From: Acidobacteriota bacterium
GTDB taxonomy: Bacteria > Acidobacteriota > Blastocatellia > RBC074
Direction: 5' to 3'
Assembly (NCBI GenBank): GCA_033763255.1
Contig: JANRKX010000087.1
Span: 40,075-104,074, forward strand
Length of the DNA stretch: 64,000 nucleotides
Shown here: piece after piece, positions 1-64,000 of the stretch
Layout of the letters: every line of letters starts with the position of its first letter
Position numbering within the stretch: position 1 is the stretch's first letter
Notes under the pieces: generated by a model
The model's input: the letters and a program-made list of their open reading frames with translations, nothing else
Databases searched by the model: none
Told to the model about the DNA's origin: nothing
Position numbers and translations under genes: made by a program

Positions 1-330
1 CAGCGGTTTTTCGGCCAATCGTTGTATTACGCCCGGATCAATTCGATTTACGTCAACACGCGCTTCGGATTGACCTCGCGGCTGGATTTGCTGACGGCTT
101 ATTACTACATGATGGATCGTGGAGCGCCGTCGGTTTCACTCGCTGTAGGCGACCTACTCAACGCTTATCCGTTGAAACGGCACAACCCTGAATTTCGGTT
201 GGCTTATCGGTTCAACAACAACGTGACCGGCAATCTGAGCTACCGGCATTTCAGCTACAACGAAAAAGAATTTGCGGTGCAGGATTATCGTTCGAACATC
301 CTGACCAGCAGTTTACGCTTCACCTTCTAA
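1..330 (+). CDS. outer-membrane beta-barrel protein, C-terminal fragment (TonB-dependent receptor/porin-like); the 5' end lies outside the window
   Basis: The frame is open from base 1. The sequence shows an alternating amphipathic beta-strand pattern (YRFNNNVTGNLSYRHF...) and ends in the aromatic ...LRFTF typical of OM barrels. A terminator follows. Confidence 0.5.
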   Translation, partial: QRFFGQSLYYARINSIYVNTRFGLTSRLDLLTAYYYMMDRGAPSVSLAVGDLLNAYPLKRHNPEFRLAYRFNNNVTGNLSYRHFSYNEKEFAVQDYRSNILTSSLRFTF

Positions 331-347
331 CTTCCACCCTATCCACT

Positions 348-383
348 AAAAAGGCGCAGGCTTATTGCCTGCGCCTTTTTTTG
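348..383. terminator. bidirectional rho-independent terminator between two convergent genes
   Basis: The motif is aaaaaGGCGCAGGcttattgCCTGCGCCttttttt, with an A-tract on one side and a T-tract on the other. Confidence 0.6.
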
Positions 384-424
384 CTTCCCCAATGTTCAAG
401 ATGGGTCTGGATCAAACCCAAGTC

Positions 425-2062
425 TCAATAATTCATTCCGATGATTTCGCCTCGATCATCCACATCCAGCTTGGCGGCTTGCGGAACTTTGGGCAGTCCA
501 GGCATCAGCATCATCGAACCGGCAACCACGACGACAAATCCCGCTCCGGCGGATAAATGCGCCTGCGTAACAGTCATCGTCCAGCCACTCGGAGCGCCCA
601 ATACTTTCGGATTGTCGGACAACGACGAGGGCGTTTTGGCGATGCAAACGGGCAAGTCACCAAAACCCAATGTCGTGAACTTCCGCAGCTTCTTGCTCGC
701 TTCAGAATCGAAATACACCGCGCCTGCCCCGTAAATTTCTTTGGCGACACGTTCGACTTTTTCCTCCAATCCCAATTCCGGCGAATAAAGCGGCGTTACC
801 TGCTCTGCGTCACTGGCGTCAGCGGCAGCCATAACCTTCGCAGCCAAATCCATCGCGCCTTCGCCGCCTTTGTCGTAAACCTCCACGACGGCGCTTTCGA
901 CATTCGCAGAGCGGCAGAATTCCTGAATGGCGGCAACTTCTTCATCGGTGTCTGTGGTGAAGCGATTGATGGCAACAACAATCGGCACTTTGTATTTCCG
1001 CAAGTTGTTTAGATGAGTTTGCAGGTTGGCCAGACCGCGGTGCAGGTTATTCAGACTGCTATCGTTCGGGAAATCCGCCGAAACGCCGTGCGCGGCCAAG
1101 GCTCTGGCCGTGGCGATCAAGACAGCGGCGGCGGGTTTCAACCCGGATTTCGGCATCACCAGATCGAAGTATTTTTCCGCTCCCAGATCGGCTCCGAAAC
1201 CGGATTCGTTGATGACGTAATCGGCCAGCTTCGTGGCCATCTTTTGCGAAATCACGCTGCTGGTTCCGTAGGCGATATTGGCGAACGGGCCGGTGTGAAC
1301 AAAGGCCGGAGTTCCTTCGGTCGTCTGCGCCAGATTGGGCATGATGGCTTCGTTCAGCAAGACCATCAGCGCGCCGGTCACGTGCAAATCGCGGGCGCGA
1401 ATCATTTGGCCGTCCAGGTTATATCCCAGCAAAATGTCGTCCAGCTTGCGCCGTAAATCTTCGCGGGAATTGGCCAGGCCCAGGATCGCCATCACTTCCG
1501 AAGCGGCGGTGATGATGAAACCGGTTTCGCGCGGTACGCCGTTCGCCTTACCACCCAGGCCGACGATGATGTGCCGCAAAGCGCGGTCGTTCATATCCAT
1601 TGTTCGCGGCCAGAAAATGCTGTCCACATCGAAGCGCAGTTCGTTGCCGTGATGCAGATGCGAATCAATCGCCGCCGCCAGCAAATTGTGTGCGGTCGTA
1701 ATGGCGTGAAAGTCTCCGGTGAAATGCAGATTGATTCGTTCGGCTGGCAGCACCTGAGATTTGCCGCCGCCGGTTGCGCCGCCTTTCAGCCCAAACACAG
1801 GCCCCAGCGACGGTTCGCGCAAGGTAACAATCGGACGTTTGCCGTGGCGTTCGATGGCCTGAGCCAGCCCGATGGAAACAACGGTTTTGCCTTCGCCGTG
1901 CGAAGTCGGTGTCATCGCCGTGACCATAATGAATTTCGCCTGCTTGGGCGATTTCCATTCGGACAGCAATTCCAGTTTCAGTTTGGCCATGTGCTGGCCG
2001 TAATAAATCAGGTATTCGTTTGGTATGTTCAATTTGTCGGCGATGTGTTTGATGGGAAGCAT
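425..2062 (-). CDS. fhs: formate--tetrahydrofolate ligase
   Basis: The roughly 545-aa product aligns with FTHFS along its full length (PIKHIADKLNI..., TPTSHGEGKTVVSIGL, GGATGGG). The start is chosen at MLPIK, which has a gaagg RBS, rather than the upstream ATG. Confidence 0.9.
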   Translation of the reverse strand: MLPIKHIADKLNIPNEYLIYYGQHMAKLKLELLSEWKSPKQAKFIMVTAMTPTSHGEGKTVVSIGLAQAIERHGKRPIVTLREPSLGPVFGLKGGATGGGKSQVLPAERINLHFTGDFHAITTAHNLLAAAIDSHLHHGNELRFDVDSIFWPRTMDMNDRALRHIIVGLGGKANGVPRETGFIITAASEVMAILGLANSREDLRRKLDDILLGYNLDGQMIRARDLHVTGALMVLLNEAIMPNLAQTTEGTPAFVHTGPFANIAYGTSSVISQKMATKLADYVINESGFGADLGAEKYFDLVMPKSGLKPAAAVLIATARALAAHGVSADFPNDSSLNNLHRGLANLQTHLNNLRKYKVPIVVAINRFTTDTDEEVAAIQEFCRSANVESAVVEVYDKGGEGAMDLAAKVMAAADASDAEQVTPLYSPELGLEEKVERVAKEIYGAGAVYFDSEASKKLRKFTTLGFGDLPVCIAKTPSSLSDNPKVLGAPSGWTMTVTQAHLSAGAGFVVVVAGSMMLMPGLPKVPQAAKLDVDDRGEIIGMNY

Positions 2063-2079
2063 AATGATGAAACCTTCAA

Positions 2080-3258
2080 TCATGGGTTTGCAGATTGTCG
2101 TCTGCGGCTGACGATAAGCAGATCATCTTGTTGAGAATGTTTGCGGAATCCCAGCAGGTGGCAGATTTCCACGACAAACCAATGAGCGATTTGCGTGTTA
2201 ATCAACAACGCATCGGAGTTGTCCGGCAGCCGATGAATTCCGGGTAAATGCGGCAGCAAACGATCAACGTTCCATTTTCGTAACTGAGCGGAAACTTTCA
2301 GCCAGAATAGATTCACCTCGCGCACCAGAAAAAATCCGTCTTCACCCTGGCTCTGATACAAAGGCATAAACAGCAATCCGTCTTCTGGCGAAACGACGCT
2401 GCCTTGCCGGTCGCTGGCCAGCAATTGGCCTTTTGCCACGCGCGTGAAATTCGAAAAACCGGGTTGCATGACAAATTCATCCGTTTCGTGAACTCCATGC
2501 CGATGACGTAATTCCATCACACGAGGCACGTCGCCGACCGAGCGTTTCAAGTGCTGGCGCAGGTCGAAAAATTCATGGATGTAATACGGTTTTATGCAAC
2601 CAGCCGCCGCCAGCGTGATCCAGATGGCGGCTTCATGATTGAGCAGGGACGTTGGCGAGCGATGTTGTCCGGCTTCAAACCCTATGGCGGCGTGACCGAG
2701 TTCGTTGGCGTAATTAAGAATCGTGCCGTCAAGGTTTTCCTCAAGACCGAGGATGATCGGCACGCCAAGTTCCAATGCCAGACGGCGATTCGTCAGCGTA
2801 TCGCTGATGATGGCAAACGGCGAACCTTCGGAAGAAGTCGTGTGCAAATCAAGAAAGATGGCTTCACCTGTGTGATGTTCCAGCGCCGTTTCGATGATGT
2901 CCAGCAATTCGCGCTGCTCGGCGTCTTCGGCGGTGGCGGTTTGAGCCGGCAACAAGTCTTCTATTTCGCTTACCTGCTTCGGCGACCACATACGATTCAG
3001 GTCTCGGTGCTGATACCGGACTCCAGCGTTCAATGCCCTGACGTTTCCGGCCAACGCGATCAATTCGCCTCGAAATGTCGGGGAGGTTTCGCGCAATTTT
3101 TTCAAGACGATTTCCAGTGCCAACGCTCCGGCAGGCTCATTGCCGTGAATTCCGCCGATGCAAATCACCAATGGCCCCGGCTGTTTCCCGGAAAATCGGC
3201 CAAGTTCGCGGTGAAATTTCTTTTCGTGAATTGATTGCATAACGGCGCTTTTCAACAT
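2080..3258 (-). CDS. succinylglutamate desuccinylase/aspartoacylase (AstE/AspA) family zinc deacylase
   Basis: The [10 protein letters not shown] zinc-ligand motif and overall AstE_AspA-like layout are present. The start is taken at MLKSAVMQ, which has a ggagt RBS. The upstream 56 codons are probably not translated. Confidence 0.7.
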
Positions 3259-3433
3259 CGGGTTTGTACTCCATCCACAACGACGCTCACGATTCCTCCA
3301 ACATAAAAAACCTGCTTCTTTGCCGCGCCCGTCAGTAGATTGTGAGACTCGGCGATAACTTTTTCGCGCATACCGATTTATTACCAATCGGCGTGCCAAA
3401 TCGCCGTCAACCTGCACGGCGGCCATTCAATGC

Positions 3434-3449
3434 TGGCTTATCAATTGCT
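3434..3449 (+). promoter_or_regulatory. possible sigma54-type -24/-12 element (TGGCTT-N5-TTGCT) upstream of the cytochrome cluster
   Basis: The GG and GC dinucleotides are spaced exactly 12 nt apart. The -24 box deviates from TGGCAC. It sits about 125 bp upstream of the cytochrome ATG. Confidence 0.25.
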
Positions 3450-3574
3450 TCGGTGAAGGCGTAAGTCGGTATTTGCAGAACAAAAAAGCGGATATTTCCT
3501 CAATGGAACTCAAAATTACCCAAATCACTGCAAGTTTTCGCAATCTCTCAACATCTCAAGAAAGGGGGCAGAAC

Positions 3575-4387
3575 ATGTTCAAGAAGCTATCAATAGTTTT
3601 CTTCTTCGCATTGTTTGCGACTGCGGGAATTTCCGGGTGGGGAGTCAACGCGACCTCGTTTCGGCTGACGCAAAACGAATTCAAAGACAACAACTGCGTG
3701 GGTTGCCACGCCAAAGTAACCAGTCCATACAAACTGACCAGCCGATATGCCGAATGGCAAATTTCCACTCATCACGAAAAAGCTGTTGGCTGCGAGAAAT
3801 GTCATGGCGGAGACCCGGCAATCAAAGACGAAAAACGAGCGCATCAGGGAGTCGTTCCTCCTGAAAATCCGCAGAGCCGGTTGCATCTGAAAAACCTGCC
3901 TGAAACCTGCAGCACGTGTCATCAGGGCGTGGTCAGTTCGTTTACGGAAAGCACGCATTACCAAAAGCTGAAAGGCGCCGGAATCGGGCCGAGTTGTTCT
4001 ACCTGCCACGTTCACATGGGATCGCAGGTTTTGTACACGCCTGAAGAAACCGCTGCGATGTGTTCAACCTGCCACAATTCGCCGAACAAACTGATGCCTC
4101 TGCGACCGGAAATCCCGGAAAAGGCCAACGAAGTCATGCAATCCATTCGTCGCGCAAATACGATGGTGCTGTGGGCAGATCGGCTGTTAGATCAAGCCGG
4201 AGCCAAAAAACTGGACATCAACGACGAACAGAAAGAACAGAAAATTGCCAGAGCCGTTTTGGCCGAAGCAAAAGTCAGTTGGCACGCTTTCAATCTGGAA
4301 AGCGTTCGCAAAAAAGCGGACGACGCCCACGATATGAGCGCCAAAGTAAAAGACTCGCTGAGAGCAAAACTTTTCCCTCAACAATGA
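3575..4387 (+). CDS. pentaheme c-type cytochrome, exported
   Basis: There are five CxxCH motifs (CVGCH, CEKCH and three CSTCH). An N-terminal signal peptide (MFKKLSIVFFFALFATAG) is present. An RBS (aaagggggcagaac) lies before the ATG at 3575. Confidence 0.8.
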   Translation: MFKKLSIVFFFALFATAGISGWGVNATSFRLTQNEFKDNNCVGCHAKVTSPYKLTSRYAEWQISTHHEKAVGCEKCHGGDPAIKDEKRAHQGVVPPENPQSRLHLKNLPETCSTCHQGVVSSFTESTHYQKLKGAGIGPSCSTCHVHMGSQVLYTPEETAAMCSTCHNSPNKLMPLRPEIPEKANEVMQSIRRANTMVLWADRLLDQAGAKKLDINDEQKEQKIARAVLAEAKVSWHAFNLESVRKKADDAHDMSAKVKDSLRAKLFPQQ

Positions 4388-4433
4388 CCTCTACGGCAAA
4401 ATCGCCTGTAGAAACTTAAGGAGACTATCCAAA

Positions 4434-4790
4434 ATGAACAAGCTCGCTAGAAAAACCGTCTTTTCAGCGTTCGCCGCAATGGCGCTTACCTTTGCGGTTA
4501 TCACGATGACCAAACCATCGGAAGCTGCTTATTTCCAAAGCGCCAAATCACTCTTTGCACAGAAGTGTTCTGTCTGCCACGGCAACGACGGAACCGGCAA
4601 CACCGCCAAAGGCAAAGAACTAAAAGTTCGCAATTGGAAAACTGACCCGGAAGTCAAAAAGATGTCCGACGCCAAAATGGTGGAAATCACAATGAAGGGC
4701 AAAGGCAAAATGGAAGGTTACGAAAAAACTCTGGGCAAAGAAAAAGTCGAAATGCTTATTGCTTATAGCAAAACTCTGATGGGGAAATAA
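4434..4790 (+). CDS. monoheme class I c-type cytochrome, exported
   Basis: A signal peptide is followed by a single CSVCH heme site. An aaggag RBS is present. Confidence 0.8.
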   Translation: MNKLARKTVFSAFAAMALTFAVITMTKPSEAAYFQSAKSLFAQKCSVCHGNDGTGNTAKGKELKVRNWKTDPEVKKMSDAKMVEITMKGKGKMEGYEKTLGKEKVEMLIAYSKTLMGK

Positions 4791-4810
4791 CCGCTCAGAT
4801 GCAAATTTCA

Positions 4811-4860
4811 GCCGCAGATAAACGCTTGTCTGCGTTTATCTGCGGCTTCACTTTTTTTGT
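4811..4860 (+). terminator. intrinsic terminator-like hairpin inside the cytochrome operon
   Basis: The motif is GCCGCAGATAAACGC-ttgtct-GCGTTTATCTGCGGC followed by ttcacttttttt. A ggaga RBS and the next ATG follow immediately. Confidence 0.5.
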
Positions 4861-4873
4861 GGAGACTTCACTT

Positions 4874-5503
4874 ATGACGGGAACAACTACAATTTCGGTG
4901 GCTGTCATTCTATTCAGCGTGGTGTTGATTGCCTGGCTGACGTCTCGCCCGTCCATCACCGCCACTCGCGGCGGCAAGATGCTGGCGTTTGTCGCCTTGC
5001 TGATCTTTCCGCTGCTGGCCGGAGGCATGGGCGTCAACGAACACATTCAACATTCCAAGACCACCAACTTCTGCCTGTCCTGCCACGTGATGGAAGATTA
5101 CGGCAAAAGTTTGCGCGTGGACGACCGCAGCTACATTCCGGCAATTCACTTTCAAAACAATCTGGTTCCGCGCGACCAGGCCTGTTTCACCTGCCACACC
5201 GATTACACAATGTTCGGCGACACGACGGCCAAACTGCGCGGATTGAAACACGTGTACGCTTATTATCTGGGCAAACCGGCTGAACCGATCAAACTGTACA
5301 CGCCTTATAACAACCGCGAATGCCTGCATTGTCATTTGGGCGGACGCGGGTTTGAAGAATCAGAAGCCCACAGCAAGGACGCCGAACTGATGGCCCGGAT
5401 GAAAGCCAACAAGCTTGGCTGCACATCCAGCGGCTGCCACAACATCGTTCACAACATTCCTTCGCTAAAAGAAGCGACATTCTGGAAGGAGGCTGGCAAA
5501 TGA
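4874..5503 (+). CDS. NapC/NirT/NrfH-family membrane-anchored tetraheme cytochrome c (quinol dehydrogenase-like)
   Basis: An N-terminal TM anchor (TISVAVILFSVVLIAWL) is present. Heme sites are CLSCH, CFTCH and CLHCH, plus an unusual CTSSGCH (CX4CH). The start is taken at the ATG at 4874, which has a ggaga RBS. Confidence 0.8.
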   Translation: MTGTTTISVAVILFSVVLIAWLTSRPSITATRGGKMLAFVALLIFPLLAGGMGVNEHIQHSKTTNFCLSCHVMEDYGKSLRVDDRSYIPAIHFQNNLVPRDQACFTCHTDYTMFGDTTAKLRGLKHVYAYYLGKPAEPIKLYTPYNNRECLHCHLGGRGFEESEAHSKDAELMARMKANKLGCTSSGCHNIVHNIPSLKEATFWKEAGK

Positions 5504-5697
5504 ATTCGCAATCATCAAAAATCGAAAAACGGATCCGATTGTCCGGCTTGTTGTTGATAACCGGGTTGCTGGTGGAACTGGTCAGTTTGTACTGGTCGCA
5601 TCCGACAGCTTTTTTGTTCTTCCTGCTGCTGGGCGGAGTGCTGCTGGCGGCGGGAATTGTGATTTACCTGCTCTCGCTGGTTTCTGCCGAAAGCTGA
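5500..5697 (+). CDS. small membrane protein (two TM helices), translationally coupled to the tetraheme gene
   Basis: Its ATG overlaps the upstream TGA (ATGA). The 65-aa product has two hydrophobic helices. Confidence 0.45.
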   Translation: MNSQSSKIEKRIRLSGLLLITGLLVELVSLYWSHPTAFLFFLLLGGVLLAAGIVIYLLSLVSAES

Positions 5698-5807
5698 ATC
5701 CTTGCAGTACGGGGAATGTGAGCGACCTGAGTCTTTCTGAAAGCATACTTCAAGCAAAACTCAGGTCGTGCATACGCCTCGTTTCACATTGAATCGGATT
5801 TATGCTT

Positions 5808-5845
5808 CGGATTGATTCTTTGGATTGATTCTTTGGATTGATGCT
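5808..5845. repeat. 13-bp tandem repeat, about 3 copies (GGATTGATTCTTT)
   Basis: The units are cggattgattctt, tggattgattctt and tggattgatgct, seen directly in the sequence. Confidence 0.5.
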
Positions 5846-5995
5846 GTCGCAGTTGATCCGGCAATGAAATGAGTCCCAACCGACCGGGACGAAGAAACTG
5901 TCAAACGCTTTACTTGATCTGCCATCGCGTAACATCAGTTACTAGATCGCTTTTCATTGGCGTGTCTGGATTATCAGGCGCTATTGAACTGTAAA

Positions 5996-6026
5996 TGTGG
6001 GGCAATTTTCCAAATTGTCCCACACA
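5996..6026. promoter_or_regulatory. dyad-symmetric element, candidate enhancer-binding-protein site (UAS) for the downstream sigma54 promoter
   Basis: The motif is TGTGGGGCAATT-ttccaa-ATTGTCCCACA, with 11-bp arms and one mismatch. It lies about 170 bp upstream of the -24/-12 element. Confidence 0.35.
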
Positions 6027-6183
6027 CCAAAGTGAAAACTGATCTAAATACCAAATCCTAATTCCAGAATCCTCAAACAACCTTCTCGTCTGCCAGCGGA
6101 ATTTTCCCAGCCGACACAATGCTCACCGGTGAAAATCACCCAAACATTTCCTCAATATCACCAACTATCAACAAGATAGCTGG

Positions 6184-6199
6184 TGGCACGCATGTTGCC
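6184..6199 (+). promoter_or_regulatory. sigma54 (RpoN) -24/-12 promoter
   Basis: TGGCACG-catg-TTGCC matches the TGGCACG-N4-TTGCW consensus exactly. It lies about 70 bp upstream of the hsp20 ATG. Confidence 0.6.
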
Positions 6200-6266
6200 A
6201 ATTTTGTTCTCGGCTGGAGATTCACTGGAAGGAAAACAATCTCGAACGCAGTATGGAGGTACTGAG

Positions 6267-6785
6267 ATGAAAGCCCAACAAGCATTGGAAACTCAACCGG
6301 CAGAGAAACCGATCTTTGTCGAAGCAGAAAAATTGATCAACCGCATGGAAGAATTGACGAAAAACGTTGCTCATCGCGCTTATGAATTTTTTGAAGAGCG
6401 TGGCCGCCGGTTCGGCAATGAACTGGAAGATTGGTTCCGCGCCGAGTCCGAATTGATGCGCTACGTGCCAACGACATTGAAAGAAGGTGATCAGCAATTC
6501 ACTTTTCAAGCCGAAGTCCCAGGCTTCAAAGCCGAAGAAATCAAAATCAGCGCCGAACCGAAAATGCTGATTATCGAAGGCGAATCAGAACAGAGCACCG
6601 AAGAAAAATCCGACAAGGTCGTGTTCAGCGAACGACGCACAAATCATTTTTGCCGCTCGTTCAGTTTGCCCGCTGAAATTGATCCTGCCAAAGTGACCGC
6701 CAATCTGAAAAACGGATTGCTGGAAATCATTTTGCCGAAAGTGCCGGTTCGCCAGCCGGTCGGCGTGGAAATCAAAACCGTGTAA
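6267..6785 (+). CDS. small heat-shock protein (Hsp20/alpha-crystallin) with an N-terminal DUF2934-like segment
   Basis: The C-terminal alpha-crystallin domain includes ...GLLEIILPK. The N-terminal [26 protein letters not shown] matches the DUF2934 consensus. The start at 6267 has a ggagg RBS. The upstream ATG at 6183 would overlap the promoter. Confidence 0.85.
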
Positions 6786-6839
6786 TGCAGATTCGGGTTT
6801 CGATGTCTGCTCCTTTGTTTTTGATAGGAGGTGAAAATC

Positions 6840-7529
6840 ATGACTTACAAATCAGACCAGGAACTGCAAAGCGAGGTGATGTTCCAGCTTGGGTGGGATT
6901 CGCGCATCAAACAAACCGAAGTCGGCGTGACGGCTCATAATGGAATCATCACTTTAACCGGCAAGGTGGGCAGTTACGCGAAAAAGCTGGCGGCTCAGCA
7001 GGCGGCGCATCGCGTCAAAGGAGTGCTGGACGTGGCCAACGACATCGAAGTTCACATCCCTGGCAGTCTGTCGCGCACCGACGAAGAAATCGCTCAGGCG
7101 GTTCGCCACGCCCTGGATTGGAACGTGCTGGTTCCGGCGGAACAGATTCACTCGACTGTGTCGAACGGTTGGGTGACGTTGGAAGGCAACGTCGAATACT
7201 ACCGCGAACGCACCGACGCCGAACGCGCTGTTTCCCATCTACCCGGAGTTCGCGGCTTGACGAACAAGATTCTGGTTTGTCAGTCGGTCGAACCCGAACG
7301 TGTCAAATTCCTGATTGAAGACGTTCTGGAACGTCGCGCCGACCGTGAAGCCGACCGCATACGAGTCAACGTCACCGATGGCGAAGTGATTCTGACCGGA
7401 GCAGTCAATTCGTGGGAAGAAAAGAAAGCAATCTTAGGCGCGGTCAGTCACACTCCGGGCGTCAAAGGCGTTCAGGATCATTTGTTCATTGATCCGTATC
7501 ACATGCGATTCGACGTGGCTTACGCATAA
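6840..7529 (+). CDS. BON-domain (OsmY-like) protein with three BON repeats
   Basis: There are three repeats of the type ...V.V..G.VTL.G.V......A...A....GV..V.N.I.V. The start ATG at 6840 has a ggagg RBS. Confidence 0.8.
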   Translation: MTYKSDQELQSEVMFQLGWDSRIKQTEVGVTAHNGIITLTGKVGSYAKKLAAQQAAHRVKGVLDVANDIEVHIPGSLSRTDEEIAQAVRHALDWNVLVPAEQIHSTVSNGWVTLEGNVEYYRERTDAERAVSHLPGVRGLTNKILVCQSVEPERVKFLIEDVLERRADREADRIRVNVTDGEVILTGAVNSWEEKKAILGAVSHTPGVKGVQDHLFIDPYHMRFDVAYA

Positions 7530-7563
7530 ACGAATTCCTCTCACTCGTCAGCTCAAGACACTT

Positions 7564-7606
7564 AAGCGCAGCGGTTTTTCTCGATGAGCCGCTGCGCCTT
7601 TTTTTG
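7564..7606 (+). terminator. rho-independent terminator ending the hsp20-BON unit
   Basis: The motif is AAGCGCAGCGG-N-CCGCTGCGCC followed by tttttttg. Confidence 0.65.
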
Positions 7607-7624
7607 TGAAGCGGGAGAATAAGC

Positions 7625-9196
7625 TCACTCCGTTCCGCATCCGCCGCCGCCCGGAGTTTCAATCACTATGCGGTCACCTTTGTTGGCGGAGATGGAAAAC
7701 TTGCCGGGCAGTTTTTTCTTTTTGCTTTTGCCTTTGGCGACGGTGGTGACCAGTTGAGCCAGTCCGCGTTTGCCGTCTTCTCCGCCGTGCAAACCGTAGG
7801 GAGCGGTTTTTCGTCTGTCAGCCAGCAGAGAAACTTTGGCATCGGTCAGCAATTCAATTTCGCGGATCGTTCCGTCGCCTCCGCGCGTGTGACCGCGTCC
7901 CCCGGAATTTCGCCGAATAGCGTAACGCCGAACGCGCAGCGGATAAGCGTATTCCAGTGCTTCGACAGGTGTGTTGAGCGAATTGGTCATGTGGGTATGA
8001 ACTGCCGAAATGCCGTCCGCCATTGGCCGAGCGCCCATTCCGCCGCAAACGGTTTCGTAATACGCGAACTCCTTGCCGGTGCGCGCGTCCCAACCGCCGA
8101 TGGTCAGATTGTTCATCGTGCCTTGCGAAGCTGCCGGGATCACTTGCGGCGCGGCTTGGGACAAAGCTTTTAACAAAACATCCACAATGCGCTGCGAAGT
8201 TTCTACATTGCCTCCGGCGACGGGCGCGGGCGGCAGAGCGTTGACGATGGTTCCACCGGGCGCAATGACTTCAATGGGTTCAGTGATTCCGGCACTGGCC
8301 GGAACATCTCCTACAATCAAACAGCGAAAGACGTAATACACCGCCGAAACGGCAATGGCTTCGACGGCGTTGATCGGGCCGCGCACCTGCGGCGAACTGC
8401 CGCTGAAATCCACGCGCGCGCGGTCGCCGCGAATTTCCAACCGAACGGCAATGCGAACCGGTTTGTCGCTTTCGCCGTCGTCATCCAGAAAATCTTCGGC
8501 TTCGTACACGCCGTCCGGCAGAGCTTCGAGCGTACGACGAACTCGGCGCGCCGCGTATTCCACCAGATGCCCGGCGTATTCGTCGGCTTCGGCAAAGCCA
8601 TACCGCGCGACGATTTCCTGCAAACGTTCACTGCCGACGCGCAAGGCTCCAAGCTGAGCGGCGAAATCGCCTTCGCGTTCTTCGCGGCCACGCACATTGG
8701 CCAGCAACAGATTGAAAACTTCACGATCCAGTTCGCCCGCGCGAACAATACGAATCGGCGGAATGCGAATGCCTTCCTGATAAATTTCGGTCGCCGATCC
8801 CATCGAACCCGGCGTTGAACCGCCAATGTCTGCGTGGTGAGCGCGGTTGGCGACGAAAAAGTGCAGGTTGCCGGTTGAATTGAAAACTGGCGCGACCATC
8901 GTCACATCTGGCAGATGAGTTCCTCCGGCGTAAGGGTCGTTGAGCACGACGACATCGCCCGGCTGCAACTGACAAGCTTCAATTGCGGCTTTGACCGACA
9001 TCGGCATCGAACCCAAATGCACGGGCATGTGGTCGCCTTGCGCGATGATGCGGCCTCGCCGGTCGAACACGGCGCACGAATAATCGCGCCGCTCTTTGAT
9101 GTTCGGCGAAAACGCCGTCCGGCGCAGGCTGACGCCCATTTCCTCGGCGACAGAGGTGTATAGCGAACGATAAATTTCCAGTTTGATCGAATCCAT
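7625..9196 (-). CDS. hydantoinase B/oxoprolinase family protein (HyuB-like)
   Basis: It shows full-length similarity to the Hydantoinase_B family (DPYAGGTHLPD, GGGGxG C-terminus). No HyuA partner is adjacent. Confidence 0.85.
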   Translation of the reverse strand: MDSIKLEIYRSLYTSVAEEMGVSLRRTAFSPNIKERRDYSCAVFDRRGRIIAQGDHMPVHLGSMPMSVKAAIEACQLQPGDVVVLNDPYAGGTHLPDVTMVAPVFNSTGNLHFFVANRAHHADIGGSTPGSMGSATEIYQEGIRIPPIRIVRAGELDREVFNLLLANVRGREEREGDFAAQLGALRVGSERLQEIVARYGFAEADEYAGHLVEYAARRVRRTLEALPDGVYEAEDFLDDDGESDKPVRIAVRLEIRGDRARVDFSGSSPQVRGPINAVEAIAVSAVYYVFRCLIVGDVPASAGITEPIEVIAPGGTIVNALPPAPVAGGNVETSQRIVDVLLKALSQAAPQVIPAASQGTMNNLTIGGWDARTGKEFAYYETVCGGMGARPMADGISAVHTHMTNSLNTPVEALEYAYPLRVRRYAIRRNSGGRGHTRGGDGTIREIELLTDAKVSLLADRRKTAPYGLHGGEDGKRGLAQLVTTVAKGKSKKKKLPGKFSISANKGDRIVIETPGGGGCGTE

Positions 9197-9200
9197 AAAC

Positions 9201-11546
9201 TTACAACTCCAGATTTCGCAGCCTAAGCGCGTTCGTAATCACCGACACTGAACTGAACGTCATCGCCGCGCTGGCGATCATAGGGCTGAGCAGCAGTCCG
9301 AACGCCGGATACAAAATTCCAGCCGCCAGCGGCACGCCCAGCAAGTTGTAAACGAAGGCGAAAAACAGGTTTTGCCGAATGTTGCTCATCACCGAGCGAC
9401 TCAAACGGCGAGCGCGAACTATGCCGCGCAAATCGCCTTTAACCAAAGTCAGCCCTGCGCTTTCCATCGCCACGTCGGTTCCGGTTCCCCCATTGCTGAT
9501 TGCTATGCCAACTTCCGCCGCAGCCAAAGCCGGGGCGTCGTTGATGCCGTCGCCGGCCATTGCCACAACTCTGCCTTCGTTTTGCAGCCGTTTGATGGAT
9601 GCGGCTTTTTGATCGGGCAGGACTTCGGCGACGACTTCGGCAATTCCAAGTTCGCGCGCGACTGCTTCGGCAGTTTTGCGGTTGTCGCCGGTCAGCATGA
9701 CGATTCGCAATCCGTCTGCCTGAAGCTGCCTGATTGCTTCAGGCGTTGACGCCTTGATCGAATCGGCAACGCCTAGCAATCCGACAACTCGCCCATCAAC
9801 CGCTGCCAGCATCACCGTCTGCCCCTCGGCGCGAAGCTGTTCGGCTTTGTCAGCAATCGAACCGTCAATGTTGATCGAAAACGATTCCAGCAACGCCTGA
9901 TTGCCGAGCGCAACTTGCTTGCCGCCAACTCGCCCAACGACGCCTTTGCCTGTCAGCGACTGAAATCCGTCAACGCCAACCAAATCCAATTTGCGCTCTT
10001 CTGCGGCTGCAATAATCGCCGCCGCCAACGGATGCTCGCTCGCCCGTTCCAAACTCGCAGCCAATCGCAAAAACTCCTGCTCATTCTCGCCGTCGTTCAA
10101 AATCAACGACACCAACCGCGGTTTGCCTTCTGTCAGAGTTCCGGTTTTATCCACGACCAAAGTGTTGATCTTGGCCAGCGTTTCCAAAGCTTCGGCGTTT
10201 TTTATGAGCACGCCAGCCATCGCGCCGCGCCCGGTTCCCACCATCACAGACATCGGCGTAGCCAATCCCAGCGCGCACGGGCAGGCGATAATCAAAACCG
10301 CGACGGCATTGACCAGCGCGTAAACAAACCGAGGTTCAGGGCCGACAAAGCTCCAAACCAAAAACGTGATGACCGAAACCAACACCACAGTCGGCACAAA
10401 CCACGCCGAAACAGAATCGGCCAAACGTTGAATCGGAGCGCGACTGCGCTGAGCTTCACCAACCATCCGCACGATTTGCGCCAGCAGAGTTTCGCTGCCG
10501 ACTCGTTCGGCTCGCATAATGAAACTGCCAGTGCCGTTGACTGTGCCGCCAGTAACTTTGCTGCCGGATTCTTTTTCGACCGGGATCGGTTCGCCTGTCA
10601 CCATCGCTTCGTCAACGGAACTGCGGCCTTCTGTGACAACGCCGTCCACCGGAACTTTTTCGCCGGGACGCACGCGCAACAAAGCTCCGGGAAAAACCAA
10701 ATCGAGTTCAATGTCTTCTTCGTTGCCGTTGGCTCGAACGATGCGCGCAGTTTTTGGAGCCAAGTCCAACAGCATTTTGATCGCGCTGCTGGTCTGGCTG
10801 CGCGCGCGGAGTTCCAAAACTTGCCCTAGCAAAACCAGAGTCGTGATGACGGCGGCGGCTTCAAAGTAAACGGCTACTTCGCCGCCGTGACCTTTGAACG
10901 AAGCCGGAAAGATTCCGGGAAAGACCGTCGCCACGACGCTGTAACCAAACGCCGAGCCTGTGCCGATGGCAATCAATGTGAACATGTTCGGGCTGCGATT
11001 CGTGATCGAGTTCCAACCGCGAACAAAAAACGGCCAACCTCCCCACAACACAACGGGCGTTGCCAAAACGAGTTGCAACCACACAACCAGCCGATGGCCT
11101 ATGGCGTGTTGTACCGGCTGACCCGGAATCATCTCCGACATTGCCAGCGCAAACACCGGAAAGGTCAACGCAAGACAAATCCAAAACCTCCGCCGCATAT
11201 CGTCCAGTTCCGAAGTGTCTTCTTCCGCCGTCGGCGAAAACACTTTCGGTTCCAAAGCCATTCCGCACTTCGGACAAATGCCGGGGCCGATTTGCACGAC
11301 TTCGGGATCCATCGGGCAGGTGTATTCAATCGCCGTTGAAGTTTCGGCTGGCATTTCCGTTTTGTGGGTTGGGTGAAGAATCGCTTCAGGATTGGCGGCG
11401 AACTTTTCGCGGCAGCGCGGATTGCAGAAAAAATACGTCGTGCCTTGATGTTCGAACTTGCCCGCAGCCGTCGCGGGGTTGACCTTCATTCCGCACACGG
11501 GATCAACGTGCAAAACAGGTTGGAAGACGGGTAAGGATTTCGCCAT
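9201..11546 (-). CDS. copA: copper-translocating P1B-type ATPase (CopA-like) with N-terminal TRASH/YHS-like and HMBD metal-binding domains
   Basis: Motifs CPC ([13 protein letters not shown]), DKTGTLT and GDGINDAP are present. The N-terminus carries CGMKV...YFFC and CPMDPEV...CPKCGMAL. Confidence 0.9.
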
Positions 11547-11556
11547 AACAATTCCA

Positions 11557-12768
11557 TCAGTTTGGCAGCGGCATCGTTGCCGTCATGACGCGCGAGCTTG
11601 TCCACGCGAAAACCAGCGTTTTACCGCCCCTACTTTTTTCTGAAAGCACCATTTGCGGAAATCCGTTGGAACGAGCCGTGCCGTTTGGCGCAACAGCGAT
11701 GGACGCATACATCTTGCCGTCAGGATAAACACGTCGAACGCGCACCGAACCGCTGCCCGTCGCTTTTTCCAGCCAGCAGACCAGCGCGCTGCCGTCGTTG
11801 AGCATCAGCGTTTCGACTCGGCCAACGGGGTTGCCATCATCAATCGTGATCGGTTTGCCGAAGCTTTCTCCGGCGTCGGAGGAAAACGCCAGCCGGACTT
11901 GAGGTTTGTCACCCGCGCCGGTGTACCACGCGACTGCGACTTGTTTGCCAGCAGCCGCCACCGAAGGGCCGTTGACCGGGCAGCCATTCAGTTTCCAACC
12001 GTCGTCGTGAACGGCGCGCGGTTCAGCCCATTTGCCAGCTTTCAACCGGACGATGGAAATGTCGCGCATCTCTTCGTCCGAACGGTCGCGGTAAACCACC
12101 ACTGGCCCTTCGGCAGTCATCGCCGCCGAAGTCTGGCAACATTCACAAACGCGGGCATCCAATTTGGCTTCATCGGTCAACGTTCCATCGCGTTTGATCT
12201 TCACGTAACGCAAAGTCATGTTGCCGTGCCCATGCCCGTGATCGTCTTTACCGCCAGGAGTCATTTCGCGTCCGTCCAGCCAAACAGCCGCAAGTTGTCC
12301 GTCTTTGGTGGCAAACAGCGAAACAAATCCGTGTTCGGCTTTCACGCCGTCACGATGTGCGACAAAAGGTTTGCTCCAGGTTTTGCCGCCGTCGAACGAA
12401 CGCGAAATCGTCACGTCGTAATCAAACGTGCCGGAGCCGCTTTTGACCAGCCAATGCGCGGCCAGAGTTCCATCCGGCAAAACAATCATCGAAGGAAAAT
12501 CCGCCCAATTGACGAACCAGTTGGAGCCTTCGGCAATGATGCGCGGCGCTGACCAACCGTCATTTTCTTTCACCGCGAAACGCAACGAAGCTTTTCCTTC
12601 GCCCAATCGTTCGATCCAACTCAGATAAACTTTGCCGTCGCGCGAAACGGTCAAGTTGGGTTGACCGCTGCCCGCGCCCGCTGGTGAAACCATCTCGCGC
12701 ACTTGCGACAACGCCAACACAGGCAGCAACCAAACCAACAGAAGCGAACTGATTCGAAGCTTATTCAT
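11557..12768 (-). CDS. BNR/Asp-box repeat beta-propeller protein (sialidase-like fold), exported
   Basis: A signal peptide ([21 protein letters not shown]) is present. Repeated S-x-D-x-G-x-T-W/F motifs occur ([23 protein letters not shown]). The start may instead be at 12813. Confidence 0.7.
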
Positions 12769-12773
12769 AGTTT

Positions 12774-14372
12774 TTATCCGTGATGTTGATGAGCGTCTTT
12801 TTTGTTCGGCCATTTCGGGCCGGGTTCGTATTTTCCTTCTTTGATGAGCGCCATCATGCGGTCGTATTGGTCAGGCGGCAAGACTCGCACCAAAGTCATC
12901 ATCCCCATCATCGCCCCCGTCCAGCCTTCGGGCAGCCAGGAATTTTCAGGCCGTGCAACTTCGGCATCCATTGTCATCCACATGTCTTGCGGATAACCGG
13001 GCACGCGCTTTTTCTTCGCGCCCGCGACCTGACTTTTCGGCAATGTCAGCGCCATGTTGCATTTCGGACAACTGCCCGGTTTGTCGGATTTCACTTCGGG
13101 GTGCATCGGGCAGGAATAAACAACAGCCGCATTCTTGTCTTGCCCGACGCCGTTTGAAACGCTCTGTTCCAGCGGAATGCCCAGAGTTCGCCCAAACGCG
13201 GGGCCGTTTTCGTCAGACAGCGCGTGACCTTTGGTGATGATGCCCATGCCGGATTCCATTTCACGGCTGGGCGGTGCCATGTGTTCGGAATGATTCATCG
13301 GCCCGACCATCGAAACCATCTGGTTCATCATGTGGTGCGGCAAATGGCAGTGAATCATCCAATCACCAATGTTCGTCGCTTCAAATTCGATGTCACGCGC
13401 CTGAGCTACGCCAACCAGAACGGTGTTGCCTGGATACCAGCCGACTTCTGGAATGCGCCCGCCTTCGGTTCCAGTGACGTAAAACTGCATGCCGTGCATG
13501 TGAATCGGATGATGATCCATGCTCAGATTGACCAGCCGAATCCGCACGCGCTCGCCGTGTTTGACGATCAGCGGAGTGCAGGCCGGGCCGGCTTTGCCGT
13601 TGAAAGTCAGCCAGTTGAATTCCATCGCCAATGTGTTCGGCACAGTGTTGTTAGGCAAAATCGCCCAGCCTTGCAGAATCAAGCCGAAGTCTTTGTCCAC
13701 CTTCGGCGTTTGCGCGTTGCGCGGATGAACGATGAAAAATCCAATCATGCCCATCATCTCCTGCATAGGCATGTGCGAGTGATAAAAGTACGTGCCGTGC
13801 TGATGCAGCATAAATTCATAAGTGTGAGTTTCACCCGGCATAATCAGCCACTGCCCCAAGCCCGGCACGCCGTCTTGCGACATTGGAACTTCCAAGCCGT
13901 GCCAGTGCGGAGTGGTCGGCTCTGGCAGATTGTTGGTGAAGTGAATGCGGACGCGGTCGCCTTCCTGAACTTCGATGGTTGGTCCCGGCAGGCTGCCGTT
14001 GTAACCCCAGGCGTCCACCACGCGCGCATCAGCCCACGGCGCGGCTGGCAGAAATTCCGTGCGGACAGGTTCGGCGCTCAGATGAAAGACCTTCACGCCG
14101 TTTTCCAGATTGTACGGCAGCTTCGGAATGTCAGGCGTGAACACCGGTTTGAATGGCGCGGGCGCTCCCAGAGTTTCCGGCTGCGAAGGAATTTTGGACG
14201 GAGTTGAGGGAGCCGCTGGCTTGGGCGGCGTGTGTTGATGTTGCGAATGATCCTGCACGGCAGGTTTGGTTTCTTGATGTTGATGCTGCTGAGCGTTTGC
14301 GGTCTGCGTTGCGACCAGACTTGCGCCCAACATCGAAGTGCGGCGAAGAAAATTGCGACGATTTGAATTCAT
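12774..14372 (-). CDS. multicopper oxidase (Tat-exported) with a C-terminal CopA-type heavy-metal-binding domain
   Basis: The Tat signal [11 protein letters not shown] is present. Cu-site motifs are HWHGLEV, HCHLPHH and HPIHMHG. The C-terminal YSCPMHPEV...CPKCNMAL parallels the CopA N-terminus. The start at 14372 has a ggagag RBS. Confidence 0.85.
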
Positions 14373-14459
14373 AAAAGACTCTCCATTCAAGCTTTCAACG
14401 CAAAGACGCCAAGCCGCAAAGAAAAACCTTGGCGACTTTGTTTCTTAGCGCCTTTGCGT

Positions 14460-15821
14460 TTATTGATTTGCCGCTGAGTTATTGCCAGAAACTCCGTTTG
14501 GCGCGTCCAGTCCGCCGGTCAGCAACAACCCACGCAGTTTGACGACGTGTTGCCACAATTCGACCAGCGACGAAATGTATTCCGTGCGCGCCTGAAACAG
14601 CGTTCGCTGTGTAAAAAGCACTTGCGGATAAGCCGCGCCCATTTGCCGAAACTTGGCCAGATACAGGTCATAAGCCCGTTGCGCGCGCGGCAGAACTTCG
14701 CGCTGATAGCGAACCGCCACGCCTAGCGAGTTTTGATACTGGGCAAAGCTTTCGGCCAGTCGTGCGCGCAAAGCCAATTCCACACGCTGAACTTCGCGTT
14801 CGGCGGCGGTCAGGTCAGCTTTCGATGCCGCGACGTTTCCCTGATTGCGATTGAAAATCGGCACGCGAACGCCTGCTTCCAGACGACCTTCCCAGCCGGT
14901 TTTGCCGCCGTAAAACTCCGCCCATTCGTTGCTGTACCCTACGCCGCCGCGCAGATAAATGTCTGGCTTCGGCTCCGCTTTGGCGCGACTGACGACGGCT
15001 TTGGCGCGCTCGACTCCGGCCAACGCGCGTTTTATTTCGGGGCTGTCGCGCAACAAACCGGCCAGCATTTCTTCCTGCACCATCACCGGCGCAGTCGTTT
15101 CCAAAGCGTTTTCCAGCCGCGTCGGTTTCAAGTTCGGATCGTTGACCACCGCCGCCAGCGTCTGCCAAACGCGGCTGTAATCATTGCGTGCGCGCAGCAA
15201 ATCAATTTCGGCGCGTTGCAATTCGACTTCGGCGGCCAACACGTCCGGGCGATCTGCCGCGCCTGTGTTGAACAGGTCTTCGGAAATTTCCGTCGCTTCG
15301 CGCGTCAATTCAGCCAGTTGCTGACGCAGATCGAGCAATTGCTGAGCGCCCACGACTTCGTAATACAGCATTCGCACGGCGTTCAGCACGCGCAACCGCT
15401 GAGCTTCGGCTTCGGCCTGCGTTTGAGCTTTTTCCTGCGCGGCGATGTTTTTGCTTTTGGCCAGCTTGCCGCCGGTCAAAATGGTTTGTTCGACAAAAAA
15501 ACCTTGTCCGTTGCGATACGGATAGACCAGCGAATTGAACGCCAGCCCGTCGCCTTCGTACCCGATGACTGGATTTGGCCACAGCCCGGCCTGGCGGCGG
15601 CGACCTTCGGCGGCCTGAATGGCGGCTTCGGCCTGACTGAGAGTCGGATTGTTTTTGATCGCCATTTGTTCGAGCGCGGCCAGCGTCAATTCTGGCGATG
15701 ACTGTTCTTTGGTTTGTGTGATGTTCGGTTGCTGAGCCGTTGCGGTTGGAATCAGCAAGGCGAAACATAATGCCGCTGAGGCTCCAGCACGAAGCCGCAC
15801 GACAATTGATCTGAATGACAT
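14460..15821 (-). CDS. TolC-family outer-membrane efflux protein
   Basis: A signal peptide is present. The outer-membrane-factor two-repeat helical/beta pattern is seen (LTLAALEQMAIKNNPTLSQAEA..., PDIYLRGGVGYSNEW). Confidence 0.8.
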   Translation of the reverse strand: MSFRSIVVRLRAGASAALCFALLIPTATAQQPNITQTKEQSSPELTLAALEQMAIKNNPTLSQAEAAIQAAEGRRRQAGLWPNPVIGYEGDGLAFNSLVYPYRNGQGFFVEQTILTGGKLAKSKNIAAQEKAQTQAEAEAQRLRVLNAVRMLYYEVVGAQQLLDLRQQLAELTREATEISEDLFNTGAADRPDVLAAEVELQRAEIDLLRARNDYSRVWQTLAAVVNDPNLKPTRLENALETTAPVMVQEEMLAGLLRDSPEIKRALAGVERAKAVVSRAKAEPKPDIYLRGGVGYSNEWAEFYGGKTGWEGRLEAGVRVPIFNRNQGNVAASKADLTAAEREVQRVELALRARLAESFAQYQNSLGVAVRYQREVLPRAQRAYDLYLAKFRQMGAAYPQVLFTQRTLFQARTEYISSLVELWQHVVKLRGLLLTGGLDAPNGVSGNNSAANQ

Positions 15822-15912
15822 GATTCTTGCTCCGAAATTTTAGAGACACGAATGGTTCAACTGCCAGCCAAACAGCCGGGCAGCGCAAATGCCAAAATTT
15901 ATCGGAGTCGGT

Positions 15913-16389
15913 TTAGATTCTCAGGCTGAGCTGAAAACCCGTATGCGGCGGCGAGTGAATCGCGGAGTCTTGAATCGGAATGGACGAGGAGTCGAAAACG
16001 AGTTTGCTGTCAGGCCACAACGAAGCTGCCAGCACAGCAACCTCTTTACCAATTTGCGGCGCAACCGTCGAAGGCAACGGTTCGCCTTCGGGCGTTTCGC
16101 GCTTCATCGCACAGCAGTTGCGATTCATCATCGCAGCAAAAACTTTGCTGGCGGCAGCTTGCTGTTCTGAATGCGCGTTTGGGGCTGAATGTGTCTGCTG
16201 AGCTTTCTTTTCCGCCGCTTTTTTCCGGTGACAAGGCGGAAGGTTTTCATCTGATTCGGCGGCTTGTTCGACAACCTGCGGCGCAGACAATTCTGCCACC
16301 TTCACGCAACACAATCCTCCGCACAGCCCAAACGAAAGCAGAAGTTGCGCGGCCAGGAGCATTGAAATTGTCTTTTGCAGAAACCTCAT
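15913..16389 (-). CDS. hypothetical exported Cys/His-containing protein
   Basis: A signal peptide is followed by CGGLCC and NRNCC motifs and a His/Lys-rich segment. Support comes from ORF length and operon position only. Confidence 0.35.
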   Translation of the reverse strand: MRFLQKTISMLLAAQLLLSFGLCGGLCCVKVAELSAPQVVEQAAESDENLPPCHRKKAAEKKAQQTHSAPNAHSEQQAAASKVFAAMMNRNCCAMKRETPEGEPLPSTVAPQIGKEVAVLAASLWPDSKLVFDSSSIPIQDSAIHSPPHTGFQLSLRI

Positions 16390-16434
16390 CGGTTTGGATT
16401 AAACCAGACGAAAGACCTGGAAACAACTTGCGAG

Positions 16435-17391
16435 CTAATTCTTCTTCCACGCCACTTTGCCCATTTCGCGCCAGGTCGTCAGTTTGATGCCGAGTTCTTT
16501 GATCAGAGCTTCGATTTCGGGATCGGTGAAGGCCAGAAAATCGCCATAACGTTGTTGCCACGATCCGGTCGTCGCTTTCAATTCGGCATCGTCCATTCCC
16601 AAATGAACGATCAGCATCGTCACTCCGGGTTTCAGATTGCGGAGGAAGGTTTTGTAGGCTTCTTTGCGTTCGGCTGGCGTTTTGCCCTGCACGCCCGTCA
16701 CCAGGTAATCCAGCATCGCAAAGCCGTCGGCTTCGACTTTTTTCAGCACGTCTTCTGTGATCGGCGAACCGGTCAGCTTGCCGTATTGAATCGCTTCCAG
16801 CGTTGGACGCATGACCATCACGGGAATTCCGTACTCTTTGCCGAGTTTGGTGTACACGTCGAAAAAGTCTTTGCGCGTGTACAGCGTGCCCATGTGCGTG
16901 TCCAGGTGAGTCGGCTTGATGCCGAATTGAAGCGCGCGTTCGATCTGCGCGCGAATCTCGGTTTCGATTTCCTGCGGCGTGGCGTTTTTGGCCGTGTCGC
17001 GTTCCGAACGCCACATAAAACCTTCCGGGTCGAGCAGGCCTTTGACCTTTTCCGGCGAAGCCACCGGTCGCCAGCGCAGATATTTCCATTCACTGGTCAG
17101 CGTCAGATGCAATCCCAGATCGAGTTCGGGATTGGCTTTGGCGTGAGCCGCGATTTCGGGAAACCACGGACACGGAACCATGATGCTGCCCGAAGTCACC
17201 ATTCCTTTTTTGAAAGCTTCGATGGAAGCCACATTGACCGAATGCGACATGCCTATATCGTCGGCGTGAACCATCAGGACTTTGTCGTTCGGGCCATAAC
17301 CGAGTTGTTGGGCGGTGGTGGTTTGCCCTGAAGCAAAAGCCGTCAGCACCGCCAGCAGAGCAAGTGAGAAAATCAGTTTCATAGTTATCAA
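16435..17391 (-). CDS. YdjC/ChbG/HpnK-family carbohydrate deacetylase, exported
   Basis: [31 protein letters not shown] matches the YdjC signature (ADDFGLS..N.GI.EA..G.V.S). A signal peptide is present. Confidence 0.8.
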
Positions 17392-17397
17392 TTCCTT

Positions 17398-18045
17398 TCA
17401 GTGGATGAGATGTTTGTCGTAACCGAGCGCGATCAATTGTTCATACGCCTGCCAGACTTCCGCCGAGATTTCCTGTTCGATCTGAAAGCCTTTGGCCGGG
17501 TAATCGCGGATGCGTTGCAAGTCGCCGACCATGATGTTGATGACCAAATCTTTGGGAAGTTCGGCGGTTGGATACGTTGCCCAATCGCTCGGCGGCGAGC
17601 TAATCCGAATGGCTTTGCCCGGCCAGTTTTTCATGAACGTCGCGTAGGCTCGCCGTTCCATATACGGTTTCTGGACGACGATGAAACGTTGCGGATCGAG
17701 TCCCTGTTCAGCCAGCACGCGACGACTGAACTGTATATTTTCGCCGGTGTTGGTGGAATTCGGCTCAATCAAAATCACTTCGCGCTGAACGCCTTTGCTG
17801 ACAGCGATGTCGGCGAAAGTTTCGGCTTCTGACTTGGCGAACTTGCCGCGTGTCAAAGCGCCTACGTTGCCGGAAAACATCAATCTCGGCGCCCAGCCTT
17901 GCAGAAACAAATCGGCGGCGTGTTCGGCAACTCGCGTGTCGTTGCTGCCGAGCGCCAAAATCAAATCGGATTTTTCCAGTTGATGGTTTAGGTGGTGATA
18001 ATCCCAGATCAGTTGGGAAAGTTCGTCAATCAGTTTCTCGGTCAT
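17398..18045 (-). CDS. DUF218 (YdcF/ElyC/SanA-like) domain protein
   Basis: The DUF218 pattern (DLILALGS...RVLAEQGL...IVVQKPYMERRA) is present. Confidence 0.75.
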   Translation of the reverse strand: MTEKLIDELSQLIWDYHHLNHQLEKSDLILALGSNDTRVAEHAADLFLQGWAPRLMFSGNVGALTRGKFAKSEAETFADIAVSKGVQREVILIEPNSTNTGENIQFSRRVLAEQGLDPQRFIVVQKPYMERRAYATFMKNWPGKAIRISSPPSDWATYPTAELPKDLVINIMVGDLQRIRDYPAKGFQIEQEISAEVWQAYEQLIALGYDKHLIH

Positions 18046-18194
18046 AATCAGCCTGCCGGCTCAACTCCATTCGTTTCAAACTTGGCGGCGATGGTAAAAC
18101 GTTGAGCCGTTTTCCGCCAGCTTTTGCCGGGTGTGAGCCGCTTACCTATAATGCGCGCCTTGTTTTTACATCCCGTTTTCAAAGGAGCAATCCG

Positions 18195-19124
18195 TTGGCA
18201 CTGAAAGACCTGATCTCGATCAATCACCTGACGCCGAAAGAAGTCCGGCAGATTTTCACCACCACCGCCGACCTGAAAGCCAATCCGCGCAATTACGCTG
18301 AAGCGTTGGCCGGTTGCAGCGTCGCGCTGATTTTTGAAAAGCCAAGTTTGCGGACGCGCGTGACTTTCGATCTGGGCGCAACTCAGATGGGAGCTTCATG
18401 TGTGTATCTGGATCATCAAGGAGTCCGGCTCGGCGAACGCGAATCGGTCAAAGACATGGCTTTGAACCTGGAACGTTGGGTGGATGTGATCGTCGCGCGC
18501 ACTTACAGCCACGAAACCGTGATCGAACTGGCCGAGCATGCGTCGGTTCCGGTCATCAACGGCTTGTCGGAGTTTTCGCATCCGTGCCAGGGGCTGACGG
18601 ATTACTTCACGCTGACGGAAAAGGTCGGCGAAGATTTGAGCGGATTCCACATCGCGTATGTCGGCGACGGAAACAACACGGCGCATTCGCTGATTTTCGG
18701 CGCGGCGAAGCTTGGCGCGCACATCAGCATCGGTTGCCCGAAAGGGTACGAGCCGGATAAAGACGTGCTGAAAGCCGCTCGCAAAGAAGCCCAAAAAACC
18801 GGCGCGAAAATCAAAGTCTTCAACGATCCGTTTGAAGCCGTCGAAGGCGCTCAGGCTGTTTATACCGACGTGTGGGCTTCGATGGGCTTTGAAGCCGAAA
18901 CCGAACGCCGCCGCGAAATCTTTTCGGCGTTCCGCGTCACCAAAAAACTGATGAACGCCGCCGCCAAGGGCGCGTACTTTATGCACTGCCTGCCCGCTCA
19001 TCGTGGCGACGAAGTGGACGCCGACGTGATAGACAGCAAGTGTTCGATTGTTTACGACGAAGCCGAAAACCGGCTGCACACGCAAAAAGGAATCATGCTG
19101 GCGTTGGTGCAAGCCAACCGATAG
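18195..19124 (+). CDS. argF: ornithine carbamoyltransferase
   Basis: Motifs SLRTR, HPCQ and HCLP are present. The N-terminus ALKDLISINHLT matches the OTCase start. The start is placed at the TTG at 18195, 7 nt after an aaggag RBS. The in-frame ATG at 18102 would add a non-homologous 31 aa. Confidence 0.9.
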   Translation: MALKDLISINHLTPKEVRQIFTTTADLKANPRNYAEALAGCSVALIFEKPSLRTRVTFDLGATQMGASCVYLDHQGVRLGERESVKDMALNLERWVDVIVARTYSHETVIELAEHASVPVINGLSEFSHPCQGLTDYFTLTEKVGEDLSGFHIAYVGDGNNTAHSLIFGAAKLGAHISIGCPKGYEPDKDVLKAARKEAQKTGAKIKVFNDPFEAVEGAQAVYTDVWASMGFEAETERRREIFSAFRVTKKLMNAAAKGAYFMHCLPAHRGDEVDADVIDSKCSIVYDEAENRLHTQKGIMLALVQANR

Positions 19125-19147
19125 CAATGATGAATTCAGAATGCTGA

Positions 19148-20935
19148 ATGATGAATGCGAGACTTGGAACAATGAATAACCAGGAAAAGTCAGATACGGA
19201 AAATCCGAGCGAGTCTTCAGAAAAGCAAATTCAGCATTCCGAATTCAGCGTTCCGAAATCAAAAAGTATCGCCCGTTCCGCCGGAATCGTCAGCATAGCT
19301 GTGATGGGCAGCCGCATTCTTGGTTTGGTGCGCGAACAAGCCTTCGCGGCGTTTTTCGGACCCGGCATAGCCAACGATGCGTTCAACATCGCATTCCGAA
19401 TTCCCAACCTGTTACGCGACCTGTTTGCCGAAGGCGCGCTGTCGGCTGCATTTGTTTCTACCTTTTCCCGAACCTTGACGCAAAAAGGCGAGCGCGAAGC
19501 CTGGCGATTGGCCAATCTGGTCAGTAACGGATTGTTTCTGGTGTTGTCGGCGGTGGTACTGACCGGCATAGCCTTCGCGCCGCAGATCGTGGATTTGCTG
19601 GTCGAACCCAGCCGAGAACTGGCCGATCCCGTGCAAGCGCAGTTTGCCTATCAACTGACTGTCAAACTGACGCGCATCCTGTTTCCGTTTTTGCTGATGG
19701 TGTCGTTGGCGGCGGTGGCGATGGGAATTTTGAACAGCAAAGACCGGTACGGCGTTCCGGCGTCGGCTTCGACGATGTTCAACGTCGGTTCGATCATTGG
19801 CGGATTGTTGTGTGCCTATTTGTTCGCGCCGGAATACATTGCCAATGGCGCTTCGGCGTTGTGGCATCAGCAAAAACTTCCGCGCGATGATTTCGGCGCG
19901 GCTTCGGCAATCACCGGCATGGCCATCGGCACGTTGATCGGCGGAATGATGCAGTGGCTGATTCAAGTTCCCAGCCTGCGGTCGGTTGGATTTCGCTGGC
20001 AACCGATTTTGAATTTCCGCGACGAAGGCGTGCGGCAAGTCATGCGAATGATGGCTCCGGCGATCATTGGTTCGGCGGCGTTGCAGGTGAATCTGGTGGT
20101 CAACACGACGTTCGCCACGAGTCTTGGCGAAGGCCGCGTGTCGTGGCTGCAATTCGCGTTTCGATTGATTTACCTGCCGATTGGAATGTTTGGCGTGGCG
20201 ATTTCGACGGCGACATTGCCGGTGGCTTCGCGCGCAGCGGCGGCGGACAACCTGGAAGATTTTCGCCGAACGATTGCCCAGGCATTGCGACTGACGTTTT
20301 TGCTGACCATTCCTTCGGCGGTGGGATTGATCGTGCTGAACAAACCGATCATCGCGCTGATTTACCAACACGGAGGCCGCTTCACCGAATACGACACGGC
20401 GCAAACCGGAATCGCGCTGGCGTACAACGCCATCGGCTTGACGGCGTATTCGGCGGTGCGCGTTTTGGCTCCGGCGTTTTTCGCCTTGAAAGACACGCGA
20501 GTGCCGATGATGGCCAGCTTGTTTTCCATCGTCACCAACTACGTCGTAGCCAAATCCACTGTGGATTATTTCGGCATGGGGCATCGCGGATTGGCGCTTT
20601 CTATCTCGGCGGTTTCGATTGTCAACTTTGCGATTCTGTTCGTGTTTCTGCGACGCAAAGTCGGCAGGATAGAAGGCGGCAGATTGCTTTCGACCTTTGC
20701 CAAAGTCACTGCTGCCGCCGTCGTGATGGGCGGAGTGTGCTGGCTGGTCAGCCAGCAGCTTGAAGCGGCGCTGGGCACGACCAGTTTGCCGGCTCGATTG
20801 ATTGATGTCGGCGTTTCCATTGCCATCGGCATGACGGTGTTTTATCTGGCGGCGCGCGTTTTCAACGTCGGCGAACTGGCTCAAATGACAAACGCGCTGA
20901 AGCGTAAACTTGGCGCTCGATCAACAAAGCAGTAA
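19148..20935 (+). CDS. murJ: lipid II flippase MurJ (MviN)
   Basis: It shows full-length MurJ-like polytopic topology and conserved N-terminal motifs (GSRILGLVREQAFAAFFG, NDAFNIAFRIPNLLR). The exact start is uncertain (19148-19169). Confidence 0.9.
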   Translation: MMNARLGTMNNQEKSDTENPSESSEKQIQHSEFSVPKSKSIARSAGIVSIAVMGSRILGLVREQAFAAFFGPGIANDAFNIAFRIPNLLRDLFAEGALSAAFVSTFSRTLTQKGEREAWRLANLVSNGLFLVLSAVVLTGIAFAPQIVDLLVEPSRELADPVQAQFAYQLTVKLTRILFPFLLMVSLAAVAMGILNSKDRYGVPASASTMFNVGSIIGGLLCAYLFAPEYIANGASALWHQQKLPRDDFGAASAITGMAIGTLIGGMMQWLIQVPSLRSVGFRWQPILNFRDEGVRQVMRMMAPAIIGSAALQVNLVVNTTFATSLGEGRVSWLQFAFRLIYLPIGMFGVAISTATLPVASRAAAADNLEDFRRTIAQALRLTFLLTIPSAVGLIVLNKPIIALIYQHGGRFTEYDTAQTGIALAYNAIGLTAYSAVRVLAPAFFALKDTRVPMMASLFSIVTNYVVAKSTVDYFGMGHRGLALSISAVSIVNFAILFVFLRRKVGRIEGGRLLSTFAKVTAAAVVMGGVCWLVSQQLEAALGTTSLPARLIDVGVSIAIGMTVFYLAARVFNVGELAQMTNALKRKLGARSTKQ

Positions 20936-21918
20936 TGACACAACGAACTCTTTCTTCAGCCATCAGAGGCCTGGCGGTTTCTCTCCTGTTGAAAATTCCC
21001 CAAGCCGCTTTTCTATACGTTCCGATCCTGACCGTCACGTCGTTTTGCGGTGACGTGTTCTGGATGCTGGAACTGACGACGCACTTTCGGTTGCAGTACC
21101 TGCTGCTTGCGACGTTCTTTTTGCTGCTGTTTGCGCTGTTCAAGATGTGGCGTTGGGCTGGCGTGGCGTTGCTGTGTCTGCTGGTCAACGGAGCTTACGT
21201 CTTGCCATGGTATTGGCCAGCCAACCGGGTTCAAGCCGACGCCGGTGGGCAAAAGCTGCGGCTGTTGTTGTCGAATGTGCTGTGGGACAACGACCATCAC
21301 GCGGACGTGATCGAATTTGTCCGGCGGGAAAAACCCGATCTGGCGTTTTTTCAGGAAGTCACCCCGCGCTGGGCAAAGGAGCTTGAAGCTTTGCGCGACG
21401 AATTGCCAGAGTCGCGGCTTTACCCGGAAGATGAAGCAGGCGGCATGGCTGTGTTCAGCCGGTTGCCGTTCGTTCGCGCCGAACAGGCTCCGCTAGCGGA
21501 TTACAACGGCCCGGCGGTGCTGGCTCAAGTGAACGTAGGCGGCAAACTGGTTTCGATCATTTCCGTGCATCCACCACCGCCGGGCGGGAAAAAGAATTTC
21601 GATCATCGAACCGAAATCCTGAACCAAACTGCTGACTTCGTTGGTACTTTCCCGGAGCCGAAAATCGTCATTGGCGATCTGAATACGACGATGTGGTCGC
21701 CGTATTACAAGCGATTTGTCGGGCGAATTGGGCTGATCAACGCGCGCGAAGGTTTCGGCGTGCTGCCTTCGTGGCCGACGTATCTGCCGCCGCTGTTCAT
21801 TCCGATTGACCATTGCTTGATTAGCCGGGAAATTCGCGTTGCCGACATTCGCACCGGCAGCCGAGTCGGTTCGGATCATTTGCCGCTGGTGGTTGATCTG
21901 CAAATCCGAAGTCAATAA
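20935..21918 (+). CDS. endonuclease/exonuclease/phosphatase (EEP) family membrane protein
   Basis: N-terminal TM helices are followed by an EEP fold (...IGDLNTT..., ...SDHLPLVVDL). The start overlaps the murJ stop. Confidence 0.7.
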   Translation: MTQRTLSSAIRGLAVSLLLKIPQAAFLYVPILTVTSFCGDVFWMLELTTHFRLQYLLLATFFLLLFALFKMWRWAGVALLCLLVNGAYVLPWYWPANRVQADAGGQKLRLLLSNVLWDNDHHADVIEFVRREKPDLAFFQEVTPRWAKELEALRDELPESRLYPEDEAGGMAVFSRLPFVRAEQAPLADYNGPAVLAQVNVGGKLVSIISVHPPPPGGKKNFDHRTEILNQTADFVGTFPEPKIVIGDLNTTMWSPYYKRFVGRIGLINAREGFGVLPSWPTYLPPLFIPIDHCLISREIRVADIRTGSRVGSDHLPLVVDLQIRSQ

Positions 21919-22018
21919 AGCAGCCATTGTCAGGCAGGCTCTCGGATGTGAGAATAGCCCCGTTTCCGAGCCATTGTCGGAACAAGCAATCATTCCAATT
22001 ATTCTGAGGTTACAAGAG

Positions 22019-23263
<1,245 letters not shown>

Positions 23264-23304
23264 GGCAGGTTTTCCAACCTGCGGACTAATAAGAGGTGTC
23301 CCAG

Positions 23305-25137
23305 ATGAACGCTACGCAAACTCACGTCAACGGAACTTCCACCAATGGTCATTCTGCTCAAGCTCCGGCGGACGGCGGCAAGTTGATTGTGCTGACTGCC
23401 CCGCTGACTGAAACCATTGACCACGCCGGTTACTTCATTCAAATGGGAATGGCTTCGATGCCTATCTGGATGGAAGGCGTGATGAACAACAAATATCCCG
23501 ACTGGCGCAAAGTCGAATACAACACAGACGGTTCAGCGCGATATATGCCCGCCGGAGTTCGTCTGGTCGAAGCCGCCCTGTTGCGCGAATACAAACCGGA
23601 AGACATCGCCTGTTGTTACCCGGACGACCTGGAAAAATTCGTCGGACCGAACACGCGGGTCATCGCCGTTTCCACGCATAATCCGCTGGGCGTGACCTTT
23701 GCCGCAGGCGTTTACACTTCGATTTTCGGAACGTCGAAGATGCCGATCAATTCGCATTACGCGCGATTGATGTTTGAAAAGATCAAAACTTCGCCGTATC
23801 GCCAAAACTTCAAAGTGCTGGTTGGCGGTTCTGGCGGCTGGCAAATTACGCAAACGCAAACTTTTGAAGAACTCGGCGTGGATTGCGTCGTCGAAGGCCG
23901 CGCCGAATCCGAAGACACAATGGCGCTGTTTCGCAAAGCCATTGCTGGCGAAGACGTGCCACGCGAAATCGAAGTCGCTCACCCCAAAGACCGCGATGCG
24001 TTCCTGGTTCCGAACAAACGCACTACGTTTGGCGTCGTCGAAATGACCACAGGCTGCGGTCGCCGCTGTCAATTTTGCGTGCCTGATCTGAACCCGCAAA
24101 TTGACATGCCCAAAGAAAACATTATGACCGCCGTGCATGCCAACGTCGCGGGAGGCAACAAACAAATCAGCTTGGCGACCGAAGACATGTTCATCTGGGG
24201 ACAGGTTCACACCGACACGCCGTTTTACTTTCCCAACCGCGAAGCCCTGCTTGATTTGTATTCTTCGGTCGTCAACACGCCCGGCGTTGAACAGCATGTT
24301 TTGAGCCATTGCACTATGGCTCCGGCGGTGGTTGATCCGGTGCTGATCGAAAAGCTGTCCGATATGTTGCTGGATAAAAGCCCGCTGCATTTGCCTACGC
24401 TCAGTTCGCATCCGAAAAAGAAAATCCTGGCCCCACTGATCGGTTTGGAAACCGGCTCAACTCGCATCGGCAAAAAGATCATGCCCAGCAAAGGTGTTCC
24501 CTTCCCGATTGATGAATGGCCAAGCGTGATTCTGGAAGGTTTGCGCGTTCTGAACCAAAACAACTGGTTCCCGGTGATGACGCTAATCGTCGGCAGTCCA
24601 GACGAACAGGACGAAGATGTGATGGCGACGCTCGATCTGGTTTATGAAATGGAACGTCGCGGGCTGTTCGCGTTTCTGGTTCCTTCGATCTTCACGCCGC
24701 TGCACGACACGCGCATGCAGGACAAAATGGGCGTAGCCAAAACTCAGGAATTGTCGCCGCTGCAATGGCAATTGCTGATGAAGTGCTGGAAATTCAATCT
24801 GCGCCACGGCCTGTACAGTTGGTGGGGGCCGATTGCCTGGCGCACTGGCGCGCTGGGGCTGTGGCTGTGGAAGCTGCGCAAGATCAACGGGCCTAACTTC
24901 ACCTGGCCGCTGTTCAACTTTGCCGGAGCATTGCCCGAAAGCCTGATGGCCAAGATGGGCAAGATTTACGTTGGCAAACCGTTGAAAACCAAATCGCGCA
25001 AAGAACTGCTGGAAACGATTCGCCCGAATCAGCAACAATTCCTGCGCGAAGATTGCGGCGATCTGCCTGCTGGCTGGAAAGCCGCCAAACCGCTGAGCGT
25101 GCTGAAAGCGGAAGTGATGGCTACCGCTGCCGATTAG
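23305..25137 (+). CDS. radical SAM protein with a large N-terminal (B12-binding-like?) domain
   Basis: A CGRRCQFC (Cx3Cx2C) cluster sits about 250 aa in. The product is about 610 aa. An aagagg RBS is present. Confidence 0.65.
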   Translation: MNATQTHVNGTSTNGHSAQAPADGGKLIVLTAPLTETIDHAGYFIQMGMASMPIWMEGVMNNKYPDWRKVEYNTDGSARYMPAGVRLVEAALLREYKPEDIACCYPDDLEKFVGPNTRVIAVSTHNPLGVTFAAGVYTSIFGTSKMPINSHYARLMFEKIKTSPYRQNFKVLVGGSGGWQITQTQTFEELGVDCVVEGRAESEDTMALFRKAIAGEDVPREIEVAHPKDRDAFLVPNKRTTFGVVEMTTGCGRRCQFCVPDLNPQIDMPKENIMTAVHANVAGGNKQISLATEDMFIWGQVHTDTPFYFPNREALLDLYSSVVNTPGVEQHVLSHCTMAPAVVDPVLIEKLSDMLLDKSPLHLPTLSSHPKKKILAPLIGLETGSTRIGKKIMPSKGVPFPIDEWPSVILEGLRVLNQNNWFPVMTLIVGSPDEQDEDVMATLDLVYEMERRGLFAFLVPSIFTPLHDTRMQDKMGVAKTQELSPLQWQLLMKCWKFNLRHGLYSWWGPIAWRTGALGLWLWKLRKINGPNFTWPLFNFAGALPESLMAKMGKIYVGKPLKTKSRKELLETIRPNQQQFLREDCGDLPAGWKAAKPLSVLKAEVMATAAD

Positions 25138-25152
25138 CAGGACTTCGACTGA

Positions 25153-25623
25153 ATGGAGTACCGATTTACCTCAACGATTTATAAGTTCAGCAGCAATCCC
25201 AGTTTCTGTTGCGTGGACGTGCCCGATGAAGTCAGTGCCAAATGGGGCAGGCGCGTGATGATTCCGGTGGTGGGAACGGTCAATGGCTGCGAATGGCGCG
25301 GCACGTTGCTGCCCAACGGCAACGACGGGCATCGAATGGTGCTCAATGGCCAAATCCGCAAACGAACGCGGGTTGGTTTGGGCGACAGCGTCGAAATCAG
25401 TTTGCAGCTTGATGAAGTTTCGCGTGATGCCGTGATGCCGCCTGAGTTGGAAGAAGCCTTGCGCGAAAACGAATTGCTTGATGTCTTCAACGCAATGTCA
25501 CGGGCTAAACGTAACGCCGCGTTAAAGTGGCTGGAGAGTGCGAAGACTGCTGTCACTTGGGAACGGCGCGTTGAGTCGTTGGTCATGAACCTGCTGCACA
25601 ACAATCTGAAAGGAATCTGGTGA
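25153..25623 (+). CDS. DUF1905 / YdeI-OmpD-associated family protein
   Basis: The N-terminal TIYKF...VPDEV.A.WG matches DUF1905. The C-terminal LLDVFNAMSRAKRNAALKWLESAKT resembles the YdeI-associated domain. Confidence 0.6.
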   Translation: MEYRFTSTIYKFSSNPSFCCVDVPDEVSAKWGRRVMIPVVGTVNGCEWRGTLLPNGNDGHRMVLNGQIRKRTRVGLGDSVEISLQLDEVSRDAVMPPELEEALRENELLDVFNAMSRAKRNAALKWLESAKTAVTWERRVESLVMNLLHNNLKGIW

Positions 25624-25648
25624 GCAAAAGAGACCAGCAACTGTTTGG

Positions 25649-26662
25649 ATGACGGAAGCTGGAGTTCTTTTGCAGGAGGAAGTCTTGATTTCCACCAAAG
25701 ACGTTTCGCTTGAAAACATTCGCGCCGCGCGCGAAGTTGTGTATCGCATCTTGAAGCCTACGCCGACGATGAAGTATCCGTTGCTGGATGCTGAACTCGG
25801 CGCGCGGGTCTGGTTGAAGCACGAAAATCATTTGCCCACCGGAGCTTTCAAAGTACGCGGCGGATTGAACTTCATGCATCACTTTGCGGCGGAAAGAACG
25901 CATCACGGAGTCATCACAGCTACGCGGGGCAATCACGGGCAATCGGTAGCTCTCGCCGCGCAGCTTCATTCCACTCCGGCAACCATCGTCGTGCCCTTTG
26001 GCAACAATCCCGAAAAGAACGAAGCGATGAAAGCTTACGGCGCTCGGCTGGTGGAATACGGACGCGATTTTGATGAAGCTCGCGTTGAAGTCGCCCGGCT
26101 GGCCGAAGCTGAAAACCTGCGCTTCATTCATTCGTCCAACGAACCTCACTTGCTGAACGGCGTGGGAACTTACGCGCTGGAAATTATCGAAGCGTTGCAA
26201 GAACGCGGCGAACAAGCCGATGCCATCTTCGTTCCCATCGGAATGGGCAGCGGCGTTTGCGGAGTGATTACGGCGTTTCGCGCTTTGTCGCCCGAAACCA
26301 AAATTTACGGAGTTCAAGCCGAAGCCGCTCCGAGTTATTACCTGTCCTGGAAAGCGGGCAAAGTCGTCGGAACTGAAACCGCAGACACTTTTGCCGACGG
26401 AGTGGCTACGCGAGCGCCTTCGGAATTCGCTCTGGAAATTATCCAGAGCGGTGTGGACGATATCGTGCTGGTCAGCGATGACGAAATCCGCGAAGCGATT
26501 CGGTTGCTGTGGCGCACGACTCACAACCTGCCCGAAGGCGCAGGCGCAGCGGCGACAGCGGCGGCAATCAAGATGCGCGAACAATTGGCGGGAAAGAACG
26601 TCGTCAACGTCATCACCGGTGGCAATCTGGATTCCGTCACCGTTTCACAGATTTTCAACTAA
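25649..26662 (+). CDS. threonine/serine dehydratase-family PLP enzyme (fold type II)
   Basis: The PLP-lysine motif TGAFKVRGG and a glycine-rich loop (GMGSGV) are present. Confidence 0.8.
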   Translation: MTEAGVLLQEEVLISTKDVSLENIRAAREVVYRILKPTPTMKYPLLDAELGARVWLKHENHLPTGAFKVRGGLNFMHHFAAERTHHGVITATRGNHGQSVALAAQLHSTPATIVVPFGNNPEKNEAMKAYGARLVEYGRDFDEARVEVARLAEAENLRFIHSSNEPHLLNGVGTYALEIIEALQERGEQADAIFVPIGMGSGVCGVITAFRALSPETKIYGVQAEAAPSYYLSWKAGKVVGTETADTFADGVATRAPSEFALEIIQSGVDDIVLVSDDEIREAIRLLWRTTHNLPEGAGAAATAAAIKMREQLAGKNVVNVITGGNLDSVTVSQIFN

Positions 26663-26803
26663 CCCGTTTGGAGTGCGGTGACTTGTCACCGCTTTTCGTT
26701 CTCAACCGAAAGCTTTCGGGAAACCGAATGCTTGCCTTGAGAAAGCAAAAGCTGCGACCAGTCGCAGCACTCCAAATTTCCCCTTTTGGAAGCTACGACA
26801 CCC

Positions 26804-27661
26804 ATGACAATCAAAACTCTCCTCATACTCGCGCTCGCAGGTTTCACGGTGTTTTTCGTCGTCACGTTGGCTGCGGCTATGAAGAAAAATCGCGGCGAAA
26901 CTCCGTCGTTGCTGCAAACGGCAATCGGCTTTGTCACAAATTTTTTCGACACGCTGGGCATCGGATCGTTTGCGCCGACGACGGCGATCTTCAAGCTGAA
27001 AAAACTCGTTCCAGACGAACTGATTCCCGGAACGCTGAACGTCGGCCACACGCTGCCGACGATCACGCAGGCGTTGATCTTCATCACCATCGTCGAAGTC
27101 GAGCCAATCACATTGTCGCTATTGATTCTGGCGGCAGTGCTGGGCACTTGGCTGGGCGCAGGTGTAGTTTCCAAATGGCCTCGCCGCAACATTCAAATCG
27201 GCATGGGCGTCGCGTTGTTGGTTGCGGCTGGGCTGACACTGCAAGCGATATATGACCAAAAAGTCGCTGGGGGAACTGCGTTGCAATTGACAGGCGTCAA
27301 ACTGGCTCTTGGTTTTGCCGGCAATTTTGCGCTCGGAGCATTGATGTCTTTGGGGATCGGTCTTTATGGCCCTTGTTTGATTTTGATAAGCCTGCTGGGA
27401 ATGGACCCGAAAGCTGCCTTTCCGATCATGATGGGATCGTGCGCCTTCCTGATGCCGGTGGGCAGCGCGCGCTTTGTGCGTGAAGGAAGTTTTCAATTGC
27501 GCTCGGCTCTGGGATTGGCGCTTGGTGGAATTCCAGCCGTGTTGCTGGCGGTTTATATCGTCAAATCAATGCCGCTCAAATATGTGCGGTGGCTGGTGGT
27601 TATCGTAGTCGTTTACACAGCGGTCATGATGTTGCGCTCGGCGCTGGCGGAAAAGAAATGA
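26804..27661 (+). CDS. TSUP (TauE/SafE) family sulfite/anion exporter
   Basis: There are 7-8 TM helices and an internal duplication typical of TauE/SafE. Confidence 0.8.
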   Translation: MTIKTLLILALAGFTVFFVVTLAAAMKKNRGETPSLLQTAIGFVTNFFDTLGIGSFAPTTAIFKLKKLVPDELIPGTLNVGHTLPTITQALIFITIVEVEPITLSLLILAAVLGTWLGAGVVSKWPRRNIQIGMGVALLVAAGLTLQAIYDQKVAGGTALQLTGVKLALGFAGNFALGALMSLGIGLYGPCLILISLLGMDPKAAFPIMMGSCAFLMPVGSARFVREGSFQLRSALGLALGGIPAVLLAVYIVKSMPLKYVRWLVVIVVVYTAVMMLRSALAEKK

Positions 27662-28923
27662 ACTTAAAACTTACCGAAGAAGACCGCGCGCAGCTTGCGG
27701 GCGAACGCGGCGAAGCGAATCGTCTGGCGATGTCTGTCATCGTTCGCATGGCCAATGTCAGCGGAGCCGATTCGTTGATGGACATTGTCGGCGCACACAT
27801 TGACAGCACCGTCTTTCAGGGCGACGCGACGATGGAATTTGCCGAACGCCTGGCAGCGCACGGAGCCAAAGTCGCTGTCCCCAGTTCGCTGAACGTCAGC
27901 GGCGTGGATGAACACGGCTGGCGCGAATGGGCTACGCCGCCGGAGTGGGCGCAGAAAGCTCACCGGCAAATGATCGCGTATCAAAGCATGGGCACAGAAC
28001 CGACGTGGACTTGCGCGCCGTATCAAACCTCGTTTCGCCCGAAGTTCGGCCAGCAAATCGCGTGGGGAGAATCCAACGCCATAGCCTTTGCCAACTCTGT
28101 AATCGGCGCGCGGTCGGAACGCTACCCAGACTTGATGGATGTTTGCGCCGCCATCACCGGGCGAGTTCCTGCGACGGGCTTGCACCTGACAGAAAATCGC
28201 GCCGGGCATTTGCTGCTGCGATTGTCAGGCGTTCCGCGCCGGATTCAGGAAGACGATTCGTTTTACCCAGTGCTCGGTCATTTGATTGGCCGCATCGCGC
28301 AGGAGCGAATCCCGGTTGTCGAAGGTATCGAAGTCATCCCTGCCGAAGATCAACTCAAAGCTTTATGCGCGGCGGTGGCGTCGTCAGGCGCAGTCGCGTT
28401 GATGCACTTGGTCGGAATCACCCCCGAAGCTCCAACCACCGAAGCGGCGTTTCAAAACAAACAGCCTCAGCAAACCGTCACCGTCACGATGGATGATCTT
28501 CGTCAAGCTCGGCGCGAACTGACCACAGCCGACGGAGAAAAGCTGGATATGGTGGTGCTGGGCAGCCCGCATTTTTCATTGGCTGAATTCAAAAAGCTGG
28601 CTCCGCTGCTTGTCGGCAAACGCCGCAATCCAGACGTGCAGTTTTTGGTCACGTCCAGCCGGTTGATGTGCAATCTGGCAGAGCAAGCCGGTTACATCGA
28701 ACCGCTGAAAGAATTCGGCGGCAAGCTGACCGTGGACACCTGCATTTTGACTACGCCGATGCTGCACCCTGAAATCAAAAACTTGATGACGAATTCGGCG
28801 AAGTACGCTTACTACTCGCCGGGTTTGTTGAGCACGCAAGTCGTGTTTGGCCGATTGGAAGATTGTGTGCAGTCGGCTGTCGAAGGCCGAGTTATTCGAG
28901 ACGAGTCCTTATGGAAAAGGTAA
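27658..28923 (+). CDS. aconitase X catalytic (large) subunit, AcnX/DUF521 family
   Basis: It shows full-length similarity to the AcnX catalytic domain. The start ATG overlaps the upstream stop (ATGA). Confidence 0.75.
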   Translation: MNLKLTEEDRAQLAGERGEANRLAMSVIVRMANVSGADSLMDIVGAHIDSTVFQGDATMEFAERLAAHGAKVAVPSSLNVSGVDEHGWREWATPPEWAQKAHRQMIAYQSMGTEPTWTCAPYQTSFRPKFGQQIAWGESNAIAFANSVIGARSERYPDLMDVCAAITGRVPATGLHLTENRAGHLLLRLSGVPRRIQEDDSFYPVLGHLIGRIAQERIPVVEGIEVIPAEDQLKALCAAVASSGAVALMHLVGITPEAPTTEAAFQNKQPQQTVTVTMDDLRQARRELTTADGEKLDMVVLGSPHFSLAEFKKLAPLLVGKRRNPDVQFLVTSSRLMCNLAEQAGYIEPLKEFGGKLTVDTCILTTPMLHPEIKNLMTNSAKYAYYSPGLLSTQVVFGRLEDCVQSAVEGRVIRDESLWKR

Positions 28924-29131
28924 CGGCTCAGCCTCCTCGCCGCGTTAGCGGCGTTTGAATTTAGCCGTGGTTTTCAAACCACGGTAAGAGGCAGTATTCC
29001 TTCCTCGTCGCGTCAGCGACGGTTGAATTCAGTCGTCGCTAACGCGACGAGAAGATAATTTCACCACTACCCGGCGTTGAAACGCCGGGCTAATATCAGC
29101 CGCCGCTACGGCGGCGAAGAACAGGCTGAGC
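28924..29131. repeat. cluster of about six GC-rich stem-loops with a 32-bp imperfect direct repeat, separating the two AcnX subunit genes
   Basis: Unit 1 (28936-28967) and unit 2 (29004-29035) are about 80% identical. Hairpins include cgccgc-gtta-gcggcg, ccgtggtt-ttca-aaccacgg, cgtcgc-gtca-gcgacg and cccggcgtt-ga-aacgccggg. The flanking ggctcagcc/ggctgagcc can pair. Confidence 0.5.
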
Positions 29132-29137
29132 AGTTAC

Positions 29138-29566
29138 ATGGAAAGAATGATAGAAGGCAAATCGCTGGTCGCTGGCGCGGCAAAAGGCCTGGCGTTGGTG
29201 ACAAACGAACCGCTCAGTTTTTGGGGCGGGTACGATCAATGGACTGGCGAAATTATTGATCGTCGGCATCCGCTGTCGGGCGAAAACGCCAAAGGCAAAG
29301 TGTTGGTCGTTCCGGCTTCGCGCGGGTCTAGCACGACGACGGCTGTGCTGCTGGAAGCGATTCGCAACGGCAACGCTCCGGCGGCAATTGTGGTCAGTTG
29401 TGTGGATCGGTTTTTCGCGCTGGCTTCGATTGTCGCCGATGAAATGTACGCCAGGCCGATTCCCGTCATCGCGCTTTCAGAAGAAGAATTTGCCAGCCTG
29501 AACAACGGCGAACAGATCGAAATTTTCAGCGATGGGCGATTGATGGTTGAAAATGCAATCAGATGA
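29138..29566 (+). CDS. aconitase X swivel (small) subunit, DUF126 family
   Basis: It shows the DUF126 pattern (GEN.KGKVLV.P...GS...A..L). Confidence 0.7.
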   Translation: MERMIEGKSLVAGAAKGLALVTNEPLSFWGGYDQWTGEIIDRRHPLSGENAKGKVLVVPASRGSSTTTAVLLEAIRNGNAPAAIVVSCVDRFFALASIVADEMYARPIPVIALSEEEFASLNNGEQIEIFSDGRLMVENAIR

Positions 29567-29575
29567 CAGTCGCGA

Positions 29576-31171
29576 TCAGACATCGCTCTTCAACATCAAT
29601 GCCAACGTCTTCAGCAGTTTTTCCGCCGTGTAAGGTTTGTTCAAAAACGTCGTCACGCCCAGTTGAGCCGCTTCGGCCGTTTTCACATCCGACTTCAATC
29701 CGCTGGTGGCAATGATTTTGACCTTCGGGTCAAGCTTGCGAATGGCGCGAATCGTCGCCGGGCCGTCCATATACGGCATCAGCATGTCTGTGATGATGCA
29801 GCGGATCTCTTCCTTGCGCGAAGCGAAAATAGCCAACGCCTCTGTTCCGTCATTGGCAGTGACGGCTCTGTATCCGAATGCCTGCAAGGTTTCCTTCGCA
29901 ATTTCCCTGACCGCCAGTTCGTCATCCACAACCAGAATCAGTTCGCCATTGCCGACCGGCAAATCGCGTCGGGCTGGTTGAGCTTGTTGCGGCTGGCCGG
30001 AATCAATCGCCGGAACGTACACCTTGAATCGCGCGCCTTTGCCAAGTTCGCTGTAAACATTGACGAATCCGCCATGGCTGCGAACGATTCCGGCAACGGT
30101 CGAAAGTCCCAGCCCTGTTCCCTGCCCCTGTTCTTTGGTCGTAAAAAACGGATCGAAAATTTTGATCTGGTTCTGTTCGGGAATGCCTACGCCCGTGTCT
30201 GTAACGGAAATACGAATGTATCTGCCGGGGCGAGCTTCGACGTTCATGCGCGCGTAATGTTCGTCAATGTCCACATTTTCGACTTCGATGTGCAACTTTC
30301 CGCCGTTGGGCATGGCGTCGCGCGCGTTGACGCACAAATTCATCAACACCTGGTGAAGCTGCGTCGCGTCGCCTTTGACGTTCCACAAATCGTGCGCGAT
30401 GGAAAACGTGATTTCGACGTTTTTGGGCAAAGTGTCAGCCAGAATTTTGACGATCTCTTTAATCAGATGAGCCGGTTGCAAGGTGGCGTATTCGCCTTCG
30501 ACGCCGCGCGCGAACGACAGCACTTGCCGAATCATTTCGCTGCCGCGAATGGCGTTGGTGTGCAGAATGTTCAACAACCGCTGGCTGCTTTCGTCCGTGA
30601 ATCGCATTTGCAACAATTCGACTGCCGTCAAAATCGGCGACAACACGTTGTTCAAATCGTGAGCAATCCCGCCCGCCAAAGCGCCGATGCTTTCCATTCG
30701 CTGCGCGCGCAGGAATTGAGATTCAAGCCGTTTTTTCTCCGTCAGGTCGCGGATGATGACGGTGAACAGTTTGTGGCTGTCGGCTTCGACCTGAGAGATG
30801 GTGGCTTCGATAGGAAATTCTTCGCCATCGCCGCGCAATCCATAAAGCTGGCTCAGTTTTCCCATCGAACGTTGAGTCGTATTGGTTTCGCTGAAAACGC
30901 TGACATGACTTCGATGCGCCTCACGGAACCGTTCAGGGATGAACCGATCCAGATGCCTGCCCAAGGCCTCTGATGCCGAGCAACGGAACATCCTTTCCGC
31001 AGCAGCATTGAACAAGACAATCAAATGGTTTTCATCCACAGTAATGACAGCGTCCATTGCCGAAGCCAGAATGCCGGCCAGCATTGCTTCGTTCAGTCGC
31101 AGCGAGGCCGCAATCTGCGATCTCGTCTGGGTTTCTATTACCGCGTTGGAATCGCTCATTGAGTTTCCCAA
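29576..31171 (-). CDS. hybrid sensor histidine kinase (PAS-HisKA-HATPase-REC)
   Basis: Domains present are PAS, an H-box ([10 protein letters not shown]), N/G boxes (DTGVGIP, GTGLGLS) and a C-terminal receiver (LVVDDE...TDMLMP). Confidence 0.85.
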
Positions 31172-31190
31172 AATTGAAGTTGGAGTTTCG

Positions 31191-31625
31191 TCAGGTAGTA
31201 TAACAAAGGCTTAGCCGTCTTTCGTCGCCGCCCAAATCGTTTATGGTCACCTGCACAGCTTGCGGAATCGCAACCGCGCCCAACCGTTCCGGCCATTCGA
31301 TCAAAACGACGGCATTCGGTTCATTGAGCATTTCTTCCAAACCAAGTTCAAACAGTTCATCGCCGCCGCCTTCAATGCGATACAAATCCAAATGATAAAA
31401 CCGCATACGGCCTTCGTGCTGATTGACCAGCGTAAACGTAGGGCTGTTGACCTCTGCCGGATCAACGTCCAATCCGGCGGCAATACCTTTGGCAAAAACG
31501 GTTTTGCCCGCGCCCAAATCACCTTCCAGCAGAAAGACGGTTGGCGAGGTGATGGCTTCGCCGATGCCGTAGGCCAGCTCAAAGGTTTCTTCGGCAGAGC
31601 GAGTTATAAACTCTTCTCTGTGCAT
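31191..31625 (-). CDS. tsaE: tRNA threonylcarbamoyladenosine biosynthesis ATPase TsaE
   Basis: The P-loop GDLGAGKT and the TsaE/YjeE pattern are present. The start is taken at MHREEF. Confidence 0.85.
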
Positions 31626-31626
31626 A

Positions 31627-31722
31627 AAATCAAAAGGCAAAAGGCAAATATCAAAAATCAAAAGTCAGAGAAGAAGGTTCCGCCCTTTTGCTTTTACATT
31701 TTTGATATTTGCCTTTTGATTT
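31627..31722. repeat. long AT-rich imperfect inverted repeat (arms about 35 nt) in the nnr-tsaE junction
   Basis: aaatcaaaaggcaaa(aggcaaa)tatcaaaaatcaaaag pairs with cttttgcttttacatttttgatatttgccttttgattt. The right arm overlaps the nnr stop codon. The local A/T content is striking in this GC-rich genome. Confidence 0.5.
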
Positions 31723-33370
31723 CTCCCCTCTCCGCGTCGCCGCCGACTTGCAGAATCGCTTCGCTCAAGTTGGCGATGATGTCCGAAGCGATCATCGAAC
31801 GCATTCCCAGCTTGCTGGCCGCAAGGTCGCCAGCAACTCCGTGCAAGTACACTCCAGCGATGGTCGCGCCAAGCGCGTCTTTTCGCCCAAGCCAATCTGG
31901 CGGCGATTGAGCCAGCAAACCGGCAATCAATCCGGTCAACACGTCGCCCGAACCCGCTGTAGCCATTCCGGCGTTGCCAGTTGGATTGACGTAAACATTT
32001 CCGTCAGGAGCGGCTATCAAACTTCGGCTGCCTTTCAAAACGACGATGACGTGATGTTTGGTGGCGAATTCACGTGCAACGCCGATCCGGTCGGCTTGAA
32101 CGTCGGCGTTTGTTTTCCCAATCAATCGGGCCATTTCTCCCGGATGCGGCGTGATGATGATCGGCAATTCGTCCGAGCCTTTTAGTTCATCTGGCCAAGG
32201 AGCCAGTGCGCTTAACCCATCGGCGTCAATAACCATCGGCGCGGTTCTTCGCTCGACCAGTTCGCGGACGAAAGTTCGCGCGCTTTCTTCGGTGGAGGAA
32301 AGCCCAGGCCCGACGGCGATGACGGTCTTCTTTTCCGCCAGACGCAAAGCCTGCTCGACGGCTTCTTGAGAAATCGCTCCGTCAAAGGTTTCGGCCAAAG
32401 CTTCGGTCATCACTTCGGATTTGGTTTGCGTGACCAACAAACTCAAAGCCGATTTCGCCGTCGCCACCGTCACCAAACCTGCTCCGGCGCGCAACACGCT
32501 TTCCGAAGCCAACGCCGCCGCGCCCGTCTTTCCGCGCGAGCCAGCAATCAACAACACGTCACCGACAGAGTTTTTGTGAGCGTAAGATGTTCGGCGCGAA
32601 TTGTTGAGCCACCTTTTGATTTCCGGTTCTTCGACAAGTTCAAGCTGCGAACCAATTTCGTGAATCAACCAGCCCGGCGTTCCGATAGGCGCAACCACAA
32701 GTTTTCCGTTCGATTCGCAAGCTGGCGAAAGTACGTTGCCAAGCTTCGGCGCCGTGAAGGAAACAGTTAAATCTGCGCGGACGTGCAAATTGGCAGAATC
32801 GCCGCTGTCCGACGAAATTCCTGAAGGAATGTCCACAGCGATGACTGCCGCAAATCGAGAGTCATCTTCGACATTCCTGTTCAGAGTTCTGATGGCTTGA
32901 GCGTATAACCCTTCTGCTTCTCTGGTCAGACCTGTACCCAATAACGCATCAATGAAAAAATTCGGTGTGTAAGTAAACCAAGCTTTTTCTTCTGTTGTAA
33001 TCTCCTCGAAAAAGAGTTTGCCACTTCCAAAGCCAACTATTGGTTCACCAAATAACTTCACGGCTTCAAAATTTGCTCTCGCCTCACCTTTTGTGTCTTC
33101 GACTTTTCCAAACAAAAAAACTCTGACCGTTGCCCCGCGCAAAAAAAGAAGCCGAGCAATGACGGCTCCGTCTCCACCATTATTTCCCTTGCCGCAGAAA
33201 ACTGCGAATGATTTGTTTTCGACCGAGCCGTAATTTTCAATGATTGCTTCAACCACGCGGCTGCCCGCCGTTTCCATCAACGTCGCGTAAGAAATCCCGC
33301 AGCGTTCGACGGTCAGCCGGTCAAGCTCTCGCATTTGTTGGGCGGTCAGGATTTTCATGGATAGCGGCAT
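31694..33370 (-). CDS. nnr: bifunctional NAD(P)H-hydrate repair enzyme (epimerase/dehydratase)
   Basis: The N-terminal YjeF-N domain (FCGKGNNGGDG) and C-terminal carbohydrate-kinase-like dehydratase domain are present. Confidence 0.85.
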   Translation of the reverse strand: MPLSMKILTAQQMRELDRLTVERCGISYATLMETAGSRVVEAIIENYGSVENKSFAVFCGKGNNGGDGAVIARLLFLRGATVRVFLFGKVEDTKGEARANFEAVKLFGEPIVGFGSGKLFFEEITTEEKAWFTYTPNFFIDALLGTGLTREAEGLYAQAIRTLNRNVEDDSRFAAVIAVDIPSGISSDSGDSANLHVRADLTVSFTAPKLGNVLSPACESNGKLVVAPIGTPGWLIHEIGSQLELVEEPEIKRWLNNSRRTSYAHKNSVGDVLLIAGSRGKTGAAALASESVLRAGAGLVTVATAKSALSLLVTQTKSEVMTEALAETFDGAISQEAVEQALRLAEKKTVIAVGPGLSSTEESARTFVRELVERRTAPMVIDADGLSALAPWPDELKGSDELPIIITPHPGEMARLIGKTNADVQADRIGVAREFATKHHVIVVLKGSRSLIAAPDGNVYVNPTGNAGMATAGSGDVLTGLIAGLLAQSPPDWLGRKDALGATIAGVYLHGVAGDLAASKLGMRSMIASDIIANLSEAILQVGGDAERGEIKRQISKM

Positions 33371-33468
33371 TATCGCTTTACGAAAAAAGAGCGCAAGAAG
33401 CCAGATCGGCGACTTACGCTCTTTGCAGAAAACCCGCTTCCTACCGGTCGCGGTACTGATCCTATGGG

Positions 33469-34740
33469 CTAATCAGCCTTCGGTTCAGGTTTGAAGCCGA
33501 GCTTTTTGGTTTCGTTCCACAACTCGTTCCAGCCAAGAGTCGTTTTGCGGTAAGCCGATTCGCGTCCCAGGATGGCCATGAAGGTGCTTTCGACGCCGTA
33601 CTTGGTGTCGTTGCGATACTTGTCTTCGCCTTCGCCTTTGCCCAAAACACTGGCGACGAAGGTTGCCGCTTCCTGATCGTAATGCTTGTCGTCGCCTCCT
33701 TCGTATCGGTAAATCGGAGCAGGATTCGGTTCTTTGCGCGTTGGGATGGCTTCGATGCGAACGCCGCCCGTGCCGCCTCTGCCCGCCGAAGTGGTGAACA
33801 CGCCCTTAGTTCCGCGAATGGTTTCCGACACGTCGCCGCGAACGCCGTCCACTTGAACGCAGGTATTGCTTAGCAAAACTCCATTGTCGTATTCGTAATT
33901 GATGGCGAAATGATCGTGAATGTCGCCAAGTCCGTCGCGTTTGTCGAACACCGAACTAATGCCTGCGGCTCGCACCGGAGTCTTGTTCAAGAACCAACTG
34001 ATGACGTCAATGTTGTGGATGTTTTGTTCGACGATGTGATCGCCCGACAGCCATTTGAAGAAGTACCAATACTGGATTTCAAAATCCAGTTGCGATTTCC
34101 AGTCGGCGCGTTTGCCACGACGTTCGCCCCAGATTTTGCCCATGTCCCAGGCCGAATGCGCCATCACCGCTTGTCCCATTGCGCCTTCGTCAAACAGTTT
34201 TTTGGCCGCGCGATAAGCTTTGGAATAATGGCGCTGCAATCCGACGACAACGCTCAAGTTCAGCTTTTTGGCTTTTTCGCCGGCTTCCATTACGGTGTGG
34301 CAACCGGGAACGTCAACGGCCAGAGGCTTTTCGGCGAAGATGTGTTTTTTGGCGGCGACGGCAGCTTTGAAATGTTCCGGGCGAAATCCCGGAGGCGTGA
34401 CAAGCAACACGGCATCCACTTTGGAACCCATAATTTCTTTGTACGCATCAATGCCCACGTGAGCATTTTTGGCATCCACACTAAATTTGGTTGCGGCTTT
34501 GTCAGTCTGGGTTTTGAAATAATCGGCAACGGCAACAATCTTGGCTTCTTTGGTTTGTTCCAGCAGTTGAGCGTCGCGGGTTCCTTGCCCGCCGCAACCG
34601 ACGAAGCCGACTTCGACCATGGAATTGGCCGCCGAACCGCGAACGGATTCGGCTTTAACGATGGTGAACGTGGAGGCGGCAGCGGTCACAGCCGCGCCTT
34701 TGACAATTGTCCTGCGCGATACGAGGTCTTGCTTTTTCAT
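33469..34740 (-). CDS. Gfo/Idh/MocA-family oxidoreductase with a twin-arginine signal
   Basis: The Tat-like N-terminus SRRTIVKGAAVTAAAS is present. The Rossmann motif is GFVGCGGQG. A gggaga RBS is present. Confidence 0.8.
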   Translation of the reverse strand: MKKQDLVSRRTIVKGAAVTAAASTFTIVKAESVRGSAANSMVEVGFVGCGGQGTRDAQLLEQTKEAKIVAVADYFKTQTDKAATKFSVDAKNAHVGIDAYKEIMGSKVDAVLLVTPPGFRPEHFKAAVAAKKHIFAEKPLAVDVPGCHTVMEAGEKAKKLNLSVVVGLQRHYSKAYRAAKKLFDEGAMGQAVMAHSAWDMGKIWGERRGKRADWKSQLDFEIQYWYFFKWLSGDHIVEQNIHNIDVISWFLNKTPVRAAGISSVFDKRDGLGDIHDHFAINYEYDNGVLLSNTCVQVDGVRGDVSETIRGTKGVFTTSAGRGGTGGVRIEAIPTRKEPNPAPIYRYEGGDDKHYDQEAATFVASVLGKGEGEDKYRNDTKYGVESTFMAILGRESAYRKTTLGWNELWNETKKLGFKPEPKAD

Positions 34741-35283
34741 AGTCTCCCCTTGGTATGGTGGTGGCAAAGCTGTTCAAGCTTTATACCAATGATTTCACTG
34801 TTGATGTTTGAGAATGCGATTGAACGCCCGGAGTGCGGTGTCGCTGCCAGACAACGACGCGCGGATTTTAGTCAACTGGCTCCCGTTTGGCAAAACTTGG
34901 TTTGCCCGCTTTTCCTTGCCGCAAAGCAAAAAGGTTCTGAACTGTTGAACCAAATCCGGCGGTTTTGCCCTGCAAATGCAAGAATCCAGAAATGATAAAT
35001 TGACAAGGCAAAGATGAGAAAAGATAATTAGCCGCCTTTGGAAAGCAGATAGCACAGGCCTCGCTAAAGATCATTGCCCCTTCGTTGCAAAAGAAAACTA
35101 CCGACAGACGACGGAGTTTTATTTCCCGTCCGAACTCAAAATTTATGGCCTTGAGCAAAAGCTTCAAAGCGATTCAAATGAAAGGGTCAGTCCTCCACAA
35201 GGCTGATAAATTCATCACCCAAAAATTCCGCAGCTACACGCTGCAAGCCGGAACATTGCCCGTGGTTTAGCGGAGGTGGAACA

Positions 35284-37143
35284 GTGTCCGAAGAGAAGAT
35301 CAATTCATCAAATCAAACAGATCAATCAGATGCACCAAGCTGGGAAGCCCAGCTTCAAGCCCGCGCGAATGAATTCTTGAATCAACGCGTCGGCACACTC
35401 AAATCCGAAATCGAACGTCTGCAATCAACCATCGCCGAAATCGGGGCAAAACTGACCGAGCAGGCTCAGCCGGTTGCCACTCCTGAAGAATCGTCAGGAC
35501 TGTTGGATTACGTTCGCCAATTGTTCAGCGATTCGACTTCAAAGGCGGAACAGGATTTCGAAAAACGCCTGACCGATGCTCAGCAATCCAACGAAACCGA
35601 GTTCCAGAAACGTCTGGAAAATGCCTGCTCCGAAGCGGCAGCCATCGCCCGGCGTGAATCGGAAAGCCAGATAGAGGATTTGCGCGAACAACTGGACGCC
35701 AGCCGCAAGGCTCTGACGTTGGCGGTTTCGTCTTCGCAATCGGCGGCTTCGCAAGCTTCAAGCCTGGAACAGTTGAAATCTGCCATCGAGGAAATTGATT
35801 CGCAACGCACACAATCGGACACGTTGGCTGCGCTGGTTCGCCGTGCGTCGCAGTTTTCACCGCGCATCGTGTTTTTCGTCGTCAAAGGCAACGAAGCCGT
35901 CGGCTGGAAAGCATCCGGTTTCGACAACGGTTTGAATGACGAAACCGTCCGGCTGTTGTCGGTTGGAACGCAAAACCAAACCTTGTTGCGCGAAGCGTTG
36001 ACGACTTTCAACGTGGCCAAAGCGCGTTCGGCTTCACCCGGAGAAAATTCCGCTGTGTTGGGGTTGTACGGTTCGCCCGCGCCGGAAACCGCTGTGGCGA
36101 TTCCACTGGTCGTTCGCGGCAAAGCCGCCGCTGTGCTGTATGCCGATTCCGGCACGCAATCAGAAAACGACATTGCCGCCGCCGCCCTGGAAACATTGAT
36201 GCGAGTGGCGAGCATGGGAATTGAATTGTTGCCGTCTCGTCGTGGCGTAGAACCGGTTCGTCCGGCTGGGCCACCGCCGCAATTAAGCACTCCATCAACA
36301 TCTGCGTCTGCCACTGCTGCTGCGATGGCTCCTGAACCGGTTGCTGCCCCAGAACCCGTCGTGCCGCCAACGCCTGAGCCGGTCGTTGCGGCTCCGATTG
36401 TCGAAGCTCCCAAACCAGTTGCTCCGGTTGTCGAAGCCGTTGAATCTTATGTCGCCGACGAACTGGCCGAACCCAAACGAATTACAGAAGAGTTGCCGCC
36501 GCCTGAATTCACGCCGCAACTAAGCAACTTTGCCGGTACAGAACCGGCTTTGCATTCGGCGAAGACGGAACCCGACATAGAAGAAGTCGCTGAAACTCCA
36601 GAGCCTGAACCGTCTGAACCAGTAGCCGCGCCAACACCGATTTTCGAGCATCCTCGCTTTGAAGCGGTGGCTCCGCCACCGCCACCTCCCGCGCCACCGA
36701 TTTATGCCGCGCCTTCGCAAAACGATTTTCCGCTGCCTGTCGCCGCCGAAACTCCGAAGTTTGAACCGCCTGCCATCGAACCGCCTGCGTTCACTTCGCC
36801 TGTGGTCGAAGCTCCGCGCCCGGCGCAACCGGTGATGGCGATTCCGACAGCGACCAGCGAAACCGAACAGCGCGCACACAATGACGCCAGGCGATTTGCG
36901 CGTTTGCTGGTTTCGGAAATCAAACTGTACAACGCCGCAAAAGTCACCGAAGGCCGTCGCAGCTTGGATTTGTATGACCGATTGCGTGACGAAATTGATC
37001 GCAGCCGCAAGGTTTACGACAAGCGCGTTTCGCCCGCCGTCGCCACCCGGTTTGACTACTTTTACGATGAACTGGTGCAGACGTTGGCCGAAGGCGATGA
37101 CGCCAAGTTAGGGCCAAATTGTCCCGGCCCGGTTGTACAGTGA
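35284..37143 (+). CDS. large modular hypothetical protein: N-terminal coiled coil, GAF-like domain, long Pro/Ala/Glu-rich linker and a conserved basic C-terminal helical module
   Basis: The 619-aa ORF includes PEPV/APEPV repeats and a C-terminal RRFARLLVSEIKLYN... Confidence 0.6.
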   Translation: MSEEKINSSNQTDQSDAPSWEAQLQARANEFLNQRVGTLKSEIERLQSTIAEIGAKLTEQAQPVATPEESSGLLDYVRQLFSDSTSKAEQDFEKRLTDAQQSNETEFQKRLENACSEAAAIARRESESQIEDLREQLDASRKALTLAVSSSQSAASQASSLEQLKSAIEEIDSQRTQSDTLAALVRRASQFSPRIVFFVVKGNEAVGWKASGFDNGLNDETVRLLSVGTQNQTLLREALTTFNVAKARSASPGENSAVLGLYGSPAPETAVAIPLVVRGKAAAVLYADSGTQSENDIAAAALETLMRVASMGIELLPSRRGVEPVRPAGPPPQLSTPSTSASATAAAMAPEPVAAPEPVVPPTPEPVVAAPIVEAPKPVAPVVEAVESYVADELAEPKRITEELPPPEFTPQLSNFAGTEPALHSAKTEPDIEEVAETPEPEPSEPVAAPTPIFEHPRFEAVAPPPPPPAPPIYAAPSQNDFPLPVAAETPKFEPPAIEPPAFTSPVVEAPRPAQPVMAIPTATSETEQRAHNDARRFARLLVSEIKLYNAAKVTEGRRSLDLYDRLRDEIDRSRKVYDKRVSPAVATRFDYFYDELVQTLAEGDDAKLGPNCPGPVVQ

Positions 37144-37310
37144 ACTGATGAGGGGGGACGGAGTGAAGGAGCGATAGAGAGCCAGAGTGAGCGCGAGTAA
37201 AAAGCTCATTGTCGTTCAATCATCCATCCCTCCTTCTCTCTTTTCCCTCTATCTGTATCCCGCAGTCGTTGAAGCGCCCCCTTTGGCTGAAGCATTTCAA
37301 AGGAGTAAGC

Positions 37311-39545
37311 ATGAAGGCCTTCCCCAAAGTTATTTCCCTGACAAACCGCAGCAAAACTCTGATTCAGATTCTGATCCTGATTGTTGCGTTGATCGCGCCC
37401 GACAAAATCGTGGCGCAAACGCGCAGCGATGGTTCTCAACTGCGTTCCGCCGCAGCCGCCAATTCCGAAACTGAACTGCAAAAAATCGAAGCCACGATGG
37501 CCGGAACCGAATCCGCCGGATTGGCGCGATTGCTGCGCGGATATTTGCGGTTGCAGGCCAGGGATTTTTCGACCGCGATTACGCTGCTCAGCGATTCGTC
37601 CATTGCGCGGCTGACAGGGTTGGGCGATTACGCAGCGTACTTTCGCGCTCAGGCTTTGCAGCAAGCGGCAGTCACAACCGGTCGCACCGAAGACGCTGAA
37701 CGCGAGTTCCGATTGCTGGCGCAAACTTATCCGACTTCGTTGCTGGCGCGCGAAGCGATTTTACAGGCAGCCAATCTGGCGATGACACGCGGCGATTATC
37801 AAACGGCGGCAGACACCGTTGCGTTGCTGGCGGAAAAAGATGACGGCGCAGCGTTAAAACTTCGAGCCGATTGCCTGGAAAAACTTGGCCGTCCAAACGA
37901 AGCCGTCCTGACGTTGCGAAAACTCTTTTTTGACGCTCCGCAATCGCCCGAAGCGGAAAAGATCGGTGACCGTTTGGCGGCGCTGGGCGGTTCGACCGCA
38001 GCGGGCGATGTTTCCATGTTGCGCCGCCGCGCAGACAAACTTTCAGATGCGCGGTTGTACGCGCTGGCCGGAGCGGCTTACGAACAAATCGTTCGCCAAT
38101 TTCCGAACTCCGCCACAGACGAAGCCTGGCTGCGAGCGGGCATCAGCTATTACAAAGCCGATTCGTTCAAACAATCCGCTGACGCTCTGATGAAAGTTCG
38201 TGCGCGCACGCCGAAAATGGCGGCTGACGCGCTGTACCATTTGGGCTTGGCGCAGCTTTCGTTGAAAGCTGACACGGCTGCGATTCAAACGCTTTCTGAC
38301 CTTCGCAAATCGTCGCCATCCAGCGACCGCGTCGGCGATTTGCTGTACGCAATTGGCCGGTATTACGAAAAACGCGAACGCGGCGATCAGGCTTCGGCGT
38401 TTTACACACAGTTGATTCGCCAGTTTCCGCAATCGCCAAATTCCGACGAAGCCCATTTCTGGATGGCTTGGCGCGCTCACGAAGCCAAAGACCAGACCAC
38501 AGCCGCCCGGCTGTTGACCGAACATCTGGCCAATTACGGCACGGTCACGGACAACCGCGGCAAAGCGGCGTTTTGGGCAGCGGTGAACACCGAACGTTCC
38601 GGCGACAAAGCACGCGCGATGACGCTTTACCAAGCCATGCTCAAACGTTATGGCGCGGGCTGGTTCGGCCTGAACGCCGAACGCCGCATCGAACGATTGA
38701 CCCGCGAAGGCGTTCGCCCGCGAAGTGCAGATTCCGATCTGGTGCTGCGTCGCGCAGTCGAAGGGCTGCAAACCATCAACCTGCCGCGGGAAACAATCAA
38801 AGATTCTGACCGCGAACGAGTTCGCAAAGCCGAATTGCTGATGCAGATTGCGTTGCACCAGCAGGCCAACGCTGAATTGGAAGCGGCACGCCAAAACGCT
38901 CCGAATTCGCCGCTGGTCAATTTGCGAATCGCGCAAATCTTCCGCACACAAGGCGAAAACGTCGCTGCGATCAACGCGCTCAAACGCTCTTACCCGGATT
39001 ACGGACAAACGCTGCCCGAAGAAATGTCGCGCGAAGTTTGGGATGTGTTTTACCCGCTGAAATGGTGGTCGAACATCAAGGAAGAAGCCCGCCGCCACAA
39101 CCTTGACCCGTATCAAATCGCCGGACTGATTCGGCAGGAAACGGTGTTCAACCACATGGCGCGCAGCCGAGCCAATGCGCTGGGCGTGATGCAATTACTG
39201 CCTTCGACCGCCAAAGCCGTTGCGCGTTCAAACAACGCTGGCGCAATTTCGGCCAACGATCTGTTCAACCCGAATCTGAACATCAAACTCGGCGTGGCTT
39301 ATGTGAAACAGTTGCAGAATGAATTCAGGAGCTTTGAATATGTCGCCGCCGCTTATAATGGAGGCGAAACTCGCGTCCGCCGCTGGCTTCGTGAATGGCC
39401 GAGCATGGACATCGAAGATTGGGTGGAAGCGATTCCACTGAGTGAAACCCGACTGTACGTGCAGGGCGTTTACCGCAACACGCGAATCTATCAACGGCTT
39501 TACGACGATCAAGGCCGGTTTCGCGCCAATGTGCCGGAGCGGTAA
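37311..39545 (+). CDS. soluble lytic murein transglycosylase (Slt70-like; TPR superhelix plus SLT domain), exported
   Basis: A signal peptide is present, followed by a long TPR-like region. The C-terminal SLT domain carries a catalytic E (GLIRQETVFN) and AAYNGGETRV. A ggag RBS precedes the ATG at 37311. Confidence 0.8.
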   Translation: MKAFPKVISLTNRSKTLIQILILIVALIAPDKIVAQTRSDGSQLRSAAAANSETELQKIEATMAGTESAGLARLLRGYLRLQARDFSTAITLLSDSSIARLTGLGDYAAYFRAQALQQAAVTTGRTEDAEREFRLLAQTYPTSLLAREAILQAANLAMTRGDYQTAADTVALLAEKDDGAALKLRADCLEKLGRPNEAVLTLRKLFFDAPQSPEAEKIGDRLAALGGSTAAGDVSMLRRRADKLSDARLYALAGAAYEQIVRQFPNSATDEAWLRAGISYYKADSFKQSADALMKVRARTPKMAADALYHLGLAQLSLKADTAAIQTLSDLRKSSPSSDRVGDLLYAIGRYYEKRERGDQASAFYTQLIRQFPQSPNSDEAHFWMAWRAHEAKDQTTAARLLTEHLANYGTVTDNRGKAAFWAAVNTERSGDKARAMTLYQAMLKRYGAGWFGLNAERRIERLTREGVRPRSADSDLVLRRAVEGLQTINLPRETIKDSDRERVRKAELLMQIALHQQANAELEAARQNAPNSPLVNLRIAQIFRTQGENVAAINALKRSYPDYGQTLPEEMSREVWDVFYPLKWWSNIKEEARRHNLDPYQIAGLIRQETVFNHMARSRANALGVMQLLPSTAKAVARSNNAGAISANDLFNPNLNIKLGVAYVKQLQNEFRSFEYVAAAYNGGETRVRRWLREWPSMDIEDWVEAIPLSETRLYVQGVYRNTRIYQRLYDDQGRFRANVPER

Positions 39546-39569
39546 TACGCGCGAACTACTGACAAACAA

Positions 39570-39608
39570 AAAGCGGAGAGACTGAAGAAGCCTCTCCGCT
39601 TTTTGTTT
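39570..39608. terminator. bidirectional terminator between the convergent slt and secA genes
   Basis: The motif is aaaaAGCGGAGAG-actgaagaag-CCTCTCCGCT followed by ttttgttt. Confidence 0.65.
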
Positions 39609-39625
39609 ATTCGGCGCTGCTCTGA

Positions 39626-42370
39626 TTAAGCGTCCACGCCGTGACACTTCTTGAACTTCTTGCCTGACCCGCAATAACAGGGATCGTTGCGTCCGACTTT
39701 GGGCATGGTGTTGACCACCGTGCGCGGTTTGCCTTCGTCTTCGCCAGCCATTGCCGCCGAAGCATTGGCTTTGCTGAAAGTTATCTGGCCGCGACGCGGG
39801 CGACGTTGCACACGCTCTTCGGGCGGTTGTTCCACTGTGACTTGCAGGTGATACAGCGAACGAACCGTGTCCAAATCAATTCGATCAAGCATCGCTTCAA
39901 ACTGTTCGAACGAACGTTTCTTGTATTCAACCAGCGGGTCTTTTTGAGCATAACCAACCTGATTGATCCATTCTTTCATGTGTTCGATGGCCGTCAGGTG
40001 GTCTTTCCAATGCGTGTCCACGATGTTCAATTGAATGATGCGTTCGTAATAACGCATCGCTTCAGCGCCGACCAGAGATTCTTTTTCGGCATACATCTGC
40101 TGAAGTTTGCCCCAAATGGCTTTTTTGATTTCATCGCGTTCCAGATTCACCAGATCAATGCCGGATTCTGTAATGTCCAACCCAAATTGGAATTCGATCT
40201 GAACCTTGAAAGCATCGAAATCCCAGTCGTCCGGCATTGTTTCCAGGCTGAGGTAATCGTCCATCAGCATGTCCAAAATCGCTTCAGCCGTAGTCTGAAT
40301 TTCTTCGCGCTGATCGCTCTGTTCCAACAACTGACGACGTAGCGTATAAATCGTCGTACGCTGTTTATTCATCACGTCGTCATATTCCAGCAGGTGTTTG
40401 CGGATGGTGAAGTTGTGGCCTTCGACGTTTTTCTGTGCGGCTTCGATGCGTTTGCTGACCATCTTCGATTCGATGGCGACGCCCTGTTCCATGCCCAGCC
40501 GCTGCATGATTGCTTTGACGCGATCGCCTGCGAAAATTCGCATCAGGTCGTCTTCCAACGACAGGTAAAACCGCGATGAGCCGGGATCGCCCTGACGACC
40601 GGCGCGTCCGCGCAACTGGTTGTCAATGCGACGCGATTCGTGGCGTTCGGTGCCTAGTATGTGCAACCCGCCGAGCTGCTTAACTTCTTCGTGCTCGGCC
40701 TGGATCGAAGGCTTCACTTTGTTGATGGCTTCTTCCAATTGCTCCGGCGTAGCGTCGTCGGGATTGATCTCCTGCTTTTTCAGCAACTCTCTGCCCAGAA
40801 ATTCAGGATTGCCGCCGAGTAAGATGTCGGTTCCGCGTCCAGCCATGTTGGTGGCGATGGTGACTGCGCCTTTTCGACCGGCCTGCGCGACGATTTCTGC
40901 TTCGCGTCCGGCGTTTTCCGGCTTGGCGTTCAGCACGTTGTGTTTGATGCCGGAGCGTTTCAATTGATCGGAAATCAATTCGGAATTTTCCACCGACACC
41001 GTGCCGACCAGCACAGGCTGGCCTTTTTTGTGAAGCTCTTTGATCTCGTCAATTACCGCATCCCACTTTTCGTCCAGCGTTCGATAAATCATGTCCGGAT
41101 GATCCAGGCGAACCATCGAACGATGCGTCGGCACGGTGGCGACTTCCAGATCGTAAATCTTGGCGAACTCTGCGGCTTCGGTTTCCGCCGTACCGGTCAT
41201 ACCGCCGAGTTTTTGGTACATGCGGAAATAATTTTGCAGCGTGACGGTCGCCAGCGTTTGCGTTTCGCGTTCGATCTTGACGCCTTCTTTGGCTTCAACG
41301 GCCTGGTGCAAGCCGTCCGACCAGCGACGACCGGTCATGATGCGTCCGGTGAATTCGTCAACGATGACGACTTCGCCATCTCGCACGATGTACTGCTTGT
41401 CTAGCGTGTACAGCGTGTGAGCCACCAACGCCTGATTCAAACAATGCAGGATTTCCATGTTCGACGGATCGAACAGGTTGCCGTACCCAAGCATGCGTTC
41501 GGCTTTTTCAATGCCGGATTCGGTCAGCGTCGCGCGGTGCTGTTTTTCGTCAACCTGATAATCGGTCTCAGGCGTCAGTTTAGGAATGACTTCGTTGGCT
41601 TCGTAATACTTGCCGGTGGTTTCATCCAACCCGCCGGAGATGATGAGCGGCGTTCGCGCTTCGTCAATCAGAATGGAGTCAACTTCGTCAACGATGGCGT
41701 AATAATGACCGCGCTGAACACAGGTCGAAATCTCGAACTTCATGTTGTCGCGCAAGTAATCAAAACCGAATTCGTTGTTCGTTCCGTAAGTGATGTCGCT
41801 GTTGTAAGATTCCTGTCGTTCAAAATCGTCCAGGTCGTTTTGAATAACGCCGACCGTCATGCCCAGAAACTTGTAAATCCTGCCCATCCAGGCGGAATCG
41901 CGTTTGGCCAAATAATCGTTGACCGTCACGACGTGAACACCTTTGCCCAACAACGCGTTCAAATACACCGGCAAGGTCGCCACCAATGTTTTGCCTTCGC
42001 CGGTTCGCATTTCGGCGATGCGTCCGCTGTGCAGGATCATTCCGCCAATCAACTGCACATCGAAATGGCGCATGCCTGTGGTGCGAACCGAAGCTTCACG
42101 CACACAGGCAAAAGCTTCCGGCAAAATTTCGTTCAGGGCTTCCTGCTCGATTTGTTTACGCGCCGCAGGTTCCAACTCATTTGAGCCTTCCAGCCGTTCA
42201 GCCAGTCGCGCTCGGAATTCTTCGGTTTTGGCGCGCAATTGGTCATCCGACAATTGCTTGATCTGCGGTTCCAGCGCGTTGATTTCCGCGACTACCGGCC
42301 ACAACTTTTTCAGCAAACGTTCGTTGGCCGATCCGAAGATCATAGTTAGTGCTTTTTCGATGGCGTTCAT
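39626..42370 (-). CDS. secA: preprotein translocase ATPase SecA
   Basis: The 914-aa product is collinear with SecA. The C-terminal [14 protein letters not shown] zinc finger is present. Confidence 0.95.
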
Positions 42371-42442
42371 GGCGAGTGCTTCTTACCTCAAGGTTGGTGA
42401 CATAGATGTGATTAAAGTCGTGCAAGTGATTGAAAATTCTAG

Positions 42443-42465
42443 TTGACGCTCTGACAGAGCGTCAA
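42443..42465. promoter_or_regulatory. perfect 11-bp inverted repeat (TTGACGCTCTG-a-CAGAGCGTCAA) in the secA/parD divergent region
   Basis: Seen directly in the sequence. It is a candidate operator or RNA hairpin. Confidence 0.3.
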
Positions 42466-42623
42466 GCAAGCATTTTTCGCGCTCGGCGATGTTTGCCCAT
42501 CGCCGATACGACTTTTATACTTCGGATTCAAGGCGGTCAAAACGCGATAACGATTCTTTCCTGATCTTTGTTGCAGGCGCTTATGGCTTCGTTATCTGCT
42601 CGGAATCAGACAAGGAGAAAACG

Positions 42624-42935
42624 ATGAACTCACAAACCGGCACCATAGAGATTACGGGATTGAGCCAGGAAATTTTGCAGACGATTGAACGCCGAGCGCG
42701 AGACGCGGGCAGCACTACCGAAGCTTACTTACGCACTTTGATCGAACAGGAATATGCCCTGTTGACGTTGTCGCAGCCTCAAATCGAATCGTTGCGGCAT
42801 GAAGTCGAGCTTGGCCGCGATCAAATCCGGCAGGGGCAATATCGCCGCTACGATTCGCCTGATGCGATGATGGACGACCTTGAAGCCGAGTTGCATGGTC
42901 GCCTTGCCAGCAAACCCACCGGAGTTTCTCAATGA
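42624..42935 (+). CDS. type II antitoxin, ParD-like (ribbon-helix-helix)
   Basis: RHH N-terminus. C-terminal ESLRHEVELGRDQIRQGQ...DDLEAEL matches ParD/COG3609. It overlaps the toxin gene by 4 bp. An aaggaga RBS is present. Confidence 0.7.
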   Translation: MNSQTGTIEITGLSQEILQTIERRARDAGSTTEAYLRTLIEQEYALLTLSQPQIESLRHEVELGRDQIRQGQYRRYDSPDAMMDDLEAELHGRLASKPTGVSQ

Positions 42936-43225
42936 AACAGGTGCTCCTTTCTGATTTGGCACGAACGGATTTACTGAGCATTGCCGAATACATTGCACAA
43001 ACCAACCAGGATGAGGCCTTTCTCTTGATGGAGCGATTCCGGGAAAAGTTCAACCTGCTTGCTCGCTTTCCTCATTTGGGACGGGAACGTAACGACATTC
43101 TTTTGGGTTTGCGTTGTCTGATTATGAGCAAATATCTGATCTTCTATCAGCCCGGCGAAGAGGCTGTGGAAATTTGGCGAGTGCGGCACAGCGCACAATC
43201 GCTCGAAGATTTACTGGATGTGTGA
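42932..43225 (+). CDS. type II toxin, ParE/RelE superfamily
   Basis: The 97-aa product has the ParE pattern (...IAEYIAQ.N...A......F....LA.FP.LGRER......GLR......YLIFY...E.VEI.RV.H). Confidence 0.75.
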
Positions 43226-43239
43226 GGTTAGTTTTTAGA

Positions 43240-44415
43240 ATGTCTTTTTCTTTTACCACCGCAGGCGAATCGCACGGGCGCGCTCTGGTCGCCACCATCG
43301 AAGGTTTGCCTGCCGGATTGCCAATAGATCAAACCTACATCAATCACGAACTCTGGCGTCGCCAGCAAGGTTACGGGCGCGGCGGTCGCATGAAAATCGA
43401 AACCGACACGGTTCAAATTCTGACCGGTGTACGTCACGGAGAAACGCTTGGTTCGCCGATTGCCATATTGGTCGAAAACCGTGACTTTCAGAACTGGCTG
43501 GAAGTAATGGCAGCGGAAAAGCCTGCTCAGCCGCCAGAGCGCGACCGCAAAGTCATTCGTCCTCGCCCAGGTCATGCCGATTTGGTTGGCGGATTGAAGT
43601 ACGACCGCCGAGATTTGCGCGACATTCTGGAACGAGCCAGCGCCCGCGAAACCACCATGCGCGTGGCCGTCGGAGCCTTTGCCAAACAGTTGCTCTGCGA
43701 ATTCGGCATCGAACTGGCCAGCCACGTCATTCAGCTTGGTGAAATTTCCATCGCCAATCGTGAAGCCGATTGGGAGCAGATCAAGGCAGTTTACGACGAC
43801 ACGATGTTGCGTTGCGTGGACAAAGACGCCGAAGCTGAAATGATCGCTCGTATTGATAAAGCCGGCGTCGAAGAAGGCGACACGCTCGGCGGGATTTTTG
43901 AAATCGTAGCCAAAGGCTGCCCGCCGGGTTTGGGTTCGCACACCAGTTGGAATTCAAAACTGGATGGGCAACTGGCTCAAGCGGTGATGTCCATTCACGC
44001 CACCAAAGCCGTCGAACTTGGCGAGGGCGTCGCCAACGCGGCGATGCCCGGCTCTCAAGTCCACGATGAAATTGGCTACAACGCCGACGAGAAAAACTTT
44101 TATCGAATGTCCAACCGCGCCGGAGGCTTGGAAGGCGGCATGACCAATGGAGAAGAATTGCGCGTTCGCGGATACTTGAAGCCGATTGCTACGTTGCGGA
44201 AACGGCTTCGCAGCGTTCACATCGAAACCAAGGAAGTGATGGAAGCCGATTTTGAGCGCTCGGATGTGACGGCGGTTCCTGCCGCCGGAGTCATCGGCGA
44301 AGCGATGGTCGCCATCGTGCTAGCCAATGCCATGCGCGAAAAATTCGGTGGCGATTCGTTGCGGGAAATGAAGCGGAATTACGAAAGTTACTGCCAGCAA
44401 GTCAGGGAGTACTGA
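43240..44415 (+). CDS. aroC: chorismate synthase
   Basis: [13 protein letters not shown] and full-length AroC similarity are present. The start is taken at the ATG at 43240. The annotated upstream extension overlaps parE. Confidence 0.9.
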
Positions 44416-44416
44416 A

Positions 44417-45037
44417 ATGGCACAGGCAAAACGCAAACTGCAAGAAGCTGAAACTCACAAACATTGGACGGTCGAAGAGTATCTGGCCTATGAAATGACC
44501 AGCCCGGTTCGGCACGAGTATGTAGACGGCCAGCTTTTCGCAATGGCAGGCGAGTCCAAAAACCATAATCGGTTAGCGGGGCGGTTATACTCAGGCTTAA
44601 GCTTTAATCTGGCCGCTGGAAACTGCGAAGCCTTCATCGAAAACGTCAAAGTCAAAGTCAGTCCGACTCGGTATTACTACCCGGACGTTGTCGTTTCCTG
44701 CTTGGAGCCAGAAGAAGGCGAAGACGCTTACGTCATCGAAGCCCCGTTGTTGATTATCGAAGTGCTATCTTCCAGCACTCAGCGCAATGACCGAGTCGAA
44801 AAGATGAACGCTTATCAAAAACTGGCTGGCTTGCGCGAATACGTCATCATTTCTCAGGAAAGCGTTCGGTTGGAAGTTTACCGCCACGAACAGGCTGGCG
44901 AAGCCTGGCAGTGCGAAGTATTTGATGACACAGAATCTGAAGTGACTTTTCAATCCGTCGGCTTGACGTTGAAACTGGCCGACATTTACCACCGCGTGCG
45001 TTTTGCGGAAGAAAGCGAAGAGGAGCAAGAAAGCTGA
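44417..45037 (+). CDS. Uma2-family (DUF820) PD-(D/E)xK endonuclease
   Basis: The pattern EY...E.....HEYVDG......G.S..H........L is present, with conserved D/E-x-K residues (PDVVV...IEV). It sits between aroC and def with 1-2 bp spacers. Confidence 0.75.
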
Positions 45038-45038
45038 A

Positions 45039-45551
45039 ATGATTTTACCTATCGTGAAATACGGTGACCCGGTGCTGCAAAAAGCGGGCGAAGATATAAC
45101 CAACATTGACGGCCAACTGGCTGAATTCATCGGCAACATGTTCGAGACAATGTACGAGGCCAAAGGCGTCGGTTTGGCGGCTCCACAGGTCGCGCTGTCA
45201 AAACAATTGTTCGTGATGGACATCAGCGCGGGCAAAGAATCGAACGAGCGCATCGTTTGCATCAATCCCAAGATCGTTGACACCAAAGGCAAGGTCGTCG
45301 GCGAAGAAGGCTGCCTGAGCTTTCCCGGCATTTATCTGGAAGTCGAACGCCCGGAAATCGTCACCGTCCAGGCAATTGATTTGAATGGCAAGGAATTCAC
45401 TTTTGAGGTATCCGGGTTCGCGGCTCGCTGTGTGTTGCACGAAACCGATCACATCAACGGCAAGGTTTTCATCGAATACCTGAACCCGTTGAAGCGCGAA
45501 TTGGTCGGCAAAAAAATTAAAAAGAAGATCAAGCTCGGTGAATGGGAATGA
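45039..45551 (+). CDS. def: peptide deformylase
   Basis: Motifs [15 protein letters not shown] and HETDHINGK are present. Confidence 0.9.
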
Positions 45552-45573
45552 GCTGATCGCTCAATAGAATGCA

Positions 45574-45631
45574 AAACGGGAAATGGCACGATAGGCAAAG
45601 CTGCTTGTCGTGCCATTTCCCGTTTTTGTTT
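45574..45631 (+). terminator. rho-independent terminator after def
   Basis: The motif is aaaaCGGGAAATGGCACG-loop-CGTGCCATTTCCCG followed by tttttgttt. Confidence 0.65.
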
Positions 45632-45742
45632 CAACCGAAAAACTTAACGTTTCACACTTGACACATCAAGCAAAGATCATTAGACTGCGTCCGGTTTCGG
45701 CCAATTCCTAGATCAACCAAGGCCGAAGCAAGGAGGATTGAA

Positions 45743-46231
45743 GTGATGTCATTCAACAAAATCACGATCATTGGTTACTTGGGGCGCGACCCTGAATTGC
45801 GTTACACGCCGCAGGGAACGGCAGTTTGCAAAATGTCTGTCGCAACTACCGAACGCCGCAAAAACTCCATTGGCGAATCTGAAGAGCACACAACGTGGTT
45901 TCGTGTGACGGTTTGGGGACGCCAGGCGGAATTGGCCAATGAATATCTGGGCAAAGGGCGTCAGGTTTACGTCGAAGGCCGGTTGCGACTGGAAGAATAC
46001 GCCGACCGCGAAGGCAATCCGCGAATCAGCGCCGAAGTCACGGCCACAGACATTCAATTTCTCGGCACTCGCAACGAATTCGCTCCGCCGCAAATCAGCA
46101 GCGTCGAAAATCGAATCGAAGTCGAGAATCAGGAAACTAAGGCTGTTCCTGCGAATTCCAAAGCCGCGAAATCCAAACGCGCCGCCAGCCGCCCGCTGGT
46201 CAGCATCGAAGAAGACGAAATTCCGTTTTAA
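45743..46231 (+). CDS. ssb: single-stranded DNA-binding protein
   Basis: An OB-fold N-terminus (ITIIGYLGRDPELRYTPQG) and the acidic tail ...EEDEIPF are present. Confidence 0.9.
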   Translation: MMSFNKITIIGYLGRDPELRYTPQGTAVCKMSVATTERRKNSIGESEEHTTWFRVTVWGRQAELANEYLGKGRQVYVEGRLRLEEYADREGNPRISAEVTATDIQFLGTRNEFAPPQISSVENRIEVENQETKAVPANSKAAKSKRAASRPLVSIEEDEIPF

Positions 46232-46252
46232 TCCCGAAAGCGAGGTGCCGCG

Positions 46253-46930
46253 ATGCAAATCGCCTGCAACAGATTCAGTTGTCAGAAAGCCGTAGAGGTT
46301 TGTTATTGGGCGTGCAAATACCGCCGCGATTGCAAAGACTGGCACAACGCGCTGGCCGCCAACGGCGAAGCAATCACCGCAGAACTGATTCAAGCGGCGA
46401 AAAAATCCGGTCGCACGTTCGATTCGCAAACGTTGGTCCTGACCTCTGGCAGTAAAAAAAGTCCAAAAAAGAATCGGGCGGCTATCGTTTCCAAATCGCC
46501 GATTGCTCGCTTAGAATCCAGCGGCTTTTCAACGGCTCGCGGCGAAGCGGAGTTCGGCGATCAAGGCGAGCCAATCCCAAACAACATCACCAATATCATT
46601 TTCGTAGAGGTCAAAGAATCAATGACTGAATCAAATCTCGACACCCCAAGCAACGAAACCGCCGCGGCGACCGAAACTGCGGCAGAAGCGTCCAGCAAAC
46701 CGGCTGCGCCCAAAGCGGCCAAACCAAAACCGGCTCCGGCCAAACCGAAACCGGCGGCTCAAAGCTCCGGCCCGGTCTTTTTGCTGCTGTATCCAAATGG
46801 CAAATACAAGGAATTGCGCGAATCGGAACTGAACACCGAAGCGGCGGACGTGTTGAAAGACCCTTCATTGCGTCTGGTCAAAGGACTTCCGCTGATTCCA
46901 CAAATCAGTTTCAAATCCGCAGATGAATAG
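46253..46930 (+). CDS. hypothetical protein: N-terminal Cys cluster, Lys/Ala/Pro-rich histone-H1-like low-complexity middle and a conserved C-terminal segment
   Basis: The N-terminus is CNRFSCQKAVEVCYWACKYRRDC. A stretch KPAAPKAAKPKPAPAKPKPAA follows. A gaggtg RBS is present. It lies directly downstream of ssb. Confidence 0.45.
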   Translation: MQIACNRFSCQKAVEVCYWACKYRRDCKDWHNALAANGEAITAELIQAAKKSGRTFDSQTLVLTSGSKKSPKKNRAAIVSKSPIARLESSGFSTARGEAEFGDQGEPIPNNITNIIFVEVKESMTESNLDTPSNETAAATETAAEASSKPAAPKAAKPKPAPAKPKPAAQSSGPVFLLLYPNGKYKELRESELNTEAADVLKDPSLRLVKGLPLIPQISFKSADE

Positions 46931-47154
46931 CCGCAACGAATAATCTCTCGAGGCAACACCACTACCATCCTCAACTACGGCTTCAAGGCACAGCTTTCGC
47001 CTTGAAGCCTTTTTTTCATGTTGCTTCAGCCAAGCCTAAGCCTTGTTCATCTTGAAAAAATCCTATCCATCCTGTTTCAAAGTTTTTGGCTTCGATTTAG
47101 ACTGCACAGCTAATTAACAAACGTACGAAACAATCGCTACTCATCAACACAAGT

Positions 47155-48123
47155 ATGAAACTGATTTTTATGGGAACGCCGGATTTTGCCGTTCCTTCGC
47201 TGAAAAAACTGATCGAATCCGGCCACGAAGTTTTCGCCGTGTTCACGCAACCTGACCGTCCGGTTGGGCGCAAACAGGTTGTCACTCCGCCGCCGGTCAA
47301 GGTTTTTGCCGCCGAACGCGGCATCGCGGTGTTTCAACCAACAAAAATCAAAACCGCCGAAGCTCGCGCCGAAATCGAGCCGTTATTCCAACAAGCCGAC
47401 GCCGGAATCGTCGCGGCCTACGGGCGGATTTTGCCGGACTGGATGCTGGCGGCTCCGCGTTTAGGCTGCATCAATGTGCATTCGTCGCTGTTGCCGAAAT
47501 ATCGCGGAGCCGCGCCCATCAACTGGGCAATTGTTCACGGCGAAACTGAAACCGGCGTGACGATCATGCAGATGGACGCCGGTTTGGACACCGGCGCAAT
47601 GTTGTTGCAAGGCAGGTTGCCAATCGGCCAACAAGAAACCGCCGCCGAATTGACGCCGCGATTGGCTGAACTCGGCGCTGAGTTGCTGGTCGAAACTCTG
47701 GCCAAACTGGAACGCGGCGAACTGACGCCGACACCGCAAAACAACGCTGAAGCCACGCTCGCGCCGATTCTCAACCGCGAAGACGGACAGGTGGATTGGG
47801 CAAAAAACGCGACGGAAATTTTCAATCGCCAACGAGGCTTCACGCCGTTTCCGGGTTGTTACACCTTTCTGGGCGAACAGCGGTTGGAACTCACTGGCAT
47901 CGCGGTTGACGAAACTTTCCACGAAAACGCTCAACTTCAACACGGTGTCGTTTGCGAAGTGGCGAAGGACAGCTTCAAAGTTGCGTGCGGCGGTGAAACG
48001 ACGATTCGAGTAACTGAAGTTCAACCCGCAGGCAAACGTCCAATGTCCGCGCGCGACTTTCTGAACGGAGCCAAACTTGTTGTCGGAACCAAATTCGACC
48101 AACCGGAGGCGAAGCAATCATGA
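47155..48123 (+). CDS. fmt: methionyl-tRNA formyltransferase
   Basis: [16 protein letters not shown]..., [18 protein letters not shown] and the C-terminal domain are present. Confidence 0.9.
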
Positions 48124-49514
48124 GTGCAAAACTTCCGTTGTTGTCTCAAGCACGTGTCGGGGCGTTTGAAGTTTTACAGCGCGTCGCTACACAAAATTCG
48201 TATGCCAGCAATTTGCTGGCGGCTCCGCGATTCGACAAATACTCCACCGAAGATCGCGCCTTGTTGCAGGAACTGGTGTTGGGCGTGTTGCGCTGGCAAG
48301 GCAAGCTGGATTTTTTGATCGAACGCCACACGCGCCGCGAAATTGACAAACTCGACCTGGAACTGGTCATAGCCATGCGGTTGGGGCTGTATCAGTTGCT
48401 GTATCTGGATCGGATTCCGGCGTTTGCCGCCGTCAACGAATCGGTCAATCTGGCCAAGGAATATGGCAAGGAAAAAGGCGCTCCACTGGTCAATGCCGTA
48501 TTGCGTGGCGCTCAGCGCGAACTGCAATTCAATATCCTGGCGGGCAGCAAAAGCCCAGTGCAAAAGCTCAGCGTCGAAACGTCGCATCCGATCTGGCTGG
48601 TCAAACGATGGATGGCACGGTTTGGCGAAGACGGAGCGCGCCAAATGGCGTTGGCCAACAACAAAGTCCCGCACGCGGCGTTTCGTTTCAACGCCAAACA
48701 AAAACCCGTCGAAGAAACCGTTGCCGAACTGGAAATGCTCAACGTCAAATATCGGCCTTCGACATTGACGCCCGGAGCGTTTGTAGTCGAAAGCGGCAGC
48801 CTGTCGCCCAAAGCTCGTTCGGTCAAAAACGGATGGTTGTATGTGCAGGATGAATCTTCGCAGTTGATCGCACGGTTGGCCGCCAAAATGGTTGCGGCCA
48901 ATCAACCGGTGAAAGTTTTGGATATTTGTTCGGCTCCGGGCAGTAAAACGACACTGATTGCAGCAGAACTTGCCCAAAGCCCTTCGCCACAACCTTCGAC
49001 TATTGTCGCCACCGATTTGCACTTTCATCGGTTGAGAACGCTCAACGAATTGAGCAAAAGACTCGGCGCGGAAAACATCCACACTGTGCGACTCGACGCG
49101 GAAAAAGACATGCCATTCCAGCCGGAAAGCTTCGATCTGGTATTGCTTGATGCTCCTTGTTCGGGATTGGGCACGCTACAACGAAATCCTGAAATCAAAT
49201 GGCGCGTCAAAGAAGACAAGATCATTGAACTGGCTGAGTTGCAGAAAAAGCTGTTGGTAAACGCCGCCGCCCAAGTTGCCCCTGGCGGTTTGCTGGTGTA
49301 TTCGGTTTGTTCGACCGAGCCGGAAGAAGGCGAAGACATCGTTGCCTGGTTTCGCCGCCAGCATCCCGAATACCGCGATATGACACGCGAACGATTGACC
49401 GAAGTCGGCCTTGATCCGACGCCGCTGCTGACCGCCAGCTTCGGCGCGCGAACTTTTACGCACAAACACGGTTCGGAAAGTTTCTTTTTCTGTGTGCTGT
49501 GGAAACGAAGATGA
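48120..49514 (+). CDS. rsmB: 16S rRNA (cytosine-C5) methyltransferase RsmB/Sun
   Basis: A NusB-like N-terminus is present. SAM-MTase motifs are [10 protein letters not shown] and DAPCSGLGT. It overlaps fmt by 4 bp. Confidence 0.85.
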
Positions 49515-49780
49515 TGGAGTGCCGTGTCGGCTGTGGAGCTTGCTGCATCGCGCCGTCTATTACCTCGCCAATTCCGGGAATGCCGATGGGCAAACCCGCC
49601 GGAATTCGTTGCGTGCAATTGACGGCGGACAACCGCTGTTTGCTGTTTGGAAAACTCGAACGCCCGGCAGTTTGCGTCAGCTTACGCCCCAGCCAGGAAA
49701 TGTGCGGCAGCGACAATAACGAAGCGATGAAGAATTTGACTCGATTGGAATTGCTAACCTTGCCGAGCGGAACTATTTGA
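49511..49780 (+). CDS. YkgJ-family Cys-cluster (zinc/iron-chelating) protein
   Basis: CRVGCGACC (Cx3Cx2CC) and a second Cys pair are present. The start overlaps the rsmB stop. Confidence 0.6.
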   Translation: MMECRVGCGACCIAPSITSPIPGMPMGKPAGIRCVQLTADNRCLLFGKLERPAVCVSLRPSQEMCGSDNNEAMKNLTRLELLTLPSGTI

Positions 49781-49801
49781 AAAATTTTCCCACAAACTCA
49801 G

Positions 49802-51061
<1,260 letters not shown>

Positions 51062-51120
51062 AAGTAATTGTGGGTTAGGGAGCGGGAGTCGGGAGTTTCG
51101 TATTGACTACCGAATCCCGA

Positions 51121-52356
<1,236 letters not shown>

Positions 52357-52401
52357 AGATGGCCTTACAGACGGTGAACCTTGATCGTCGGATACGAACT
52401 C

Positions 52402-53898
52402 TTATTGCGGAGACAGCCGGACATCGGCAAAAAGTTCCAAAGCGTCGTTGCCGGTTGCCACGCGCAGATTCGACAGGGTGTAATTGAGTTTCTTCTTTTC
52501 GGTCGTATGAATGTTGCTGCCGTCGTCTATTTCCATCTTGCGCGGCAACAGAATTTCTCGATTAAGTAATGCTGGCAATTCGATTCTATTCAGCCATCGG
52601 TCAATTTGCACGGCTTCGGAGCGATTGACGCCAATCTCTTTTCCAGCCACGGTCAACGCGAACCGCAAATTGATCGGCAAAGTCGAACCTGGCACGGCGC
52701 GAAATATGGCTTTGCCGTTGTCGCTCAGGAACTCCAACGGCACAAGTTGATCTTTGACCGTGAAATTCGTTCGCGGCGACAAACCATAAGGCACGCCAAA
52801 TTCTTTGCCTTTGACGCGAGCATCCACCACGCCCTGCCCGCTCAGCCGAACGTTGATTTTGTTGTCGGCGATGGTTTCGACGTTCAGTTCGCTGATGTCT
52901 GCCTGACCTTCGCCACTTTCGACATCGGTGTAATTGGTGATCGAAATGCCCGCGTTGATTTCGTTGGTGCGAACTCTTCCCTGTTTCAACTTGAAGTTCA
53001 TGTCGGGATTTTGCTGCCCGGCGATGTTCGCCAACAGCGAGCCAAGCACATTGCGTCCAAGCCGCAATCGAACATCGCTGTCGGTTGTCAACAACGCTCC
53101 AAGTTGAAAGATTTCATTTTCCAGCGCGACAACGTCCTGTGGGTTTGAGGCAGATTCGGCAACCGGTTTCGCCGCCGAAACCATCGAGTTGATTTGCAGC
53201 GCCAACACCACACGTTTGTCCATCACCAACAATGAACTCAACGTCAATTTCAGCGGCGCTTTGTAAGCAGGCGTGGAAATTTCCACCGGCAGCGATTGGT
53301 TTTCGCCGCCGCTTGCGTTGTTGTCGCCGGAGCTTCCCACGGTGAACTGGCTGGCTGGAATTTCCATCGCTTCGTTCAATTCCAGAGGCAAATCCAGCGA
53401 AGGCAGTTCTTCGTTCCATTTGTCTGGCTTCAACCATTCGCCAAACATCGTTTTGACCAGTAATCCCGAAACGCCTCCGTTCAGCAGCTTCACTTCGGTG
53501 ACGCGAATCGGCATTTTCATCTGGCCGTCGCTGATTTGCCCGCTGGCAATTCTTCCGGTCAGTTGCAGATTGACCGATTTGTATTGAAGCCCAAGTTTGA
53601 CGATGGCCGCGCCCGTCGCCAGCCGGCTTTCAATCGAAGTCAGCTTGACGACGTTGCCGCTGGCCATTTTGATTTCCAAACCGATGAATTGCTGCGCGGC
53701 TTCGACAACCGCGCGTTCGCTGATGACGACCACCGCGTCGGCAGCGCGAAGCGAATCCGTCGCTTTCAACTCATCGCGCAATCGGCGAAGTTCGACGATT
53801 TGCTGCGGATCAGGTTTCTGCGCCAAAGCCGGGACGAATCCACAGCCAAGCGCCAGCAGCACTGCGGCCAAAAATCGTTTGAACATGGTGTTGCTCAT
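52402..53898 (-). CDS. secreted hypothetical protein (about 498 aa) upstream of the permease pair
   Basis: A signal peptide (FLAAVLLALGCGFVPALA) is present. No recognisable motifs were found. It is co-directional with the permeases. Confidence 0.55.
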   Translation of the reverse strand: MSNTMFKRFLAAVLLALGCGFVPALAQKPDPQQIVELRRLRDELKATDSLRAADAVVVISERAVVEAAQQFIGLEIKMASGNVVKLTSIESRLATGAAIVKLGLQYKSVNLQLTGRIASGQISDGQMKMPIRVTEVKLLNGGVSGLLVKTMFGEWLKPDKWNEELPSLDLPLELNEAMEIPASQFTVGSSGDNNASGGENQSLPVEISTPAYKAPLKLTLSSLLVMDKRVVLALQINSMVSAAKPVAESASNPQDVVALENEIFQLGALLTTDSDVRLRLGRNVLGSLLANIAGQQNPDMNFKLKQGRVRTNEINAGISITNYTDVESGEGQADISELNVETIADNKINVRLSGQGVVDARVKGKEFGVPYGLSPRTNFTVKDQLVPLEFLSDNGKAIFRAVPGSTLPINLRFALTVAGKEIGVNRSEAVQIDRWLNRIELPALLNREILLPRKMEIDDGSNIHTTEKKKLNYTLSNLRVATGNDALELFADVRLSPQ

Positions 53899-54034
53899 AA
53901 TGTTTGAACGGAAAGCGTGGTTCAGAAGAAGGCGCGCGGATTATACCCTCAACCACTACTCCGCCGCGAAGGGCGTGTGCTAAAGTTCGCGCGCTTTCCC
54001 TGCACAACAATTCCAGAAAGAGAATCACGACTGA

Positions 54035-55216
54035 ATGAGGCTTAGAGGGTGCATTGGCACAAACAACGATGCCGTAGATTTGCTGATCGAACGCGGCCAG
54101 ATTGCCGACATAGTTTACGCTGCCGGTTCGCCATGTGATTTTGGCGATGCGAACTTGCGGCTGTCGGCGGGTTTTGTGGATTTGCAGGTCAACGGTTACG
54201 GCGGAATGGATTTCAACGACTCTGCAACGACGACCGAACAAATTGCCGAAATTACGCGGCGATTGTGGCGAACCGGCGTGACAAAGTTTTGCCCAACCAT
54301 CATCACCGAATCCGCTGAACACATTTCGAAATGCCTGAGCAATCTGGTGCGCGCAACTGACGGTTCGCCGGAATTCCAGCGCGCTTTTGCCGGAATCCAT
54401 CTGGAAGGCCCGTTCATTTCCACCGAAGACGGCCCGCGCGGAGCGCACCCTCGCCAACACGCTTGCCCGCCGAATTGGGAACAGTTTCAGCGTTGGCAGG
54501 AAGCGGCAAACGGGCGAATAGTCATTACCACTTTGTCGCCCGAATGGCCGGAAGCGTGCAAATTCATCGAACGCGCTGCTGGCGCTGGCGTTGTCGTCGC
54601 CATCGGTCACACCGCGGCGACTCCGCGACAGATTGCCGACGCCGTTTCTGCCGGAGCGAAAATGTCCACGCATCTGGGCAACGGTTCGCACGCGAAAATT
54701 GATCGCCACGTGAATTACATCTGGGAACAACTGGCCAACGACGATTTGTGGGCAAGCTTCATCGTGGACGGACACCATTTGCCACCGTCGGTGGTCAAAT
54801 GTTTCGTGCGAAGCAAAGGCATCAATCGCAGCATTCTGGTGACAGACGCCATCGCCGCTGCCGGTTGTCCGCCTGGCAAGTACAAACTCGGCAACGTCGA
54901 AGTCGAAGTGCTGGAATCCGGGCGCGTTTGTTTGCCGGGCACGCCGTATCTGGCGGGTTCGGCGGTGGAAATGCACGATTCGATCGGCAAAGCTGTTTTG
55001 TATTCTGGCGTGACACTCGACGAAGCTCTGCAAATGGCGACGGCAAATCCGGCGGAAGTGATTGGCCAAACAGAAAACTTCGGACGAATTAAAAAAGGCG
55101 CAGCGGCAGATTTGGTGCTGTTCGATTGGGACGAAACGGCGGCCAAGCTGAACGTCGTCGCCACCATCGTCAACGGTGAAATCGTTTATCACTCATCTAC
55201 AGGCAAGGAGCATTAA
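54035..55216 (+). CDS. nagA: N-acetylglucosamine-6-phosphate deacetylase-like amidohydrolase
   Basis: The DLQVNGYGGMDFND NagA signature and the metal-dependent hydrolase fold are present. The start is uncertain. Confidence 0.75.
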   Translation: MRLRGCIGTNNDAVDLLIERGQIADIVYAAGSPCDFGDANLRLSAGFVDLQVNGYGGMDFNDSATTTEQIAEITRRLWRTGVTKFCPTIITESAEHISKCLSNLVRATDGSPEFQRAFAGIHLEGPFISTEDGPRGAHPRQHACPPNWEQFQRWQEAANGRIVITTLSPEWPEACKFIERAAGAGVVVAIGHTAATPRQIADAVSAGAKMSTHLGNGSHAKIDRHVNYIWEQLANDDLWASFIVDGHHLPPSVVKCFVRSKGINRSILVTDAIAAAGCPPGKYKLGNVEVEVLESGRVCLPGTPYLAGSAVEMHDSIGKAVLYSGVTLDEALQMATANPAEVIGQTENFGRIKKGAAADLVLFDWDETAAKLNVVATIVNGEIVYHSSTGKEH

Positions 55217-55981
55217 ATGAACAAACAGAACATGACCGGGCGCGTCGCTTTGGTTACAGGAGCCAGCACAGGCATTGGCCGTTGGGCGGCGGTGGCGTTG
55301 GCGGAATGCGGCGCGGCGGTTGCAGTCAATTACAACAAAAACCTGGCCGGAGCCGAAGAAACCAAACGAATGATCGAAGCCGTTGGCGGTCGCGCGGCCA
55401 TCATCCAATCGGACGTTTCGACCAAAGCCGGAGCCGTCGCTCTGACCGAAGCGGCGCGGGCGCAATTGGGCGCAATTGATATTTTGGTCAACAACGCGGG
55501 CGATTTGGTCGAACGCTGTGCGTTGCAGGATTTCAGCGAAGACTTGTGGGATCGCGTCATGAATCTGAACTTGAAAAGCGTGCTGCTCTGTTCACAAACC
55601 GTCATGCCGGAAATGATCGCTCGGCGCAGCGGCACGATCATCAACGTCGGTTCCATCGCAGGTCATCACGGCGGAGGTCCCGGCGCTGGTGTTTACGCCA
55701 CAGCCAAAGCGGGTGTGCATTGCCTGACCAAAGCTCTGGCCAAAGAACTGGCTCCGCACGGAATTCGCGTCAACGCCGTCGCTCCCGGAGTGATTGACAC
55801 GCCTTTCCACGAACGAATGTCTACGCCGCAAATGATCGAACAGTTTGTGGCTGGAATTCCGATGAAACGAACCGGAACTTCAGAAGAGTGCGGGCGAGTG
55901 ATTGCTTTTCTGGCTTCGGATGCGGCGGCATACATTCACGGCGAGATGATTGAAATCAATGGCGGGCAGTTGATGGTTTAG
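55217..55981 (+). CDS. SDR-family oxidoreductase (FabG/glucose-dehydrogenase-like)
   Basis: The TGASTGIG Rossmann motif, NNAG and a YxxxK-type catalytic segment (YATAKAGVHCLTK) are present. Confidence 0.85.
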   Translation: MNKQNMTGRVALVTGASTGIGRWAAVALAECGAAVAVNYNKNLAGAEETKRMIEAVGGRAAIIQSDVSTKAGAVALTEAARAQLGAIDILVNNAGDLVERCALQDFSEDLWDRVMNLNLKSVLLCSQTVMPEMIARRSGTIINVGSIAGHHGGGPGAGVYATAKAGVHCLTKALAKELAPHGIRVNAVAPGVIDTPFHERMSTPQMIEQFVAGIPMKRTGTSEECGRVIAFLASDAAAYIHGEMIEINGGQLMV

Positions 55982-56266
55982 TCACCAGTTTCGCCTGGAC
56001 ACGTTCTGCCAATCGTTTTTGCGAGTCCAGTCGGAAAAAGCCAGAACGATGAATCGCACTACGCTCAGCACGGCGGCGATGACTGTCCAAATGGCTAATC
56101 GCTGAGCGAGCGACCGATTGCTGAACCATAAAATCACCGAGCATTCGGCAATCAAGCCGATCAACAAATACTGAAACGCGGTGAGCAATTCTCTGATGGT
56201 GTTTGAGTGCATAAGCTGTTTGCCTGAGGCGATTGGTAAATCGCTGGGCGCATTCTGACCTGACAA
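55982..56266 (-). CDS. small hypothetical membrane protein
   Basis: The 94-aa ORF has 2-3 hydrophobic helices and no RBS check. Support is weak. Confidence 0.3.
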   Translation of the reverse strand: MSGQNAPSDLPIASGKQLMHSNTIRELLTAFQYLLIGLIAECSVILWFSNRSLAQRLAIWTVIAAVLSVVRFIVLAFSDWTRKNDWQNVSRRNW

Positions 56267-56315
56267 AGTTCATCCGTCAAAACGATCTACAACCATTTTT
56301 TTTCTGGAGGCTGTT

Positions 56316-58139
56316 ATGAAGAGTTTCTTTTTTGAGTTTGCCCGAATCAAGACTGGCATTCTGTTGGCAATGGTTTTGCTGGCGGCGTGTTCCGGCGGCG
56401 GAAACGGTTTGAAACCCGTCGCCAGCAATGCAGAACAATTCATCGCCGACGCCGAAAAACGCTATCTGGAAGTTGCCATTAAAGAAGGTCAGGCCACTTG
56501 GGTGCAGGAAAATTTCATTACCCCAGACACCGACGCCATCGCCGCCGCCGCCAAAGAAGAAACGATCAAGGTCATCAAAGAATTGGCGGAACAGGCTCGA
56601 CAATTCGACGGACAAAATCTGTCGCCTGATGCTGCTCGCAAATTGAAGCTGCTGAAACTGGCATTGGCTCTGCCTGCTCCTGGCAATGACGAAGAACGCA
56701 AAGAATTGGCGGACATTTCGGTCAAGATGAATGGCGCTTATGGCGCAGGCAAATACTGTCCCGACGGCGACAGCGGAAAATGCCTGAGTTTGGGCGATCT
56801 GGAAAAGATTCTGGCTTCGAGCCGCAATCCGGAAGAATTGAAAAAAGCCTGGCTGGGCTGGCATCAAGTTTCGCGCAGTTATCGCAAGGATTACGCGCGC
56901 TTCGTCGAACTGGTCAACAAAGGCTCGAAAGAAATGGGCTTCAAAGACAACGGCGCAATGTGGCGGTCGAATTACGACATGGAACCGGACGCCTTCGCCG
57001 CCGAAATGGAACGCCTGTGGTTGCAGGTCAAACCGCTTTACGATTCGCTGCATACTTACGTCCGCGCCAGACTGCGGCAAAAATACCGCGACGCGGTTCC
57101 AGCCACTGGCCCGATTCCGGCGCATTTGCTGGGCAATATGTGGAGCCAGCAGTGGGGAAACATTTACGAACTGGTAAAACCGCCGACCAACGATCCGGGC
57201 TTTGACCTGACCAAAATTCTGCAAAGCCGCAAAACCGACGCTCGGCAAATGGTCAAATACGGCGAAGGCTTTTTCACCTCGCTTGGCTTTGAAGCTTTGC
57301 CGCAAACCTTTTGGGAACGCTCGCTGTTCACCAAACCGGCTGACCGCGATGTCGTCTGCCATGCCAGCGCCTCGGATTTGGACAACCAAAAAGACGTTCG
57401 CATCAAAATGTGCATCGTCATCAACGAAGAAGATTTCACCACCATTCACCATGAACTCGGCCACAACTATTACCAGATGGCTTACGCGCCGCAATCACCG
57501 CTTTATCAAAACAGCGCCAACGACGGTTTCCACGAAGCCATCGGCGACACGATTGCTCTGTCAGTAACGCCGGAATATCTGAAACAGTTGGGTTTCATCA
57601 ATGCCGTGCCGGACGAAAAAGCCGATTTGGGATTGTTGATGCGGCAGGCGCTCGACAAAGTCGCGTTCCTGCCGTTCGGTTATCTGGTGGATCAATGGCG
57701 TTGGAAAGTCTTTTCCGGCGAAACCGCTGCCGCCGATTACAACAAATCGTGGTGGGAACTGCGCGAAAAGTATCAGGGAGTTTCGGCTCCTGAAACGCGC
57801 AGCGAATCGGATTTCGACGCCGGAGCCAAATACCACGTCGCGGGCAACGTGCCTTATGCGCGTTACTTTCTGGCGCACATTCTGCAATTCCAGTTTCACC
57901 GCTCGCTGTGCCGCGAAGCCGGTTACAAAGGCGCGCTCAACCGCTGTTCGATTTACGGCAATAAACAGGTGGGCGAAAAGTTAAAAGCGATGTTGGCGAT
58001 GGGGCAAAGCAAACCTTGGCCGGAAGCGCTGAAAGCCATGACCGGCGAAGATAAAATGGACGCCACCGCGATCATTGATTATTTCGCGCCGCTGAAAACA
58101 TGGCTGGACGAACAGAACGCTGCCATGAGCGGAAAGTAA
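56316..58139 (+). CDS. peptidase family M2 (angiotensin-converting-enzyme-like dipeptidyl carboxypeptidase), lipoprotein
   Basis: The lipobox LLAAC is present. The zinc site is HHELGHNYYQ...HEAIGD. Length and collinearity match the ACE catalytic domain. Confidence 0.85.
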   Translation: MKSFFFEFARIKTGILLAMVLLAACSGGGNGLKPVASNAEQFIADAEKRYLEVAIKEGQATWVQENFITPDTDAIAAAAKEETIKVIKELAEQARQFDGQNLSPDAARKLKLLKLALALPAPGNDEERKELADISVKMNGAYGAGKYCPDGDSGKCLSLGDLEKILASSRNPEELKKAWLGWHQVSRSYRKDYARFVELVNKGSKEMGFKDNGAMWRSNYDMEPDAFAAEMERLWLQVKPLYDSLHTYVRARLRQKYRDAVPATGPIPAHLLGNMWSQQWGNIYELVKPPTNDPGFDLTKILQSRKTDARQMVKYGEGFFTSLGFEALPQTFWERSLFTKPADRDVVCHASASDLDNQKDVRIKMCIVINEEDFTTIHHELGHNYYQMAYAPQSPLYQNSANDGFHEAIGDTIALSVTPEYLKQLGFINAVPDEKADLGLLMRQALDKVAFLPFGYLVDQWRWKVFSGETAAADYNKSWWELREKYQGVSAPETRSESDFDAGAKYHVAGNVPYARYFLAHILQFQFHRSLCREAGYKGALNRCSIYGNKQVGEKLKAMLAMGQSKPWPEALKAMTGEDKMDATAIIDYFAPLKTWLDEQNAAMSGK

Positions 58140-58341
58140 GTTTCTCCACGAAGGAACGCGAAGATTCACGAAGCACATTAATGACTTCGTGTTTCTTCGT
58201 GTTCATAACCACAGTCAAAGCAATTGCGATCTGACCGAAGCATAAATGGTTGACATGTCAGCAATTCGCCTATTCGCTGTAATCTGCGACAGAAAAATTG
58301 AGTTATTGTGACAAAAACATCAAAAATTCTGTTTCAACCTC

Positions 58342-58371
58342 TTGACACTTTGAAGACTGTTGAACTATAAG
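58342..58371 (+). promoter_or_regulatory. sigma70-like -35/-10 (TTGACA-N18-TATAAG) in the AT-rich islet
   Basis: Found by motif reading only. Confidence 0.25.
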
Positions 58372-58485
58372 CCCTTTCGCCACCCCAAAAGTTATTTGAT
58401 AAGTGATTCCCGGCAAGGTTTGCCCGAAGGCAACACTTCTCAGGCAACACTTCTCAGTGTGCCTTCCAAAAATAGTGTTTTATCA

Positions 58486-58505
58486 GATAGGTGTTAGCAC
58501 CTATC
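58486..58505. promoter_or_regulatory. perfect palindrome GATAGGTG-ttag-CACCTATC, 23 bp upstream of the islet gene start (operator-like)
   Basis: Seen directly in the sequence. A tandem 14-bp direct repeat (GGCAACACTTCTCA x2, 58429-58456) lies just upstream. Confidence 0.4.
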
Positions 58506-58528
58506 TCGACAACAAGGGGAACTAAAAT

Positions 58529-59470
58529 ATGAAATATGACCACTCACAAACTAGGAACGTCAGGCTGTCTTGCGTTATTAGCGCGACAACAACTATGAAG
58601 CTTTTTACTTTGTATTTGAAAGGTAAAGAGAAACAACTCAGATGCATTCTTATGGCTATTAGCTTACTCGTAAGCCAAACTATTGCCTTAGCCGGAGTTA
58701 ATGCGCATGGAAACCAGTGGCCTGCTTTGAAAGGAACGGCAGCAACAAACGATAAACTGATTCAAGAATCGAAGGAATACTCTTTCGGCATTGACGCTGA
58801 TGGGCGCAGTTTTGTGAAGCGAAAAGGTGATGGCACAATAGCTACATTTCTTGACTTACAGCGGAATAAAGTCCAACTGGAAGTAAGAACTCTTGATGGC
58901 AGCAGAGGCATTGTCGGAATTGAAAGGCTCAGAAAAGGAGAAACGTTATTTCATATGACAGATGTGAGCGGTGAATCACTAACACTTCGTCAGTATAAGG
59001 TCGGTTTCGACCAGCATACGACCTTCGAAGTTGATAGTTTCTCAGTCACACTAACATCAAACGATCTAAAAAAACTTTCTACTCCACTTTGGAATGAAAG
59101 TAGTGGCCTCTTTCAACTTGGTGAGCGTCTTCGATTGAAACCTAGCCTCTTTCATTTTATTGAACGAGCCAATGCTCTTGATCCCAAGATTTTCCATCTT
59201 GCTCTTATGGCACAAGCAAGTGCGGGCGTGGCAGAAAATTTTGGGTATGCAGAACCTGGCAGTTGCACTACAGGTGTAATTAAGTGTATCGGTAATTTGC
59301 TACTTCACTTTATTGACGTTGTTGGTATTGTTGCTGGCTGTGCAGGCGCTCTGACAGGTATTGGAGCAGCAGTGTGCTATACAGCAATTGCCGCTCATCC
59401 TGTAACGGCTGCACTTGCTGCAGCCGAATGTGCAGATGCAGCTAGTGATTGTCAGAACCAAGCTAATTAA
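58529..59470 (+). CDS. hypothetical secreted protein with a C-terminal Cys-rich glycine-zipper hydrophobic module (bacteriocin/toxin-like), in a low-GC islet
   Basis: An aagggga RBS is present. An internal signal-like segment is MAISLLVSQTIALAGVNA. The C-terminus is GSCTTGVIKCIGN...GIVAGCAGALTGIGAAVCYTAIAA...AECADAASDC. The gene is about 43% GC, against about 60% in the flanks. Confidence 0.55.
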   Translation: MKYDHSQTRNVRLSCVISATTTMKLFTLYLKGKEKQLRCILMAISLLVSQTIALAGVNAHGNQWPALKGTAATNDKLIQESKEYSFGIDADGRSFVKRKGDGTIATFLDLQRNKVQLEVRTLDGSRGIVGIERLRKGETLFHMTDVSGESLTLRQYKVGFDQHTTFEVDSFSVTLTSNDLKKLSTPLWNESSGLFQLGERLRLKPSLFHFIERANALDPKIFHLALMAQASAGVAENFGYAEPGSCTTGVIKCIGNLLLHFIDVVGIVAGCAGALTGIGAAVCYTAIAAHPVTAALAAAECADAASDCQNQAN

Positions 59471-59483
59471 AAAGGGGGGTTTT

Positions 59484-59753
59484 ATGGACGGAAGATTGAT
59501 TTTACAGTTTGTTGCCATTGGGCTTGTGTTCTACCTTGTGTGCCACATCACCCTTTTGGCTGCTCGAAATAGCTTGAATAGCTCATTGCGGTTGGCTAGA
59601 CGCGTAGTGTTAGTTGCGTATCCACTTGCTTGCGCTTGTCTCGTGTACGCATCTGAAAATTTAACGCTACGTATTTACGCTGCTCTTCTAGCAATAGGCT
59701 CAATTTTTGTTGCAATTGCTATAAAGCGAAAAGTGCAAACCCAAACTGCATAA
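59484..59753 (+). CDS. small 3-TM membrane protein (putative immunity/partner protein)
   Basis: It lies 13 nt after the upstream stop and has a strong aaaagggggg RBS. The 89-aa product has three hydrophobic helices. GC is low. Confidence 0.5.
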   Translation: MDGRLILQFVAIGLVFYLVCHITLLAARNSLNSSLRLARRVVLVAYPLACACLVYASENLTLRIYAALLAIGSIFVAIAIKRKVQTQTA

Positions 59754-59779
59754 TGACTTTGGAAGGGCAATGGTAAAAC

Positions 59780-59832
59780 CAAAGATCAAACCTTTCGGGG
59801 CAGAAATTCACTACGAAAGGTTTGATCTTTTA
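59780..59832. terminator. strong hairpin (15-bp perfect stem) closing the islet, bidirectional
   Basis: The motif is AAAGATCAAACCTTT-cggggcagaaattcactacg-AAAGGTTTGATCTTT followed by taatctt. Confidence 0.55.
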
Positions 59833-59879
59833 ATCTTAGGTTAGTATTGAATTAGCAATTCGCCGGAAACCGCGAGAAC

Positions 59880-60200
59880 TCAGCCAAAAATCTGCCCCAG
59901 TTTCATCGCCACCATCGCATTGCCTTCGACTTTGATCTTGCCGGACATAACCGCCATCATCGGATTGAGTTCTCTGCGATACAGCAAATTGACCGTTTCA
60001 ATCGAAAGCCGCAACGTCACGTCAGAGTCGTGATCGTGGTGCGTCACGGAATTTGGCACGGATTTGCCATCCACAAACACGACGCTGCCGCAATCGAAGA
60101 CAAACTTGATCGTGGCGTCAATACCGGAATTTTCCCCCAGCTTGTGGCGAACTCCGGCGGCAAATTGGTCAACGGTGAAGTCTTTGTTTTCTTCGGACAC
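59880..60200 (-). CDS. SCP2 sterol-carrier-like domain protein
   Basis: The 106-aa product has the SCP-2 pattern (...ATIKFVF......V.....V.....HD.D....LS.E....L..G.L....A.MSGKIKVEGN...AMKL..IF). Confidence 0.75.
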   Translation of the reverse strand: MSEENKDFTVDQFAAGVRHKLGENSGIDATIKFVFDCGSVVFVDGKSVPNSVTHHDHDSDVTLRLSIETVNLLYRRELNPMMAVMSGKIKVEGNAMVAMKLGQIFG

Positions 60201-60221
60201 TCGGTTCTCCTGACTGAGTGA

Positions 60222-61490
60222 TTACTCAGGTTTGATTGGTTGTGGGTTGAGCTTCGTTTGGCGACCAGCTTGCAGCTTCGCAACTGCCGCTGCCGCTTGT
60301 TCGACGTTCTGCTTGCCGATCTGAATGCCAAACTCGATGGCAAACTTGCGCGATTCGTTGGGCTTCAACTTGGGTACACGACCGGCCTGGCGTTCGATGC
60401 TGCGATTGGCGGGAAAGCCCGTGCCCGGCTCCAAACCGGTGACGTAACCTTCTTCGACCGCCGTCGTATTTTTCCAGAGCGTGAAGTACGGCAGTTGATC
60501 CACTGAATAAGTCATCGAAACGGCTTTGTCGCCCGCCGCATTGTGCAGCATGACAGTTGTGCGATTCTGAGCATCAGCAAACGGGATGATGCCGTACACC
60601 TGTTCAACGAAGCCTTTGGTCGGGGCGACGTATTCGTTGTAACTCGACAAACTTTTCGCCGCGTGAACATTGAACGGGCGAACTTCTTTGGCGGCGGCAA
60701 GGAATCTGCTGCTGCCTTCCAGCAACGGCGTGCTGTAGTTAGCGTGATAAATCACCTGAAATTCCTGCTCGTACACGCTGAAGTTCGTCACTTCGTCTTC
60801 GATGCGAAACGTGTCTGCGCCCGGCTCGGTGGAAATTTCCGTCCACAGTTGCAGCTTGGGGCCGTAAAACATGCGTTCGTCCACACGACCACGAATGCGA
60901 ATGCGCGGCGTCGGCGCGCGATCAATCACGACTTCGACTTCCGAAGCCGGAATGTTTCCGATCTTGCCATGCAGCGTCAAATCCATTTCGGCTTCGTCGC
61001 CGGTGTTGTTGATGAATTTGTCTTTGCCCGGATGTCCAGCCCATTCCAACCCGCAGCGCACCATCCATTCGTTGAAGCCTTCCAGCCATCCCAGTCCGCC
61101 ACGACTTTGCAAATTGATGAATTGCGGATGAACGACTTCCTTGACCGGCGAATTCCAGCCCAGCCGTATGTCGCCCATTTTGACTTCCAGCACGCTCATG
61201 CCGCGCGTAGGGATGACGGTGAATTCCAGTTTGCCGTTGTTGACGACGATCACGTCAACGCCTTCCTGCTTACCGCCGTGCAGCGTCAGCTTTTTGACCG
61301 ACCACGGCGCTCTGGTTTTCAAATCAAGCTCGCGGCTGGTGATTTGCCAGGTTTCGGTGCAAATGTTTTGCGCAACGCTGGTCAGCGTCTTGCGAAAAGA
61401 GTTGTCTGGCATTGCTACTACCAAAGTTGAGAAAACGATGATTGCCAGCACAAAGCCAGCCATTCGACGAAAAGTCAGCGAGTTGTTCAT
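60222..61490 (-). CDS. hypothetical exported protein with signal anchor (possibly a galactose-mutarotase-like/DUF4432-type beta-sandwich)
   Basis: N-terminal hydrophobic anchor. The ORF is 422 aa. The family assignment is tentative. Confidence 0.55.
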
Positions 61491-61786
61491 ACGTTTTTGA
61501 GCCTTGAAAGTGATTGGTTTGGGTTGCTCGGTAAAGTGCGACGCATTCTACAAAGTTTCCCTGCGACAGGCGAGACAGCGGTCAGCCTAATTAACGACTC
61601 TGACAAAAGAATTTACGGCAGCCGAAATTTTTCTTGAAGATTTTTTGCCGAATGGCTGGAAGAAACACCTCATTGTGCGTTTTTTACCAGTGCCAGCATG
61701 ATCTGCTGGTGTTGGGTAAGGATGTGGCGGTCCGATGCCGGTATTAAAAACCCCCGCTGCTACCTCTCGACTCGCTCTTTGGCACG

Positions 61787-61826
61787 AAAAAGGCCGATTG
61801 TACCCAGTGAGCAATCGGCCTTTTCG
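61787..61826. terminator. bidirectional terminator-like hairpin in a 600-bp non-coding region
   Basis: The motif is aaaaAGGCCGATTG-tacccagtgag-CAATCGGCCTtttcg. Confidence 0.5.
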
Positions 61827-62099
61827 TTGCCGCTAAACGATTTTTCTCCTCACCCCATAAACTCTCCACATTTGGTTTTCTAAGCAATCCCGATTCACAA
61901 TTCGGACAGAATGCTTCAGGTCGAAAGACTTTTTTCGACAACCGGTGTGGAGAGTTTTCCACGTCTTGACCGGTCAGGAAGAGTGGAGTACAACTGCCGC
62001 AAGTTGAAGAGCAACTCCAAGTTGCCGCTGCTGTTAGTTAAAGACTCGAAGCCAGAACGATTGTTTCGAGCGGGTTTAATTCTGATTTTGGAGGTGCGC

Positions 62100-62450
62100 G
62101 TGCATCGTATTCCACGCTACTGTTCGCTGGACGGTTTTACCGAGATGAGTTCTTCGCTCGAAGGAATCGTTTTGCGCTCGCTTGCGCCTTTCGACACGGT
62201 TTGCGCCCGCACACTGAACACCAACTACTACATTTTCATTTTGGAACCGGAAACCGGAAAAGCTCTGGTACAAGGTGGGCGTTATTTCTCTGAACCCATT
62301 GAAGCCACCGTCAGCGGTTCGACCTTTGGCGGCTGCATGCTGAAAATGGGATGGCTGGGAATTGGATTCCGAATCGAGTTTTATTCCGGCGGCCAGCGCA
62401 TCGTGACTTCGCCAGTGCAAACGATACGCATCGAACACGGCGACGATTGA
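62100..62450 (+). CDS. hypothetical protein (GTG start after a GGAGG RBS)
   Basis: ggaggtgcgcGTG. The 116-aa product has no motif confidently recognised. It is convergent with vanZ. Confidence 0.3.
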   Translation: MHRIPRYCSLDGFTEMSSSLEGIVLRSLAPFDTVCARTLNTNYYIFILEPETGKALVQGGRYFSEPIEATVSGSTFGGCMLKMGWLGIGFRIEFYSGGQRIVTSPVQTIRIEHGDD

Positions 62451-62453
62451 CCA

Positions 62454-62924
62454 TCAGCCTTTTCGGCGCTTCAGCCACAACACCAACAACGCCGCAGTTC
62501 CACCAACAATATCTATCAGACTGTCATTGATCGAAGCCGTCCGCGAAGGAACGAACGATTGATGGTATTCGTCCAACAGTGCATACGCGACAATCACCAA
62601 CCACGCCGAAATCGCCCAACTCCAGCGCCAGCGAAGCGGGTTCCCTGCCCGAAATGCCCTGAACAGCATCAACGCCAGCAAACCGTATTCGGTGAAATGA
62701 GCGACTTTGCGAACGGCAAAATGAATTGGGCGAAACTGTTCGTAAGTCAAATCGGGGAAAATCCAGTGAACCATGTCGTACAGCAACGACCCCGTGCGCT
62801 CGCCGGAAAACGAACCGGTCGAGAAAAAGAAAATGGCCGCCATCCAGGTAAGTGGTGGCAGCCAATAAAACAGTTTCGAGTGCTGAGCCTTGAGTGCTGA
62901 GTTTTTGGGTTCGGTGTCTTTCAA
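62454..62924 (-). CDS. VanZ-family membrane protein
   Basis: There are four TM helices and the VanZ-like pattern (...KVAHFTEYGLLALML...DEYHQSFVPSR...D...D). Confidence 0.75.
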   Translation of the reverse strand: MKDTEPKNSALKAQHSKLFYWLPPLTWMAAIFFFSTGSFSGERTGSLLYDMVHWIFPDLTYEQFRPIHFAVRKVAHFTEYGLLALMLFRAFRAGNPLRWRWSWAISAWLVIVAYALLDEYHQSFVPSRTASINDSLIDIVGGTAALLVLWLKRRKG

Positions 62925-62948
62925 ACTCAGTCCTCAGCCCTGATGACT

Positions 62949-63836
62949 TTACTGAGCCTCAGCGCCGCTGACGACCTCGATGATTTCGCGGGTGATTTTT
63001 GCCTGACGCACGCGGTTCATCACCAGCGTCAGTTTATCAATCACTTCCGAAGCGTTTTTCGACGCGGAATCCATCGCGGTCATACGCGCGCCAAGTTCCG
63101 AAGCCACAGATTCCAACAGAGCGTGGTAAATCTGATTTTCGATCAGCTTCGGCAACAATTCGCTGTAAATCACTTGCGGCGGCTGTTCGTACAAATAATC
63201 AATCAGAACATCAGTCTGACCGGCTTCGACTTCATCGCGGCCAATCGGCAGCAACTGTTCGACCACAGGGCGCTGCGAAAGCGCCGATTTGAATTCGTTG
63301 TACAGCAGGTAAACTCGGTCAACAGGTTTTTCGTCCGACTTGTAATCGGCAACCAATGCCTGACCGATTTCAACCACGTCCGTAACACTGACTTTGCCTG
63401 AACCGGTGATGCCGATGTGTTCGCGCCGGATCGTCACCGGACGACGGCGGAAATAATCGCAACCTTTGCGACCGATCAACACCAACTCAACATCTTTGTC
63501 GGTGTTCTGCCGCAAAAACTCCTGAGCGGCTTTGACCAGATTGGTATTGAACCCTCCGCACAAACCTTTGTCGGCTGTTACCAGCGCCAGCACCACACGT
63601 TCTTTGTGCCCTTCCTGGCGTTCGTGGCCGACCAGCAACGGATCGCGGTAATCGGGCGAACGGCGAGCCGCATCGCCCAAAATCTGCAACATCTTGTTCG
63701 TGTACGGGCGCGCAGCAGTCACGCGCTCAGTCGCTTTGCGCAAACGGGCAGCCGAAACCATTTTCATGGCTTTGGTGATCTGCCGCATATTTTTGACGGC
63801 GCGAACTCGCCGCCGTAAATCCTGAACACTAGGCAT
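62949..63836 (-). CDS. atpG: ATP synthase F1 gamma subunit
   Basis: MPSVQDLRRRVRAVKNMRQITKAMKMVSAARLRKA... and the C-terminal ...AKITREIIEVVSGAEA are present. Confidence 0.9.
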   Translation of the reverse strand: MPSVQDLRRRVRAVKNMRQITKAMKMVSAARLRKATERVTAARPYTNKMLQILGDAARRSPDYRDPLLVGHERQEGHKERVVLALVTADKGLCGGFNTNLVKAAQEFLRQNTDKDVELVLIGRKGCDYFRRRPVTIRREHIGITGSGKVSVTDVVEIGQALVADYKSDEKPVDRVYLLYNEFKSALSQRPVVEQLLPIGRDEVEAGQTDVLIDYLYEQPPQVIYSELLPKLIENQIYHALLESVASELGARMTAMDSASKNASEVIDKLTLVMNRVRQAKITREIIEVVSGAEAQ

Positions 63837-63869
63837 AATGTCCTCTGGCTTTTTTCAATCTGAAAGCCG

Positions 63870-64000
63870 TTACGCTTTCGCGGCTTTGACCTGCGCGTTG
63901 TAGCGTTGTTTGAACTCGTCGAGCGTAGCTTTCAGCTTGCTCTTCACGTCGTCGTTAATGCCTGCTTTGGTATTTTCGCGCAAGGCAGCCAGCGCCGCCG
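63870..64000 (-). CDS. atpA: ATP synthase F1 alpha subunit, C-terminal fragment; the 5' end lies outside the window
   Basis: The reverse translation ...LAALRENTKAGINDDVKSKLKATLDEFKQRYNAQVKAAKA* matches the AtpA C-terminus. The frame is open to the window edge. Confidence 0.8.
   Translation of the reverse strand, partial: AALAALRENTKAGINDDVKSKLKATLDEFKQRYNAQVKAAKA

Follow-up and report, generated by a model that had tools for sequence, protein, structure and literature searches.

Four co-directional genes in the window (the whole 64,000-nt stretch of an Acidobacteriota contig that was analyzed) probably encode the half of an MtrC-less, Mto/Pio-type porin-cytochrome pathway that is located in the inner membrane and periplasm of a Blastocatellia-class acidobacterium, as judged from gene sequences and gene order. 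This reading is favored because the genes are syntenic with a decaheme cytochrome and an outer-membrane barrel in 54/64 loci, the decaheme passes the DmsE/MtrA cutoff, the tetraheme cytochrome has invariant NrfH-like hallmarks, a small peptide is coupled to it, and paired sigma54 elements precede the two halves. The pathway is most likely an iron-type extracellular electron-transfer (EET) pathway that is widespread in soil Acidobacteriota.

Gene content of the module

The four genes lie on the forward strand at positions 3434–5697, and their c-type heme sites sum to ten. The cytochrome genes are real and their features do not arise by chance; the four-gene unit was found again in close relatives, and both the gene content and the heme count of the first-pass annotation were confirmed at the following coordinates.

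1–330, forward strand: 3′ end of the barrel gene, comprising the last 109 codons and the stop codon of an outer-membrane beta-barrel of ~712 aa, MtrB-like by fold and the putative porin of the partner conduit
347–381, no strand assigned: bidirectional intrinsic-terminator-like hairpin, AAAAA GGCGCAGGC ttatt GCCTGCGCC TTTTTTT, read from the sequence
3434–3449, forward strand: sigma54-type −24/−12 element, TGGCTTATCAATTGCT, 141 nt upstream of the pentaheme start codon
3575–4387, forward strand: pentaheme cytochrome c, 270 aa with signal peptide, periplasmic
4434–4790, forward strand: monoheme cytochrome c, class I, 118 aa with signal peptide, periplasmic, one CSVCH
4810–4847, forward strand: perfect 16-bp hairpin followed by a T-run, inside the 83-nt gap between the monoheme and tetraheme genes
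4874–5503, forward strand: tetraheme cytochrome c, membrane-anchored, 209 aa, a distinct subfamily of the NapC/NirT/NrfH superfamily
5420–5440, forward strand: CX4CH heme site at the fourth (last) tetraheme position, C183-T-S-S-G-C188-H189, read from the sequence
5500–5697, forward strand: two-helix peptide, 65 aa, with two hydrophobic segments

The pentaheme ORF spans positions 3473–4387 and contains five CXXCH motifs. Its start codon is most likely the ATG at 3575, because this is accompanied by a GGGGG ribosome-binding site and the signal peptide MFKKLSIVFFFALFATAGISGWGVNA, and the orthologs are 268–270 aa long. The tetraheme ORF opens at 4799; the orthologs are 209 aa long, and the start codon is the ATG at 4874.

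Linkage to a decaheme cytochrome and an outer-membrane barrel

The module had been described as lacking a partner, with an unclear electron donor and acceptor. This was an effect of the window edge, since most relatives have an MtrA/DmsE-family decaheme and an MtrB-like barrel in the operon. Among 64 genome loci whose upstream flank was 4.6 kb or longer, the genes for the decaheme, barrel, monoheme, tetraheme, and peptide were contiguous on one strand in 48 (with clear examples in L004 and L006) and lay within 9 kb in 6 more. The linkage extends across several acidobacterial classes. At least 534 loci were found among 185,579 species genomes. In L007, a 97%-identical relative, a decaheme of 355 aa and a barrel of 712 aa are encoded directly upstream; by comparison with this locus, positions 1–330 of the window are the 3′ end of the barrel gene, and a decaheme mtrA-like gene is located just past the 5′ edge of the window.

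The decaheme passed the DmsE/MtrA model (TIGR03508; cutoff, 192.2 bits) with 242.2 bits in L004 and 249.9 bits in L001, and had 10 CXXCH motifs in 59 loci. No MtrC-like multiheme ORF occurred within 10 kb in any of the 87 surveyed loci. Because the 109-aa fragment in the window retrieved only fragments, a full-length ortholog was used as the query for barrel homologs. Neither sequence searches nor profile searches against Pfam, NCBIfam, and PDB linked the barrel to MtrB or PioB; its likeness to MtrB comes from fold comparison only. A connection of the module with a nearby copper-resistance cluster was considered and rejected, as that cluster is on the opposite strand, is separated by unrelated genes, and is not conserved in the relatives.

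The tetraheme cytochrome is a NrfH-like member of the NapC/NirT superfamily

The tetraheme cytochrome scored above the gathering threshold of Pfam PF03264 (Cytochrom_NNT; 40.6 bits, cutoff 24.1, E = 2.9e−10), and its homologs bear PF03264 in precomputed annotation. The proposed assignment to the NapC/NirT superfamily is therefore correct. As a NapC/NirT-type anchor, the protein fits at the superfamily level: it is nearer to NrfH than to NapC, NirT, or CymA, yet far below every equivalog cutoff. NrfH was the best NCBIfam match (TIGR03153, 39.2 bits; cutoff, 134.2), and the scores against napC_nirT (TIGR02161, 33.6 bits; cutoff, 310.6), NapC (NF007906, 34.5; cutoff, 349), and TorC (TIGR02162, 32.5; cutoff, 478) were also too low. 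The family comprises 3,291 clusters at 90% identity.

The four heme motifs are CLSCH, CFTCH, CLHCH, and CTSSGCH. In an alignment of 31 diverse sequences, the CXXCHXM motif at heme 1 (C67-x-x-C70-H71-x-M73) and K120 were invariant. A single-sequence phmmer search against PDB found nothing meaningful; with a profile built from the 31 sequences, the closest solved structure was NrfH (2J7A; profile E = 1.3e−4). In this alignment, which is weak and covers hemes 1–3 only, K120 corresponds to K82 of NrfH, and the near-invariant His126 occupies the position of Asp89 (D89), the distal residue of heme 1.

The anchor also differs from the superfamily in its membrane part. A single N-terminal transmembrane helix, as is typical of the NapC/NirT/NrfH superfamily, was not found; instead, the tetraheme has two N-terminal hydrophobic segments (residues 4–22 and 36–54) separated by a positively charged loop, and both are conserved in the 31-sequence alignment. 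The AF2 model, which is poor (pLDDT 56), has long helices at residues 3–24 and 32–61. The first hydrophobic segment may be cleaved.

The similarity to NrfH raises the question of whether the module is a Nrf-like nitrogen-oxide system, in which a nitrite, hydroxylamine, or NO reductase encoded at another site would receive its electrons from the NrfH-type anchor and the NrfB-like pentaheme. In Desulfovibrio vulgaris, NrfH (PDB 2J7A/2VR0) serves the nitrite reductase NrfHA as its menaquinol dehydrogenase; it is likewise a small membrane-anchored tetraheme that has a conserved Lys and bears CXXCHXM at heme 1, and it is both the best NCBIfam match and the closest solved structure. In addition, the pentaheme partly matches NrfB, a nos cluster is 4 kb away from L004, and nrfH/nrfA-like pairs were seen no more than 10 kb from L022 and L049. 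In contrast, all model scores are far below the cutoffs (39 versus 134, 33 versus 184, and 14 versus 167), an nrfA-like gene is absent from the window and from 85/87 loci, and the conserved neighbors are the decaheme and barrel. The tetraheme furthermore differs from NrfH in having His126 in place of Asp89, two N-terminal helices rather than one, CX4CH at heme 4, and a small membrane peptide rather than NrfA as its partner. With no nrfA and with scores below the cutoffs, the Nrf-like reading is very improbable and was rejected.

A conserved CX4CH site at the fourth heme

The fourth heme site of the tetraheme, CTSSGCH, is encoded by the codons TGC ACA TCC AGC GGC TGC CAC at positions 5420–5440. 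The spacing could in principle stem from an indel introduced during sequencing or assembly, or the site could be dead and carry no heme. Such a reading is supported only by the fact that c-type cytochromes in general rarely have CX4CH and by the CX2CH spacing at the fourth site of roughly half of the distant relatives. Against it, CX4CH was present in 117/120 of the closest homologs, which are independent and come from many assemblies, and in 86/87 surveyed loci; both Cys residues and the His are invariant, the four intervening residues are restricted to [TSLIM][ST][ST][GDE], and the downstream His193 is likewise invariant. CX4CH is also an established heme-attachment motif, listed among the accepted variants (PMC11492766). 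An artifact or a dead site is thus hardly credible, and its indel version is already refuted by the conservation in homologs: the orthologs keep the CX4CH spacing instead of being uniformly CxxCH. By this sequence evidence, the site is a conserved feature of the lineage and no sequencing error.

The suggestion that the expanded motif marks a specialized heme was weakened, because the site switches among CX2CH, CX4CH, and CX3CH across the wider family (41, 33, and 1, respectively, of the representatives at 50% identity). In its behavior, CX4CH resembles a loop-length variant that the fourth heme tolerates. The motif also occurs in Desulfovibrio cytochrome c3. In the tetraheme cytochrome c3 and other multihemes, the expanded spacing and the bis-cysteine attachment motif are the same, whereas here the site belongs to the last heme of a NapC/NirT/NrfH-type fold and interconverts with CX2CH among relatives. 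No description of a CX4CH variant in the NapC/NirT/NrfH-type family was found in the literature searched. The natural CX2CH/CX4CH series could be used to study how an expanded attachment loop affects the exit heme of a NapC/NrfH-type protein.

The two-helix peptide

The ATG of the two-helix peptide overlaps the TGA of the tetraheme gene (ATGA), as predicted for a translationally coupled peptide, and this overlap was present in 65/86 cases; the peptide directly followed the tetraheme in 78/80 genome loci. Its conserved motif is E-x-R-[IL]-R-x-x-G...GL-x-x-E...W-x-H-P-x-[AS]-F, with W-x-H-P in a predicted periplasmic loop; a Glu in helix 1 is likewise conserved. The peptide belongs to no Pfam or NCBIfam family, and NapE/TorE was absent from its matches at E values up to 1. 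TorE and NapE are comparable in that they are small membrane proteins encoded beside a NapC/TorC-type cytochrome; they have a single helix, whereas the peptide has two predicted helices, is coupled downstream of its cytochrome, and has no sequence match to them. Because TorE/NapE proteins have been shown to join their cytochrome in a membrane complex and to strengthen its anchoring (PMC6134056), the most plausible role of the 65-aa peptide, by analogy, is stabilizing or anchoring, and the peptide is a probable membrane subunit of the tetraheme.

The peptide is also found beside CX2CH relatives of the tetraheme in other contexts, as read from contigs of 1.6–2 kb. Tetraheme–peptide relatives occur beside a c7-type cytochrome in L088 and beside a Gfo/Idh/MocA gene in L087, which counts against a conduit function; the pair is therefore not confined to the conduit pathway.

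Putative periplasmic carriers

The pentaheme has five invariant CXXCH motifs and invariant H66, H90, H128, H147, and H237. It consists of a heme core resembling NrfB and the N-terminal half of MtrA, followed by a helical C-terminal extension of ~95 aa. Partial matches were obtained to the first half of the DmsE family model (positions 3–128 of 258) and to GSU2203. The protein is neither NrfA nor NrfB, in line with the earlier view that it is not obviously either of them; it scored far below the cutoffs of the NrfB models TIGR03146 (14.4; cutoff, 166.6) and NF008659 (33.2; cutoff, 184). Sequence searches against PDB gave no match, and profile searches gave nothing significant. The pentaheme was found only in Blastocatellia-type loci (14/61).

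The monoheme, which lies upstream of the tetraheme in 68/74 loci, matched Pfam Cytochrome_CBB3 (41.7 bits) and also Cytochrom_C, and was most similar to the C-terminal domain of CcoP and to Kuenenia c552. Its CxxCH motif and Met94 are invariant in 75–76 of 76 orthologs, and His/Met ligation of the heme is predicted from this conservation. MtoD was absent from its PDB matches at E values up to 1.

Promoters, hairpins, and transcription units

The TGGCTTATCAATTGCT element upstream of the pentaheme has the correct GG-N10-GC spacing. TGGC-N7-TTGC was present upstream of the pentaheme in 11 loci (L001, L002, L007–L012, L014, L015, and L018) with differing 7-nt spacers, and a second copy was present upstream of mtrA in L001, L007, and L009. 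The first-pass annotation had called this element sigma54-like and weak; its presence stands, but "weak" does not, since it is conserved in these related loci. The bare pattern is not enriched across the window (9 matches versus 5.4 expected), so the evidence for this candidate sigma54 promoter is its positional conservation and not its count. No sigma54 activator is encoded in the window. NtrC-type activators adjoin the clusters in L005, L006, L015, L016, L019, L025, and L031, and recur beside clusters together with Crp/FNR regulators, PAS kinases, and Usp genes.

The hairpin at 347–381 sits between the barrel gene on the forward strand and a convergent FTHFS gene on the reverse strand, and L007 retains its stem. 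In this lineage, the barrel gene is therefore transcribed separately from the four-gene module. The hairpin at 4810–4847 is a candidate attenuator or RNA-stabilizing element. It is no dispersed repeat in the window, and no Rfam family matched it or covered the region. In most Blastocatellia-type loci, the same gap contains hairpins of unrelated sequence, with dG values of −21 to −78 kcal/mol.

This transcriptional separation counts against a conduit: the module has its own promoter and is 3.2 kb from the barrel gene, which is followed by a terminator. So does the finding that in 10/64 loci no decaheme or barrel is in reach, although 2 of these are cut by contig ends. The module might instead be a self-contained quinol:cytochrome c oxidoreductase branch that bypasses bc1/ACIII and whose linkage to the conduit is only historical. 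The tetraheme–peptide pair would oxidize menaquinol, and the pentaheme and monoheme would deliver the electrons to an oxidase of the cbb3 or aa3 type, or to another periplasmic reductase, encoded elsewhere. The monoheme, with its invariant Met ligand, is indeed nearest to the CcoP domain and the c6/c552-type high-potential cytochromes, the tetraheme–peptide pair is also found without a conduit, and the Sideroxydans ImoA acts as a quinol oxidase serving several periplasmic partners (PMC9600427). However, synteny with the decaheme and barrel, contiguous or near, is retained across acidobacterial classes, matching sigma54 elements precede both halves in the three loci with two copies, and no oxidase or reductase gene is linked to the module in the window or recurs in related loci. 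We consider such a branch unlikely. A relationship to ActA/ActE of ACIII was rejected, as there are no ActB or ActC genes. In terms of the preferred conduit reading, one to three unrelated genes would have split the operon in this lineage, with each half keeping its own sigma54-type promoter.

Comparison with known systems

Sideroxydans has mtoA-mtoB-mtoD and the NapC/NirT-family ImoA (PMC4412085, PMC9600427), and in a revised model, one carrier feeds the oxidase while another links MtoA to ImoA (PMC13390432). The gene logic and order of the Mto system of Sideroxydans lithotrophicus ES-1 (mtoA, mtoB, mtoD, imoA/cymA_ES-1, and pmcA) match those of the present gene cluster. Both have a periplasmic decaheme of the MtrA/DmsE family, a barrel, a class I monoheme, and a membrane-anchored NapC/NirT-superfamily tetraheme; both lack an MtrC-type surface cytochrome; and both have two kinds of periplasmic carrier, monoheme and pentaheme here and MtoD and PmcA in ES-1 (PMC4412085, PMC9600427, PMC13390432). 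The two systems differ in several respects. ImoA is of the NirT/NapC type and 64% identical to NirT, whereas the present tetraheme reaches only 33.6 bits on the napC_nirT model and is nearer to NrfH; it carries two helices at its N terminus, its heme 4 site is CX4CH, and a two-helix peptide is its obligatory partner. MtoD has bis-His ligation (PMC4412085), whereas the monoheme here is predicted to be His/Met and does not specifically resemble MtoD. As second carrier, a pentaheme is present here (in Blastocatellia only) and a monoheme in Mto, the barrel here has no sequence match to MtrB or PioB, and the host phylum is Acidobacteriota.

MtrCAB or PioAB homologs have been reported from Acidobacteriota before, in group 5 of Baker et al. 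2022, in Ca. Acidoferrum, and as PioA/MtoA hits in Acidobacteriia (PMC8805035, PMC7980381, PMC10654088). These share with the present cluster a DmsE/MtrA-family decaheme and a barrel and were read as evidence of iron cycling; however, they were MtrC-containing clusters or single-gene TIGRFAM/BLAST hits, whereas the present cluster has no MtrC, has its own inner-membrane module, and has a barrel that MtrB/PioB models do not detect. Baker et al. described an acidobacterial group without an inner-membrane quinone oxidoreductase near mtrCAB (PMC8805035), and no CymA homolog turned up in Acidobacteria in a survey from 2018 (PMC6295460).

Proposed pathway and implications

From its NrfH-like features, the tetraheme together with the peptide would form a quinol/quinone:cytochrome c oxidoreductase anchored by four helices. 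Heme 1 (CXXCHXM, with Lys120 near) would face the quinone site, and the CX4CH heme 4, by the position of heme 4 in NrfH, would be the distal heme contacting soluble partners. Electrons would pass through the periplasm on the His/Met monoheme, joined in this lineage by the NrfB-like pentaheme, and these carriers would connect to the decaheme MtrA/DmsE-family cytochrome sheathed by the MtrB-like barrel; the genomic linkage of these components was observed, and we infer their physical interaction.

As the cluster has a His/Met class I cytochrome and no MtrC-type surface cytochrome, electron uptake or Fe(II) oxidation with a terminal-oxidase branch is slightly favored over outward flow. In outward flow, the His/Met monoheme would be thermodynamically awkward between menaquinol and the low-potential hemes of the decaheme, and inward flow to menaquinone would be uphill.

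We tentatively raise a further possibility, for which the odds are clearly lower: the four-helix-anchored quinone oxidoreductase may be a new class that represents the missing cytoplasmic-membrane entry or exit point for EET in soil Acidobacteriota, with the CX4CH heme and the His-Pro loop of the peptide tuning docking or ligation. Acidobacteriota are among the most abundant soil bacteria. They are also suspected of dominating iron-cycling gene pools (PMC7980381). The PF11854 and TIGR03509 markers miss the barrel, so gene-based surveys undercount such systems. The locus defines the missing inner half as a conserved tetraheme, peptide, and monoheme unit linked to a decaheme and a barrel. If the reading as a new class is true, then with the sequence-orphan MtrB-like barrel and the His/Met cytochrome (plus the pentaheme in Blastocatellia), presumed aerobic heterotrophs would be able to draw electrons from Fe(II) or other extracellular donors, or to release them.

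Gene layout of the module

The first-pass annotation had claimed four co-directional genes with ten heme sites, and the window sequence gave the same count. The features, all on the plus strand, are:

3434–3449, +, sigma54-like element TGGCTTATCAATTGCT, read from the sequence
3575–4387 (ORF open from TTG 3473; likely start ATG 3575), +, pentaheme, five CXXCH
4434–4790, +, monoheme, one CSVCH
ORF from 4799 (Met at 4874 is the homolog start), +, tetraheme, CLSCH, CFTCH, CLHCH and CTSSGCH
5420–5440, +, fourth tetraheme site CTSSGCH, encoding DNA read
5500–5697, +, 65-aa peptide with two strongly hydrophobic segments, its ATG overlapping the tetraheme stop codon

ATG 3575 is the likely pentaheme start, given its GGGGG ribosome-binding site, the signal peptide encoded from there and ortholog lengths of 268–270 aa. 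All 120 listed tetraheme homologs are approximately 209 aa long and begin with the Met whose codon is at 4874. A perfect 16-bp hairpin followed by a T-run (4810–4847) lies in the 83 nt that separate the monoheme and tetraheme genes; it had no dispersed copy within the window and no Rfam family match. Most Blastocatellia-type loci also carry a strong hairpin at this place, of unrelated sequence, whereas Terriglobia-type loci rarely do. The hairpin may act as an attenuator or stabilise RNA, and so set how much soluble carrier is made per membrane anchor.

The monoheme is a class I cytochrome, nearest to the CcoP C-terminal domain and Kuenenia c552, and His/Met ligation is implied because its CxxCH and Met94 are invariant in orthologs. 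The pentaheme gave a partial match to the DmsE/MtrA model, covering the model's first half, and a weak one to NrfB, both far below cutoffs, and sequence and profile searches against solved structures gave no match. Its invariant residues include five CXXCH and five candidate distal histidines, and one candidate ligand, H237, lies in a helical C-terminal extension of approximately 95 aa.

The fourth heme site of the tetraheme

Three CXXCH and one CX4CH were found in 117 of the 120 closest tetraheme homologs, where the residues between the cysteines follow the pattern [TSLIM][ST][ST][GDE], and CX4CH was kept at the DNA level in 86 of 87 loci (the exception, L075, has CLECH). The spacing that the first-pass annotation had flagged is thus real; it had named orthologs uniformly carrying CXXCH as a sign of an indel, and because the homologs and loci keep CX4CH, a sequencing indel is excluded as its origin. 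CX4CH is also an accepted heme attachment motif (PMC11492766). The proposal that it marks a specialised heme fared less well. Among 150 representatives at 50% identity, the fourth site was assessable in 75, with CX4CH in 33, CX2CH in 41 and CX3CH in 1; the two cysteines and His189 do not vary, nor does His193 further downstream. Judged from these sequences, CX4CH behaves as a variant in the loop length of heme site 4 whose state has switched among relatives, and it looks unlike a specialised centre of its own kind.

The tetraheme and its partner peptide

The tetraheme passed the Pfam NapC/NirT threshold (40.6 bits, threshold 24.1) and fell far below all curated equivalog cutoffs (NrfH, 39 versus 134; NapC, 34.5 versus 349; NapC/NirT, 33.6 versus 311; TorC, 32.5 versus 478). 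When a profile of 31 diverse members was searched against solved structures, NrfH (2J7A) was the sole significant match (E = 1.3e−4). In this alignment, NrfH heme 1 pairs with an invariant CXXCHXM, NrfH Lys82 with Lys120, and NrfH Asp89 with the near-invariant His126. An Nrf-type role of the module, to which this match might point, is nevertheless unlikely, as no nrfA-like gene occurs in the window or in 85 of 87 loci and every Nrf model score is below cutoff. Unlike NrfH, NapC and CymA, the tetraheme has two N-terminal hydrophobic helices with a positively charged loop between them, as placed by its hydrophobic segments and an AF2 model of poor quality (pLDDT 56).

No family was assigned to the peptide in Pfam or NCBIfam searches. 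Conservation is seen in its basic N-terminus, in a helix-1 Glu and in a loop reading W-x-H-P-x-A-F. The tetraheme-peptide pair is a conserved core unit, because the peptide gene comes straight after that of the tetraheme in 78 of the 80 genome loci, the two genes share an ATGA overlap in 65 of 86 loci, and the peptide also occurs beside CX2CH tetraheme relatives in different gene contexts. TorE/NapE, small membrane proteins that complex TorC/NapC-type cytochromes (PMC6134056), offer a functional precedent for the peptide without sequence relationship.

Conduit genes in related loci

We surveyed 80 loci from a one-genome-per-species scan and six metagenome loci, covering Blastocatellia, Terriglobia (Acidoferrales, Angelobacter, Sulfotelmatobacter and Bryobacteraceae), Thermoanaerobaculia and a few others. 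The first-pass annotation had seen no redox partner for the module, but in most relatives examined decaheme and barrel genes adjoin the homologous modules. In the 64 loci with at least 4.6 kb of upstream sequence, a multiheme, a protein of approximately 700–850 aa, the monoheme, the tetraheme and the peptide were contiguous in 48 and lay within 9 kb in 6 more. For example, the operon order is pentaheme, 342-aa multiheme, 706-aa protein, monoheme, tetraheme and peptide in L004, and monoheme, 355-aa multiheme, 717-aa protein, tetraheme and peptide in L006. The upstream multiheme passed the DmsE/MtrA decaheme model (242–250 bits, cutoff 192) and had ten CXXCH in 59 loci. The 700–850-aa protein, MtrB-like by fold comparison, is annotated only as hypothetical and had no Pfam, NCBIfam or PDB sequence match; it begins with a signal peptide and ends in an outer-membrane beta-signal. 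No gene for an MtrC-like surface cytochrome occurred within 10 kb in any locus examined.

Some loci have further neighbours. L001, at positions 1–528 of the locus, carries an extra gene for a 792-aa protein with a true Pfam MtrB_PioB domain, immediately 5′ of the decaheme and the sequence-orphan barrel, so that one decaheme is flanked by two different barrels; this gene is absent from L007, a Blastocatellia-type MAG. Only two loci (L022, 3720–5703; L049, 14224–16147) have, no more than 10 kb from the cluster, a four-heme (~166 aa) and a five-heme (~480 aa) ORF that together resemble an nrfH-nrfA pair. In L004 (GCA_009612815.1), a nos (nitrous-oxide reductase) accessory cluster (NosL, NosD, ABC transporter and NosZ-like propeller) and a Crp/FNR regulator are located just 3′ of the cytochrome operon (12775–20630).

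A probable operon split in the window lineage

The module of the window is approximately 97% identical to that of L007, and comparison of the two placed the following features:

L007 3552–4619, decaheme, lying with the barrel directly 5′ of the module
L007 4638–6776, barrel, in the same upstream block as the decaheme
Window 1–330, +, 3′ end of the barrel gene
Window 347–381, predicted bidirectional terminator after the barrel gene, a hairpin read from the sequence

The genes between barrel and pentaheme number one in L007, two in the window and three in L001. In the window they are on the minus strand and encode a formate-tetrahydrofolate ligase and an AstE/AspA-like protein. The spacer (window 425–3426; L007 6777–8302) thus differs among near-identical relatives: L007 lacks the ligase gene that the window and L001 share, and L001 has an additional 446-aa gene. 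This spacer is a rearrangement hotspot within a former operon. Because other Blastocatellia loci (L004, L012, L014, L015, L018 and L024) hold the pentaheme 5′ of the decaheme in a single operon and the spacer varies, gene order indicates that the ancestral operon was rearranged and split in the window lineage.

Both halves appear to have predicted sigma54-type promoters, because TGGC-N7-TTGC precedes the pentaheme in eleven loci with differing spacers, and a second copy precedes the decaheme in L001, L007 and L009. NtrC-type activators lie beside the cluster in seven relatives; none was found in the window. Genes for Usp proteins, PAS kinases and Crp/FNR regulators also recur nearby, a hint that oxygen or redox state may govern expression.

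As the main alternative to a conduit role, the module could be a quinol:cytochrome c branch standing on its own. This would be consistent with its being a separate transcription unit and with the tetraheme-peptide pairs that occur away from the conduit; the strong synteny with the conduit argues against it.

Other features of the window

A near-consensus sigma54 −24/−12 element, TGGCACGCATGTTGC (6184–6198), lies just 5′ of an Hsp20 gene (6264–6785), which is followed by a gene for a three-BON-domain protein (6831–7529). A copper-handling cluster occupies 9201–15821:

9201–11546, −, CopA-type P-type ATPase with N-terminal metal-binding motifs
11557–12813, −, BNR-repeat protein
12774–14390, −, multicopper oxidase fused to a heavy-metal-binding domain
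14460–15821, −, outer-membrane efflux protein

A 613-aa ORF (23296–25137) had a marginal radical-SAM match (29.6 bits, cutoff 29.5), and the ORFs at 16247–17089 and 35284–37143 had no match at all in the Pfam search.

Proposed pathway and direction of electron flow

In the reading with the best support, the module forms the inner half of a porin-cytochrome pathway that lacks MtrC. Gene linkage and the family and fold assignments are observed, and from them the contacts between the parts, the quinone reactivity and the direction of electron flow are inferred. The organisation of conduit and module resembles mtoA-mtoB-mtoD-imoA of Sideroxydans (PMC4412085, PMC9600427). Electrons would pass between the quinone pool and the tetraheme-peptide complex; the monoheme and pentaheme would link this complex, and possibly a terminal oxidase as well, to the decaheme inside the barrel. 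In the revised Mto model, one high-potential carrier feeds an oxidase and a second bridges MtoA and ImoA (PMC13390432); by natural analogy, the His/Met monoheme may correspond to the former and the pentaheme to the latter. Two features, the missing MtrC and the His/Met ligation of the monoheme, point towards electron uptake or Fe(II) oxidation. Published work on acidobacterial DmsE/MtrB matches points towards Fe(III) reduction (PMC7980381), and ImoA behaves as a quinol oxidase (PMC9600427).

MtrA/MtoA/PioA-type matches in Acidobacteria were already known (PMC8805035, PMC10654088, PMC7980381). A CymA homolog was absent from the phylum in a 2018 survey (PMC6295460), and Baker et al. reported acidobacterial mtrCAB without an inner-membrane quinone oxidoreductase nearby (PMC8805035). 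In the literature searched, we found no description of the NrfH-like subfamily with CX4CH, its partner peptide or the sequence-orphan MtrB-like barrel.

What the first reader, a model, noticed from the sequence alone, without database searches (positions are those of the whole stretch)
5996..7529. Sigma54 promoter with an upstream dyad driving a DUF2934-Hsp20 fusion and a triple-BON protein
TGGCACG-N4-TTGCC matches the RpoN -24/-12 consensus exactly. It lies about 70 bp upstream of the hsp20 start. A 31-bp dyad (TGTGGGGCAATT-N6-AATTGTCCCACA) lies about 170 bp further upstream, at the distance expected for an enhancer-binding-protein UAS. The Hsp20 carries an N-terminal DUF2934-like segment ([26 protein letters not shown]). 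An OsmY-like BON protein follows 54 bp later, so the two form a stress dicistron. No bEBP gene is encoded nearby.
Basis: partly seen in the sequence, partly recalled or inferred. Interest (0 to 1): 0.5.

Follow-up and report, generated by a model that had tools for sequence, protein, structure and literature searches.

The report
Conserved sigma-54 promoter for stress operon

Summary
The sequence features exist as described, with small corrections. The dyad is 29 bp (13-nt arms, 3-nt spacer, 12/13 paired), not 31 bp. The promoter matches the consensus at 15 of 16 positions.

The sigma-54 promoter (6184-6199) is not significant by count alone: 1 match against 0.37 expected. However, it sits 70-101 nt upstream of the orthologous DUF2934-Hsp20 gene in nearly all of about 40 Acidobacteriota loci, while the flanking sequence has diverged.

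The dyad (5996-6024) is a non-random palindrome. It occurs only in the window and one 97%-identical relative, upstream of the point where homology among 14 related promoters begins.

Two boxes are conserved instead: AGCGGAATTTTCCCAG (6095-6110) and CGGTGAAAATCACCCA (6127-6142), centred near -106 and -74. Similar boxes precede sigma-54 promoters of hsp20, universal-stress, BON, histidine-kinase and response-regulator genes in sister lineages. They are always in helical phase (Rayleigh p about 1e-10).

In those lineages hsp20 lies beside a REC-AAA+-HTH activator with a GAFTDA motif, 41% identical to E. coli AtoC. A matrix built from the boxes ranks the two verified AtoC sites top in the ato intergenic region.

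No activator gene lies in the 64-kb window. Verdict: a new member of a known kind, of moderate interest.

The parts
5996..6024 (.). 29-bp palindrome (13-nt arms, TCC spacer, 12/13). It is lineage-specific and its function is unresolved; it may be a distal auxiliary site.
   Evidence: one of 4 such palindromes in 64 kb, against 0-1 in shuffles; found only in the window and L001, where the loop is flipped (TCC to GGA) and the arms pair perfectly; the minus-strand 16-mer TTTGGAAAATTGCCCC scores 8.1 bits and is centred at -202.
6095..6110 (+). Upstream activator box 1, AGCGGAATTTTCCCAG, centred about -106 from the predicted start.
   Evidence: Conserved island in alignment A2 of 14 clade-A promoters. 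It scores 8.3 bits with a matrix trained only on other clades, rank 91 of 127,970 positions.
6127..6142 (+). Upstream activator box 2, CGGTGAAAATCACCCA (palindromic GGTGA-N3-TCACC), centred about -74.
   Evidence: Most strongly conserved island in A2. It scores 9.2 bits, rank 53 of 127,970. It lies 32 nt, about 3 helical turns, from box 1.
6166..6178 (+). IHF-like sequence TATCAACAAGATA, one mismatch to WATCAANNNNTTR, just upstream of the -24 element.
   Evidence: A TTTTCAA..ATAG island is conserved in part of clade A only. This element is weak and inferred.
6184..6199 (+). Sigma-54 (-24/-12) promoter TGGCACGCATGTTGCC. The predicted transcription start is near 6209-6211.
   Evidence: Searches give the match. 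Searches show conservation 70-101 nt upstream of the ATG in about 40 loci. T131, G132, G133, A135, T142, T143, G144 and C145 are invariant in A2.
6267..6785 (+). DUF2934-Hsp20 fusion gene, 172 aa. DUF2934 is residues 31-63 and the alpha-crystallin domain is residues 72-162. The C-terminal tail contains V-E-I.
   Evidence: Pfam. All 120 listed homologues carry both domains. The AlphaFold model has pLDDT 83.6, with helices 20-44 and 52-63 followed by a beta-sandwich. The best Foldseek matches are small heat-shock proteins.
6840..7529 (+). Triple-BON protein gene, 229 aa. No N-terminal signal sequence is visible.
   Evidence: Pfam BON x3. It scores below the OsmY cut-off. It lies downstream of hsp20 in all clade-A loci. 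In L043 it is transcribed divergently from its own sigma-54 promoter.
7566..7607 (+). Intrinsic terminator closing the hsp20-BON unit.
   Evidence: 12-pair stem with 8 G-C pairs, followed by CTTTTTTTGT.

Best explanation
hsp20 (a DUF2934-Hsp20 fusion) and the triple-BON gene form a two-gene operon. It is transcribed by sigma-54 RNA polymerase from the -24/-12 promoter at 6184-6199 and ends at the terminator at 7566-7597. Open-complex formation is driven by an NtrC/AtoC-type response-regulator activator (REC, AAA+ and Fis-type HTH domains, with a GAFTDA loop). This activator binds two 16-bp boxes centred at about -106 (6095-6110) and -74 (6127-6142), three helical turns apart and on the same DNA face as the promoter. 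It reaches the polymerase by DNA looping, possibly aided by an IHF-like bend site at 6166-6178. The activator and its soluble PAS histidine kinase are encoded elsewhere in this genome. In sister lineages they lie next to hsp20 and carry the same promoter-plus-box architecture, as do universal-stress-protein genes. The operon therefore looks like one arm of a conserved sigma-54 stress regulon in Blastocatellia-like Acidobacteriota. What is shown: the sequence elements, their conservation, their phasing and the gene linkage. What is inferred: sigma-54 dependence, the identity of the binding protein and the inducing signal. The palindrome at 5996-6024 is not part of the conserved module.
For: (1) Promoter conservation. 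TGGCAC-N5-TTGC, matching at least 9/11 with GG and GC fixed, lies 70-101 nt before the ATG in essentially all loci whose Hsp20 is at least about 47% identical to the window protein. That is about 40 loci from genomes and metagenomes, and the surrounding sequence is unalignable between clades.

(2) Alignment A2 of 14 clade-A promoters shows discrete conservation islands: box 1, box 2, a TTTTCAA island, the -24/-12 element, a TGGAAGG island in the leader and the Shine-Dalgarno sequence. Nothing is conserved upstream of box 1, although the upstream neighbour gene differs between loci (ABC ATPase, DUF2064, cytochromes).

(3) In clade B, hsp20 is flanked by a divergent tandem-USP gene and a downstream REC-Sigma54_activat-HTH_8 regulator, with a PAS-HisKA kinase nearby. 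Each gene has its own sigma-54 promoter and 2-3 boxes of the type TGCGGAAAAATCCCCA.

(4) The same architecture appears at regulator-kinase loci without hsp20 (L103-L105). L104 has GAGCAATTTTCCGCAG and GGTGAAGCTTCCCCAA, close to the window's two boxes. It also appears in a complete genome, CP065005.1, where hsp20, two usp operons and the GAFTDA regulator share one island.

(5) Box centres fall at -74, -84, -96, -106 and -116 across 18 non-orthologous promoters. The Rayleigh p is about 1e-10 at a period of 10.5-11 nt, with no signal at 8, 9 or 13 nt.

(6) The regulator is 41% identical to E. coli AtoC over its full length, including the HTH. A matrix built only from the acidobacterial boxes ranks the two experimentally verified AtoC sites first and second in the ato intergenic region, at 13.9 and 11.7 bits (sites from PMC3118216).

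(7) GAFTDA is a naturally occurring variant listed among those that would keep activator function (PMC4641369). It is present in 118 of 120 family members.

(8) No sigma-70-like promoter was found on the + strand of the region.
Against: The window holds no bEBP and no recognisable rpoN, so neither partner is shown to exist in this genome. The regulator of the same assembly (the Hsp20 is MDX2043041.1) was not found among the nine regulator hits whose cluster records were examined.

The cross-clade matrix carries little information. The window has about 100 hits of at least 8 bits against about 46 in shuffles, and the two boxes score only 8.3 and 9.2 bits. The link between clade-A boxes and the clade-B regulator therefore rests on resemblance, position and phasing, not on a decisive score.

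The orthologous promoters are not statistically independent. No expression data or transcription start is available. The IHF-like site is weak and is absent from several clade-A members.
Confidence: 0.7

Rival explanations
1. One reading: the 29-bp palindrome at 5996-6024 is the enhancer (UAS) where the activator binds, about 200 nt upstream of the start.
For: It is a genuine non-random palindrome. It lies at a distance compatible with enhancers. Its minus strand contains a box-like 16-mer of 8.1 bits, similar in score to box 1, centred at -202, which is in helical phase with the other boxes. Between the window and L001 the arms are kept while the 3-nt spacer is inverted, as expected if the symmetry matters. 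Some other loci also have distal boxes, at -136 to -240 in L011 and L047.
Against: It is absent from 13 other clade-A promoters that keep the sigma-54 element and both proximal boxes, and homology starts only at box 1. It has no other copy in the window or in any other fetched locus. Its arm spacing differs from the box architecture. Conservation with L001 is uninformative because the whole region is 97% identical.
Confidence: 0.15
2. The -24/-12 match is fortuitous or vestigial. The operon would then be driven by a sigma-70 or heat-shock-sigma promoter, and the conserved boxes would be operators of an unrelated repressor or activator.
For: One TGGCAC-N5-TTGC per 64 kb is within chance. Promoter consensus sequences of Acidobacteriota are poorly known, so the sigma-70 scan could miss a real promoter. 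No bEBP or rpoN was seen in the window.
Against: The element is invariant at the diagnostic positions in 14 clade-A loci and present in about 40 loci across clades, where everything around it has diverged. The boxes co-occur specifically with sigma-54-type promoters at fixed, helically phased distances. A bEBP gene carrying the same boxes is physically linked in sister lineages.
Confidence: 0.08
3. Induction is mainly post-transcriptional: the roughly 58-nt leader acts as an RNA thermometer (ROSE or fourU type) masking the Shine-Dalgarno sequence, as in many hsp20 genes.
For: hsp20 genes of other bacteria often use such leaders. The leader has a conserved TGGAAGG island. In clade B a CTTTTTC at the 5' end could pair with GAGGAAAAG at the ribosome-binding site; this was read from the sequence and was not tested.
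Against: No Rfam family reaches its gathering score in the region. RNAalifold finds no consensus pair in 14 clade-A leaders. The window leader folds no better than shuffles (z = 0.34).
Confidence: 0.05

Closest known systems
E. coli AtoS/AtoC with the sigma-54 atoDAEB promoter
   Same: The regulator in sister loci has the same REC-AAA+-HTH_8 architecture and is 41% identical over its full length. AtoC and AtoS are the best NCBIfam models for the regulator and the kinase. The binding sites are of the same type: the verified AtoC sites TGCAGAAAATTGCGCA and TGCAGAAATTTGCACA score 13.9 and 11.7 bits with the acidobacterial box matrix (PMC3118216). Both use multiple sites upstream of a -24/-12 promoter.
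   Different: The regulator scores below the AtoC equivalog cut-off (451 against 714 bits). It has GAFTDA instead of GAFTGA. The targets are stress genes (hsp20, BON, USP) rather than short-chain fatty-acid catabolism. The sites lie at -74 to -118 as separate phased boxes, not as one 40-bp inverted repeat, which in E. coli is listed at -184 to -144 (coordinates from PMC3118216). The kinase is a short PAS protein in which no membrane-spanning segment was noticed; this was not tested.
E. coli ibpB sigma-54 promoter
   Same: A small heat-shock protein gene under sigma-54 control. ibpB is used as a positive control for sigma-54 ChIP (PMC2831329, citing Kuczynska-Wisnik 2001).
   Different: ibpB also has a sigma-32 promoter and lies inside the ibpAB operon, and the text examined names no dedicated activator or box architecture. 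Here sigma-54 appears to be the only recognisable promoter, and the boxes and regulon partners are conserved.
Myxococcus xanthus HsfB/HsfA phosphorelay activating the heat-shock gene lonD
   Same: An NtrC-like response regulator phosphorylated by a histidine kinase directly activates a heat-shock gene (PMC9109919, citing Ueki and Inouye 2002).
   Different: The phylum and the targets differ (lonD, secondary metabolites, pilY1). No sequence comparison with HsfA was made here, so this is an analogy only.
Mycobacterium DosS/DosR dormancy regulon (from my own knowledge, not tested here)
   Same: The gene content is similar: an alpha-crystallin small heat-shock protein plus several universal stress proteins, and an autoregulated two-component system with a soluble sensor domain.
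   Different: DosR is a LuxR/NarL-type regulator working with sigma-70-type polymerase. Here the regulator is a sigma-54 activator, and no signal (hypoxia, NO or other) is known.
OsmY (periplasmic BON protein of E. coli)
   Same: Repeated BON domains; stress-associated.
   Different: The window protein has three BON domains, not two. No signal peptide is visible at the N-terminus (MTYKSDQELQ...). It scores 56.8 bits against a cut-off of 174. It is probably cytoplasmic.

Membership tests
Sigma-54 (RpoN) dependent promoter | GG and GC dinucleotides separated by exactly 10 nt within TGGCAC-N5-TTGCW | tested here: met
   6184-6199 is TGGCACGCATGTTGCC, matching 15/16.
Sigma-54 (RpoN) dependent promoter | Intergenic position, same strand and a suitable distance upstream of a gene, conserved in orthologues | tested here: met
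   The element ends 68 nt before the ATG. It is present at -70 to -101 in about 40 loci, with the diagnostic positions invariant in A2.
Sigma-54 (RpoN) dependent promoter | rpoN present in the genome | not testable with these tools
   No RpoN-box peptide is found in the 64-kb window. The rest of the assembly could not be read.
Sigma-54 (RpoN) dependent promoter | Transcription start 11-13 nt downstream of the -12 GC, with rpoN and bEBP dependence | not testable with these tools
   This needs 5'-RACE or dRNA-seq and mutants.
bEBP upstream activator sequence (AtoC/NtrC type) | Two or more related, partly palindromic sites about 70-150 nt upstream, conserved and on one helical face | tested here: met
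   The boxes at 6095-6110 and 6127-6142 are conserved. Their centres are at -106 and -74. Family-wide phasing gives a Rayleigh p of about 1e-10.
bEBP upstream activator sequence (AtoC/NtrC type) | Sites match the specificity of an identified cognate activator | tested here: inconclusive
   A matrix from other clades scores the window boxes at 8.3 and 9.2 bits (top 0.1%), but about 100 window positions score at least 8. Verified E. coli AtoC sites score 13.9 and 11.7. No binding experiment exists.
bEBP upstream activator sequence (AtoC/NtrC type) | Cognate bEBP encoded in the same genome | not testable with these tools
   None lies in the window or within 10 kb on either side in clade-A relatives. 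It is present next to hsp20 in clade B and in CP065005.1.
NtrC-family response-regulator bEBP (the regulator in sister loci, L023:4684-6147) | REC, AAA+ sigma-54 interaction and Fis-type HTH domains | tested here: met
   Pfam Response_reg 1e-24, Sigma54_activat 3e-69, HTH_8 2e-16.
NtrC-family response-regulator bEBP (the regulator in sister loci, L023:4684-6147) | GAFTGA sigma-54 contact loop | tested here: inconclusive
   The variant GAFTDA occurs in 118/120 members. It is listed as a tolerated natural variant and is present in DVU2106, to which that paper assigns a regulon (PMC4641369).
AtoC (NCBIfam equivalog NF008469) | Score above the curated equivalog cut-off | tested here: not met
   451 bits against a cut-off of 714. 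It is AtoC-like, not AtoC.
Small heat-shock protein (Hsp20/alpha-crystallin) | Alpha-crystallin beta-sandwich domain | tested here: met
   Pfam HSP20 E=7e-24. The model has pLDDT 83.6. The best Foldseek hits are MjHSP16.5, wheat HSP16.9 and Acr1.
Small heat-shock protein (Hsp20/alpha-crystallin) | C-terminal I/V-x-I/V anchoring motif | tested here: met
   ...PVGVEIKTV at the C-terminus. VE(I/V) is conserved in alignment A1.
OsmY | Two BON domains behind a Sec signal peptide; score above the equivalog cut-off | tested here: not met
   Three BON domains. The N-terminus MTYKSDQELQSEV has no hydrophobic leader. The score is 56.8 against 174 bits.
RNA thermometer (ROSE, fourU and similar) | Conserved leader structure pairing with the Shine-Dalgarno sequence | tested here: not met
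   No Rfam hit. No consensus pair in 14 leaders. z = 0.34 against shuffles.

The most novel reading that the evidence does not exclude
The hsp20-BON operon belongs to a phylum-specific, sigma-54-driven dormancy or low-oxygen/redox survival programme of Blastocatellia-type Acidobacteriota. In this reading an autoregulated soluble PAS kinase and a GAFTDA AtoC-like activator co-induce a DUF2934-tagged small heat-shock protein, cytoplasmic BON proteins, tandem universal stress proteins and associated genes (MgtC-like, PNPOx; a hemerythrin gene lies nearby in L023, and no promoter was examined for it). This would be a functional analogue of the mycobacterial DosR regulon built on a different transcription machinery. 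The palindrome at 5996-6024 would be a strain-specific extra enhancer site.
Probability: 0.25. Interest if true: 0.6.

Novelty: new member of a known kind. Interest (0 to 1): 0.42.

Why it matters
Acidobacteriota are among the most abundant soil bacteria, yet their gene regulation is almost unstudied. This locus provides a clean, testable sigma-54 promoter with defined activator boxes and a named candidate regulator family. It also provides a candidate regulon (hsp20, BON, USP, kinase, regulator) that recurs across many uncultured lineages. That gives a concrete route to working out how these slow-growing organisms switch on stress or persistence functions. It also supplies a ready motif for regulon prediction in metagenome-assembled genomes. 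In addition, it links two domains of unknown or vague function, DUF2934 and cytoplasmic BON, to a defined stress response.

Tried and rejected
(1) RNA thermometer in the leader. There is no Rfam hit, no consensus structure and no excess stability. Rejected for clade A.

(2) Dyad as a repeated element or regulon marker. It has no other copy in the window or in 107 loci except the near-identical L001.

(3) Dyad as a terminator. It is AT-rich in the inner stem, no T-run follows on either strand, and no gene ends there. Rejected.

(4) Regulon search inside the window with the box matrix. The top hits (63967, 20987) lie inside coding sequence, in what read as ATP synthase genes and an unnamed ORF, with no sigma-54 promoter. 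There is no second target in the window.

(5) Other sigma-54 promoters in the window. The only other 1-mismatch hit (3383-3398, minus strand) has GG instead of GC at -12.

(6) bEBP near hsp20 in clade A. None lies within 10 kb on either side in two long contigs.

(7) Identifying the regulator of the same assembly through protein accessions. The Hsp20 is MDX2043041.1, but none of the nine regulator clusters checked carries a neighbouring accession.

(8) My first GAFTGA-only scan missed the linked regulator because the family has GAFTDA.

(9) The IHF site is only a weak, partly conserved match.

(10) Literature. There is no paper on DUF2934 function, and none links Acidobacteriota, sigma-54 and hsp20/BON/USP in the searchable library.
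Full report
WHAT IS IN THE SEQUENCE

The window comes from an Acidobacteriota metagenome-assembled genome. The Hsp20 protein is identical to NCBI MDX2043041.1, 'MAG: Acidobacteriota bacterium'. An Acido-Lenti-1 RNA is present elsewhere in the window.

- The sigma-54-type element TGGCACGCATGTTGCC lies at 6184-6199.
- A GGAGG ribosome-binding site lies at 6255-6259.
- A 172-aa ORF at 6267-6785 carries Pfam DUF2934 (residues 31-63, E=7e-9) and HSP20 (residues 72-162, E=7e-24).
- After 54 nt, a 229-aa ORF at 6840-7529 carries three BON domains (E=3e-43).
- A strong intrinsic terminator lies at 7566-7597.

The dyad is really 29 bp: arms TGTGGGGCAATTT and AAATTGTCCCACA, a TCC spacer, and 12 of 13 positions paired.

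The dyad is not a chance feature. Only four places in the window hold a palindrome of this quality, against 0-1 in ten shuffles. Two of the other three lie just outside ORF ends like terminators.

By contrast, the bare core TGGCAC-N5-TTGC occurs once against 0.37 expected. The promoter claim therefore cannot rest on the match alone.

COMPARATIVE EVIDENCE FOR THE PROMOTER

The DUF2934-Hsp20 fusion is a family, mainly in Blastocatellia-like Acidobacteriota. The search returned 233 proteins, and all 120 listed carry both domains. I fetched 17 genomic and 80 metagenomic loci, plus longer contexts.

In essentially every locus whose Hsp20 is at least about 47% identical to the window protein, a TGGCAC-N5-TTGC element lies 70-101 nt upstream of the start codon. 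'Match' here means at least 9 of 11 positions with GG and GC fixed, and this covers about 40 loci. More distant homologues (35-45% identity) mostly lack it.

In a MAFFT alignment of 14 promoters of the window's own clade (A2), the -24 and -12 positions are invariant while most other columns are not. I regard the sigma-54 promoter as well supported (about 0.9).

A2 shows sharply bounded conservation islands:
- AGCGGAATTTTCCCAG (window 6095-6110);
- CGGTGAAAATCACCCA (6127-6142);
- a TTTTCAA..ATAG island (IHF-like TATCAACAAGATA at 6166-6178);
- the promoter;
- a TGGAAGG island in the leader;
- the ribosome-binding site.

Nothing upstream of the first box aligns. This fits the gene context. hsp20-BON followed by a convergent hydantoinase B gene is conserved in the clade. 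The upstream neighbour differs: an ABC ATPase, DUF2064, an MgtC-like protein, or cytochromes in the window. The conserved promoter module therefore starts at box 1.

The 400-nt stretch 5698-6095, including the dyad, is found only in the window and in L001, a 97%-identical relative. That comparison is too close to be informative. One detail stands out: in L001 the 3-nt spacer is inverted (TCC to GGA) and the arms pair perfectly. This suggests that the symmetry itself is maintained or that the hairpin flips.

A REGULON SIGNATURE AND A CANDIDATE ACTIVATOR

In a sister clade (Hsp20 52-57% identical; L022-L041), hsp20 sits between two genes. One is a divergently transcribed tandem universal-stress-protein gene. 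The other, downstream, encodes a 487-aa REC-Sigma54_activat-HTH_8 response regulator. A soluble PAS-HisKA kinase lies nearby.

Each of these four genes has its own sigma-54 promoter, preceded by two or three boxes of the type TGCGGAAAAATCCCCA. In the divergent usp/hsp20 pair, the same two boxes lie at -84 and -116 from both promoters.

Regulator-kinase loci without hsp20 (L103-L105) show the same arrangement. L104 carries GAGCAATTTTCCGCAG and GGTGAAGCTTCCCCAA, very like the window's two boxes.

In the complete genome CP065005.1, one island holds three sigma-54 promoters with phased boxes, and hsp20, two usp operons, a hybrid PAS kinase and the regulator lie within about 8 kb. In L043 the BON gene is transcribed divergently from hsp20 from its own sigma-54 promoter. 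This supports functional coupling of the two window genes.

Across 18 non-orthologous promoters, the box centres fall at -74, -84, -96, -106 and -116 relative to the predicted start. The phase concentration is R=0.79 and the Rayleigh p is about 1e-10 at 10.5-11 nt. There is no signal at 8, 9 or 13 nt. Face-of-helix dependence is typical of enhancer-binding proteins (established knowledge).

The regulator family almost always has GAFTDA in place of GAFTGA (118 of 120). This variant is listed as compatible with activation and occurs in Desulfovibrio DVU2106, to which that paper assigns a regulon (PMC4641369).

The regulator is closest to AtoC but falls below its equivalog cut-off. It is 41% identical to E. 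coli AtoC, including the HTH. A matrix trained only on acidobacterial boxes ranks the two experimentally verified AtoC sites first and second in the E. coli ato intergenic region (PMC3118216). This independent observation supports the idea that an AtoC-like protein binds the boxes.

LIMITS

The cross-clade matrix is weak. The window boxes score 8.3 and 9.2 bits, ranks 91 and 53 of 127,970 positions. The window has about 100 hits of at least 8 bits against about 46 in shuffles.

The dyad contains a 16-mer scoring 8.1 bits at -202, also in phase.

The window holds no bEBP and no rpoN, and I could not retrieve the regulator of the same assembly. No expression data exist. Which signal the PAS kinase senses is unknown.

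WHAT THE PROTEINS ARE

The AlphaFold model is confident (pLDDT 83.6). Two helices (20-44 and 52-63) cover DUF2934, and a canonical alpha-crystallin sandwich follows. Its best structural matches are MjHSP16.5, wheat HSP16.9 and M. tuberculosis Acr1. The C-terminal tail keeps a V-E-I motif.

DUF2934 thus replaces the usually disordered N-terminal arm of small heat-shock proteins with a conserved helical hairpin. The invariant residues are R45, G46, G50, D55, W56 and F57. I found no literature on its function.

The BON protein has three BON domains and no signal sequence, and it scores far below the OsmY cut-off. It is not OsmY and is probably cytoplasmic.

ALTERNATIVES TESTED

An RNA thermometer is not supported for this clade. 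A sigma-70-type promoter was not found on the + strand, although acidobacterial promoters are poorly defined.

COMPARISON WITH KNOWN SYSTEMS AND NOVELTY

Sigma-54 control of a small heat-shock gene is known for E. coli ibpB (PMC2831329). An NtrC-like regulator activating a heat-shock gene is known for Myxococcus HsfBA-lonD (PMC9109919).

The mechanism proposed here is therefore of a known kind. What is new is the regulon itself, together with its box motif and the AtoC-like GAFTDA regulator with a PAS kinase. It spans hsp20 with DUF2934, BON, USP, and an autoregulated regulator and kinase. It sits in an abundant, little-studied phylum, for which I found no description.

I rate it a new member of a known kind, with interest about 0.4. 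The gene content recalls the mycobacterial DosR dormancy regulon (alpha-crystallin plus USPs plus an autoregulated sensor system). If the acidobacterial system proved to be a sigma-54-based analogue, interest would be higher.

Noticed in passing
window 29070-29116 (+): Rfam Acido-Lenti-1 small RNA, 39.7 bits against a gathering score of 37. This is consistent with an acidobacterial origin of the window.
   Followed up: no
window 5796-5845; L001 2437-3004: Tandem 13-nt repeat GGATTGATTCTTT, three copies in the window and two in the 97%-identical relative L001. It is a copy-number-variable microsatellite-like tract in the long intergenic region upstream of the dyad.
   Followed up: partly
window 5996-6024 compared with L001: Between the two near-identical genomes the palindrome's 3-nt spacer is inverted (TCC to GGA), and one arm substitution makes the L001 copy perfect. 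This looks like a hairpin 'flip' rather than independent point changes.
   Followed up: partly
window 4812-4845: Perfect 14-nt-arm hairpin CCGCAGATAAACGC/GCGTTTATCTGCGG followed by a T-run. It lies just after the cytochrome c gene (4434-4790) and inside the first codons of the NapC/NirT-like ORF as listed (4799-5503). It is probably a terminator, so the real start of that ORF is likely further downstream.
   Followed up: no
L053, L055, L057, L058, L060, L061, L065, L067, L068, L070 and others, about -115 from the hsp20 ATG: Distant DUF2934-Hsp20 homologues (40-43% identity) lack the sigma-54 promoter. They share a different conserved 16-mer, CGGTTCCTGTGCCGCA, which suggests another regulatory scheme in that clade.
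   Followed up: no
L022/L023/L030 and related loci (e.g. L023 3700-4000): Divergent usp and hsp20 sigma-54 promoters share the same two boxes, placed symmetrically at -84 and -116 from both predicted starts. This looks like a bidirectional enhancer.
   Followed up: partly
window 6226-6235 and A2 columns about 203-212: A TGGAAGG(A/G)AAA island in the 5' leader is conserved across clade A, although no RNA structure is conserved. Its function is unknown; it could be a standby ribosome site or a protein-binding site.
   Followed up: partly
L108 (CP065005.1 4065243-4085767): A complete acidobacterial genome carries a compact 'stress island': usp-MgtC/DUF4010, hsp20, a hybrid PAS kinase, PNPOx, usp and the GAFTDA regulator. 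It has three sigma-54 promoters with phased boxes.
   Followed up: partly
L048, L049, L054, L044: Another subgroup has the sigma-54 promoter only about 45 nt from the hsp20 ATG. Its boxes are of a GCGAA(C/T)TTCGCGAATTCG(T/C)GAA type, repeated in front of a second nearby sigma-54 promoter. This may be a diverged version of the same regulon.
   Followed up: no
window 5733-5770: A 10-bp stem, CGACCTGAGT/ACTCAGGTCG, lies just after the 65-aa membrane-protein ORF (5500-5697). It is a possible terminator or processing hairpin and has no T-run.
   Followed up: no

Follow-up and report, generated by a model that had tools for sequence, protein, structure and literature searches.

Introduction

Most of what is understood about how periplasmic copper oxidases obtain their Cu(I) substrate comes from CueO-type Met-rich inserts. 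In CueO (E. coli) and PcoA/CopA (Pseudomonas syringae), these inserts capture Cu(I) and feed it in beside the T1 copper. [quoted passage not shown]

The MCO resembles CueO and PcoA/CopA in its Tat-type signal (twin-arginine motif RRNFLRR), its linkage to a P1B Cu(I)-ATPase (CopA, two genes downstream) and an extra element beside T1, here predicted to bind Cu(I). It does not share their three cupredoxin domains and unstructured or helical Met-rich insert, having instead two domains and a tethered Cys/Met/His knuckle. Its best fold matches are the two-domain MCOs mgLAC (2zwn, metagenomic), 3g5w (Nitrosomonas europaea) and 3gdc, which are 28-33% identical to it and also among the best sequence matches, but none of them reaches past ~aa 360 of the MCO, and all lack both the cassette (linker plus HMBD) and the conserved C-terminal element described below.

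For the HMBD itself, the closest described system is the N-terminal metal-binding domain of LpCopA, the CopA of Legionella pneumophila (PDB 8OVL; PF19335), which is of the same family and has all six candidate ligand positions, the knuckle being CPxC-x-M with Asn here versus Gly in LpCopA. That domain is cytoplasmic, lies N-terminal to the pump after an autoinhibitory tail and is read as a sensor, whereas the one in the MCO has a predicted periplasmic location and forms an insert within an oxidase. The N-terminal domain of SilB/CusB, likened here by its description, holds Ag(I)/Cu(I) at a trigonal-sulfur site in the periplasm, has a rubredoxin-knuckle-like fold and belongs to an envelope detoxification component; its bearer is an RND adaptor, while the bearer here is a redox enzyme. 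Finally, PcoA-PcoB/CopA-CopB place a periplasmic MCO gene beside an outer-membrane protein gene, as the MCO family does, but PcoB/CopB is a barrel (PF05275) and the partner of the MCO is a TolC-family OEP (PF02321).

Our literature search found no description of the MCO + HMBD architecture or of a two-domain MCO paired with TolC. A search on PF19335 found the name applied only to a ferredoxin-fold algal chaperone, which is irrelevant to the MCO.

The gene cluster

The genes around the oxidase, all on the reverse strand, are as follows.

9201..11546 (-): CopA, a P1B-1 Cu(I)-exporting ATPase with CPC422, DKTGT466, YN733 and MTFSS762 (TIGR01511, 602.6 bits vs cut-off 397)
11244..11324 (-): HMBD of CopA, aa 75-101, cytoplasmic by ATPase topology (PF19335, 43.2 bits, E 3.6e-11)
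11382..11510 (-): YHS domain of CopA, aa 13-55 (PF04945, E 2.1e-11)
11557..12768 (-): secreted BNR_2-like protein between MCO and CopA, with HGHGH and CECC (Pfam BNR_2, E 7.2e-11)
14460..15821 (-): TolC-like OEP, the partner gene of the oxidase family (Pfam OEP, E 1.3e-47)
15913..16389 (-): Cys-containing hypothetical protein of 158 aa, upstream of the OEP, with homologues at the same position in six related loci (L001, L004-L008)

The neighbouring CopA has all of the transmembrane motifs of the P1B-1 type (CPC, YN and MxxSS). The OEP gene adjoins the oxidase gene on the same strand in 82/83 related loci, and the two products probably work together. Related loci also hold MerR regulators and a second MCO, with MerR upstream of CopA in relatives.

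The oxidase

The MCO open reading frame is intact and continuous (12774-14372, reverse strand). The longest ORF begins at a TTG (14390), while the ATG agrees with the N-terminus of homologues. Pfam matches to the MCO are numbered on the 538-aa ORF from the TTG where stated, and all parts and residues on the 532-aa protein. Its parts are as follows.

14292..14372 (-): Tat signal peptide, aa 1-27, ending ANA|QQ (from sequence; R5, R6, F8 and L9 invariant in alignment A1)
14148..14291 (-): His/Gln/Pro-rich low-complexity N-terminal stretch, aa 28-75 (from sequence; pLDDT <60; length variable among homologues)
13698..14147 (-): cupredoxin domain 1, ~aa 76-225, with H156-W-H158 and H198-S-H200 (Cu-oxidase_3; pLDDT >90; Foldseek to 2zwn, 3gdc and 3g5w)
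13302..13697 (-): cupredoxin domain 2, ~aa 226-357, with H288-P-I-H291-M-H293 and the T1 loop H341-C342-H343-LP-H-H347-MMNQ-M352 (Cu-oxidase_2; invariant in alignment A2)
13125..13301 (-): low-confidence linker, aa 358-416, with the motif GMG-x4-G-x-ALS-x3-GP-x-FGR (pLDDT <50 over aa 350-379 and 391-413)
13041..13124 (-): HMBD (PF19335) module, aa 417-444, VVYSC421-P-M423-H424...C435-PK-C438-N-M440-AL (Pfam; 8ovl_A match; pLDDT ~93-95)
12813..13001 (-): C-terminal element, aa 458-520, conserved in the oxidase family (alignments; pLDDT ~96; strand 492-498, helix 500-512)
12774..12812 (-): His-rich C-terminus KKDAHQHHG and stop codon (from sequence; H530 nearly invariant)

Pfam finds only two cupredoxin domains: Cu-oxidase_3 at aa 125-225 (538-aa numbering; 136 bits vs cut-off 21, E 6.7e-40) and Cu-oxidase_2 at aa 261-360 (same numbering; 92 bits vs cut-off 20.4, E 3.7e-26). 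All four copper-ligand motifs (HxH, HxH, HxxHxH and HCHxxxHxxxxM) are present and invariant in alignment A2. The Tat model TIGR01409 gives a marginal score, just under its cut-off (16.5 vs 16.7 bits). A Foldseek search with the AF2 model, whose core has pLDDT >90, returned 2zwn, 3gdc and 3g5w (E ~1e-24, target-normalised TM-score 0.72-0.73). On its motifs and predicted structure, the protein is a Tat-exported two-cupredoxin-domain multicopper oxidase, with a predicted fold like that of the solved two-domain MCOs.

The substrate of the MCO deserves some care. Its scores fall far under the cut-offs of the CopA/PcoA model (TIGR01480, 166.4 vs 478.95) and the CueO model (NF008205, 93.6 vs 525), the solved structures nearest to it belong to two-domain laccase-like enzymes, and several homologues are labelled ‘manganese oxidase’ by JGI, a name that tells against treating copper as the settled substrate. 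The enzyme might thus oxidise Mn(II), Fe(II) or phenols, with the HMBD reporting copper status or docking a partner. We consider this improbable, as the JGI names are automatic annotations and the context is copper-specific (a P1B-1 CopA, inserts that are Met-rich or hold an HMBD, and MerR in relatives).

The HMBD and its insertion site

The earlier note had recognised a CopA-type HMBD in both the MCO and CopA, and a Pfam search of the two proteins confirmed this. In the MCO, PF19335 matches aa 424-449 (538-aa numbering) with 50.7 bits against a gathering threshold of 23.6 (E 1.7e-13). The only PDB match to the C-terminal third of the protein is the LpCopA metal-binding domain (8ovl and 3rfu; 8ovl_A, E 1.4e-7), with C421, M423, H424, C435, C438 and M440 of the MCO aligning with C42, M44, H45, C56, C59 and M61 of 8ovl. 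Among HMBD modules from relatives, the C, M, H, C and C positions are invariant (130/130) and the final Met (the M440 position) is present in 129/130.

In the NMR structure of the LpCopA domain (8OVL), Ag+ is held via M44, C59 and M61 (PMC11970713), whose counterparts in the alignment are M423, C438 and M440 of the MCO. As aligned, the HMBD is a predicted rubredoxin-knuckle module that retains this Met-Cys-Met triad, and we infer by analogy that the MCO’s own copy would bind Cu(I).

The earlier note had described a C-terminal fusion. Judging by alignments and the AF2 model, the HMBD instead sits internally (aa 417-444 of 532), as an insertion after the T1 ligand loop that is followed by a conserved strand and helix. 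The inserted cassette is ~95 aa long, i.e., a low-confidence linker of ~60 aa plus one HMBD, and starts no more than 10 residues from the axial Met position, M352. AF2 confidence falls and rises accordingly along the chain: pLDDT is <50 in aa 350-413 (dips at 350-379 and 391-413), ~93-95 in the HMBD and ~96 over aa 460-520. Only ~5% of the insert is Met, and the slot holds an HMBD instead of a Met-rich stretch. The linker motif (GMG..G.ALS...GP.FGR) is semi-conserved; HMBD-less relatives have it too, while the short forms (P0017 and L004) do not.

The C-terminal element (aa 458-520) occurs in every aligned homologue, whether or not there is an HMBD before it, and by motif in 78/80 genome loci. 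The Met/His-rich tail strings given in the earlier note, including HQHHG, are all in the translation. We rejected the idea that this tail is part of the added domain: all aligned homologues have it with or without the HMBD, and it lies in a high-confidence prediction. The tail belongs to the oxidase family.

Distribution among relatives

Among the 120 best homologue clusters (52-95% identity; NCBI, JGI, ENA and Logan assemblies), 107 carry PF19335, and of the 80 loci of GTDB species-representative genomes that matched best, 21 have the MCO + HMBD architecture. Representatives of 50%-identity clusters yielded an HMBD in only 1/150 matches, a fragment; such representatives hide the MCO-HMBD fusion and are a poor guide to its distribution.

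These counts bear on whether the architecture is an assembly, frameshift or merged-ORF artefact. The ORF is continuous, the same architecture recurs in many independent assemblies, and the sequence past the module forms the end that is conserved across this same family of proteins. The artefact reading was rejected on this conservation; we found no point in its favour and give it practically no chance.

Across relatives, the slot beside the T1 copper holds nothing, a His-rich stretch, a Met-rich stretch, one HMBD or two HMBDs, i.e., its contents are interchangeable, and the MCO family offers a natural series at this one position. The Met-rich runs include MQGMQGMQGM, MPGMDH and DMPNMPDMPQGMQM, which bears out the earlier remark that Met-rich inserts are the more usual kind in MCOs. 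At one end of the series is a syntenic relative (L004/P0017), 83% identical at the DNA level, from which the cassette is wholly missing. Because close relatives manage without the module, the HMBD is not essential to the oxidase. Because they differ only by the cassette, they also make it testable whether a folded thiolate-containing Cu(I) site serves delivery as opposed to sensing.

The dispensability of the module weighs against a maturation or structural role, in which the HMBD would bind Zn(II) or Cu(I) while the protein is still in the cytoplasm, ahead of Tat export, acting as a zinc ribbon or as a chaperone that loads the enzyme’s four catalytic coppers. Tat substrates fold before they are exported, and C421, H424, C435 and C438 together make up a classic Cys3His knuckle. 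The HMBD is also found fused to SCO1/SenC copper-insertion factors, and the LpCopA fold resembles zinc-binding domains and is Zn2+-compatible according to its authors (PMC11970713). Against this, P0017/L004 mature without the module, and the Met residues of the Ag(I)/Cu(I) site show conservation just as strict as that of the Cys and His, so we judge such a role quite improbable.

The HMBD is not confined to the oxidase. In two loci (L075 and L078) the OEP partner has it in place of the oxidase, just behind the OEP’s signal peptide. When the N-terminal fragment of an HMBD-bearing OEP was used as a search query, the matches were mostly short fragments. One locus (L017) has a PF19335 module on a CusB-like adaptor, and the domain is fused to SCO1/SenC proteins in these bacteria as well.

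The oxidase module and the pump module

The earlier note was right that CopA lies two genes downstream and has the same kind of module, but the module does not strictly open CopA, being preceded by the YHS domain. From this sharing of a domain, the note had proposed direct Cu(I) delivery between the two proteins, and the shared PF19335 family and the arrangement of the genes (two apart, same strand, short gaps) are what speak for it.

Location speaks against it. Given the twin-arginine signal on the oxidase, its HMBD should be periplasmic, while P1B ATPases have their N-terminal metal-binding domains in the cytosol (PMC11970713). The two modules should therefore not meet, as they are predicted to be on the periplasmic and cytoplasmic sides of the inner membrane.

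Their distribution and sequences also point away from matched partners. CopA was present in only 23/84 loci (window included) within the fetched flanks, which were ~6 kb in most. It has an HMBD-like motif in 22/23 loci holding both genes, whatever the state of the oxidase, and in 15 of those 22 the oxidase is HMBD-less, so the HMBD states of the two proteins do not co-vary. The modules of the MCO and CopA are identical at 16/26 positions (62%), and mean identity is 0.69 within MCO modules but 0.58 between MCO and ATPase modules, with the former making up a separate subtype (signature CPMHPEV-x-S-x-K-x-G-x-CPKC). A direct hand-over between the two modules thus seems highly improbable. That the MCO module is a recent copy of the neighbouring CopA’s was rejected, given their 62% identity and the MCO subtype’s persistence across orthologues.

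A looser link between pump and oxidase is plausible: Cu(I) exported by CopA may be the substrate of the oxidase, caught by the periplasmic HMBD.

Proposed function

We propose that the HMBD is a tethered periplasmic arm for capturing or feeding Cu(I), a counterpart of CueO/PcoA’s Met-rich inserts, and we give this about an even chance of being correct. The HMBD would collect Cu(I) in the periplasm on its tether, some of it pumped out by the CopA encoded alongside. It would then present the Cu(I) to the substrate site next to the T1 copper, where it would be oxidised to Cu(II). We infer both the hand-off to T1 and the cuprous oxidase activity of the MCO. A periplasmic use of the HMBD in these bacteria is backed by its predicted placements on the OEP, the CusB-like adaptor and SCO1/SenC proteins. 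On the other side, the three HMBD cysteines could form disulfides in the oxidising periplasm, and the metal-binding domains of LpCopA and SilB have been interpreted as sensors and not as delivery modules (PMC11970713).

The HMBD and linker may alternatively form a switch and not a conduit, occluding or regulating the T1/substrate site and releasing it on Cu(I) binding. The LpCopA domain is a proposed copper sensor that relieves autoinhibition, and the structurally similar metal-binding domain at the N-terminus of periplasmic SilB is also a proposed sensor (PMC11970713). In the MCO, the cassette has its attachment point at the T1 ligand loop, and the semi-conserved linker motif would be unexpected in a purely passive tether. 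The variation from 0 to 2 copies, and the exchange for Met- or His-rich runs, fit capture better than they fit a precise switch, and in two loci the module is on the OEP and not on the oxidase. We regard a switch as rather unlikely, but with a real chance of being right.

The capture arm may be one part of something larger. The MCO and the TolC-like OEP could be a self-contained pair for disposing of copper from the periplasm to the outside, a PcoA/PcoB analogue built from different parts. The HMBD, which either partner can bear singly or in duplicate and for which Met-rich runs can stand in, would capture CopA-exported Cu(I) and so couple capture to oxidation at the T1 site whose ligand loop bears the module. 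We suggest this tentatively, as it is unlikely to hold. The MCO/OEP pairing, as read from gene order and domain content, suggests a so far undescribed module for copper detoxification in the envelope of Acidobacteriota, soil bacteria that are abundant but little studied.

Other genes at the locus

Within the 64-kb window, we found no MerR/CueR regulator and no RND pump of the usual size, the longest ORF being 914 aa versus the 1,061-aa RND pump in a related locus (L003). Ten large ORFs of the window were scanned (small adaptor genes are outside this size), and they were either unrelated to efflux or had no Pfam match. A promoter/terminator scan of the cluster gave fewer sites than shuffled sequence. 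The 158-aa hypothetical protein upstream of the OEP had no Pfam or NCBIfam match. In the BNR_2-like protein between the MCO and CopA, the CECC motif is a constant feature, occurring (once as CDCC) in every full-length homologue found at related loci.

The copper gene cluster

ORF calls, Pfam and NCBIfam place five ORFs head to tail on the minus strand, at 9201-16389 of the window:

15913-16389, minus strand: 158-aa Cys-containing protein, no Pfam or NCBIfam match
14460-15821, minus strand: TolC-like outer-membrane efflux protein (OEP; Pfam OEP, E 1.3e-47)
12774-14372, minus strand: multicopper oxidase (MCO; Cu-oxidase_3, Cu-oxidase_2, HMBD)
11557-12768, minus strand: BNR_2-like secreted protein (Pfam BNR_2), between oxidase and CopA
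9201-11546, minus strand: heavy-metal P-type ATPase CopA (TIGR01511)

The ATPase scores 602.6 bits against TIGR01511 (cut-off 397) and contains the motifs CPC422, YN733 and MTFSS762, which together identify it as a P1B-1 Cu(I) exporter.

The oxidase and its metal-binding domain

The oxidase ORF is uninterrupted, and its ATG at 14372, the start proposed in the earlier note, is fixed by homologues that begin at the same N-terminal sequence. Residues R5, R6, F8 and L9 of its twin-arginine signal are invariant in the homologue alignment, the TIGR01409 (Tat) score is marginal (16.5 bits, cut-off 16.7), and with this signal the protein should be exported. After the signal, the mature protein opens with a low-complexity His/Gln/Pro-rich stretch of ~48 aa (QHQHQ, HSQHQH; 14148-14291, minus strand), which differs in length among homologues and is a possible further site of metal binding.

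[quoted passage not shown] By Foldseek, the core resembles 2zwn, 3gdc and 3g5w, all of them two-domain MCOs (target-normalised TM-score ~0.72-0.73). The oxidase belongs to the two-domain MCOs and genuinely carries PF19335; judged by their curated models, it lies outside the CueO and PcoA families.

Pfam finds the HMBD in both proteins for which it had been claimed: in the oxidase at aa 418-443 of 532 (50.7 bits, cut-off 23.6, E 1.7e-13) and in CopA at aa 75-101 (E 3.6e-11). The latter is near the N-terminus as described, but does not open the protein, because a YHS domain (aa 13-55) comes first.

Searched by itself against sequences of solved structures, the C-terminal third of the oxidase gives two significant matches, confined to the HMBD stretch. 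Both are to the N-terminal metal-binding domain of Legionella pneumophila CopA (LpCopA): 8ovl (E 1.4e-7) and 3rfu. In 8OVL the domain is small and built of beta-sheet, with a CPxCGx turn of the rubredoxin-knuckle type; Ag+ is bound trigonally by M44, C59 and M61, with C42, H45 and C56 alongside in a zinc-finger-like arrangement (PMC11970713). All six LpCopA positions are present in the window module (C421-P-M423-H424 ... C435-P-K-C438-N-M440). Of 130 modules drawn from the 120 best oxidase homologues, every one keeps the C, M, H, C and C residues (130/130), and 129 keep the final M.

A cassette beside the T1 copper

The earlier note described the HMBD as a C-terminal fusion followed by a Met/His-rich tail, and the alignment corrects both points. 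The segment after the HMBD, made up of conserved sequence stretches plus a helix, is kept in every homologue examined, including the HMBD-less P0017, P0020, P0025, P0058 and P0094, so the tail belongs to the oxidase family with or without the module. The post-HMBD motif is found in 78 of 80 genome loci, and more distant relatives end similarly (e.g., GGMFTILKV). Compared with P0017, the protein of syntenic locus L004 (83% DNA-identical), the window gene has ~94 extra in-frame codons (aa 361-454). These codons and the shared residues that follow the module indicate that the HMBD sits in an internal cassette, which starts no more than 10 residues from the canonical type-1 (T1) copper ligand loop H341-C342-H343-x3-H347-x4-M352.

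In some relatives (P0092, P0097, P0102, P0104, P0107, P0117 and L003:10001-11998), the conserved C-terminal element is followed by a third cupredoxin unit (Cupredoxin_1, PF13473) at the C-terminus, often together with two HMBDs.

Variants of the slot

Among the 120 best homologues (52-95% identity), this insertion position, or slot, holds one strict-motif HMBD in 72, two in tandem in 29, a variant missed by the strict motif in 6 and no HMBD in 13. PF19335 is thus present in 107/120 clusters, drawn from NCBI, JGI, ENA and Logan assemblies and mostly labelled Blastocatellia or Acidobacteriota. This recurrence across assembly sources, together with the intact ORF, excludes a frameshift, merged-ORF or assembly artefact, whose probability we put at next to nothing.

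Of the 80 loci that match best among GTDB species-representative genomes, 21 encode an oxidase with an HMBD (13 single, 8 double). The 59 without one come from Pyrinomonadaceae, Vicinamibacterales, Bryobacterales, Terriglobia, Nitrospirota and others, and their slots contain His/Gln-rich runs (e.g., EQHQHHG, GGHGGHGGHG) or Met-rich runs (e.g., MQGMQGMQGM, MADMPGMDHLKMPGMTMP, DMPNMPDMPQGMQM). The slot of P0121 (57% identity to the window protein) reads MQDMPEMSHNMQNMPGMKHDMQNMPGM. The slot looks like a variable position for interchangeable Cu(I)-binding chemistries. In a neighbour-joining tree of catalytic cores, drawn without support values, HMBD-bearing forms fall in at least three places and HMBD-less forms nest within the window's own clade, a pattern which implies that the module was repeatedly gained or lost.

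Eight loci with an Acidobacteriota-type oxidase (L008, L009, L012, L014, L015, L046, L070, L081) come from MAGs labelled Heliomicrobium, Heliobacteriaceae, Bifidobacteriaceae or Limisphaerales, labels that probably go back to mistakes in the binning or naming of these records.

Relationship to the CopA module

The shared HMBD had been taken to suggest direct Cu(I) delivery between oxidase and pump. However, P1B ATPases have their terminal metal-binding domains in the cytosol (PMC11970713), so with an exported oxidase the two modules should lie on opposite sides of the inner membrane. CopA has an HMBD-like motif in 22 of the 23 loci holding both genes, and in 15 of those 22 the oxidase has no HMBD. 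MCO modules also have their own common signature, with a mean pairwise identity of 0.69 among themselves versus 0.58 to ATPase modules (the window's two are 62% identical). Direct HMBD-to-HMBD handover is accordingly very improbable, and the counts, topology and signature point to a module widely used in the lineage, not a matched pair. Cu(I) exported by CopA may still be the substrate of the oxidase, by analogy with the ordinary CopA/CueO logic in which Cu(I) expelled by the pump is then oxidised.

The OEP partner and proposed function

Of 83 related loci (L001, L003-L084), 82 have a TolC-like OEP gene immediately beside the oxidase gene and on its strand; the remaining locus is truncated at a contig end. 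In Blastocatellia-like and Pyrinomonadaceae loci (L001-L059) the OEP precedes the MCO; in the others, including Terriglobia, Bryobacterales and Vicinamibacterales, the MCO mostly comes first. No window ORF exceeds 914 aa (the RND pump of L003 has 1,061 aa), and ten large window ORFs that we scanned were housekeeping proteins or had no Pfam match. The pair looks like a dedicated oxidase/outer-membrane-protein module. Two predicted single polypeptides, MCO-OEP and OEP-MCO (P0123, 856 aa; P0146, 752 aa), may be genuine fusions or products of gene-calling merges.

In two loci, an HMBD lies directly after the signal peptide of an OEP whose neighbouring oxidase lacks one (L075:7517-9145, plus strand, E 1.5e-9; L078:5984-7537, plus strand, E 2e-10), so the module can sit on either partner. 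PF19335 also occurs on a CusB-like adaptor (L017:11343-13157, minus strand) and on many SCO1/SenC copper-insertion proteins of Pyrinomonadaceae (P0302-P0343), and in Acidobacteriota it is a copper module of the envelope that has been reused widely.

In the best-supported reading, to which we give an even chance, the tethered HMBD would capture Cu(I) in the periplasm and feed it to the substrate site close to the T1 copper of a cuprous oxidase; the enzyme probably acts together with the adjacent OEP. The main argument is that interchangeable Cu(I)-binding chemistries seem to occupy the slot and are anchored at the substrate-oxidising copper. Met-rich inserts have an established role in CueO and PcoA, to which we liken the one proposed here. 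A sensor or lid function is rather unlikely, an enzyme that does not oxidise copper is a good deal less probable, and a maturation or structural zinc-ribbon role ranks slightly lower again.

The MCO-HMBD architecture is visible in automatic annotations, yet we found no published description of it or of the OEP-MCO pair. The system is of value chiefly for its natural series of inserts at a single position, for the pairing with an OEP and for an HMBD whose placement is mobile.

Other features of the locus

The BNR_2-like protein has an HGHGH run at aa 177 and a CECC motif at aa 208, the latter kept (once as CDCC) in all full-length homologues found in related copper loci. The protein is a candidate for a metal-binding propeller. 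GC content falls to 0.439 at 58001-60000 (~0.53-0.56 elsewhere), where a 313-aa ORF (58529-59470) has no Pfam match. The window contains no MerR/CueR-type regulator; in L001 and L004 the gene for one lies just upstream of CopA. L001 and L004-L008 also encode the 158-aa protein, in each case next to the OEP on its upstream side.

Follow-up and report, generated by a model that had tools for sequence, protein, structure and literature searches.

Acidobacteriota rank among the most abundant bacteria of soils. In a 64,000-nucleotide stretch of DNA from one of them (the window), an islet of about 1.74 kb with low GC content forms the whole gap between two convergent housekeeping genes. What does this islet encode, where did it come from, and what might its products do? 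An initial annotation had proposed a toxin/immunity or bacteriocin-like pair, that is, a secreted protein with a cysteine-rich glycine zipper followed by a small membrane protein.

Composition and boundaries of the islet

GC content is 41-47% across positions 58000-59999 (400-bp windows) compared with 49-58% in the rest of the window (2-kb windows), and the two islet genes, ORF A and ORF B, each have a GC fraction of 0.43 (Table 1). The dip to about 43% reported in the initial annotation is therefore borne out, although its background of 55-65% was overstated. Its claim of foreign codon usage also held when calculated: ORF A has a GC3 of 0.315-0.328 and ORF B one of 0.378, against 0.51-0.68 for the 45 other long ORFs, and the deviation is large and genuine. 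The cassettes at two other loci (L002 and L024, see below) also lie below their flanks in GC, and the GC3 of the ORF A homologue is below the flank mean at 8 of 11 loci. According to the ORF list, the islet holds no third gene. As had been stated, no integrase or tRNA is adjacent: a scan of the window detected no tRNA, and none of the scanned neighboring genes encodes an integrase.

Table 1. Features of the islet and its flanks, in window coordinates.
Feature	Position	Strand	Remarks
M2 peptidase gene	56316..58139		Upstream of islet; Peptidase_M2 E 3.7e-228
Hairpin right after M2 peptidase stop	58154..58204	+	Inverted repeat I1
11-bp direct repeat AGCAATTCGCC	58260..58270 and 59854-59864	+	Copies bracket the cassette
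Promoter-like TTGACA-18 nt-TATAAG	58342..58371	+	Putative, read by eye
Structured leader 5' of ORF A	58400..58528	+	Contains tandem repeat and palindrome
Tandem 14-bp repeat AGGCAACACTTCTC x2	58428-58455		Upstream of ORF A
Palindrome 9-4-9	58485-58506		AGATAGGTG-TTAG-CACCTATCT
ORF A, putative exported toxin	58529..59470	+	313 aa from ATG 58529
Sec-type signal peptide (predicted)	58595..58693	+	MKLFTLYLKGKEKQLRCILMAISLLVSQTIALA followed by G; read from sequence
Family-specific N-domain	58772..59239	+	
Six-Cys / His-Pro hairpin module (predicted)	59264..59452	+	C-x6-C-x17-C-x11-C-x17-C-x6-C in ORF A
Spacer A-B	59471..59483	+	13 nt; G6 Shine-Dalgarno run 59474-59479
ORF B, 3-TM inner-membrane protein, putative immunity protein	59484..59753	+	89 aa
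3' hairpin	59781..59830		Perfect 17-nt arms 59781-59797 / 59814-59830, 16-nt loop; T-rich both sides
SCP2 gene	59880..60200	-	Convergent with cassette

The left edge of the low-GC insert is marked by the hairpin behind the M2 peptidase gene (dG -29.5 kcal/mol as RNA, z -5.9), which is probably the terminator of that gene. The hairpin at the 3' end (dG -25.3 kcal/mol as RNA, z -5.1) is likely a bidirectional terminator common to the cassette and the convergent SCP2 gene; its stem is perfect, as first described, with arms two nucleotides longer than the 15 reported. The 11-bp repeat could be an insertion scar, although the pair is statistically non-significant: we rejected it as proof of insertion because about 0.4 such exact 11-mers are expected by chance in 1.85 kb (estimate). 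Exact-protein look-ups of SCP2 and P0001, which sought an empty site in a sister genome, found neither on record.

Upstream of ORF A, the promoter-like element escaped our consensus scan because the scan accepts only -10 hexamers that end in T. The leader is predicted to fold stably (dG -41.2 kcal/mol, z -4.4), with 0 of 200 shuffles folding equally well, and its lowest-energy fold pairs the AAGGGG ribosome-binding site with UUCCC near 58407; a regulatory role may be envisaged. The palindrome within it (dG -12.9 kcal/mol as RNA, z -3.6) is perfect and just upstream of ORF A, as the initial annotation had it, with the dimensions given in Table 1 rather than 8-4-8. The tandem repeat is present too, on the upstream side, although the earlier wording might suggest a location at the 3' end. 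An Rfam scan of 57500-60500 gave no match.

Conservation of the two genes and their cysteine-rich module

The 313-aa product of ORF A does carry the signal-like segment that had been pointed out (CILMAISLLVSQTIALA followed by G). In the NCBI annotation of the same MAG the gene starts at Met23 (ATG 58595), which gives 291 aa. The signal peptide has no twin-arginine motif, and comparable N-terminal hydrophobic segments are found in all full-length homologues of ORF A. ORF B starts at ATG 59484, 13 nt past the ORF A stop codon, and is preceded by AAAAAGGGGGG. The short spacer with its G6 Shine-Dalgarno run, first described as a strong ribosome-binding site, implies co-transcription and coupled translation of the two genes.

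The absence of a recognizable family was confirmed: neither protein matched a family in Pfam, NCBIfam, PADLOC or PHROGs, PDB sequence searches returned nothing meaningful, and plasmid, phage and viral-contig searches were negative. The 3-TM partner family and the extension of the long ORF A relatives likewise match no curated family, and in the searchable literature we came across no account of this family or of similar toxins from Acidobacteriota. Among 1.84 billion protein representatives, an exhaustive search yielded four distant relatives, a word-indexed search of 5.8 billion clusters returned the ORF A product itself as sole match, and profile searches of clusters added P0004, P0006 and two fragments. 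A degenerate DNA pattern built by hand (about 0.03 chance matches by our estimate; 0 in 100 shuffles of the window, where the true match lies at 59375-59452) recovered 20 more loci, 7 from genomes and 13 from metagenomes, almost all of them Blastocatellia/Pyrinomonadaceae. Both proteins thus have homologues at 20-50% identity, with invariant residues and conserved order and spacing, at more than 20 loci of different genomes, and by this conservation ORF A and ORF B are genuine genes of very rare families. The module and its membrane partner represent two undescribed protein families with clear signatures that can be added to annotation resources.

ORF B and its relatives share a common design. 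A profile of eight partners from other loci, with ORF B left out, scored ORF B at 30.8 bits (E 1.2e-8), against 14.3 bits for the best of 1000 shuffles. ORF B has three hydrophobic segments, in line with the three-helix membrane protein first described, as do 11 partner proteins, whose first loop and C-terminus are rich in K/R. Their K+R counts (8 at the N-terminus, 34 in loop 1, 13 in loop 2 and 40 at the C-terminus) and the positive-inside rule predict an N-terminus outside and a C-terminus inside. A homologous 3-TM gene lies downstream on the same strand at all 14 loci with enough downstream DNA, so that the 3-TM ORF is indeed conserved beside homologues of the large gene; at three of the 14 (L009, L023 and, partially, L016) a third conserved gene stands between module gene and partner. 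Module and partner co-diverge (Mantel r 0.82, reached by 0 of 5000 permutations), as is expected of any co-inherited neighboring pair.

In the numbering of the 291-aa form, the N-domain of ORF A has a beta-rich part at residues ~60-154, with the conserved motif [YF]G[LI]DxDG..F....DGT, and a helical part at residues 155-215. A single-sequence AlphaFold model of ORF A was poor (pLDDT 44.7); with an eight-sequence alignment, AlphaFold2 reached pLDDT 78-92 for residues 61-160 and only 55-66 for the module. The N-domain gave only weak, non-significant matches to small beta-barrels, and it has no detectable relatives outside its own family. Among 1.84 billion proteins it was seen solely together with the six-Cys module; the architecture found in the window is therefore not itself polymorphic.

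As had been claimed, six cysteines lie at the C-terminus, within the last 63 residues of ORF A. Modules of the family span 59-65 residues. The conserved core of the family is the rigid 59-residue form, C-x6-C-x17-C-x7-C-x17-C-x6-C, and 18 of 20 distinct sequences share one and the same Cys spacing. Besides the six cysteines, one His is invariant, as part of an invariant His-Pro, and a Tyr/His position is nearly so; six Cys and a His could in principle bind metal. The GxxxG glycine zipper on which the initial annotation had built is present in ORF A but sits in the central loop and is missing from most members. We rejected it as a defining feature because this loop is the least conserved part of the module, being 7 residues long in 18 of the 20 members but 11 in ORF A; judged from the alignment, what defines the family is the six-Cys ladder plus the His-Pro.

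The module is predicted to form a hydrophobic alpha-helical hairpin. Mean Kyte-Doolittle hydropathy across the family is 1.3-2.2 for the first arm and 0.65-2.2 for the second, and the second arm of ORF A is Ala-rich and, at 0.94, below most relatives. All the Cys, the His and the Tyr fall within 40 degrees on a single helical face, and the three Cys pairs obey i+j = constant, which fits the requirement of an antiparallel disulfide ladder. Three disulfide rungs (C3-C4, C2-C5 and C1-C6, a pairing deduced from the spacing) probably lock the hairpin.

Four contexts of the module were found: it follows a signal peptide and N-domain, occurs in long forms that have an extension, comes behind RHS/YD repeats, or stands by itself in orphan ORFs. 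In the long members (570-633 aa) the module is internal and is followed by a PPPP linker and a Cys/Trp-rich, Ca-binding-like extension of ~270 aa, so that the C-terminal location first described holds for ORF A but not for these. An internal location is atypical for a toxin tip and counts against a toxin reading.

RHS/YD-repeat proteins at three loci (L017, L018 and L019) carry the module as their C-terminal domain. The L017 protein, with RHS_repeat and DUF6531, ends in the module; the partner gene overlaps its 3' end, and a degraded remnant with a partial module and a frameshifted partner lies downstream. The 970-aa L018 protein matches TIGR03696 (Rhs_assc_core) at 38.3 bits, against an NCBIfam cut-off of 32.5, and is split by an IS630 element; removing the 1226 bp restores ...NDPLNGIDPLGLINWKC..., i.e., IDPLGL-INWK-C1, and the module therefore begins 4 residues past DPLGL. 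At L007 two orphan C-terminal cassettes come after an Rhs gene, the second of them bearing the module, and SWYQSLYDAGYNFGYSCTDPFGWG is common to all three C-terminal regions. YD repeats are present at L017 and L007, neither of which matched TIGR03696. Judged by these arrangements, the module sits in other genomes where Rhs proteins have their toxin, and this position, together with the 14/14 partner linkage, lends support to the toxin/immunity or bacteriocin-like pair originally proposed. In ORF A, comparison with Pfam and NCBIfam revealed no RHS repeats and no recognized trafficking domain, just the Sec-type signal; ORF A is therefore a relative bearing the predicted toxin domain and not itself an Rhs protein. 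The same predicted payload on Sec-exported and on Rhs proteins constitutes a natural experiment.

Proposed mechanism and alternative readings

We consider the islet to be a horizontally acquired two-gene cassette for an exported putative membrane toxin and its membrane immunity protein, with a probability of roughly 70%. The support comes from the composition anomaly, the fact that both genes are conserved, linked and co-diverging, and the use of the module at Rhs C-termini and in orphan cassettes. Beyond these observations, we infer disulfide pairing, membrane insertion, toxicity, neutralization and a route across the outer membrane. ORF A would be exported via Sec into the periplasm, where its C-terminal module of 59-63 residues would fold into an antiparallel, strongly hydrophobic alpha-helical hairpin with the conserved His-Pro and Tyr/His on the inter-helix face. 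This module would be the toxic part, entering the cytoplasmic membrane of the target from the periplasmic side and dissipating the membrane potential, whether it acts as a pore or ionophore or obstructs a membrane protein. The N-domain may supply solubility, receptor binding or uptake; among the window genes we found no lysis gene, secretion system, or recognizable receptor-binding or translocation domain for outer-membrane passage. ORF B, co-translated from the ORF A mRNA, would bind the hairpin inside the membrane and protect the producer.

A toxin-immunity pair need not act through a pore. The hairpin might instead dock to one particular protein in the target's inner membrane, for example a transporter or a component of the machinery for cell-envelope synthesis, and block or hijack it, while the partner would protect by occupying the same site or capturing the hairpin. 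The invariant His-Pro and the inter-helix Tyr/His do resemble a specific functional site more than a means of generic membrane disruption, a two-helix module is small for a stand-alone channel, and so close a co-divergence with the partner suggests that the two proteins make specific contact. However, no target can be named from the sequence, and the hydrophobic arms, which bear acidic residues in some subfamilies, fit oligomeric ion channels equally well. We regard docking as unlikely.

It is less likely still that the pair is no weapon at all. In that case the hairpin would be a membrane anchor or re-entrant element in proteins exported to the surface or periplasm, and the 3-TM protein would act as its dedicated membrane receptor or assembly factor. 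Such an anchor could display two extracytoplasmic domains in the 570-633 aa members, where the module is internal, and would suit the constant co-encoding of the pair. It would be unexpected, however, directly behind the cleavage motif, DPxGL, in an Rhs core, or as orphan cassettes with a common recombination handle and decayed module-plus-partner remnants, and the patchy distribution, the GC below that of the host and the strong divergence all suit conflict systems.

Very improbable, in our view, is a metal or redox center built from the six Cys and the His/Tyr, which would make the pair a periplasmic or membrane redox or metal-handling system. These residues are invariant or nearly so and share a single helical face, and we obtained a weak match to the 4-Cys TSCPD family (E 0.015), whose 15.7 bits fall short of the cut-off of 67.7. 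But Sec-type signals without twin arginines imply unfolded export to an oxidizing compartment, where paired cysteines are normally disulfide-bonded; the symmetric spacing, with i+j = constant, is the one that a disulfide ladder requires; and metalloproteins offer no parallel to the Rhs and orphan-cassette contexts. Finally, the atypical composition and the lack of a database family would be compatible with chance frames in AT-rich intergenic or decayed DNA, an explanation of negligible probability that is refuted by the conservation of both proteins described above.

Comparison with known systems

The toxin-immunity cassette that we favor resembles Rhs polymorphic toxin systems, in which a C-terminal toxin domain is combined with a downstream immunity gene and orphan cassettes (Zhang et al., 2012, PMC3482391; Poole et al., 2011, PMC3150448). 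As in those systems, the module is C-terminal in three proteins and orphan at L007, the partner comes directly after it, and orphan and decayed cassettes lie downstream. Unlike them, ORF A combines its Sec signal with a private N-domain in place of RHS repeats or a known trafficking domain, this N-domain has been seen with no other C-terminal domain, and the module matches no Pfam Tox- or Ntox family. There is also a likeness in form to Tox-WTIP, a two-helix, pore-forming membrane toxin domain on Rhs proteins (PMC3482391), which is likewise small, highly hydrophobic and C-terminal. By contrast, Tox-WTIP is proteobacterial, with RxxR and Wx[ST]IP motifs, neither of which the module has, and it lacks a cysteine ladder.

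Immunity proteins of antibacterial pore-forming toxins normally reside in the cytoplasmic membrane (PMC9558359). Like pore-forming colicins and pyocin S5 (PMC9558359), ORF A is a predicted secreted protein of a diderm whose hydrophobic alpha-helical hairpin would enter the inner membrane from the periplasm, and a small multi-pass inner-membrane protein is encoded alongside. The colicin domain, however, is a ten-helix bundle of ~180 residues without disulfides, whereas the module has ~60 residues, two helices and six Cys. ORF A gave no match to Pfam Colicin at E <= 1, and we identified neither a Tol/Ton box nor a lysis gene or SOS-type context. The glycine-zipper depolarizing toxins EsxX (PMC12744356) and Tse4 (PMC9558359) share with ORF A a small Gly/Ala-rich hydrophobic C-terminal region and a membrane-located immunity protein; unlike in these toxins, the GxxxG run of ORF A falls in a loop that varies among its relatives. 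No Gly-zipper Pfam family matched.

Saposin-like proteins such as NK-lysin and the amoebapores are membrane-acting and have 4-5 helices. They too are short helical domains with six symmetric cysteines compatible with nested C1-C6, C2-C5 and C3-C4 bonds, but their Cys spacing differs and the module has two helices, so we treat the resemblance as a lead only; SapB of Pfam gave no match at E <= 1.

Gallocin A is a disulfide-stabilized alpha-hairpin bacteriocin that permeabilizes membranes and needs its disulfides for activity (PMC10100652). With gallocin A and related class IIb bacteriocins (PMC10100652) and the nested-disulfide glycocins (PMC12457901), the module would share an antiparallel helix-loop-helix with cross-hairpin cysteines and a small dedicated immunity protein. 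Those bacteriocins are Gram-positive peptides of 40-60 aa with double-glycine or other leaders, ABC/C39 export and one to three disulfides, and gallocin A consists of two peptides acting together; here, a predicted three-rung ladder is embedded in a Sec-exported or Rhs protein of 290-630 aa from Acidobacteriota. No bacteriocin Pfam family, PF10439 included, matched; ORF A, at 291-313 aa with a Sec signal and an N-domain of ~190 aa, is unlike a short precursor with a double-glycine leader; and no transporter gene is adjacent.

The module offers a compact, synthesizable candidate membrane toxin of ~60 residues with a directly testable fold. If the three-disulfide hairpin works as proposed, it would be a new structural route to membrane killing and possibly a scaffold for narrow-spectrum antimicrobials. 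As a tentative proposal, to which we give somewhat less than even odds, the module may represent an unrecognized class of minimal membrane-permeabilizing toxin domain: a 59-residue, three-disulfide hairpin with a buried His-Pro/Tyr, deployed by Acidobacteriota both as a stand-alone, Sec-exported bacteriocin and as an Rhs payload, neutralized in the membrane by a private 3-TM family, and analogous by independent origin to disulfide-laddered membrane-active peptides.

Composition and distribution of the cassette

The islet fills the entire gap (58140-59880) separating two convergent housekeeping genes, one encoding an ACE-like M2 peptidase and the other an SCP2-domain protein. Its GC content drops to 0.41-0.47 in 400-bp windows. 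The dip reported in the initial annotation is therefore real, but the 55-65% given there for the surroundings was too high, as the remainder of the 64-kb window computes to 0.49-0.58 in 2-kb windows. Other lower-GC stretches in the window (61.4-62.0 kb, 0.475-0.48; 3-7 kb, 0.49-0.50) are milder than the islet. Codon usage is a stronger anomaly signal than GC: GC3 is 0.315-0.328 in ORF A, the putative exported toxin gene, and 0.378 in ORF B, the adjoining gene for a putative immunity protein with three transmembrane (TM) segments, versus 0.51-0.68 in 45 other long ORFs. The window cassette is thus compositionally foreign, and the islet as first described, with its GC, codon usage, ORFs and repeats, held up overall. 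The palindrome, tandem repeat and 3' hairpin all exist and their regions fold far better than shuffled controls, but two sizes required revision (9-4-9 rather than 8-4-8 for the palindrome; 17-nt rather than 15-nt hairpin arms). As had been stated, no integrase was found among the neighbouring genes scanned and no tRNA in the window; Rfam gave no match for the islet region, including the ORF A leader. Identified neighbours encode an SDR, ATP synthase gamma and a DUF4432 protein.

Features of the islet and its surroundings (window coordinates)
Feature	Position	Strand	Remarks
Two long ORFs	52402-55192	minus	498 and 460 aa; upstream of SDR gene; no Pfam match at E <= 0.01
ACE-like M2 peptidase	56316..58139	plus	Upstream of islet; Pfam E 3.7e-228
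11-bp direct repeat	58260 and 59854		Either side of cassette
Promoter-like TTGACA-18-TATAAG	58342-58371		Read by eye
ORF A leader	58400-58528		dG -41.2 kcal/mol, z -4.4
Tandem repeat, 14-bp	58428-58455		Perfect; upstream of ORF A, in leader
Palindrome 9-4-9	58485-58506		Upstream of ORF A, in leader
ORF A	58529..59470	plus	313 aa
ORF A, annotated start	58595	plus	Met23; 291 aa in the same MAG's public annotation (SF097_17840)
ORF B	ATG 59484	plus	13 nt past ORF A stop; preceded by G6 Shine-Dalgarno run
3' hairpin	59781-59830		Perfect arms, 17-nt
SCP2-domain gene	59880..60200	minus	Downstream of islet

ORF A and ORF B match nothing in Pfam, NCBIfam, PADLOC or PHROGs, in line with the earlier statement that no family was recognisable. 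In 5.8 billion protein clusters, a word-indexed search recovered nothing beyond the ORF A protein itself, and exhaustive phmmer analysis of 1.84 billion representatives detected four distant relatives (E 7.8e-11 to 9.7e-4). Their alignment revealed six invariant C-terminal cysteines with a His-Pro pair and an N-terminal motif, [YF]G[LI]DxDG..F....DGT. Because the family alignment is very divergent, we adopted a degenerate DNA pattern back-translated from C-x2-A-[IL]-x2-H-P-[VL]-x-[AG]-x2-[AV]-[AV]-x2-C-x2-A-x3-C, for which about 0.03 chance matches were estimated in 596 Gb and none occurred in 100 shuffles of the window. The pattern matched at seven genome and 13 metagenome loci; it was absent from the viral contigs, phages and plasmids searched. 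The genome loci belong to MAGs of Blastocatellia and Pyrinomonadaceae (the latter within Blastocatellia, Acidobacteriota), one unclassified Acidobacteriota MAG and one Ardenticatenia-labelled bin. Curated libraries contain neither the C-terminal module nor the partner nor the N-domain, and the data searched yielded no more than about 20 distinct sequences; on these comparisons each gene represents a rare, undescribed family.

Homologous cassettes also differ from their surroundings, in keeping with horizontal acquisition. At locus L002, cassette GC is 0.39-0.55 and that of the flanks 0.64-0.69; at L024, which carries the closest relative of the window cassette, the values are 0.35-0.47 and, at the contig ends, 0.51-0.57. 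GC3 of the ORF A-type gene lies below the flanking-ORF mean in eight of 11 loci. Some members reside in genuinely low-GC Blastocatellia contigs (e.g., L004 at 41-47%), plausible donor-like backgrounds. Upstream of the L024 cassette, a 74-aa ORF (L024:230-454) with two CxxC pairs shows a weak excisionase-type HTH (TIGR01764, E 4.6e-5, below cut-off), which hints at a mobile-element context. The direct repeat bracketing the window cassette is of a kind expected about 0.4 times by chance.

The cysteine module and its membrane partner

The module, some 59 residues long, has the exact spacing C-x6-C-x17-C-x7-C-x17-C-x6-C in 18 of the 20 distinct sequences; the central loop is longer in the window ORF A (x11) and in its closest relative, P0002 (x13). 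Besides the six cysteines, a loop Gly, Ala at C4+3, His-Pro at C4+7/+8 and Ala at C5+3 are invariant, and Tyr at C2+7 is nearly so, being replaced by His in the window ORF A and P0002. With a turn of 100 degrees per residue, the cysteines of each helix (relative positions 0/7/25 or 0/18/25) come to lie no more than 20 degrees apart, on a face that they share with the module His and Tyr/His. For the pairs C3-C4, C2-C5 and C1-C6, i+j is constant throughout, as an antiparallel ladder requires, and each 17-residue arm from rung to rung is highly hydrophobic (mean Kyte-Doolittle 1.3-2.2 and 0.65-2.2). All full-length members carry Sec-type signal peptides without twin arginines, and the module cysteines would therefore face the oxidising periplasm. 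Our inference is a hydrophobic alpha-hairpin in which three putative disulfides form a ladder. The GxxxG/AxxxA glycine zipper (GIVAGCAGALTGIGAAV) previously singled out as a key feature lies mostly in the enlarged central loop; as no other part of the module is so poorly conserved as this loop, we rejected the zipper as a defining feature of the family.

At every locus with enough downstream DNA, the large gene is followed by a small 3-TM ORF with a terminal K/R cluster. Against a profile of eight such proteins from other loci, with the window ORF B left out, ORF B scored 30.8 bits (E 1.2e-8) versus 14.3 bits for the best of 1000 shuffles, and is thus a true, though divergent, family member. 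Profile scans of six-frame ORFs from all loci found the partner in 13 distinct loci, the P0002 locus being a fourteenth. Counts of K+R in 11 partners (N-terminus 8, loop 1 34, loop 2 13, C-terminus 40), together with an acidic N-terminus, predict an N-out, C-in topology. Module and partner identities co-vary between loci (Mantel r 0.82, reached in none of 5000 permutations). In one subfamily of the cassette, at L009 (5914-7611), L023 (3565-5139) and, partially, L016 (1093-1321), a conserved gene for a protein of 524-565 aa intervenes between the toxin and partner genes. Its product, 34% identical between two loci (E 4e-76), has an N-terminal hydrophobic segment, appears to be mostly helical judging by sequence and gave no Pfam or NCBIfam hit; its role could be accessory, secretory or that of a second immunity factor.

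The module in Rhs and other contexts

Outside the window, four contexts put the module where polymorphic toxin systems, in the sense of Zhang et al. (PMC3482391) and Poole et al. (PMC3150448), carry their toxin. At L017, the module forms the C-terminal end of a protein that bears a signal, RHS_repeat (E 1.7e-32), DUF6531 and YD repeats, and the partner gene overlaps the 3' end of this Rhs gene. The DNA downstream holds a truncated copy of the module (VETVGLACLLHLIVHPVVAVIVVTTCADAYNRCFGG*, E 2.7e-11) beside a frameshifted partner, a decayed orphan pair. At L007, behind a YD-repeat protein whose C-terminal region is itself Cys-rich, TM proteins and cassettes alternate: a TM protein, the second cassette, another TM protein, and a third cassette containing the module. 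The segment SWYQSLYDAGYNFGYSCTDPFGWG is common to the start of all three C-terminal regions and is a handle of the type by which orphan cassettes can recombine into a main gene. Besides the module, this Rhs orphan array (L007:12-3278, Ardenticatenia-labelled MAG) holds two Cys-rich hydrophobic C-terminal domains (the last ~130 aa of ORF 12..1424; ORF 1873..2418), each with a TM protein of its own behind it (1545..1970 and 2519..2914). We know of no family matching these domains, and the two sets are probably further membrane toxin/immunity pairs not yet described.

At L018, a 970-aa RHS protein (Rhs-associated core, 38.3 bits versus the NCBIfam cut-off of 32.5) terminates at ...NDPLNGIDPLVVSHDAIDT*, followed by an IS630 element and an ORF opening with the module. 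Imperfect 33-nt inverted repeats, a TA duplication and a transposase in two frames characterise the element; its insertion (L018:2894-4123) falls exactly between the Rhs core (DPL|GL) and the toxin module. Deleting 1226 bp of it restores one frame, ...NDPLNGIDPLGLINWKCVWEATKC..., so that the module begins four residues past DPxGL, the canonical motif dividing Rhs cores from toxins.

The module is internal rather than terminal in long forms of 570-633 aa (L010:2700-3407; also L008, L012, L020 and P0003), where it is followed by a PPPP linker, a Cys/Trp-rich segment and a region of ~200 aa. This region matches no Pfam family and, by motifs such as LVLDRNGNGTIDNGxELFG and LRLWQDxNHNGISExxEL, looks calcium-binding.

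Proposed action and relation to known systems

With the module in Rhs toxin position and a homologous partner linked to it, the toxin/immunity or bacteriocin-like reading of the initial annotation is supported in corrected form. ORF A and ORF B would work like a polymorphic-toxin or bacteriocin-plus-immunity pair, a class with which the family agrees in its contexts, and we give a toxin-immunity pair a probability of about 0.7. Membership among pore-forming colicins, glycine-zipper proteins, saposins, class II bacteriocins or Tox-WTIP was rejected, as their defining features were not found.

A specific pore or ionophore mechanism is more tentative, at slightly under even odds; apart from the leader fold and the N-domain prediction, we infer its steps. 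Transcription would start at the promoter-like site and run through the leader, giving one mRNA for ORF A and ORF B. The leader is unusually structured and its best fold pairs the Shine-Dalgarno sequence, so expression is perhaps controlled there; such control of ORF A may be translational or act through an operator. ORF A would be exported via Sec, its signal peptide cleaved after ALA and the hairpin oxidised in the periplasm. Its N-domain, predicted to be beta-rich (pLDDT 78-92), could keep the hydrophobic hairpin soluble or mediate target uptake. No route across the outer membrane was seen in the window. The hairpin would enter the cytoplasmic membrane from outside and collapse the membrane potential, while ORF B in the producer's inner membrane would capture or block it.

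By analogy, each element of this scheme has a precedent. A hydrophobic helical hairpin is what pore-forming colicins insert, and immunity proteins against toxins of this type normally reside in the cytoplasmic membrane (PMC9558359); the peptides of gallocin A are bilayer-permeabilising, disulfide-stabilised alpha-hairpins (PMC10100652); Rhs proteins can carry Tox-WTIP, a membrane toxin domain of two helices (PMC3482391); and in CDI systems cognate CdiI immunity proteins neutralise the polymorphic ionophoric toxins that are deployed (PMC11630599). The pair would follow the familiar logic of a toxin with membrane immunity, deliverable by Rhs proteins, built on a new structural element and found in a phylum whose weapons have been little studied.
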